Source: Candidatus Hodarchaeota archaeon | Lineage (GTDB): Archaea > Asgardarchaeota > Lokiarchaeia > Sigyniarchaeales > SOKP01 | Assembly (NCBI GenBank): GCA_048887225.1 | Contig: JBHLJY010000033.1 | Span: forward strand, 1 to 19,900 | DNA: 19,900 nt | Direction of reading: 5' to 3' | Shown: positions 1-19,900 of the stretch, one piece after another | How the letters are laid out: every line of letters begins with the position of its first letter | Position numbering within the stretch: the stretch's first letter is position 1 | Notes under the pieces: model-generated | Told to the model about the DNA's origin: nothing | Database searches by the model: none | Seen by the model: the letters and a program-made list of their open reading frames with translations, nothing else | Translations under genes and position numbers: made by a program

Positions 1-2
1 AT

Positions 3-1559
3 ATGGAAAAAATTGTTGTTGTGGATTTTGGTGGACAATATTGCCATCTCATCGCTAGAAGAGTAAGAGAGTTAGGTGTATTTACTGAAATTATACCGTA
101 TGATACAGATCTTAACAAATTAATAGAATTAAAACCCAAAGCAATAATTCTTTCAGGGGGACCTAACAGCATTTATGATGATAGAAGTCCAAAATTAAAG
201 AAAAACTTTTTTAGGTATATAATAAAAAATAAAATCCCTGTTTTAGGTATTTGTTATGGACATCACTTAATAATTCATCAACTTGGAGGTAAAATTGAAC
301 CCCACGATTATAAAGAATATGGAAAAACATATTTAGAAATTATAGAGAATGGTATATTATTGAAATCATTAAATCAAGATGAAATTGTATGGATGTCTCA
401 TGGAGATCAAATAACAGACCTTCCAAAAGGATTTAATCCTCTTGCTAAAACTAAGACTTGTCCAATAGCTGCTTATGGAAATGAAGGTAAAAAACTCTAT
501 GGTGTTCAATTTCATCCTGAAGTTGGTCATACATCAAAAGGAAAAAAAATTCTTGAAAACTTTATAGATATTGCTGGTTGTAATAGAGATTGGAAATTGG
601 AAAATTGGATTGATAAAGCAATCGAAAAGATAAAGAAAAAAGTAGGACCAAAAAAACGAGTTATTTTAGGATTAAGTGGAGGAGTTGATTCATCTGTCAC
701 CGCTATGCTATTTCATAAAGCAATCGATGATAGATTACATTGCATTTTTGTAAATAACGGTGTGCTTCGTAAAAATGAAGAGAATGAAGTTCAAGATACG
801 TTCCGTGATAAATTAGGATTCTCTAACTTTCATTATATAAATGCAGAAGAATTGTTTTTAGACAGATTAAAAAATATAGATGATCCCGAAGAAAAACGTA
901 AAATTATTGGATTTACATTTATCGAAGTTTTCGAAAAGAAAACAATAGAATTAGAACAAAAATACCCTAATATAAAATATCTAGCACAAGGAACCATTTA
1001 TCCAGATAGAATAGAAACTGCTGCTATAAGTAAATCAGCAGCAAAAATTAAATCCCACCATAATCTAACTTTACCGGATGATATGACGCTTGAAATAATT
1101 GAACCACTTAAAGATTTATATAAGGATGAAGTCAGACAAATTGGCTTAAAATTAGGACTTTTTGAAGACATAATTTATCGTCATCCATTTCCAGGACCAG
1201 GGCTTGCGGTTAGAATATTAGGAGTTATTGATAAGGAAAGATTAGATATTTTAAGAGATGCAGATACAATACTCATTGAAGAAATAAAGAAAGCGGGAAT
1301 ATATAAAATATTATGGCAAGCTTTTTGTGTATTTTTGCCATTGAAAACAGTTGGAATTATGGGTGATTATCGCACTTATGATTATATATGCTCAATTAGA
1401 ATCGTCGAGTCTCTTGATGCCATGACAGCTAATTTTGCTAAAATTAATTGGAATTTATTAGAAAGAATTGGAACTCGTATTGTGAATGAAGTCAGAGGAA
1501 TTAATCGAGTTGTCTATGACATTTCGAACAAACCACCAAGTACAATAGAATATGAATAA
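3..1559 (+). CDS. guaA: GMP synthase (glutamine-hydrolysing), fused class I GATase + ATP-pyrophosphatase domains
   Basis: N-terminal VVDFGGQY, SGGP, catalytic LGICYG, VWMSHGD and QFHPEV; PP-loop LSGGVDSS; AQGTIYPD, IKSHHN, RHPFPGPGLAVR; C-terminal KPPSTIEYE. The start lies at the window edge. Confidence 0.98.
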   Translation: MEKIVVVDFGGQYCHLIARRVRELGVFTEIIPYDTDLNKLIELKPKAIILSGGPNSIYDDRSPKLKKNFFRYIIKNKIPVLGICYGHHLIIHQLGGKIEPHDYKEYGKTYLEIIENGILLKSLNQDEIVWMSHGDQITDLPKGFNPLAKTKTCPIAAYGNEGKKLYGVQFHPEVGHTSKGKKILENFIDIAGCNRDWKLENWIDKAIEKIKKKVGPKKRVILGLSGGVDSSVTAMLFHKAIDDRLHCIFVNNGVLRKNEENEVQDTFRDKLGFSNFHYINAEELFLDRLKNIDDPEEKRKIIGFTFIEVFEKKTIELEQKYPNIKYLAQGTIYPDRIETAAISKSAAKIKSHHNLTLPDDMTLEIIEPLKDLYKDEVRQIGLKLGLFEDIIYRHPFPGPGLAVRILGVIDKERLDILRDADTILIEEIKKAGIYKILWQAFCVFLPLKTVGIMGDYRTYDYICSIRIVESLDAMTANFAKINWNLLERIGTRIVNEVRGINRVVYDISNKPPSTIEYE

Positions 1560-1696
1560 TCAAACCTACAATAATGATTAAAAATAAGATAAAAAATGAA
1601 TTTAATAATTTCCCGAGTAAATCTATTTTCTAACTTGTTCAATAAAAGAAGAATAAAAATAAATTATTAAGATTGATCTACATTATTAGATGAGAA

Positions 1697-4297
1697 ATGG
1701 ACGAGTTATCTTTTAGTACCGGAATACCTTCATTGGATCAAATCTTACATGGAATCAAACCAGGAGATAATGTTGTTTTTCAAGTTGATTCCATAGATGA
1801 CTATGTTCCCTTTGTTCACGCCTTTTGTAATGATAATGATAAAAATGATCGTGTGTTGGTATATTTTCGGTTTGCTGAACATGAATCATTAATCCCCAAA
1901 GAAATTAGCGCCGAGATATTCGAGCTTAAACCAGAACAGGGATTTGAACATTTCATTGATGAAATACTAAAAGTAATTGAAAAGTTTGGACGTGGTGCAT
2001 GTTATGTTTTTGATTCTTTAAGTGAACTAGCTGTGGACTGGTATAGTGATAGGATGGTTGCGAATTTCTTCATGCTAACATGCCCTTATCTTTTTGATTT
2101 TGAAACGGGAACCTATTTCGCTTTGTTGAGAAACCGTCATAGTCAATATACTATATCAAGGATACATGAGACTGCTCAAATTATTCTAGATATTTATAAA
2201 AAAAGGGGAATATTCTTTTTACAACCATTAAAAGTATGGAAACGGCACTCACCAACAATGTATATGCTACATGCGATGAAAGACGATTTTTTAATTCCAG
2301 TTATTAGAAGCGCAGAAGTTTCTGAAATTTTAGCGGAATATGCTCAGCCATGGGTGGATTTTACTACTAAAATCCAAGATATATGGGCACAGACTTTTAA
2401 TCAAGCGTATGAATTGTTAAGAGAGTTTGAGCATGATAGGTGTGATTTTACTGATTTAGAAAAATTAAAAGATAAGATAATTAGAATGGCAATAACGCGG
2501 GACCCAAAATTATTTAAAAGTGTAAAAAATTATTTTGATTTAAAAGATCTGATTGATATAGGGCGCCGAATGATTGGAACTGGACTAATTGGTGGGAAAT
2601 CAGTGGGGATGCTATTAGCTCAAGCAATATTAAAAAAGGCCAATCCTAAATGGGATAAGAAACTGGAAAGGCATGACTCATTTTTTATAGGTTCAGATGT
2701 TTTTTATACCTATCTAGTTATTAATGGTTGTTGGTGGATAAGATATAAAATTCGGAAGAGTGAAAATTTTCTTGATTTAGCGTCTCAAGCTCGTGAAATT
2801 TTGGAAAACGGAAAGTTTCCTGATGATATTATAGAACAATTTAAAAATATGCTTAATTATTTTGGACAATCGCCAATTATAGTAAGAAGCAGTAGTTTGT
2901 TAGAAGATGCTTATGGTAACGCTTTCTCGGGTAAATATGATAGTATATTTCTTGCGAATCAGGGTAATCCTGAAGAAAGACTTGAGGAATTTATCAATGC
3001 TGTAAGAAGCGTATATAAGAGTACTATGAGCAAAAGGGCATTGATTTATCGTGCTATACGAAATCTTTTAGATCAAGATGAACAAATGGCAATTTTAGTT
3101 CAGCGTGTTTCTGGATCTCCTTATGGAGATTTATTTTTTCCTCAATTAGCAGGTGTAGGATATTCTTTTAATCCATACATTTGGAATAAGGATATTAAAC
3201 CTGAAGCTGGTTTAATTCGATTAGTTTTTGGTTTAGGCACTAGGGCAGTTGAGAGATATGACGATGATTACACTCGAATTGTGGCCTTGAGTGCTCCAGA
3301 TAAAAGACCTGAAGCCTCGTTTGATGAAAAACAAAAATTCAATCAAAGAAAAGTTGATTTACTCCATTTGAAAAAAAATGAATTTATTACAAGATATTTT
3401 GATGAAGTGATATTAGAATCTACTATTTTACCCATAGATTTTTTTGGGAGCAGAGATTATGAATCAGAAGCTAATTTCAGGAATCGTGGGAGGGAAAAAA
3501 TTATTTATTTCCTTGATTTGGACAAAAATATTATAAAAAGCGGAATAATAAATGATATGAGAGAAATTTTGCAGACCCTTTCTAATGTATATGAGTATCC
3601 AGTGGACATAGAGTTTACGATCAATTTTTTCGATGAATCCAAATATAAGATTTACATTCTTCAATGCCGCCCTTTTCAAGTAAAAAGTGGAACTGAAATA
3701 TTTGAAAAACCAGAGGATATTAAAGCTGAAGATATAATTTTAAAAACAAATGGTCCAATCATTGGACAGGGAATTGCTAAAAATGTTGATATCCTAATCT
3801 ATGTTGTGCCTGAGTATTATGGAAAGTTAGATAATCGTGAACGATATGCTATAGCACGCATTATTGGAAGATTAAATGTAATATTTAAATATTCGGATAA
3901 AAAAACAATCTTTCTTGCTGGACCTGGACGTTGGGCAACAACACAACCTTCACTCGGCGTACCAGTTGAGTTTCAAGATATTAATAGAGTATCAATTATC
4001 TGTGAAATTGCTGAGATGCATGAGAATTTATCTCCTGATGCGTCATTAGGAACTCATTTTTTTAACGATCTTGTTGAAAATGATATGCTCTATATGGCAA
4101 TTAATCCAAAAATGAAAATGGGAATTCTTAATAAAGAAAAATTAAATAATATGCCAAATAAATTTTTAGAATATTTGCCTGATGCTAATAAATATGATAA
4201 TATTATAAAGGTGATTGAACTCACGGAAGATGAAAAGAAAATAATAAAAATTTATGCAGATCCTGTCGAGCAAGTTGCAATTTTATATTTGGAATGA
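1697..4297 (+). CDS. PEP synthase/PPDK N-terminal (ATP-grasp) domain protein with a degenerate KaiC/RecA-like N-terminal domain; lacks the pyruvate-binding C-terminal barrel
   Basis: ATP-grasp motifs IGGKSVG, IIVRSSSLLEDAYGNAFSGKYDS, MAILVQ, VFGLGT, PVDIEF and IYILQCRP. N-terminus STGIPSLDQILHGI...VFDSLSEL resembles RAD55/KaiC folds without an intact P-loop. C-terminal GPGRWAT...GTHFF. Confidence 0.8.
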   Translation: MDELSFSTGIPSLDQILHGIKPGDNVVFQVDSIDDYVPFVHAFCNDNDKNDRVLVYFRFAEHESLIPKEISAEIFELKPEQGFEHFIDEILKVIEKFGRGACYVFDSLSELAVDWYSDRMVANFFMLTCPYLFDFETGTYFALLRNRHSQYTISRIHETAQIILDIYKKRGIFFLQPLKVWKRHSPTMYMLHAMKDDFLIPVIRSAEVSEILAEYAQPWVDFTTKIQDIWAQTFNQAYELLREFEHDRCDFTDLEKLKDKIIRMAITRDPKLFKSVKNYFDLKDLIDIGRRMIGTGLIGGKSVGMLLAQAILKKANPKWDKKLERHDSFFIGSDVFYTYLVINGCWWIRYKIRKSENFLDLASQAREILENGKFPDDIIEQFKNMLNYFGQSPIIVRSSSLLEDAYGNAFSGKYDSIFLANQGNPEERLEEFINAVRSVYKSTMSKRALIYRAIRNLLDQDEQMAILVQRVSGSPYGDLFFPQLAGVGYSFNPYIWNKDIKPEAGLIRLVFGLGTRAVERYDDDYTRIVALSAPDKRPEASFDEKQKFNQRKVDLLHLKKNEFITRYFDEVILESTILPIDFFGSRDYESEANFRNRGREKIIYFLDLDKNIIKSGIINDMREILQTLSNVYEYPVDIEFTINFFDESKYKIYILQCRPFQVKSGTEIFEKPEDIKAEDIILKTNGPIIGQGIAKNVDILIYVVPEYYGKLDNRERYAIARIIGRLNVIFKYSDKKTIFLAGPGRWATTQPSLGVPVEFQDINRVSIICEIAEMHENLSPDASLGTHFFNDLVENDMLYMAINPKMKMGILNKEKLNNMPNKFLEYLPDANKYDNIIKVIELTEDEKKIIKIYADPVEQVAILYLE

Positions 4298-4346
4298 TTT
4301 TTTTAAAATTTATTATTAATATATCCAATATATATTTTTTTTTCTG
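4298..4346 (+). terminator. Oligo-T tract, putative archaeal intrinsic terminator
   Basis: T7 run directly after the TGA stop at 4297 and a T9 run near 4335-4343. Confidence 0.4.
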
Positions 4347-4434
4347 AATGTTTTTCATTTTTTTTATAATTTAGTGAAATCTTTTTGGTTTCTCTTCTAA
4401 GAATTGTTAGTTTGTATTGAAAAAGTTAAAAAAA

Positions 4435-4451
4435 CAAAACATTTTTATATG
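4435..4451 (+). promoter_or_regulatory. Putative BRE/TATA promoter of the hdrBC-gltB operon
   Basis: A-rich caaaac followed by tttttatatg, roughly 75 nt upstream of the inferred coding start. The AT-rich background limits specificity. Confidence 0.35.
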
Positions 4452-4524
4452 GTATAGTAATATAATTAAATAAAGATAATATAACTCTGCTTGGAAAATA
4501 TAACCTTGTAAGAAGTGATGGAAA

Positions 4525-5874
4525 ATAACAATTCAGCAAGAAATTGTATTATTTCCAGGATGTATGATATCGTATCGTTTGCCTTTTATCGAAGTGTCAA
4601 TTAGGAAAGCGTTAGAATTTTTTGGAATCCAATTTAGTGAAAACTCAAAATTTTCATGTTGCCCTGAGCCAAATGGTATAAAAAATTCAGATGAATTAAT
4701 TTATTCAATTACGGCGGCAAGAAATTTAGCTCTTGCTGAGAATGATAATAGGAGTATTTTAACCCCATGTAACGGTTGTTTTGAAACTTTAAAAGGGATT
4801 AGATCTGAAATAAGATCTGATTTACACTTTCAAGATAAAATAAACTCATACCTTTTGAAAATAGATTTAAAAGCTATTGGAAAAAGTGACGTTTTCCATT
4901 TAGTTGAATTCTTTCATAATTTAGGAGGGGATACTATAAAAGATAATATAAAATATCCCTTAACAGGATTACGTGTCGCTGTTCATTATGGATGTCATTT
5001 TCTTAGACCGAGTAATAAAATACAAATGGATGATCCAATGGAGCCCCATATTTTCGATGAATTAATTACTGATTTGGGTGCAAAAAGCGTCGAATATGAC
5101 AGAAAAATGGATTGCTGTGGCGGAAGTTTGGCAAGGGCAGATAATCCTGATTCAGGAATGGAAATGATTCATACTAAATTGGAAATAATGAAAGAAAGGA
5201 GAATTGATTGTATTGTTGTGGGTTGTCCACAATGTTTTATTCAATTTGACCATATACAACAAGATTTAAAGAAATTAGATTATGAGTACGATATTCCTGT
5301 GTTGTATTATTCAGAATTATTATGTATTGCTTTAGGTATCGATATAAGGGATATAATAAAAAGATATCATAGAACTCCAGTGGATAAAATCTTCGAAAAA
5401 GTGGATTTAATTCATGAGAAGAATGAGGTAATAAAACAATATTTCGATTTAGAATTTTTAAAAAAATGTTATGGATGCGGAGCATGTAATAATGATTGCC
5501 CCGTAGCTAAAATAACGACATTTGACCCTAATATAATAGTTAAAAAAATTTTAGAAGGGAAAATTGATGAATTATTGAAAGATCCATCCATATGGATGTG
5601 TCTTGATTGTTACGTATGCTATGAACTTTGTCCAATGAGGGTTGGATTAGTCGAAATATTTACAATCTTACGAAATTTGGCAAAAGAAAGAGGTTTTATA
5701 ACAAAAGGTTTTGAAGGAGAATATAATTCCTTCAAAAAAATGGGGACTGTTACATTGTTCTCACATTCTGCTAGAAAAAGAGTAGGGCTATTATCTAAAA
5801 AACCTCAGCTTGATGATTTAAAAAAAATGCTTAATGAACTTCAAATTAAAAAAGAATTGGAGGAAAAAAGTTAA
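4525..5874 (+). CDS. hdrBC: Heterodisulfide reductase-like HdrB-HdrC fusion (two CCG domains followed by a 2x[4Fe-4S] HdrC-like domain); true start lies upstream of the ORF-track ATG at 4564
   Basis: CCG motif 1 is C-X31-CC-X35-CNGC, whose first Cys (IVLFPGC, TGT at 4561) precedes ATG 4564. CCG motif 2 is HYGC-X39-CCGG...GCPQC. C-terminal CYGCGACNNDCP and IWMCLDCYVCYELCP are HdrC-type. Start coordinate is uncertain (ATA 4525, ATT 4531, or frameshift from ATG 4518). Confidence 0.9.
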   Translation: MTIQQEIVLFPGCMISYRLPFIEVSIRKALEFFGIQFSENSKFSCCPEPNGIKNSDELIYSITAARNLALAENDNRSILTPCNGCFETLKGIRSEIRSDLHFQDKINSYLLKIDLKAIGKSDVFHLVEFFHNLGGDTIKDNIKYPLTGLRVAVHYGCHFLRPSNKIQMDDPMEPHIFDELITDLGAKSVEYDRKMDCCGGSLARADNPDSGMEMIHTKLEIMKERRIDCIVVGCPQCFIQFDHIQQDLKKLDYEYDIPVLYYSELLCIALGIDIRDIIKRYHRTPVDKIFEKVDLIHEKNEVIKQYFDLEFLKKCYGCGACNNDCPVAKITTFDPNIIVKKILEGKIDELLKDPSIWMCLDCYVCYELCPMRVGLVEIFTILRNLAKERGFITKGFEGEYNSFKKMGTVTLFSHSARKRVGLLSKKPQLDDLKKMLNELQIKKELEEKS

Positions 5875-5876
5875 AA

Positions 5877-7070
5877 ATGAGATGGGAGAATTATACAAGC
5901 CCTTCTAAAAAATTTAGAAATGAAAGAGTTTTTGATGGATGTGGGATAACAGGATTTATAAATATTGATGGAACTCTCTCGAAAGGAGAAAAAATCATAG
6001 ATATGTTGAGTATTTTGCATGATCGAGAAAATGGCCTTGGTGCAGGATTCGCGGGATATGGAATATATCCTCAATATAAAAATTTCTATGCATTCCATTT
6101 TCTGTTCGATAATGATAAAATTAGATCAAATGTAGAAGATTTTCTTGTATCAAAAGGAGTCATAATTTATTCTGAGCCAATTCCTACAAAAAAGTCCTCT
6201 AATGTTGATAATCCTCCTCTTACTTGGCGAATATTTTTCGATCCAAAAGAAAGAAAGAGTATATCTCCAGATGAACAAATTGTTCAATTAGTAATGGAAA
6301 TAAATGAAAAAATAGATGGAGCTTTTGTTATGTCTTCAGGAAAAAATATGGGTGTTTTTAAGGGTAATGGATGGTCCCATGAGATTGCTGAATATTATAA
6401 TTTAAAAGATTATGGAGCATATATGTGGTTAGGACATAGTCGTTTTCCTACAAACACACCAGGATGGTGGGGGGGAGCTCATCCATTTAATTTATTAGGA
6501 ACTTCGGTAATTCATAATGGTGAGATAACCTCTTATGGAACAAATATGAGATATTTAGAGTCTTTTGGCTATAAATGTACCCTATTTACAGATACAGAAG
6601 TCATCGCATATTTATTTGATTTATTAGTTAGAAGACATAATATTCCAATTCCTATTGCTAGCTTAGCTTTGGCTCCCCCACTTTTTAATGAAATTGAAAG
6701 AATGGATAAGAAATTTCAACTTGCTCTTAAAAATATCAGAGCCACTTATCGATCTGCTATGTTAAACGGTCCTTTTTCTATTGTGGTTGGGCAAAATGAT
6801 CCAATACCGACTCTAATTGGATTATCAGATAGAAAAAAATTAAGACCTTTAGTTGCTGCAATATCAGACCATGAAAATACTGTTTATCTGAGTAGTGAGG
6901 AAGCTTCATTTAAAAGATTAATGTTAGATACAAAAAATTCTTATAAATTCAAAGAGATTTGGCATCCTAAAAGCGGAACTGCTGTTGTAGCTAGATTAGG
7001 AGATGGACTTCTTCGAAATGGTCTTGAAACGCCATTTGAAAATTTAGAATTATCTGTAATAGGTGTTTAA
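5877..7070 (+). CDS. gltB1: Glutamate synthase glutamine amidotransferase subunit (class II/Ntn GATase, GltB domain 1)
   Basis: Propeptide then DGCGITG (Cys nucleophile after processing); RENGLGAGFAGYGIYP, GHSRFPTNTPGWWGGAHPF, HNGEITSYG, TDTEV, LNGPFS, DRKKLRP. Starts 2 nt after the hdrBC stop. Confidence 0.9.
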   Translation: MRWENYTSPSKKFRNERVFDGCGITGFINIDGTLSKGEKIIDMLSILHDRENGLGAGFAGYGIYPQYKNFYAFHFLFDNDKIRSNVEDFLVSKGVIIYSEPIPTKKSSNVDNPPLTWRIFFDPKERKSISPDEQIVQLVMEINEKIDGAFVMSSGKNMGVFKGNGWSHEIAEYYNLKDYGAYMWLGHSRFPTNTPGWWGGAHPFNLLGTSVIHNGEITSYGTNMRYLESFGYKCTLFTDTEVIAYLFDLLVRRHNIPIPIASLALAPPLFNEIERMDKKFQLALKNIRATYRSAMLNGPFSIVVGQNDPIPTLIGLSDRKKLRPLVAAISDHENTVYLSSEEASFKRLMLDTKNSYKFKEIWHPKSGTAVVARLGDGLLRNGLETPFENLELSVIGV

Positions 7071-7073
7071 AAA

Positions 7074-8594
7074 ATGTCTGTAAGTCATATTGTACCAACA
7101 TACTTTAGAGTAAATATTGATAGAGATTATTGTAAGAAATGTAAAAGATGTGTTCAGCATTGTAGTTATGGAGCTTTGAGTTTTAACGGAGAACGTATCA
7201 TTGCTGATGATACAAAATGTATTGCCTGTCAAAGATGTGTTACTATGTGCCCTGGTAAAGCAATTCAAGTTGTTCAAAATGAATCCTATTTGCCTCCTCA
7301 TGGACATTATACAAGAAGGATTCGTAATATAATTTGGGCTCAATCTGGTAATGGTGGAGTTTTACTTTCCGCTACTGGAAATGATAGACCAATCAGAACT
7401 ATATTTGATGATTTACTCCTCGATGCTTGTCAGGTTACAAATCCAGCAATAGACCCATTAAGAGAAACAATAGAGACTAAAGTGTTTTTTGGTCGGAAAC
7501 CAAGTAAACTTGAATTTTTGATGGATGAGAAGGATCCTGCAAAGGTGTCCTTAAAAACAGAATTCTATCCACATTTTGAGATTGATATGCCTATCATGGT
7601 AGGTCATATGAGCCTTGGCTCAATTAGTTATAATGCATGTATGGCCATATATCAAGCAGCAAAAGAACTAAATATTCTTTCAGGTTCTGGGGAAGGTGGT
7701 TTACATCCTGATTTTTATGAATACGGTCCAAATATTATTTCGGAAGTAGCTTCTGGCCGATTTGGAGTGGATGTTAATTATTTACATAATGTGGCAGGAT
7801 TAGAGATTAAAATTGGACAGGGTGCGAAACCAGGACATGGTGGACACTTGCCTGGTGAGAAAGTAAATAGCCTAATCTCTCAAACAAGAATGATCCCTAA
7901 AGGGTCGGATGCTCTTAGTCCTTACCCTCATCATGACATATATTCTATTGAGGATCTCGCACAATTAATAGCAGCATTAAAAGAGGCAACCCGGTATAGC
8001 GTTCCAGTTGGAGTAAAGATTGCTGCTGTCCATAATTCCGCACCTATAGCGATAGGCATTGTTCGGGGAGGGGCAGATTTCTTAACTCTTGATGGAATGA
8101 GAGGGGGTACTGGAGCAGCACCGAGAATTATTAGAGATCATGCTGGTATCCCAATTGAGTTAGCAATAGCTTCAGTAGACAGGAGATTGCGGGAAGAAGG
8201 GCTAAGAGATGAGATAACTCTTGTGGCAGGTGGTTCAATAAGGTATTCGGCAGATTTAATTAAAGCAATAGCGTTAGGTGCTGATGTAGGAATGTGTGCG
8301 TTACCTGTTTTAATTGCAATGGGATGTCGAGTTTGTCAGCAATGTTTTAGAGGCCTATGCTCATGGGGAATTGCAACACAACAAGAGTATCTTGTTAAAA
8401 GGCTCGATATTGATGTAGCAAGGAATCGTCTCATAAACCTTTTTCATAGCTGGAATGAAGAATTAAAAGAAGTGTTAGGAGCAATGGGAATTGATTCTGT
8501 CGAATCTCTTCGGTCAAATAGAGATAGATTAAGATATATTGGCCCAAATCCAAAAATTGCTGAAATATTAGGAGTAAAACATGCGGGAGAGTGA
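7074..8594 (+). CDS. gltB2: Archaeal-type glutamate synthase FMN subunit with N-terminal 2x[4Fe-4S] ferredoxin domain (GltB domain 2)
   Basis: CKKCKRCVQHC and CIACQRCVTMCP; MSLGSIS, SGEGG, VASGRFGV, EIKIGQGAKPGHGGHLPGEKV, PHHDIYSIEDL, DGMRGGTGAAP; Fe-S motif GCRVCQQCFRGLCSWG. Confidence 0.95.
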   Translation: MSVSHIVPTYFRVNIDRDYCKKCKRCVQHCSYGALSFNGERIIADDTKCIACQRCVTMCPGKAIQVVQNESYLPPHGHYTRRIRNIIWAQSGNGGVLLSATGNDRPIRTIFDDLLLDACQVTNPAIDPLRETIETKVFFGRKPSKLEFLMDEKDPAKVSLKTEFYPHFEIDMPIMVGHMSLGSISYNACMAIYQAAKELNILSGSGEGGLHPDFYEYGPNIISEVASGRFGVDVNYLHNVAGLEIKIGQGAKPGHGGHLPGEKVNSLISQTRMIPKGSDALSPYPHHDIYSIEDLAQLIAALKEATRYSVPVGVKIAAVHNSAPIAIGIVRGGADFLTLDGMRGGTGAAPRIIRDHAGIPIELAIASVDRRLREEGLRDEITLVAGGSIRYSADLIKAIALGADVGMCALPVLIAMGCRVCQQCFRGLCSWGIATQQEYLVKRLDIDVARNRLINLFHSWNEELKEVLGAMGIDSVESLRSNRDRLRYIGPNPKIAEILGVKHAGE

Positions 8595-9424
8595 AAAAAT
8601 TGATAAATAGTCATTTAATATTAAGTAAAGAGGATAAAAAAACTGTAGAAATAGATGCATGTCCAAATGGAGAACCATTAATTTATCAAGATTTAAATGA
8701 AGAAATTCACAAAGCTAAAAATAACGGATATGATAGATTAATTTTGAATAATGTTTGTGGACAAAGGTTCATTGCTGCCTCTATACAAGGAGATATTGAA
8801 ATTATTATAAATGGAGTTCCTGGAAATGATTTAGGTGTTTTTATGGATGGCCCTAAAATTATTGTCAATGGGAATTGCGAAGATCAAACAGGAAATACAA
8901 TGAATGATGGTTTTGTGATAATTGACGGGGATGGCGGGGATGTCATTGGCTTATCTGCAAGAGGAGGTAAAATCTATGTTAAAAAAGATGTTGGCTATAG
9001 AGTTGGAATTCACATTAAAGAATATGAACTTAAATACCCAACTATAATTATTGGAGGAACAGCAAAAGATTTTTTAGGAGAGTATATGGCAGGGGGTATG
9101 GTAATAGCTCTTGGTCTAAGATATTTACCTAATGGTACTGTGGCTGAAACTGATCAACCGATATGCGGTAATGAGTTAGGTACTGGGATTCATCGAGGTA
9201 AAATTTTTTTAAGAACAGATGAGGATTTAACACAAAAATTAGGAGTAGGAGCAAAAATTTTTGAAATTAATGAAAATGAGAGTAAAGAAATCGAGGTCTA
9301 TTTGAGAGAGTTTTGTGAGATTTTTAATATTCCATTTGAACTCATGTGGGCTAAACCGTTTAAAGTAATTAAACCAATTTCAAAAAGACCTTATGGTGGC
9401 AATTACTGTGGACAATATATATAG
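8591..9424 (+). CDS. gltB3: Glutamate synthase GXGXG beta-helix subunit (GltB domain 3 / FwdC-like)
   Basis: GQRFIA, GVPGNDLGVFMDG, GNTMNDG, RGGKIYV, VGYRVGIHIK, DFLGEYMAGG, GTGIHRG. GTG start overlaps the gltB2 stop (GTGA). Confidence 0.9.
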   Translation: MKKLINSHLILSKEDKKTVEIDACPNGEPLIYQDLNEEIHKAKNNGYDRLILNNVCGQRFIAASIQGDIEIIINGVPGNDLGVFMDGPKIIVNGNCEDQTGNTMNDGFVIIDGDGGDVIGLSARGGKIYVKKDVGYRVGIHIKEYELKYPTIIIGGTAKDFLGEYMAGGMVIALGLRYLPNGTVAETDQPICGNELGTGIHRGKIFLRTDEDLTQKLGVGAKIFEINENESKEIEVYLREFCEIFNIPFELMWAKPFKVIKPISKRPYGGNYCGQYI

Positions 9425-9478
9425 TAAAATCTTAATTTAATTCTAATTTAAAATTTTTTTCCAAAAGCAATTTATAGT

Positions 9479-11011
9479 TTATTCATGCATTATTCTTGAA
9501 TTTTTTATTGAATTTTCAATTACGGCTAATTTATCAACTGATTTAAGAGGATAGTCTCCTGTTAAACATGCCAGACATAATTGATCTTTTCTTAATCCAA
9601 TTGATAGAATTAAATCATCTATCATTTGATATATTAGTGTATCAGCGCCTAGCATTTTTCTAGTCTCTTCAATATAATCCTTTCCAAATAATTTCAGGGA
9701 TCTACTAGCAATTAATTCATCCTTAGAGGGAAAATCAATCCCCATATAGCATGCGCTTATAATGGGAGGGCAACTAATTCTTAAATGGACAGCTTTTGCA
9801 CCGCCCTTTTCTTTTAACAAAGAAACAATTTGACTTGTAGTTGTACCTCTCACAACGGAATCATCAATTAGAATTACTTCTTTCCCCTGAATAACACTTC
9901 TTATTGGATTTAATTTTTCCTTAACAGCTGCCTTTCTTCGTTTTTGACCTGGCATTATAAAAGTCCTCCAAACATATCGATTTTTCATTAATCCCTCAAC
10001 ATAAGGTAATCCAGCTTCTTTTGCGTAACCTACAGACGCACTACGACCTGAATCAGGAACAGGAACTACTATGGCATTTTCTTTCATATTAGAGTCTAGC
10101 AAATATGGATCTCGTTTTGCTAAATATTTGCCTAATCTAAATCTAGCTTCAGCAACAGAAACTCCATCAATAATGGAATCTGGGCGTGCAAAATATACAA
10201 ACTCAAATTGACATAATGCTCCTCTTTTTTCTTTTAAAATTATTTCAGAATGAATATTTTCTTTAATGCTTAAATGAATGATCTCTCCAGGTTTAACGTC
10301 TCTTAAGAAAGATCCACCGACTGCATCAATAGCACATGATTCTGAAGCAATATAATACAAATTTCTTTTCTCTGTTTTTGACTCACCAATACATAAAGGC
10401 TTAAATCCGAGAGGATCTCGTATAGCATAAATATCGCCTTTTGGAGTCAATAAAATTAAAGAATATGAGCCTTCAAGATAATTGCTTGCTTTTTTTAAAA
10501 CTTCTGCCCAATCTTCTGTTTCTAAAGCAATTGATGCTATTAATTGACTAACAACTTCAGTATCTGTATTTGTTATAAAAACTCGCCCCATTTCATTTAA
10601 TTTTTCTTTAATCTCATCATAAACTGGTATCGTTCCATTGAAGGCTAAAGAAAATTCAAGCACATTATTCTTAAAATGATAGGGTTGTATATAATCAGAT
10701 GATGAGAATTCAGATGCCCCTGTGGTTGCATATCTATTATGTCCAATTCCAATATTGCCCCAAAAATGAGATTGAATTTTTTCATTTAAAACTTGAGAAA
10801 CTAATCCTTTCTTTTTATAAGTGAAAATTTTACCACCCGTTTGAAATATCGAAATACCAGCTGATTCTTGCCCTCGGTGTTGTAAAGCAATTAATCCTTG
10901 ATACAATAGTTGAGATACAGAATAGCTAATATCATCACAAATAACCCCGAAGACAGCACATTGCTCTAAGAGCTTATCTCTCGTATTATTATTTTTTTTT
11001 TTTAAATGCAT
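9479..11011 (-). CDS. purF: Amidophosphoribosyltransferase (Fe-S type, with N-terminal propeptide)
   Basis: EQCAVFG, LQHRGQESAGI, GHNRYATTG, RDPLGFKPL, CQFEFVYFARPDS, VPDSG, PRPP motif IDDSVVRGTT, CYMGIDFP, CLACLTGDYP. Confidence 0.97.
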   Translation of the reverse strand: MHLKKKNNNTRDKLLEQCAVFGVICDDISYSVSQLLYQGLIALQHRGQESAGISIFQTGGKIFTYKKKGLVSQVLNEKIQSHFWGNIGIGHNRYATTGASEFSSSDYIQPYHFKNNVLEFSLAFNGTIPVYDEIKEKLNEMGRVFITNTDTEVVSQLIASIALETEDWAEVLKKASNYLEGSYSLILLTPKGDIYAIRDPLGFKPLCIGESKTEKRNLYYIASESCAIDAVGGSFLRDVKPGEIIHLSIKENIHSEIILKEKRGALCQFEFVYFARPDSIIDGVSVAEARFRLGKYLAKRDPYLLDSNMKENAIVVPVPDSGRSASVGYAKEAGLPYVEGLMKNRYVWRTFIMPGQKRRKAAVKEKLNPIRSVIQGKEVILIDDSVVRGTTTSQIVSLLKEKGGAKAVHLRISCPPIISACYMGIDFPSKDELIASRSLKLFGKDYIEETRKMLGADTLIYQMIDDLILSIGLRKDQLCLACLTGDYPLKSVDKLAVIENSIKNSRIMHE

Positions 11012-11468
11012 AATATCTTTTTGTATGAGAGAGATATTTTAATTATTAAAAAATAATTTCAATTAAAATAAATGATTTATATTTTATAATAATTAGTTTA
11101 ATAGAGTATTAATCCGCAACTAAAACATTATTTCGAAAATATTATATTGATTATATTCATTATATTTTAATGAAATTTATTATTTTCTCTAATCAAATTG
11201 AGGAAATATTGTATCTACTATATTTTGTGCTAAATTAAATACTCTTGTACAAATAGATATGTTGTATATGGCCATATTTTGTTATTTTTATTAGTTGTCG
11301 AAATGTTTTATAATTTAGAAATTCTTTTTTCTGGTTTTTTGTATGATTTTCTCAACGAAAAATCTATACTAAATAAAATAAAATCTATTAAATATACAAA
11401 ATAGATTTATATTTTTCATTAATTTATTTTAGATTAATTTCTTTGAAAATTACTAAATAACAACGAAT

Positions 11469-12701
11469 ATGGCTAAGGAAGAGAATTTATATGAGAATAG
11501 AAGCCAACAAGAGGCTTCAAAATTTCTTAAAGTTATAATATTTTTACTTTTTGGATTTGGCCCTGTAATGGGGAATGTCATTTTAGTTTTATTTGGAGTA
11601 CTTTCTAAAGAATTCAATGTTACACCGAGTAATATATTAATTGCAATCCCCGCATTCATGTTTCCTTTCTCATTTATTCAACTTTTTTCGGGTGCTATAT
11701 CCGATGTTAAGGGTCGATTTCCCGTTATTTTATTTGGATTAGTAGTATTCGGTATGGGAATGATTATTGCCGCAACATCTTTATCGTTATTAATGTTTGT
11801 AGTTGCAAATATATTAGGAGGGTTTGGTTTTGGATTTGTTAATCCAGTTTTAATAGCTTTAATAACTGACATTTCTAAGGGGCCTGAGATTCCTAAGAGG
11901 ATTGGTTATCTTGGAGCTGTAGCTAATCTTGGAGTTGGATTAGGTCCTTTATTAGCTGGACAAATGATTGTAGTTGGATGGCGTTATCTTTATGTAATTT
12001 TTGTCTTAATAACTATTTTTTCTTTTATAGTATTAATTACTATAAAACAACCTCCTCAAAAAACAGATAAAAACGCTGGTCTCCGTTTGTTTTTTACACA
12101 CCTTCATAAAGAAATACGCCGCCCTCTTGTAATTCTAATGATATTGTCAGCATTTTTAACATCACAAACTTATTTAGCTACGTTGATTTGGAGTTCAAGA
12201 GCATTTACAGGAGCTGTAAATGAAGCTGTTGTTGGATTAATTCTTTTTATTGTGGGAGTTGTTGCTGCAATTTCAGGAATCGTGGGAGGACATCTTATCA
12301 AGAAAAAAGGTGTAGGCATTGCTTTATTTCTTGGATTGCTATCATTATTGATTGGAGTCTCATTGTTGCTTATCTTAGGTGATATTACTCATTCCAAATT
12401 ACTTATTTATGTTGCAATAGGTCTGATAATCGTGGCAGTCGCAGGAGGAATGCTTTTTCCTACTGTTACATATTATAGTCAAATCTTTTCTCCAGAACGG
12501 CGCGGTGCTCTTGCTGGGTTGGCAACAGCAGGATATTTTATAGGAATTGCCTTAGTGCCCTTGACATACACCCCCTTCTTCAATTTTGGAGGGATAACAG
12601 CAGTTTATAGGGGAATCCTTATGGTAACAATATTACTCATCTTTTCTGTGGGATTGCTTTATATCTTGGTAAAACGCCAGCATAAAATTATTTTAAATTA
12701 A
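11469..12701 (+). CDS. MFS transporter (drug:H+ antiporter-like), substrate unknown
   Basis: About 12 hydrophobic segments; motif A GAISDVKGRFPV; motif C-like LGVGLGPLLAG; second-half ERRGALAG. Confidence 0.88.
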   Translation: MAKEENLYENRSQQEASKFLKVIIFLLFGFGPVMGNVILVLFGVLSKEFNVTPSNILIAIPAFMFPFSFIQLFSGAISDVKGRFPVILFGLVVFGMGMIIAATSLSLLMFVVANILGGFGFGFVNPVLIALITDISKGPEIPKRIGYLGAVANLGVGLGPLLAGQMIVVGWRYLYVIFVLITIFSFIVLITIKQPPQKTDKNAGLRLFFTHLHKEIRRPLVILMILSAFLTSQTYLATLIWSSRAFTGAVNEAVVGLILFIVGVVAAISGIVGGHLIKKKGVGIALFLGLLSLLIGVSLLLILGDITHSKLLIYVAIGLIIVAVAGGMLFPTVTYYSQIFSPERRGALAGLATAGYFIGIALVPLTYTPFFNFGGITAVYRGILMVTILLIFSVGLLYILVKRQHKIILN

Positions 12702-12716
12702 TTTAAAGTAGTAAAA

Positions 12717-13259
12717 ATGCAAAAATACGTATTGAAGTGGCAAATTTTAGGAATTATATTTATATTCTTTCTTGGAGTTATTCTACATTTTTTATTTGAG
12801 TGGTCAGGCTCTTTTTACCCCATTGGTGCAATAGCTGCTGTAAACGAGAGTGTATGGGAACATTTAAAATTAGGATTTTGGCCATTAATATTCTTCGCAC
12901 CTATTGAATACAAATTTATAAAGGAACAAATAAACAATTTCATATTGGCAAAAACTATCGCTGCGTTTATAATTCCAATTTTTATCGTTGTAGTTTTTTA
13001 TTCGTATACAGCGATTCTTAGAATTGAATTATTAATAGTTGATATTCTAATTCTTCTCATCGCTATTGTAATTGCCCAATTTGTTAGTTATAAAATTTTG
13101 ATTTTGAATCAATTTCCGAAATATGTTTCAATCGCGGCTTTGATTGCGATTATCTTTTTAGCTTCTTTATATGTAATTTTTACTTATTATCCTCCTCATT
13201 TGCCTATCTTTCAAGATTCGCAGACAGGTCTATATGGGATTACAGCGCATACGCATTAA
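12717..13259 (+). CDS. Membrane protein, DUF6512-like
   Basis: HFLFEWSG...AVNESVWEHLKL signature and C-terminal FTYYPPHLPIFQD; several TM helices; starts 15 nt after the MFS gene. Confidence 0.7.
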   Translation: MQKYVLKWQILGIIFIFFLGVILHFLFEWSGSFYPIGAIAAVNESVWEHLKLGFWPLIFFAPIEYKFIKEQINNFILAKTIAAFIIPIFIVVVFYSYTAILRIELLIVDILILLIAIVIAQFVSYKILILNQFPKYVSIAALIAIIFLASLYVIFTYYPPHLPIFQDSQTGLYGITAHTH

Positions 13260-13321
13260 AATATCGTGTATTATTTGATACGTTAGTATCTTTCTTACTT
13301 GTAATGAAAGAAAAGATGAGT

Positions 13322-14296
13322 TTATATATTAAATGAAGTAATAACATCTCCTATTTTAAGAAAAATTTGGTAGTTTCTACCATATTTTTCCCTAAACATA
13401 ATAAATTTCTCGGAAGTTTTATAGGCGAGCCACATAAATTCACGAAAATGAGGATTCGAGTTCTTATTAAGAGCGTCAAATATAATTTCGTCCTTAGATT
13501 TTAATTTTTCTTCACACTTTACCTCAAACCATTCTACATAATCGGCTCCTTTGATTTCATACCAATAATCATCTTCTCTATAATCATTTATCTCTTTTTC
13601 CCATTTATTGAGATTTTCGGTTATATCATATATATTACCGTCGATATTAAGCACTACTTGCTTATTTTCAAAGTCGTGCATTATTCCAACAATGAAATCG
13701 AAAATAATTCCATATTTATTTACTAAGTTTTTTAGCCAAGATGAGAGAGAAGTTTGTAAGTTAGCATTGATCCATTGTTTTGGAGCAGTTTCCTTTACAA
13801 ATTCTTTTGGTGAAATGAAATCTTTCTGCTCCTTAGTTTCTATTGTTCTATCCCCTATTTCTAATTTATCTTTACTATCTGCGAATTCTTCTTCCATAAT
13901 CTTTCTAAACTCGGGATCCTTCTTCTCAAAAGGTATATCTTCAGTTCCAGTATATATGTCTGAAGAATTTTCATTTTTAGAAAGACTGAGAAATGAGACA
14001 ATTGCATTCAAGACCTCGACAACGGAATTATCTTCATAGCTAACTTTAAAATCTCCTGTGTCGAATTCATTTAAAATCTTTTTTAATTCGGGTTTAGCTT
14101 CTTCAATATCAATTTCCTCAGTTTCAGAACTTATATCAGGTCGAAGAAGTTTTTTATAAAGGCTAAGGAAAGAAACAATGGCATTTGAAACTTTAGAAAT
14201 TGAATTATCTTCAAAGCTTACTTTAAGATTGTTATTTTGAAATTTTTTCTTAATAGGCGATTCATCACGTTCAAAATGTCCTGATCTTGAAAACAT
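13322..14296 (-). CDS. Hypothetical protein with a tandem 59-aa N-terminal duplication
   Basis: 324-aa open frame, acidic and soluble; internal repeat KVS(F/Y)EDNS...NAIVSFLSL. Confidence 0.75.
   Translation of the reverse strand: MFSRSGHFERDESPIKKKFQNNNLKVSFEDNSISKVSNAIVSFLSLYKKLLRPDISSETEEIDIEEAKPELKKILNEFDTGDFKVSYEDNSVVEVLNAIVSFLSLSKNENSSDIYTGTEDIPFEKKDPEFRKIMEEEFADSKDKLEIGDRTIETKEQKDFISPKEFVKETAPKQWINANLQTSLSSWLKNLVNKYGIIFDFIVGIMHDFENKQVVLNIDGNIYDITENLNKWEKEINDYREDDYWYEIKGADYVEWFEVKCEEKLKSKDEIIFDALNKNSNPHFREFMWLAYKTSEKFIMFREKYGRNYQIFLKIGDVITSFNI
13889..14242 (-). repeat. Intragenic tandem repeat, 2 x 177 nt (59 aa)
   Basis: aa 25 KVSFEDNSISKVSNAIVSFLSL...PELKKI aligns with aa 84 KVSYEDNSVVEVLNAIVSFLSL...PEFRKI. 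Confidence 0.85.
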
Positions 14297-14430
14297 TACT
14301 TATCCCATGCAATTTTTTTTTAAATTCAATTCTATAATTATCATTACGAAGTAATTTAAAGAAAAATACATATATTATGAACATAATATCTGCTTAGTTT
14401 CTAAGAGTGAATCTTTATCAGGAGTAAAAA

Positions 14431-14742
14431 CTAAAGAAATTCTTCTTTTAATATGGATATTAATATTTCTTTTTCTTCATTACTACATTTTTTTAAATCA
14501 GTGCCAAGAGAACTATATAAATCTGGAGGAGCTGAACGGTTAAATAAAGATAATACAAATACAAGAGCATTTTCAACAAATGCTTGATCATTGCTTTGTC
14601 TCAGTATTTTCATTAAGCTAATAATTGATTTGTTTTTACAATCTTCCAGTTTCTGATAATCATGTTTATTCCTTAAGTAACAATCAATAATCTTATTATA
14701 ACAATTTGACTTGTCGCTAATCATAGAATTTTCTAAACTCAC
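14431..14742 (-). CDS. Small hypothetical helical protein (GTG start)
   Basis: 103-aa ORF filling the gap between neighbours on the same strand; no recognised motif. Confidence 0.6.
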   Translation of the reverse strand: MSLENSMISDKSNCYNKIIDCYLRNKHDYQKLEDCKNKSIISLMKILRQSNDQAFVENALVFVLSLFNRSAPPDLYSSLGTDLKKCSNEEKEILISILKEEFL

Positions 14743-14932
14743 TTTTAAATTTCAATAAATTAAACTCTTTAACTTTCTATTGAAAAAATGTTATATTATA
14801 CGAATATGATATCCATATATTATTAGTTAAAGGATTCTGGAAAATCGACAGATTTCGCTAAAATTTATTAAATTTTTTCTTAGATTTTAATCTTTATTTG
14901 GTTTAAAAAAAAGGAGATTTTTTTTATTATTT

Positions 14933-15610
14933 TTACTTTTTAGATTTTTCTAATTTCCATGCACCATAACCCACAATGATAAAACATATTAACGTGGCAA
15001 TCGTTCCAATTTTCTGACCAATCACCATTATAGTACGATTCGCTGCCAATCCCACTAAACCCATCATTGAAATTATGAAATAGACGATTGTAAAAACGAT
15101 AAAGAGATACGTATATTGTTTTGGAAACTCTTTATTCAAGTATAATGTTATGGAATAAGATATACCCATAAATATCATAGATGAATACCTTATATAAACA
15201 AATACCATATGCAGCCCAAGGAGAATATCAGCAGGGGTAAATACTATACCAATTAACGATATTGAGGCAATGATTCCAAATATAGAACCAATGATGCCAG
15301 GCGTCTTTTCTGATTTAACTTCATTAAATAAGTATAGCAATGCTAGAAAGAAAGGAATTAATGAAACTGACCAAATGCATAATGCAATGGTAAAAAGTAC
15401 CATTGAAATTGTATTTGGTTTCCCCGAATGAGCAGTAATTCGACCTAAATCGCTAATAGTATTACCCCAAAACGAATAACCCTGAATATCAGGATTTTCA
15501 GGAGTCCCGCCTGTATAAAATAGCATTGCAATAAAAATTAAGACTGCAAATTGAATGCATCCAAAAATTTCAAAAAAATAAGCTTTCTGTTTCCAATTTT
15601 TTAGATTCAT
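14933..15610 (-). CDS. Membrane protein, DUF998-like
   Basis: About six TM segments; YSFWGNTISDLG motif after TM1 and a His in LLGLHMVF. Confidence 0.65.
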   Translation of the reverse strand: MNLKNWKQKAYFFEIFGCIQFAVLIFIAMLFYTGGTPENPDIQGYSFWGNTISDLGRITAHSGKPNTISMVLFTIALCIWSVSLIPFFLALLYLFNEVKSEKTPGIIGSIFGIIASISLIGIVFTPADILLGLHMVFVYIRYSSMIFMGISYSITLYLNKEFPKQYTYLFIVFTIVYFIISMMGLVGLAANRTIMVIGQKIGTIATLICFIIVGYGAWKLEKSKK

Positions 15611-15635
15611 ATAATTTTAACTTCATATTTTTTAA

Positions 15636-16127
15636 TTATATTTTTTTCTTTTCTTGTTCCATTAATTCTATAAATGAAGTCCCTTCTTTAATGATATTCA
15701 AAATTAGATGAGTATTTGTGTGTTCAACGTAAGGTTTCGAATTGATTTCTTTTACAATCTCACTAAGATCTTTTCTTGTCTTAAATCTTGCTAAAATAAG
15801 TGCATCATATGTACCTGTGATATCATAAACACCGTAAACATTTGGAATTTTTGCAATATCTTTCTCTACCTCCAACATTTTACCCTTTGAAATTGTCAAT
15901 TCAATTAATGCGACGATATCATATCCCAATCTCTCATAATTAATATCTACTTTAAATCCATTAATAATATTCTTCTCTTTTAGCTCTTCTACATGTTTTG
16001 AGACTGTTGTCGGCGAATACTCTAATTCTCGACCGATTTCTCGAAACGATTTTCGGCAATCTTCGCTAAGCTTTTTTAATATCTCATAATCTGTTAAATC
16101 TAAATTTTGTAGATTTATATCATTCAT
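15636..16127 (-). CDS. Lrp/AsnC (feast/famine) transcriptional regulator
   Basis: HTH LDLTDYEILKKLSEDCRKSFREIGRELEYSPTTV; linker INYERLGY; RAM domain VYDITGTYD...HTNTHLIL. Confidence 0.95.
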   Translation of the reverse strand: MNDINLQNLDLTDYEILKKLSEDCRKSFREIGRELEYSPTTVSKHVEELKEKNIINGFKVDINYERLGYDIVALIELTISKGKMLEVEKDIAKIPNVYGVYDITGTYDALILARFKTRKDLSEIVKEINSKPYVEHTNTHLILNIIKEGTSFIELMEQEKKKI

Positions 16128-16150
16128 TATTTAATATATGATCATTCAAA

Positions 16151-16158
16151 TATTTAAA
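16151..16158 (-). promoter_or_regulatory. TATA box (TTTAAATA) of the Lrp/AsnC gene; likely leaderless transcript
   Basis: Reverse complement of tatttaaa lies about 24 nt upstream of the ATG at 16127. Confidence 0.55.
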
Positions 16159-16279
16159 ATTATTTACATTGTCCAGAAAAATTTTCAAGACTGGCAGAAT
16201 GATCAGTTTACGAATTTTCATAAATTTTTGCCTGGTCATTTGTCCATTATTATAAATTCATATCCCATATATGATCACA

Positions 16280-16287
16280 TTTAAATA
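16280..16287 (+). promoter_or_regulatory. TATA box (TTTAAATA) of glnA
   Basis: Consensus archaeal TATA; predicts a transcription start near 16310, upstream of ATG 16332. Confidence 0.55.
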
Positions 16288-16331
16288 CTATTATGGTTTA
16301 TATGATCATAAAAAAAGAAATATTGATTGAT

Positions 16332-17687
16332 ATGATTGAAAAAGATGATCCAAATCGCTGGAAAATATGCGATAAAGTAATTGAGACTGTAAAAGAACAA
16401 GACATTAAATTTATTTATCTCCAATTCACTGATATCCATGGTATTATTAAATCTTTTGAAATTAATGCTAACAGAGTAGAAGATTTCTTACAAGATGGAG
16501 AAAATTTTGATGGTAGTTCGATTACTGGTTATGGTGCTATAGAAGAATCAGATAAAGTAGCGGTTCCTGATCCAAGCACTTTTTGCATAATTCCATGGAG
16601 GAAAGATAAGAATGTAGCTAGATTTTTTAGTGATATATATAATCCTGACGGTTCCCGTTATGATGGCGATCCCAGATATATACTTCAAAAAGCCGTGAAG
16701 AAAGCAAGGAAACATGGATATGAGTATTTTTGTGCTCCTGAACTAGAATTCTTTATTTTAGAAAAAACTACAACAGAACAAGCATTTAGTCCATCAGACA
16801 TGAGAGGGTATTTTGACTATGATCCTTATGATATTAATGAAAGAATGAGATTTACGTTTGCTGAATATTGCGATGCTATGGGTATCGAGATAGAAGTGCT
16901 GCACCACGAAGTTGCTCTTGGACAACACGAGATAGATTTCAAGTATGGACCAGTAATAGAAACTGCAGACAATACTAATACAATAAAAATGATTGTAAAG
17001 ACTGTAGCAGCCCAGAACAACATGACTGCAACCTTTATGCCAAAACCATTTGCGGGAATAAATGGGTCAGGAATGCATGTTCACCAGTCTCTATGGAAGG
17101 ATGGTAAAAATGTATTTTATGATGATTCTGACAAAGATTATATCTCTCATATGATGAAAAAATGGATTGCTGGGCAATTAAAACATGCAAGAGCAATGTG
17201 TGCTGTTCTAAGTAGCTGGCCAAATTCATATAAAAGATTAGTCCCCGGCTTTGAAGCACCGGTTTATGTTGCATGGGGTTTTAGAAATAGATCTCCTCTA
17301 ATTCGAGTTCCTAATTTTGGAGGAAAGCCAAATGCAGCGAGATGTGAGATTAGATGTCCAGATCCAGCGGGAAATCCATACCTACAATTTGCTGTTCTAT
17401 TATCAACAGGTTTAGATGGTTTATTAGCTGAAGATATTGAAATTCCAGAACCAACCGACCTTAATGTATATCATTTATCAACAAAAGAGTTGTTAAAATC
17501 AGGAATTATTTCATTACCTGGCAGTCTCAGCGAAGCCCTTAAGGAATTTCAGTCGTCTGAATTCATGAAAGAAGTATTTGGTGAAGACCCATTTAAAAAT
17601 TTCCTTTATGCCAAGCTAGAAGAAAATGATGCATTCCGTGTTGTAGTAAGCGAGTGGGAACGAGATAGATATATTACAAGGTTATAA
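16332..17687 (+). CDS. glnA: Glutamine synthetase type I (GSI-alpha-like); ORF track starts at 16293 but 16332 is more likely
   Basis: QFTDIHG, FDGSSI, APELEFF, HHEVALGQHEI, TFMPKP, NGSGMHVHQS, SYKRLVPGFEAP, NRSPLIRVP, RCEIRCPDPAGNPY. Confidence 0.95.
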   Translation: MIEKDDPNRWKICDKVIETVKEQDIKFIYLQFTDIHGIIKSFEINANRVEDFLQDGENFDGSSITGYGAIEESDKVAVPDPSTFCIIPWRKDKNVARFFSDIYNPDGSRYDGDPRYILQKAVKKARKHGYEYFCAPELEFFILEKTTTEQAFSPSDMRGYFDYDPYDINERMRFTFAEYCDAMGIEIEVLHHEVALGQHEIDFKYGPVIETADNTNTIKMIVKTVAAQNNMTATFMPKPFAGINGSGMHVHQSLWKDGKNVFYDDSDKDYISHMMKKWIAGQLKHARAMCAVLSSWPNSYKRLVPGFEAPVYVAWGFRNRSPLIRVPNFGGKPNAARCEIRCPDPAGNPYLQFAVLLSTGLDGLLAEDIEIPEPTDLNVYHLSTKELLKSGIISLPGSLSEALKEFQSSEFMKEVFGEDPFKNFLYAKLEENDAFRVVVSEWERDRYITRL

Positions 17688-17710
17688 TCTTTTTATTTTT
17701 TATTAATTTT
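17688..17710 (+). terminator. Oligo-T putative terminator of glnA
   Basis: tctttttattttttattaatttt immediately after the stop. Confidence 0.45.
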
Positions 17711-17994
17711 AAATTTAGTAAAACCATTAGACTAGATTTTTTATAACACCCCCAAATCCCCACAAGATCGGAAACCAAACCAAAAATTAAGAGAGCTTTT
17801 TAATTTATCCCAATTTTGTGGGAAGCACATTAGTAATTTTAAAAGTTTGTGAAGATTAATAAATGCGTATTTTTTTGGAGATATTAACAATTTAGATTTA
17901 GTATATAAGATAGAAATCTAATAAATTTTGAATTTATTCAATTCAATAATTAATTCAAATTTTAATAAAGAAATAAAGAAGTGAAATATAAAAA

Positions 17995-19029
17995 ATGACA
18001 AATATAGAAACTATTAGAAAATTTGCTACAAAATTATTGTTAAACGAAGAGGTGGATCTTGGAGCTCCACTCGTAATCGATGAAATTACATTTGTTCCAA
18101 TAGTCAAATATGTAATTCCACGGGAAGAACGAGATTATCTGTCGCTTTCAGAAGCTCTTGAAGAAGGTGTTTGTAAAATAATTGATAAGGGTACAGAAGT
18201 AGCGCATATTCTTTTTGAGAATCTAGGTGATTTACCAATATTAATCGAAGAAGGAGAAATCTTTCAAGGCAAAGGAACTCAAGATCGTATTAGTATTGGA
18301 ACAGTCATGGTCGAACCTATGGCAACTGTAGAAATCGCTGTAAAGTGTGTCCACGCGCCCCATCACTTATCATCTGGTGCCGCTTTTAAATATGGCGGAA
18401 AGGCCAGCCGAGGATTGCTTAACGAAATTCGCATAATGAAGTTTAATCATGCGGCAAAATCTGCACCTGCATCATATATAGACCAAACCCGAGTATGGAG
18501 CAAAGTCAGAGAAGAAAATATAGAGGAAGGTGTCTCAGATATGACAAAATACATGGAGAGCGTAGAAAAACGTAGTAAAAGGGCAAAAAAGAGGACCGAA
18601 AAGTTGAATTTTCCTAAAAATACAATTGGAATGGTTGTTGTTAATCCTAAAGGAGAAGTAAAAGGTTTGGAAGTTCACCGTTCTCCACATAACTTTAGAA
18701 TTCGCAAGGATAGAATATTTGAATCCTTGGAAAATAATATCTCCTGGAAAACCGAAGGTAAAAGGCCTTATCAAAATGCCCAAGAAAAAGTAAAAAAACT
18801 ATTCAAAAAAATTTCTGAACTCAAAGAAGGAAAGGACGCACTAAGACAAGTAGAAATTGATGGATTAGCAATCAATATGGCAGGAGTCTCTGGAGAAGCA
18901 TATACAACAACTTTCTATTCTGCCATATGTCCAAGTTGTAATTCAAAGAAGCCTCGAAAAAAGGAGTGTCCTCATTGCGGATTCTTAGAAGAAGAATCGG
19001 ATGAAATTGCATATATGAGTATGTATTAA
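17995..19029 (+). CDS. ARPP-1/DUF6569-like protein with a C-terminal zinc ribbon
   Basis: YLSLSEAL...LFENLGDLPILIEEGEIFQG..QDR...VEIAVKCV...Q.RVW pattern recognised as DUF6569/ARPP-1-like from memory of the family; CPSC-X9-CPHC near the C-terminus. Confidence 0.65.
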   Translation: MTNIETIRKFATKLLLNEEVDLGAPLVIDEITFVPIVKYVIPREERDYLSLSEALEEGVCKIIDKGTEVAHILFENLGDLPILIEEGEIFQGKGTQDRISIGTVMVEPMATVEIAVKCVHAPHHLSSGAAFKYGGKASRGLLNEIRIMKFNHAAKSAPASYIDQTRVWSKVREENIEEGVSDMTKYMESVEKRSKRAKKRTEKLNFPKNTIGMVVVNPKGEVKGLEVHRSPHNFRIRKDRIFESLENNISWKTEGKRPYQNAQEKVKKLFKKISELKEGKDALRQVEIDGLAINMAGVSGEAYTTTFYSAICPSCNSKKPRKKECPHCGFLEEESDEIAYMSMY

Positions 19030-19048
19030 TTTAAGCGTTTTGTAGCGC

Positions 19049-19065
19049 AAAAAAAATTTTTTTTT
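19049..19065. terminator. Putative bidirectional terminator (A8 followed by T9) between convergent genes
   Basis: aaaaaaaattttttttt gives a U-tract on both strands between the stops at 19029 (+) and 19064 (-). Confidence 0.5.
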
Positions 19066-19900
19066 ATTCTATTTTTTCTTCAATATATTCTAATGATTGG
19101 TGTCGGAAATATGTATTATAAAGGTCAGCATATTTTCCTCCTTTTGCCATTAACTCGTCATGATTCCCTTCTTCCACAATTTTTCCGTGATCTAACACAA
19201 TAATTCTATCAACATGCCTTACCGTCCATAAGCGATGAGCAATGATTATAGAAGTCCGATTTTTTATCGTTTTTTCGAGAGCATCTTGTATTCGCGTCTC
19301 GGTAAAAGGATCCACACTAGCCGTCGCCTCATCTAAAATGAGGATTGAAGGATTTTCGAGTAAAGTCCGGGCAAAAACAACTAATTGGCGTTGGCCCATA
19401 GAAAGTAGACTACCTCTTTCACCAACTTTCGTAATTAAACCTTTTGACAAATCTTCAACCCATTCATAACCACCTGCTTGATTCAAAGCCTCATTAATAT
19501 CATCCTTCGTTGCATTATTACAGCAATATCTAATGTTATTTTTTACAGTATCAGCCCATAGGAATGGTATCTGATGTATAATTCCTATTTGCTTTCTGTA
19601 TTCGCTAAGATCAAAATTCCTAATTGAGATTCCATCAATTAATATATTTCCTCCTTGGAATTCATAAAATCTTGCTAATAATTTAGCTAAAGAGGACTTT
19701 CCAGCGCCTGTATGACCTACAATGGCTAAAGATTCACCTTGCTGTATAGTTAGAGAAAAATTATCAAAAACTTTTTTATCACTATCATATTGAAATGTTA
19801 AATTTTTAAACTCAATTTTGCCCTTAATTTTTTCTGGTTTTATATTATTATCTTGAGTTACAGCTGGTAAAGTATCAATTAAAGCAAAAATCCTTTCTGA
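19064..19900 (-). CDS. ABC exporter (TMD-NBD half transporter), C-terminal NBD; 5' part lies outside the window
   Basis: The frame stays open from 19900: SERIFALID...IEFKNLTFQY...Walker A GHTGAGKS, Q-loop IHQ, signature LSMGQRQ, Walker B ILDEATASVD, switch IAHRL. The ORF-track start at 19486 is internal. Confidence 0.93.
   Translation of the reverse strand, partial: SERIFALIDTLPAVTQDNNIKPEKIKGKIEFKNLTFQYDSDKKVFDNFSLTIQQGESLAIVGHTGAGKSSLAKLLARFYEFQGGNILIDGISIRNFDLSEYRKQIGIIHQIPFLWADTVKNNIRYCCNNATKDDINEALNQAGGYEWVEDLSKGLITKVGERGSLLSMGQRQLVVFARTLLENPSILILDEATASVDPFTETRIQDALEKTIKNRTSIIIAHRLWTVRHVDRIIVLDHGKIVEEGNHDELMAKGGKYADLYNTYFRHQSLEYIEEKIE

Follow-up and report, generated by a model that had tools for sequence, protein, structure and literature searches.

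Glutamate dehydrogenase (GDH) and glutamate synthase (GOGAT) count among the most thoroughly studied enzymes in central metabolism, but in Asgard archaea, in Methanomassiliicoccales, and in no fewer than 15 bacterial phyla they are accompanied by a large, strongly conserved, and uncharacterized ATP-using protein. The window, by which we mean the whole stretch of DNA that was analyzed, comprises 19,900 nt of the Asgard archaeon Candidatus Hodarchaeota (contig JBHLJY010000033.1, forward strand, positions 1–19,900). The gene of interest occupies positions 1697..4297 of the + strand, and its translation (866 aa plus a stop codon) bears out the three recognizable parts, with their motifs, that had been named in a first-pass annotation: a KaiC-like domain, an ATP-grasp domain, and a C-terminal domain. 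The protein belongs to a family of widespread, uncharacterized half-dikinases in which part of PEP synthase is retained. It probably marks a previously unrecognized use of ATP in nitrogen assimilation, either for control or as a step of the pathway.

Locus and genome context

Genes of glutamine and glutamate metabolism cluster in the window. The half-dikinase gene is preceded by guaA (3..1559, + strand), which encodes a glutamine amidotransferase. It is followed on the same strand by the hdrBC-gltB operon (4564..9424, + strand), in which an HdrB/HdrC-like fusion is succeeded by a split glutamate synthase with amidotransferase, FMN, and GXGXG parts, the only GOGAT of the genome. Farther along are a purF-like gene on the − strand (9479–11011) and lrp (15636–16127), which is divergent to glnA (16293..17687, + strand). 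The gap to hdrBC-gltB is 227–266 bp, so that the gene does stand directly upstream of the glutamate synthase operon, as first annotated. Within the AT-rich spacer (4298..4563), several oligo-T runs follow the stop codon directly, and a TATA-like stretch lies near 4443. Judged from these letters, the half-dikinase gene is probably a transcription unit of its own, separate from the GOGAT operon, and we count this against a regulator or server linked to GOGAT.

Neither PII nor NrpR was detectable in the genome, and the NrpR-operator pattern GGAA-N6-TTCC was found once in the window, which is not meaningful against the 0.53 matches expected. The same genome encodes three full-length PPDK_N proteins having PEP-utilizers domains.

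ATP-grasp domain

Residues 297–670 (2585..3706, + strand) form a PPDK_N-type ATP-grasp nucleotide-binding domain, recognized by Foldseek, by alignment, and by PF01326 (E 4e-50), the sole Pfam family found in the protein. Its best structural match is rifampin phosphotransferase, RPH (5hv3, Foldseek E 1.3e-13), and the next are HpeI (9goj, E 1.7e-10) and PEP synthase (2ols). The conserved ATP-grasp residues are K301, R397-S-S-S, E403-D404, S416, E639, and Q656-C-R658. In RPH-Lm the ATP-site residues include Lys22, Arg117, and Thr136 (PMC4844700), and alignment to 5hv6 and 8a8e gives K301, R397, and S416 as their counterparts, all conserved. The domain is predicted to be catalytically intact, in agreement with the earlier description of an intact ATP-grasp of the PEP synthase/PPDK type. 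When the protein is aligned with PEP synthase 8a8e by phmmer, the alignment passes through the linker up to PEP synthase residue 395, which counts for the half-dikinase reading; the swivel domain of PpsA presumably begins at about this residue.

N-terminal KaiC-like domain

The first ~215 residues (1697..2341, + strand) have a KaiC/RecA fold, and a four-helix linker (~residues 225–295; 2369..2581, + strand), seen in the secondary structure of the AlphaFold model, connects them to the ATP-grasp domain. The modeled N-terminal domain resembles KaiC (7s65_B; Foldseek E 1.8e-9, probability 1.0) and also matches FlaH (4yds) and PH0284 (2dr3) with E values up to 3e-8. With KaiC, FlaH (ArlH), and PH0284, the proteins of PF06745, it shares the fold, the lead-in "STG.P.LD" (STGIPSLDQIL, residues 7–17), and the Walker-B-like "FDSLS" (retained as FDSLSEL, within VFDSLSEL, residues 104–111). 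It differs from them by its fusion to a dikinase core, by the missing Walker A, and by the absence of a match to PF06745 or any other Pfam family at E <= 0.01. A PDB profile search reached 2dr3 at no better than E 0.45.

None of 135 family members has the Walker A P-loop, G-x4-G-K-[ST], and the Hodarchaeota protein has D-S-I-D-D-Y at this position; the N-terminal domain is therefore not capable of binding ATP in the canonical mode. The first-pass annotation had called it a dead KaiC-like domain. The fold and the missing P-loop stand, but "dead" was an overstatement, since conservation in the N-terminal domain is on a par with that in the catalytic domains. Its conserved residues D35, Y36, H62, D106, S109, H148, and R183 may line one pocket, and a KaiC fold that lacks the P-loop and keeps such a putative conserved pocket is a new domain type.

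C-terminal domain and His787

The protein stops at residue 866, right after a C-terminal domain of 190 aa (~residues 675–866; 3719..4294, + strand), which VIA-align places, on the model, as a candidate divergent form of the swivelling beta/beta/alpha fold with inserts. The structural model of the domain has a pLDDT of 94.3. The top VIA-align matches are the phosphoryl-carrier domain of PPDK (2fm4, Z 6.0) and the C-terminal domain of pyruvate kinase (2e28, Z 5.7), and further rows, each at Z 5.5, include maize PPDK 383–512, RPH 758–867, and Enzyme I. Phosphohistidine-type domains thus account for five of the seven top matches, at Z values of 5.5–6.0 that are weak, Z of ~6 being common by the VIA scale. 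Foldseek against the PDB gave no match for the domain at E <= 0.001; its weak rows include the chaperonin apical domain, RraA, and LeuD, which we take to belong to the swivelling beta/beta/alpha class in SCOP. At the sequence level no similarity appeared when hhalign compared the domain profile with 19 canonical PEP-utilizers domains (P 0.49). Likewise, neither PEP-utilizers (PF00391, G-G-x-T-S-H) nor the PEP-utilizers_C barrel (PF02896) was matched by Pfam at E <= 0.01.

The two motifs noted in the first pass, GPGRWAT (residues 742–748) and SLGTHFF (783–789), are where they were said to be, and the pyruvate barrel is indeed missing. Ten residues of this domain do not vary in any of 83 sequences, which include distant kin and the sister family described below: G742, P743, G744, R745, G754, E770, S783, G785, H787, and F788. 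The invariant loop G742-P-G-R745 (3920..3931, + strand) lies right behind the central strand of the domain in the model. His787 (codon 4055..4057, + strand), in S-L-G-T-H-F-F, is the candidate phosphohistidine. The motif S-x-G-[ST]-H that contains it was found in 132 of the 135 family members, so that the conservation on which the first-pass reading depended is there. In PPDK and Enzyme I the hallmark of the phosphohistidine is G-[TS]-H at the N-terminus of a helix, after a flexible loop, and in the AlphaFold model His787 is at the N-terminus of helix 786–794, behind a low-confidence loop. The equivalence of His787 with the canonical phosphohistidine is that of a candidate, drawn only from the order of the secondary-structure elements. 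On the strength of a weak structural match, the C-terminal domain may be a divergent phosphohistidine swivel domain and, if so, a second new domain type.

Family size, spread, and tree

The description of the protein as an orphan was wrong. More than 8,000 full-length homologues were found at 90% clustering, and there were 3,446 representative matches at 50% clustering. Full-length homologues with 49–83% identity are on record, and orthologues over the full length, with 49–69% identity, come from Asgard archaea, from Methanomassiliicoccales, and from numerous bacterial phyla. Spirochaetes, Fibrobacterota, Verrucomicrobiota, and Planctomycetota, with cultivable strains, are among the carriers. 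The family is accessory, occurring in 5–13% of the sampled genomes per phylum. In the broader family the core is constant and the N-terminal domains are variable, and there is a sister family that does not have the KaiC-like domain. Fused forms longer than 1,516 aa, searched for with the C-terminal domain, were not found, which is weak evidence. NCBIfam has no model for the protein or for related architectures, PADLOC gave no defense-system match, and a full-text literature search returned no paper on the family, only analogues (VadK, HpeHI, MarK, and RPH).

Recent transfer of the gene from bacteria into the archaeon was considered and finds no support, because the Asgard sequences fall outside the bacterial clade with 98% SH-like support. 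The tree is an outgroup-rooted FastTree, and both the method and compositional bias make this placement provisional.

Gene neighborhood across the family

A link of such genes to glutamate dehydrogenase had been put forward in the first-pass annotation, with neighborhood statistics as the proposed check. The link is real and very strong, and glutamate synthase, NrpR, PII, Amt, and GSIII take part in it as well. In 50 of 77 related loci, GltB, GltD, or GDH is encoded no more than ~10 kb away, and in 34 of the 77 one of them lies right next to the family gene. In Lokiarchaeum ossiferum there are two copies of the family gene, which adjoin three gdh genes. Other neighbors among the 77 loci are NrpR (10), a sigma-54 activator (8), GSIII (7), Amt (6), and PII (4), and glutamine amidotransferases, GuaA among them, also recur near family genes. 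Linkage to glutamate genes was seen among anaerobes in at least 17 named phyla, in varying gene orders, and is ~50-fold over a rough estimate of chance. In the sister family, whose gene contexts were taken from a metagenome scan, gdh is found immediately 5' in the same orientation, and most of the gaps measure 4–60 bp. Along the family tree at least 13 changes of neighbor between GDH and GOGAT can be counted, which argues against GltB, HdrBC, or any other single protein as the dedicated substrate.

Proposed mechanism and alternatives

That this is an ordinary PEP synthase or PPDK lying beside nitrogen genes by chance is the reading invited by public records, in which such proteins are named "pyruvate, phosphate dikinase" or "pyruvate, water dikinase," and by the presence of PPDK_N. 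We give it almost no credence. It is effectively refuted by domain content, since the barrel and the canonical His domain are absent. The scores against equivalog models are 27–60 bits where cut-offs are 600–880 (for the Hodarchaeota protein, 60.5 with TIGR01418, whose cut-off is 739.75, and 26.9 with TIGR01828, whose cut-off is 843). The same genome has three full-length canonical paralogues, and the ~50-fold enrichment, across so many phyla and gene orders, speaks against chance. The earlier judgment that the protein is probably not a PEP synthase is thus upheld. Thousands of "pyruvate phosphate dikinase" annotations are thereby corrected, which at present distort the metabolic reconstructions of uncultured anaerobes, Asgard archaea included.

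By analogy with mycobacterial VadK, the balance tips slightly toward a half-dikinase that autophosphorylates on His and either regulates the 2-oxoglutarate-to-glutamate node or serves it. The ATP-grasp domain would phosphorylate His787, with ATP converted to AMP and Pi as in PPDK and RPH, and the C-terminal domain would then swing off the ATP site and deliver or present the phosphoryl group at a second site. This second site could lie in trans on a partner, or else in the KaiC-like domain, where the former nucleotide pocket would have been remodeled. The output would tune or assist the formation of glutamate, for which this genome has GOGAT and other genomes have GDH or GOGAT.

Whether such a protein acts as a regulator or as an enzyme divides the evidence. 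We favor a regulatory, metabolite-sensing role, like that suggested for VadK, over a stoichiometric metabolic step, and a modulator fits better than a core step with a family present in just 5–13% of genomes per phylum. On the other hand, identity of ~50% from one domain of life to another suits an enzyme better than a signaling protein, and as GDH and GOGAT are structurally unrelated, the repeated switches between them are awkward for a protein-specific regulator. Roughly divided, our belief goes in somewhat less than half to a regulator, with somewhat smaller, equal shares for a small-molecule dikinase and for everything else. A regulator would mean PII-independent, phosphohistidine-based control of the carbon-nitrogen junction in anaerobes; an enzyme would mean an extra reaction in glutamate metabolism.

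The enzyme in question might transfer the phosphoryl group from His787 to a metabolite, for example 2-oxoglutarate, glutamate, or glutamine, held either by the remodeled KaiC-like pocket or by the C-terminal domain itself, and we regard this as a possible though doubtful account. RPH, HpeHI, and PigC phosphorylate non-pyruvate substrates, and the characterized relatives with the same ATP-grasp are all of this sort, VadK excepted. Conservation over the full length is very high, the neighbor switching points to a shared metabolite and not a shared protein, and gdh pairs on the same strand, mostly with short gaps, occur in the sister family. Moreover, the invariant R745 and E770 beside His787 recall the acceptor-site Arg666 and Glu667 of RPH (PMC4844700). 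Set against all this, no known pathway requires a phosphorylated form of these metabolites beside GDH or GOGAT, which are near-universal where the family is not, and the substrate-binding domain of any known dikinase was not recognizable by Pfam or Foldseek. A special case, in which ATP drives the phosphorylation of 2-oxoglutarate or of an enzyme-bound intermediate, as PEP synthase does with pyruvate, seems to us very improbable. Amination to 2-iminoglutarate is the chemical step common to GDH and the synthase site of GOGAT. Were such activation true, this amination would become favorable at low ammonia, and anaerobes of both prokaryotic domains would have a third, ATP-driven route to glutamate beside GS-GOGAT and plain GDH.

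There is also an unlikely reading in which no phosphohistidine is formed: the ATP-grasp would serve as a kinase, a ligase, or a nucleotide-driven switch, the C-terminal domain would be merely structural or binding, and a KaiC-like ring would scaffold large glutamate-forming complexes or bring about their assembly. It gains from the failure of the C-terminal domain in every sequence test for a His carrier and from its weak fold match. KaiC-fold proteins are usually hexameric, and GDH, bacterial GOGAT, and glutamine synthetase are all hexamer-based assemblies. However, PPDK_N-type ATP-grasps are known only together with a phosphohistidine domain (PPDK, PEPS, RPH, GWD, HpeHI, VadK), and the invariant G-[TS]-H at the helix N-terminus matches the phosphohistidine hallmark.

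Comparison with known systems

The regulatory form of the half-dikinase reading has its closest precedent in VadK (Rv1127c) from Mycobacterium tuberculosis, a truncated PPDK described as a regulatory histidine (di)kinase, which interacts with methylcitrate-cycle enzymes and whose proposed mode of action is to phosphorylate itself and bind, not to synthesize PEP (PMC13400623). Both proteins combine a PPDK-type ATP-binding domain with a His-bearing domain and do without the PEP/pyruvate barrel; the likeness is one of architecture, and homology is claimed for the ATP-grasp domain only. The vadK gene adjoins prpDC, the genes of those enzymes, much as the half-dikinase gene adjoins genes of glutamate synthesis. 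VadK has ~490 aa, a canonical PPDK His domain (His422), and no KaiC-like domain, whereas the half-dikinase has a strongly divergent C-terminal domain with inserts, an extra pseudo-KaiC domain, and another metabolic context.

With PEP synthase and PPDK (TIGR01418, TIGR01828) the half-dikinase shares the PPDK_N and linker alignment, and the fold nearest its C-terminal domain is the PPDK phosphoryl carrier, but it has neither the PEP-utilizers_C barrel nor the T-S-H carrier motif and scores far under the cut-offs. RPH-Lm (5hv1, 5hv3, 5fbs; NF041857) has its His-bearing swivel-type domain at the C-terminus and not in the center, which is also the place of the candidate swivel domain of the half-dikinase, and in both the third domain is not a barrel. 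The half-dikinase differs from it in having no RIF-binding domain, a putative swivel domain that is not detectable by sequence, and an extra domain that is N-terminal and of KaiC fold; with NF041857, for which the cut-off is 999, it scores 38 bits, and the ~390 columns of the Foldseek alignment to 5hv1 cover the ATP-grasp alone. In HpeHI and MarK, the ATP-grasp and swivel module works on substrates other than pyruvate, for which it was recruited (PMC12167813, PMC12624787). These are made of two separate proteins, have a substrate domain that resembles that of RPH, and belong to aromatic catabolism, whereas the half-dikinase family showed no link to aromatics.

Domain structure

The gene at 1697-4297 (+ strand) encodes an 866-aa protein in which PPDK_N is the sole Pfam family recognized (residues 297-670, E 4e-50), and the motifs quoted in the first-pass annotation were all found where it had placed them. 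A full-length AlphaFold model built from 58 homologues is confident (pLDDT 88, pTM 0.88), and Foldseek recognizes two parts in it, the ATP-grasp domain and the N-terminal domain. The nearest structures to the former are rifampin phosphotransferase (RPH; E 1e-13), HpeI and PEP synthase. The PPDK-type ATP site, previously described as intact, is so by sequence comparison: R397 and S416 align with RPH Arg117 and Thr136 (phmmer, RPH ATP-binding domain), K301 of the GGK motif corresponds to RPH Lys22, and all three are invariant or nearly invariant across the family. Mutagenesis of RPH has assigned Lys22, Arg117 and Thr136 a role in ATP positioning (PMC4844700).

Neither a PEP/pyruvate barrel, whose absence had been proposed, nor a canonical His domain was detected by Pfam, and the protein scores 27-60 bits against the curated models of PEP synthase, PPDK and RPH, whose cut-offs are 600-1,000; this supports the earlier opinion that it is probably not a PEP synthase. 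The source genome has, in addition, three full-length PPDK_N proteins carrying PEP-utilizers domains, so that PEP synthesis does not depend on this protein. Defining features of each of the PEP synthase/PPDK, RPH and KaiC families were tested for and not found, so that the protein lies outside all three; in its manner of working it would be most like VadK, the truncated PPDK of Mycobacterium tuberculosis, or RPH.

The N-terminal domain is closest in structure to KaiC (E 2e-9) and to FlaH and PH0284 (E 3e-8). It had been called dead for want of a P-loop. The loss is real, as Walker A is present neither in this protein nor in any of 135 family members, but the domain is not simply dead, since its conservation equals that of the catalytic parts; it is a conserved pseudo-ATPase domain. 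Its invariant residues (D35/Y36, F59-A-[DE]-H62, D106/S109, R145/H148 and R183) lie in the model at the C-terminal ends of beta-strands, the position at which RecA-fold proteins bind nucleotides, a placement suggestive of a remodelled ligand site.

Modeled in isolation from 83 sequences, the C-terminal domain reaches a pLDDT of 94. It has no significant match in Foldseek; among the weak rows are chaperonin apical domains, RraA and LeuD, which are swivelling beta/beta/alpha folds in SCOP. An exhaustive VIA-align search placed phosphohistidine-type domains at five of the top seven positions, namely 2fm4, the carrier domain of PPDK (Z 6.0 over 117 aligned residues), the C-domain of Bacillus pyruvate kinase (Z 5.7), and maize PPDK 383-512, RPH 758-867 and Enzyme I (Z 5.5 each), although Z values of 5.5-6.0 fall in the range that VIA-align rates as common. 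Profile-profile comparison with canonical His domains was negative. On these comparisons the domain is likely a divergent swivel domain. This reading gains support from its place directly behind the ATP-grasp domain and from the phmmer alignment to PEP synthase, which runs on through the linker up to residue 395, the start of the PpsA swivel domain.

In the AlphaFold model His787 begins the first helix past the central strand and comes after G-T and a loop of low confidence, a setting that resembles the canonical phospho-His site of PPDK and Enzyme I. Some 40 inserted residues (745-784) lie between the central strand and His787. Residues G742-P-G-R745, G754, E770, S783, G785, H787 and F788 remain invariant among distant relatives as well, so that an invariant set of His, Arg and Glu sits on a domain that looks mobile. 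The R745/E770 pair recalls, by analogy only, RPH Arg666/Glu667, which perform the second phosphotransfer (PMC4844700).

Family and distribution

The protein had been considered an orphan; however, it has more than 8,000 full-length homologues at 90% clustering. At 50% clustering there are 3,446 representative matches, 718 of them with E < 1e-30. Orthologues in many phyla are 49-56% identical to it over the whole length. Those homologues nearest to it carry the labels Promethearchaeota, Lokiarchaeota or Helarchaeota, which makes the source organism an Asgard archaeon. No paper found in the literature and no model in the curated family libraries describes this half-dikinase family. Besides the KaiC-fused form, the core of ATP-grasp and C-terminal domain is found without an N-domain (~600 aa), with a different N-region of ~170 aa (~780 aa), with longer N-extensions (~920 aa and 1,060 aa) and as tandem duplications (1,480-1,650 aa); every one of these forms retains GPGRW and S-x-G-[TS]-H-F-F. 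In the family cluster, a single ORF of ~1,700 aa, which adjoins gdh at locus L071 (14995-20094), is probably a tandem two-module form, as in the representative proteins P0181, P0191 and P0217. Among relatives of 1,055-1,077 aa (P0245, P0248, P0251, P0258), P0245, the only one scanned, has a weak match after the C-domain (E 9e-5, below the Pfam cut-off) to a Pol-beta-type nucleotidyltransferase, the fold class of GlnD and GlnE.

The family is accessory. At stringent thresholds it occurs in 7/151 Asgard genomes (E <= 1e-50), a search in which the only other genome of the source genus that was covered lacked it, and, at E <= 1e-100, in 13/101 genomes each of Spirochaetota and Fibrobacterota and 6/101 of Planctomycetota. 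In an outgroup-rooted FastTree, to be taken as provisional given its method and the compositional bias, Asgard sequences fall into two basal groups that lie outside the bacterial clade (98% SH-like support) and bacterial members cluster largely by phylum. The Methanomassiliicoccales copies (loci L047, L049, L050 and L055) are nested within the Omnitrophota clade, which suggests transfer from bacteria to archaea; neither GDH nor GOGAT was found in their neighbourhoods.

Association with glutamate genes

Neighbourhoods were sampled at 80 loci of species-representative genomes by calling ORFs, clustering them by BLASTP and annotating recurrent clusters; counts cover the 77 loci with a called family gene and flanks of up to 10 kb per side. 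The proposed association with glutamate genes is well borne out: GltB, a GltD-like protein or glutamate dehydrogenase (GDH) is encoded in the flank at 50/77 loci and by an immediate neighbour at 34/77 (GDH at 25, GltB at 25, GltD-like at 29). By a rough estimate, chance alone would give ~1%, taking ~4 target genes among a few thousand in the genome and ~11 ORFs flanking the gene at each locus; the observed share is 65%. NrpR (10 loci), sigma-54/GAF activators (8), GSIII (7), Amt (6) and PII (4) are also found, and the glutamine amidotransferases GuaA, NadE, PurF, CarB and PyrG recur.

Common descent of one operon cannot explain this linkage, because the arrangements vary (same-strand, divergent and convergent) and the glutamate-linked loci span at least 17 named phyla. 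The neighbour type (GDH in 24 cases, glutamate synthase, GOGAT, in 24 and both in 2) changes at least 13 times along the family tree, which ties the family to the 2-oxoglutarate-to-glutamate node and not to any single enzyme. In the 780-aa sister family, gdh is present in the fetched locus for 15/80 metagenomic loci; in those cases where it lies directly 5' on the same strand, the gaps are mostly 4-60 bp. It is thus the core that carries the link to GDH, with the KaiC-like domain as an addition.

Two tandem family copies, 53% and 45% identical to the protein studied here, are followed by three ELFV/GDH-family genes on the Candidatus Lokiarchaeum ossiferum chromosome (L054:9989-15328), and similar co-expansion is seen at L071 (three family copies, two gdh) and L176. 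The gene dnaN is adjacent or close to the sister-family gene in 19 metagenomic loci, directly 5' in nearly all (L140, L142, L144, L147-L153, L156-L158, L161, L162, L165, L166, L172 and L182), which is probably lineage-specific synteny.

Possible role

His787 would be phosphorylated in an ATP-dependent manner, a swivelling movement would then mediate delivery to a second site, and the output may act on glutamate formation. We favour a regulatory, sensing role, because the family is accessory in its distribution and modular in its N-domains, because its gene accompanies those for NrpR, PII, sigma-54 activators and histidine kinases, and because VadK sets a precedent: this PPDK derivative without a barrel undergoes autophosphorylation on His422 and binds enzymes of the methylcitrate cycle (PMC13400623). 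The leading alternative is that the protein is a small-molecule dikinase whose substrate is a shared metabolite. In its favour are the switching of neighbours between GDH and GOGAT, the very high conservation of the family and the small-molecule activity of RPH, HpeHI and PigC.

Locus and source genome

The window is a glutamine/glutamate gene cluster in a low-GC genome (~31%). It holds guaA (3-1559), the family gene, an HdrB/HdrC-like fusion (4564-5874), a three-piece glutamate synthase (5877-9424), a purF-like gene on the strand opposite to the family gene, an MFS transporter gene, and lrp with glnA divergent. A position directly 5' of a split GOGAT of the HdrBC type, as here, occurs at none of the other fetched loci. 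Between DUF6512 and lrp, two ORFs on the - strand, of 324 aa (13322-14296) and 225 aa (14933-15610), gave no match in NCBIfam, nor did the 324-aa ORF in Pfam.

Neither PII (PF00543) nor NrpR (PF01995) has a match in the 98%-complete source genome, which has GlnA, GOGAT (only that of the window) and an Lrp adjoining glnA. It also encodes, elsewhere, a 397-aa ELFV-family dehydrogenase. A GDH-family gene fragment is cut by a contig end (G000:C39:11918-12109), so that the GDH complement of this genome and its neighbourhood are incompletely assembled.

Oligo-T runs immediately 3' of the family gene's stop codon and an AT-rich, TATA-like stretch ahead of hdrBC suggest that the two genes have separate transcripts. 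In the stretch 4511-4604 the hdrBC reading frame appears to require a start 5' of the first ATG at 4564, and the spacer is relevant to transcript sharing by the family gene.

Follow-up and report, generated by a model that had tools for sequence, protein, structure and literature searches.

Comparative analysis of a 19,900-nucleotide stretch of DNA (hereafter the window) from a Candidatus Hodarchaeota archaeon points to a fused HdrB-HdrC protein as a probable, previously undescribed subunit through which thiols feed electrons into glutamate synthase (GOGAT), a central nitrogen-assimilating enzyme. We assign HdrBC this probable role because its gene and three genes for a split GOGAT remain linked in many archaeal and bacterial genomes. 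We consider it very likely that HdrBC is dedicated to this GOGAT as a redox subunit, and somewhat favor the fuller reading in which all four genes specify a single enzyme, a split GOGAT of archaeal type with the HdrB-HdrC fusion as its dithiol-fed electron-input subunit. A literature search returned no paper describing an HdrBC-linked split GOGAT. The relevant features of the window are the following.

4298..4524, forward strand: AT-rich intergenic region 5' of hdrBC, putative operon promoter and 5' leader (sequence); no open reading frame of note was found in it.
4525..5874 (start uncertain), forward strand: hdrBC, fused HdrB-like/HdrC-like iron-sulfur protein, proposed electron-input subunit (Pfam, NCBIfam).
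5877..7070, forward strand: gltB1, class II glutamine amidotransferase piece of the split glutamate synthase (Pfam GATase_2).
7074..8594, forward strand: gltB2, 2x[4Fe-4S] ferredoxin-like domain and FMN/synthase domain (Pfam Fer4 families, Glu_synthase).
8591..9424, forward strand: gltB3, GXGXG (beta-helix) piece of the split glutamate synthase (Pfam GXGXG, E 1.5e-29).
15636..16127, reverse strand: Lrp/AsnC-type regulator, divergent from glnA (Pfam AsnC_trans_reg and HTH_24).
16293..17687, forward strand: glnA, glutamine synthetase (Pfam Gln-synt_C, E 2.6e-122).

Open reading frames and junction sequences place hdrBC, gltB1, gltB2 and gltB3 in one packed run on the forward strand. The hdrBC stop codon (TAA, 5872-5874) lies 2 nt from the gltB1 ATG (5877), gltB1 ends at 7070, 3 nt before the gltB2 ATG (7074), and the gltB3 GTG (8591) overlaps the gltB2 TGA (8592-8594) by 4 nt in the sequence GTGA; purine-rich GGAGG, GGTG or GGGAG stretches precede each of the downstream starts. 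These results bear out the tight packing reported in a preliminary description of this DNA, which had also noted that GltD, FrhB-like, HdrA, MvhD and free ferredoxin proteins are missing from the window. Pfam and NCBIfam searches detected none of these domains in the other window open reading frames of at least 80 aa, and no small Cys-rich open reading frame was present in the intergenic regions checked. The gltB1-2-3 genes constitute the only GOGAT of the genome, gltB2 being the sole gene with a Glu_synthase domain above one marginal match, and glnA, which encodes the partner enzyme of GOGAT, lies 6.9 kb downstream of gltB3.

The HdrBC protein contains two CCG domains and one 2x[4Fe-4S] domain (Pfam Fer4 dicluster). 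Its best NCBIfam models were HdrB (TIGR03288, E 5.6e-73) and HdrC (TIGR03290, E 3.2e-24), both matched below their equivalog cut-offs, and a profile of the HdrBC family aligned with solved HdrB over the full length of the HdrB part (8rvu_b, E 7.5e-99; 5odc_B, E 9e-91) and with solved HdrC (5odc_C, E 1.3e-24). Across 43 sequences, nine of the ten CCG cysteines are invariant and the first (C13) nearly so, and all eight HdrC-type cysteines, arranged in two CX2CX2CX3C motifs, are invariant. The first ATG, GTG or TTG codon of the hdrBC frame, ATG 4564, lies past the first conserved cysteine codon (TGT, 4561), and initiation there would lose the first cluster cysteine; therefore either the true start is both upstream and non-canonical, or a frame error is present in the sequence. 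Upstream candidates are ATA 4525, ATT 4531 and ATT 4543, the last of which fits the 443-aa entry in the protein collection. The second-best NCBIfam match, again below cut-off, was the methylmenaquinol:fumarate reductase anchor SdhE (E 2.3e-42), as would befit CCG domains that take electrons from quinol, a role proposed for SdhE- and GlpC-type CCG proteins. No membrane anchor or partner gene was seen in the operon, however, menaquinol is by estimate barely reducing enough for the GOGAT reaction, and the lipoyl genes found in three loci (see below) point instead to a soluble dithiol, making a quinol donor extremely improbable.

Among the GOGAT pieces, GltB1 displays an invariant Cys22 within an SGCG motif and an invariant HNGE motif (24 sequences). 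GltB2 joins an N-terminal Fer4 dicluster (positions ~7110-7284) to an FMN/synthase domain (~7398-8492; Glu_synthase, E 6e-125) and bears a conserved CX2CX2CX4C motif close to its C-terminus, with C20/23/26/30, C49/52/55/59 and C418/421/424/429 invariant in 41 sequences. No pyridine-nucleotide or F420 site was identified in HdrBC, GltB1, GltB2 or GltB3.

Conservation of the hdrBC-gltB adjacency in relatives had been set in advance as a point on which a functional link could fail. We fetched 80 related loci with an HdrBC alignment, 72 of which contain enough DNA to be informative, the other eight ending at a contig edge. All 72 harbor hdrBC together with gltB1-2-3, and gene order is identical in 70, with two loci (L021 and L026) rearranged within the cluster. 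The loci derive from archaea (Promethearchaeota, Thorarchaeota, Hermodarchaeota and ANME-2/Methanosarcinales) and from bacteria (Actinomycetota, Bacillota, Nitrospinota (Nitrospinae), Thermodesulfobacteriota and Armatimonadota). In a sample of 151 Asgard genomes, an HdrBC ortholog was found in 13, each of which also encodes the orthologous gltB2; the two genes reside on one contig, ~1.2 kb apart, in 11 of these carriers and on separate contigs of fragmented assemblies in the remaining two, so that adjacency held wherever contigs allowed. Recurrent neighbors of the unit across the 80 loci include glnA, an Lrp/AsnC regulator and a PdtaS-like kinase with an ANTAR response regulator, and no further redox gene is conserved beside it. 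In 32 of the 80 loci the fetched DNA includes a glnA homolog, often immediately next to the four-gene run, and in several Asgard loci a homolog of the Lrp/AsnC regulator adjoins the cluster. The same groupings recur in the HdrBC and GltB2 trees, namely Asgard, Methanosarcinales and Actinomycetota clades (the last with L054 and L063 nested) and the pairing of L021 with L026, and a tree of the HdrB part sets the GOGAT-linked proteins apart from seven other HdrB proteins with weak support (72.8). The adjacency is not due to chance, and its conservation supports the proposal that HdrBC is a partner dedicated to the split GOGAT.

Variants of the cluster bear on whether HdrBC is obligatory for catalysis. 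It could instead be co-located and co-regulated but tune GOGAT as a redox sensor or switch, or serve as a dispensable accessory, with GltB1-2-3 fed by ferredoxin through the dicluster domain of GltB2. Two observations count in this direction and against the favored reading: in one genome (G083, locus L089) hdrBC is reduced to its last ~63 codons next to an intact gltB1-2-3, suggesting that the core may persist without HdrBC, and the 2x[4Fe-4S] domain of GltB2, present in every variant, could take electrons straight from ferredoxin. Yet the synteny spans phyla, the two trees share groupings and a four-cluster protein would be a costly sensor. Moreover, in three other Asgard loci (L090-L092) a 460-aa Pyr_redox_2/Rubredoxin_C flavoprotein occupies the hdrBC slot directly 5' of gltB1, and a small ferredoxin gene follows gltB3; the flavoprotein in this slot points to an exchangeable electron-input module in the split GOGAT. 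We thus judge a non-obligatory HdrBC to be improbable.

A second alternative retains HdrBC as a mere iron-sulfur adaptor, its CCG site devoid of thiol chemistry, which would connect GltB2 with a reductant module encoded elsewhere, for instance a flavoprotein of HdrA/MvhD type (possibly electron-bifurcating), a hydrogenase or ferredoxin. The genome encodes ~25 CCG proteins and, away from the cluster, 11 MvhD-like and 11 FrhB-like proteins and HdrA-like proteins, so remote partners are possible, which weighs against the dithiol reading, and MvhD-like genes also occur in four of five bacterial carriers tested. In addition, two Asgard loci (L093 and L094) combine HdrA-MvhD, HdrC, HdrB, FrhB, GltB3-like and GltB2-like genes in one cluster, indicating that glutamate-synthase-like FMN proteins can occur alongside HdrA, but these GltB2-like proteins diverge strongly (branch length 2.67) and are not accompanied by GltB1. 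The docking of a remote HdrA, put forward in the preliminary description, found no backing in gene neighborhoods, since across the 80 loci none of the genes hdrA, mvhD and frhB is a conserved neighbor of the four-gene unit. Both CCG motifs are, furthermore, conserved across phyla, and a mere wire would not need them. An adaptor role is consequently considered unlikely.

If HdrBC is indeed thiol-fed, the thiols could be a low-molecular-weight pair such as CoM-SH and CoB-SH, as in thiol:fumarate reductase and as primarily envisaged at the outset. The closest solved relatives of HdrBC are subunits of CoB-CoM heterodisulfide reductase, the TfrB model (NF004898) is a weak match (58 bits against a cut-off of 385), and the same operon occurs in ANME-2/Methanosarcinales, which make both thiols. 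Searches for ComA and McrA, however, returned neither in this 98% complete genome and hence no sign of CoM or methanogenesis; the ComA search was also blank in the control Methanosarcina acetivorans, so that ComA absence alone is weak evidence. Most carriers of hdrBC-gltB are bacteria for which synthesis of CoM or CoB is not known. CoM and CoB are thus unlikely thiols in this organism, and a low-molecular-weight pair is a very unlikely donor.

A different dithiol is suggested by three Bacillota loci (L021, L026 and L104), in which genes for dihydrolipoyl dehydrogenase (Lpd) and a lipoyl carrier of 76-78 aa lie beside hdrBC. The order in L021 is gltB1-2-3, Lpd, LplA/B, LipA, a 77-aa lipoyl domain and hdrBC, with a radical SAM gene in place of LipA in L104, and in L026 it is gltB3, Lpd, a 78-aa lipoyl domain, hdrBC and gltB1-2. 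The three loci represent one Bacillota lineage; the cluster lacks lipoyl and Lpd genes in 78 of the 80 fetched loci, and free lipoyl proteins related to these carriers are also encoded away from any hdrBC (L101, L102, L103, L105 and L106). The Asgard genome studied here encodes one GcvH-family protein with a lipoyl-lysine motif, two Lpd-type proteins and an LplA whose gene lies between two radical SAM genes. No GcvT, GcvP, E2-type lipoyl domain or LipA was found in it, leaving the GcvH-type carrier an orphan with respect to classical partner enzymes. GcvH-family genes are nearly universal in the Asgard sample (142 of 151 genomes) and lipoate ligases occur in 11 of 12 hdrBC carriers and 13 of 14 control genomes, so their presence does not discriminate. 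The direction of the original thiol-driven proposal gains support from the Bacillota loci, if not its choice of CoM and CoB; overall, the evidence leans modestly toward a dithiol donor, and we propose only tentatively that in this organism it is a lipoyl protein.

We infer from these data a physical complex in which electrons would enter through the HdrB-HdrC fusion, and not through GltD (from NAD(P)H), an FrhB-type protein (from F420H2) or free ferredoxin. The two noncubane [4Fe-4S] clusters of the CCG motifs would make up an HdrB-type site where a dithiol is oxidized to the disulfide, and electrons would then pass over two HdrC-type and two N-terminal GltB2 [4Fe-4S] clusters to the conserved CX2CX2CX4C cluster of GltB2 and on to FMN, which would reduce 2-iminoglutarate formed from 2-oxoglutarate and the ammonia freed from glutamine by GltB1. 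The likeliest dithiol would be a protein-bound dihydrolipoyl group, here on the orphan GcvH-type protein, which an Lpd-type flavoprotein could re-reduce with NAD(P)H.

The proposed enzyme shares its concept with TfrAB, the Methanothermobacter thiol:fumarate reductase, in which a CCG-domain subunit oxidizes thiols and drives a biosynthetic reduction, but in TfrB the domains come in the reverse order and are accompanied by a further [2Fe-2S] domain, and the acceptor enzyme is unrelated. With methanogen HdrABC (PDB 5ODC, 7BKB and 8RVU) it has in common full-length likeness to HdrB and HdrC, including both CCG motifs, their ten cysteines and the two ferredoxin-type clusters. In contrast to HdrABC, the parts are here fused in the order B then C, score below the NCBIfam equivalog cut-offs, lack an adjacent HdrA or MvhD and belong to a host without detected ComA or McrA, and electrons are proposed to flow from thiols into a biosynthetic reductase.

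Amidotransferase, FMN/synthase and GXGXG parts are common to this enzyme, NAD(P)H-GOGAT (GltB-GltD), ferredoxin-GOGAT and the split methanogen glutamate synthases FGltS(I)/(II), and a nearby glnA is a further feature shared with glutamate synthases of known or predicted donor. FGltS, predicted to be F420-dependent, similarly adds to a three-gene core a fourth, predicted electron-input subunit of FrhB type (PMC3448663, PMC3087415), whereas the corresponding fourth gene here encodes an HdrB-HdrC fusion and neither an FrhB-type protein nor, as in NAD(P)H-GOGAT, GltD. Sulfur-oxidizing Hdr-like complexes need GcvH-like lipoate-binding proteins (LbpA), and their gene order links the iron-sulfur module to a single-domain lipoyl carrier, a dedicated lipoate ligase (LplA) and two radical SAM proteins, with a linked dihydrolipoamide dehydrogenase in archaeal loci as well (PMC6067878). 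The LplA and two-radical-SAM set and a GcvH-type carrier are also found in this genome. The sulfur-oxidizing system, however, includes HdrA together with a second HdrBC set, and its presumed direction is lipoate reduction (PMC6067878), whereas for the Asgard enzyme we propose lipoate as the donor and a glutamate synthase as the partner.

Contig C33, complete at 19.9 kb, belongs to a 3.27 Mb genome of 49 contigs (98% complete, ~31% G+C), and its HdrBC protein has its closest homologues in Promethearchaeota/Lokiarchaeota MAGs, which identifies the host as an Asgard archaeon. The following features were annotated on the contig.

3-1559, + strand: guaA
1697-4297, + strand: PEP-synthase/PPDK-like gene (866 aa), just upstream of hdrBC
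4525/4564-5874, + strand: hdrBC, fused HdrB-HdrC iron-sulfur protein
5877-7070, + strand: gltB1 (Pfam GATase_2)
7074-8594, + strand: gltB2 (PF01645 and N-terminal 2x[4Fe-4S] domain)
8591-9424, + strand: gltB3 (PF01493, GXGXG)
9479-11011, - strand (opposite): purF, downstream of gltB3
between purF and the Lrp/AsnC regulator: MFS transporter, then DUF6512
15636-16127, - strand: Lrp/AsnC regulator
16293-17687, + strand: glnA

The contig gathers several genes that use or make glutamine (guaA, gltB1, purF and glnA), which surround the Lrp/AsnC regulator and form a small nitrogen island. The preliminary description had read hdrBC-gltB1-gltB2-gltB3 as a packed operon, and the junctions confirm this, with gaps of 2 nt and 3 nt followed by a GTGA overlap; a purine-rich stretch precedes the start of each gene downstream of hdrBC (gltB1, gltB2 and gltB3). 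Pfam and NCBIfam searches, complemented by an intergenic check, likewise found none of the GltD, FrhB, HdrA, MvhD and ferredoxin genes that had been described as missing from the window. The hdrBC frame contains no ATG, GTG or TTG ahead of the first conserved cluster cysteine (TGT at 4561), and hence either its start is non-canonical or the sequence carries a frame error. An ATG at 4518 lies one base off the hdrBC frame (region 4511-4564) and, if the next G is skipped, yields M-K-I-T-I-Q-Q-E-I-V-L-F-P-G-C, a sequence similar to the N-terminus of homologue P0010. The anomaly could stem from a non-AUG start (ATA at 4525, ATT at 4531 or ATT at 4543), a sequencing error or a frameshift.

With 16 diverse HdrBC homologues as an aligned query, we collected 80 loci from species-representative genomes. 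Conservation of the hdrBC-gltB adjacency in relatives had been named beforehand as a check, and it was kept, across several phyla, in all 72 informative loci: wherever enough DNA is available gltB1 is part of the cluster, and gltB2 and gltB3 come next as far as the DNA reaches, and the other eight loci end at a contig edge, 0 to 433 nt from hdrBC. Gene order is hdrBC-gltB1-gltB2-gltB3 in 70 of the 72, the remaining two (L021 and L026) being rearranged but still clustered. Judged by this genomic record, the adjacency is beyond chance. According to record titles, the loci derive from archaea (Promethearchaeota, Thorarchaeota, Hermodarchaeota and ANME-2/Methanosarcinales) and bacteria (Actinomycetota, including Coriobacteriia, Thermoleophilia and Gaiellales, Bacillota, Nitrospinae, Thermodesulfobacteriota and Armatimonadota), with HdrBC identity to the window protein dropping to 32-41% in non-Asgard loci.

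Clustering of all flanking ORFs of the 80 loci revealed no conserved redox gene besides the hdrBC-gltB unit. Genes recurring next to it encode glutamine synthetase (glnA), a PdtaS-like kinase together with an ANTAR response regulator (29 loci, in Actinomycetota-type clusters) and, in Asgard loci, an Lrp/AsnC regulator. The ANTAR response regulator is encoded directly upstream of hdrBC in the Actinomycetota-type clusters (L037:9261-9830 and L048:3348-4781; representatives of 29 loci each), and the PdtaS-like histidine kinase recurs upstream of hdrBC in the same loci, which suggests that the operon is controlled by antitermination. A Methanosarcinaceae MAG encodes, directly after gltB3 (L045:8154-10760), a homologue that matches the window PEP-synthase/PPDK-like protein over its full length at 36% identity. 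This gene thus flanks the operon in two distant lineages, and none of the other loci showed it.

The distribution of the unit among Asgard archaea is patchy. An HdrBC ortholog was present in 13 of 151 evenly sampled genomes, all 13 of which also harbor an orthologous gltB2; the two genes lie ~1.2 kb apart on one contig in 11 and on different contigs of fragmented assemblies in the other two. The HdrBC and GltB2 trees present the same groupings, indicating that the unit was inherited or transferred together. At its base, the full-length HdrBC tree leaves strict monophyly of the GOGAT-linked proteins open, and in a tree of the HdrB part, which included seven other HdrB proteins (six of them paralogs from the window organism), they fall on one side of a weakly supported branch (72.8).

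Ammonium enters biomass mainly through glutamine synthetase and glutamate synthase acting together, and the classes of the latter are set by the electron donor: ferredoxin, NADPH, NADH or, in a predicted form, F420. By every sequence criterion tested, the hdrBC-linked GltB1-2-3 core is a glutamate synthase. GltB1 contains a class II (Ntn) glutamine amidotransferase domain (GATase_2) in which all 24 sequences compared retain Cys22 (SGCG) and HNGE, and the 21-residue leader preceding this putative nucleophile implies processing. In GltB2, the N-terminal 2x[4Fe-4S] domain accompanies an FMN/synthase domain (PF01645, E 6e-125) with an invariant, putative Fe-S cluster motif at C418/C421/C424/C429 (CX2CX2CX4C), that is, the classical CX5CX4C spacing with one additional cysteine. 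GltB3 is the GXGXG beta-helix domain (PF01493, E 1.5e-29). Elsewhere in the genome, Glu_synthase-domain genes yielded a marginal match at best, so the window unit is the genome's only GOGAT. The proximity of glnA, in the window and in 32 of the 80 loci, provides context for GOGAT activity. Assignment to N-methylglutamate synthase or another GltB-like enzyme was set aside because GltB2 carries a ferredoxin-like domain, glnA and a nitrogen regulator lie nearby, and the genome has no other GOGAT.

Variant clusters provide insight into how electrons may enter this core. Loci L090-L092, from three Asgard genomes, carry glnA, a 460-aa Pyr_redox_2/Rubredoxin_C flavoprotein gene, gltB1, gltB2, gltB3 and the gene for a small 2x[4Fe-4S] ferredoxin. 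The flavoprotein gene, located as follows, overlaps gltB1 and occupies exactly the position of hdrBC.

L090:9281-10666, - strand: Pyr_redox_2/Rubredoxin_C flavoprotein variant
L091:8747-10108, - strand: Pyr_redox_2/Rubredoxin_C flavoprotein variant
L092:1659-3038, + strand: Pyr_redox_2/Rubredoxin_C flavoprotein variant

One of these three genomes (G041) harbors both the hdrBC and the flavoprotein forms of the split GOGAT. In methanogens and ANME, an FrhB-type fourth subunit of split glutamate synthases has been predicted from genomes (PMC3448663, PMC3087415, PMC9012536). On the simplest interpretation, the split core takes exchangeable input modules via the ferredoxin-like domain of GltB2, HdrBC being one such module, and we regard it as highly probable that HdrBC is a dedicated redox subunit of the split GOGAT. 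Modeling of the HdrBC-GltB2 complex, with an alignment for each protein, returned a score of 0.12 (mark, 0.32), which counts neither for nor against binding. A third cluster type, from other Asgard genomes (L093:156-7899 and L094:12-7851), encodes an HdrA-MvhD fusion (~1000 aa), HdrC, HdrB, an FrhB-like protein and GltB3-like and GltB2-like proteins without the amidotransferase piece (GltB1); its GltB2-like protein is very distant from that of the window (branch length 2.67).

The GltB1-2-3 core could also work without HdrBC, with electrons from ferredoxin accepted by the dicluster domain of GltB2 itself. In genome G083, an intact gltB1-2-3 (68-80% identical) lies beside only the last ~63 codons of hdrBC, with a stop inside:

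L089:9163-9351: truncated hdrBC remnant in genome G083

No second HdrBC was found in that genome. The remnant may be a recent loss en route to decay, or may belong to a core able to work without HdrBC. The DNA upstream of it contains fragments of an unrelated gene, suggesting deletion or rearrangement.

The protein itself bears the hallmarks of an Hdr-type catalytic module. HdrBC contains two complete CCG motifs (CXnCCXnCXXC) and two CX2CX2CX3C motifs, and the cluster cysteines are invariant in 43 HdrBC sequences from many phyla, the sole exception being the first one (C13), which is nearly invariant. The family profile aligns over its full length to solved HdrB structures (8rvu_b, E 7.5e-99; 5odc_B, E 9e-91) and also matches solved HdrC (5odc_C, E 1.3e-24).

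The preliminary description had cast HdrBC as the electron input of a thiol-driven GOGAT or, alternatively, as a dock for a remote HdrA. Dedication of HdrBC to GOGAT is upheld by synteny, and the thiol direction of that proposal also has support, but CoM and CoB are unlikely to be the thiols in the window organism, since ComA and McrA were not found in its genome. A link to a remote HdrA-type partner is possible: the genome encodes numerous Hdr, MvhD and FrhB paralogs, and the L093/L094 clusters join such components to GltB3-like and GltB2-like proteins, yet none of the 80 loci contains an hdrA or mvhD gene beside the unit. MvhD-like genes occur in four of the five bacterial genomes with the unit that were tested, and the absence of MvhD is therefore not a discriminating test of this idea. 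Four MvhD-like frames in the window genome (C16:30595-30960, C1:307500-307868, C8:59816-60184 and C1:229491-229856) contain two in-frame TGA codons each and are candidates for selenocysteine-containing MvhD/VhuD-type proteins.

Among the inputs considered, a dithiol is the best supported, and we lean modestly towards it. The leading candidate donor is a lipoylated carrier, with gene-order support in a single bacterial lineage. The Eubacteriales locus L021 encodes, in order, GltB1-2-3, a dihydrolipoyl dehydrogenase-type protein (Lpd; Pyr_redox_2 and Pyr_redox_dim), LplA/B, LipA, a 77-aa lipoyl-domain protein and HdrBC, whereas the Peptococcaceae locus L026 encodes GltB3, Lpd, a 78-aa lipoyl-domain protein, HdrBC and GltB1-2. 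A search with the 77-aa protein identified a third locus (L104) with the L021 order and glnA in front. In all three, which belong to one Bacillota lineage, the lipoyl carrier gene is immediately upstream of hdrBC, an adjacency that matches an HdrB-type site handling dithiol/disulfide. Neither lipoyl nor Lpd genes were found near the unit in the fetched DNA of the other 78 of the 80 collected loci, and the window contains no lipoyl carrier gene linked to hdr genes. Besides L104, five free lipoyl-domain homologs were detected in other contexts, so this carrier family is not specific to the hdrBC-gltB operon.

The window genome encodes one GcvH-family protein with a lipoyl-lysine motif (C4:16215-16646), two Lpd-type genes, one of them back-to-back with an hdrC-hdrB-hdrA operon on contig C12, and an LplA gene flanked by two radical SAM genes (C17:23417-26266), all unlinked to the hdrBC-gltB operon. 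Searches of this genome found no GcvT, GcvP, E2-type lipoyl domain or LipA, leaving the GcvH-type carrier without a classical partner enzyme. The C12 arrangement (C12:19843-26590), which also includes a 182-aa ORF of no family, offers a further hint that Hdr and lipoate-type redox chemistry are connected in this organism. Nearly all Asgard genomes encode GcvH, and LplA is similarly widespread among genomes with the unit; their presence hence neither supports nor refutes a role for lipoate. For the window archaeon, a lipoylated donor is proposed with considerable reserve.

PMC6067878 quotes an E0' of about -0.29 V for lipoamide. By our own estimate, from the glutamate dehydrogenase couple and glutamine hydrolysis, the effective acceptor couple of GOGAT lies roughly at -0.1 V, far above lipoamide, and a dithiol-driven GOGAT would thus be exergonic. 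In the mechanism we propose, an Lpd-type flavoprotein would keep a lipoylated carrier protein reduced; this carrier would be the dithiol driving glutamate synthase, and would be oxidised at the HdrB-type noncubane-cluster site. A further glutamate synthase class so defined is a tentative proposition, which we rate as plausible but short of probable.

A literature search of sources outside subscription journals found no published description of an hdrBC-linked glutamate synthase, and database names for hdrBC homologs (heterodisulfide reductase subunit or relative, or iron-sulfur protein) make no link to GOGAT. The conserved unit joins an HdrB-type active site with an acceptor reaction that is itself well understood, offering a simple, assayable system that addresses both the donor of split archaeal-type GOGAT and the substrates of Hdr-like proteins in Asgard archaea and non-methanogenic bacteria, and it may alter the way genome-based metabolic models of anaerobes score nitrogen assimilation. 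If the lipoyl-driven class is true, it would for the first time define a physiological substrate and role for an Hdr-like protein of Asgard archaea and non-methanogenic anaerobes, and would make protein-bound lipoate a general redox currency beyond 2-oxoacid dehydrogenases and glycine cleavage.

The unit differs from known systems on both its sides. NAD(P)H-GOGAT encodes GltD, a Fer4_20 and Pyr_redox_2 subunit, with its large subunit, whereas neither the window nor the surroundings of the unit in the 80 loci contain a GltD gene, and the two Fer4_20 sites of the window genome (a 477-aa frame on C46 and a 928-aa frame on C22) are unlinked to the operon. The predicted F420-dependent FGltS has an FrhB/FdhB-type subunit beside the synthase genes, but the window lacks any FrhB domain and the 11 FrhB-like genes of the genome all lie on other contigs. 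HdrBC falls below the equivalog cut-offs for CoB-CoM heterodisulfide reductase HdrB (TIGR03288, 245.7 vs 345.15 bits) and HdrC (TIGR03290, 85.5 vs 160), and, unlike that enzyme, which pairs with HdrA (or HdrE) and acts on CoM-S-S-CoB, the unit has no adjoining hdrA or mvhD in the 80 loci. Similarly, HdrBC scores 58 bits against a cut-off of 385 for thiol:fumarate reductase TfrB (NF004898), the likeness lying in the proposed mechanism only. The sulfur-oxidising Hdr-like system (sHdr) requires a GcvH-like lipoate-binding protein (LbpA) and shows a link to LplA and a pair of radical SAM proteins (PMC6067878), paralleling the lipoyl-hdrBC gene linkage of L021, L026 and L104. Under the proposed mechanism, HdrBC-GOGAT would work like thiol:fumarate reductase and the lipoate-linked sHdr system, while belonging to neither.
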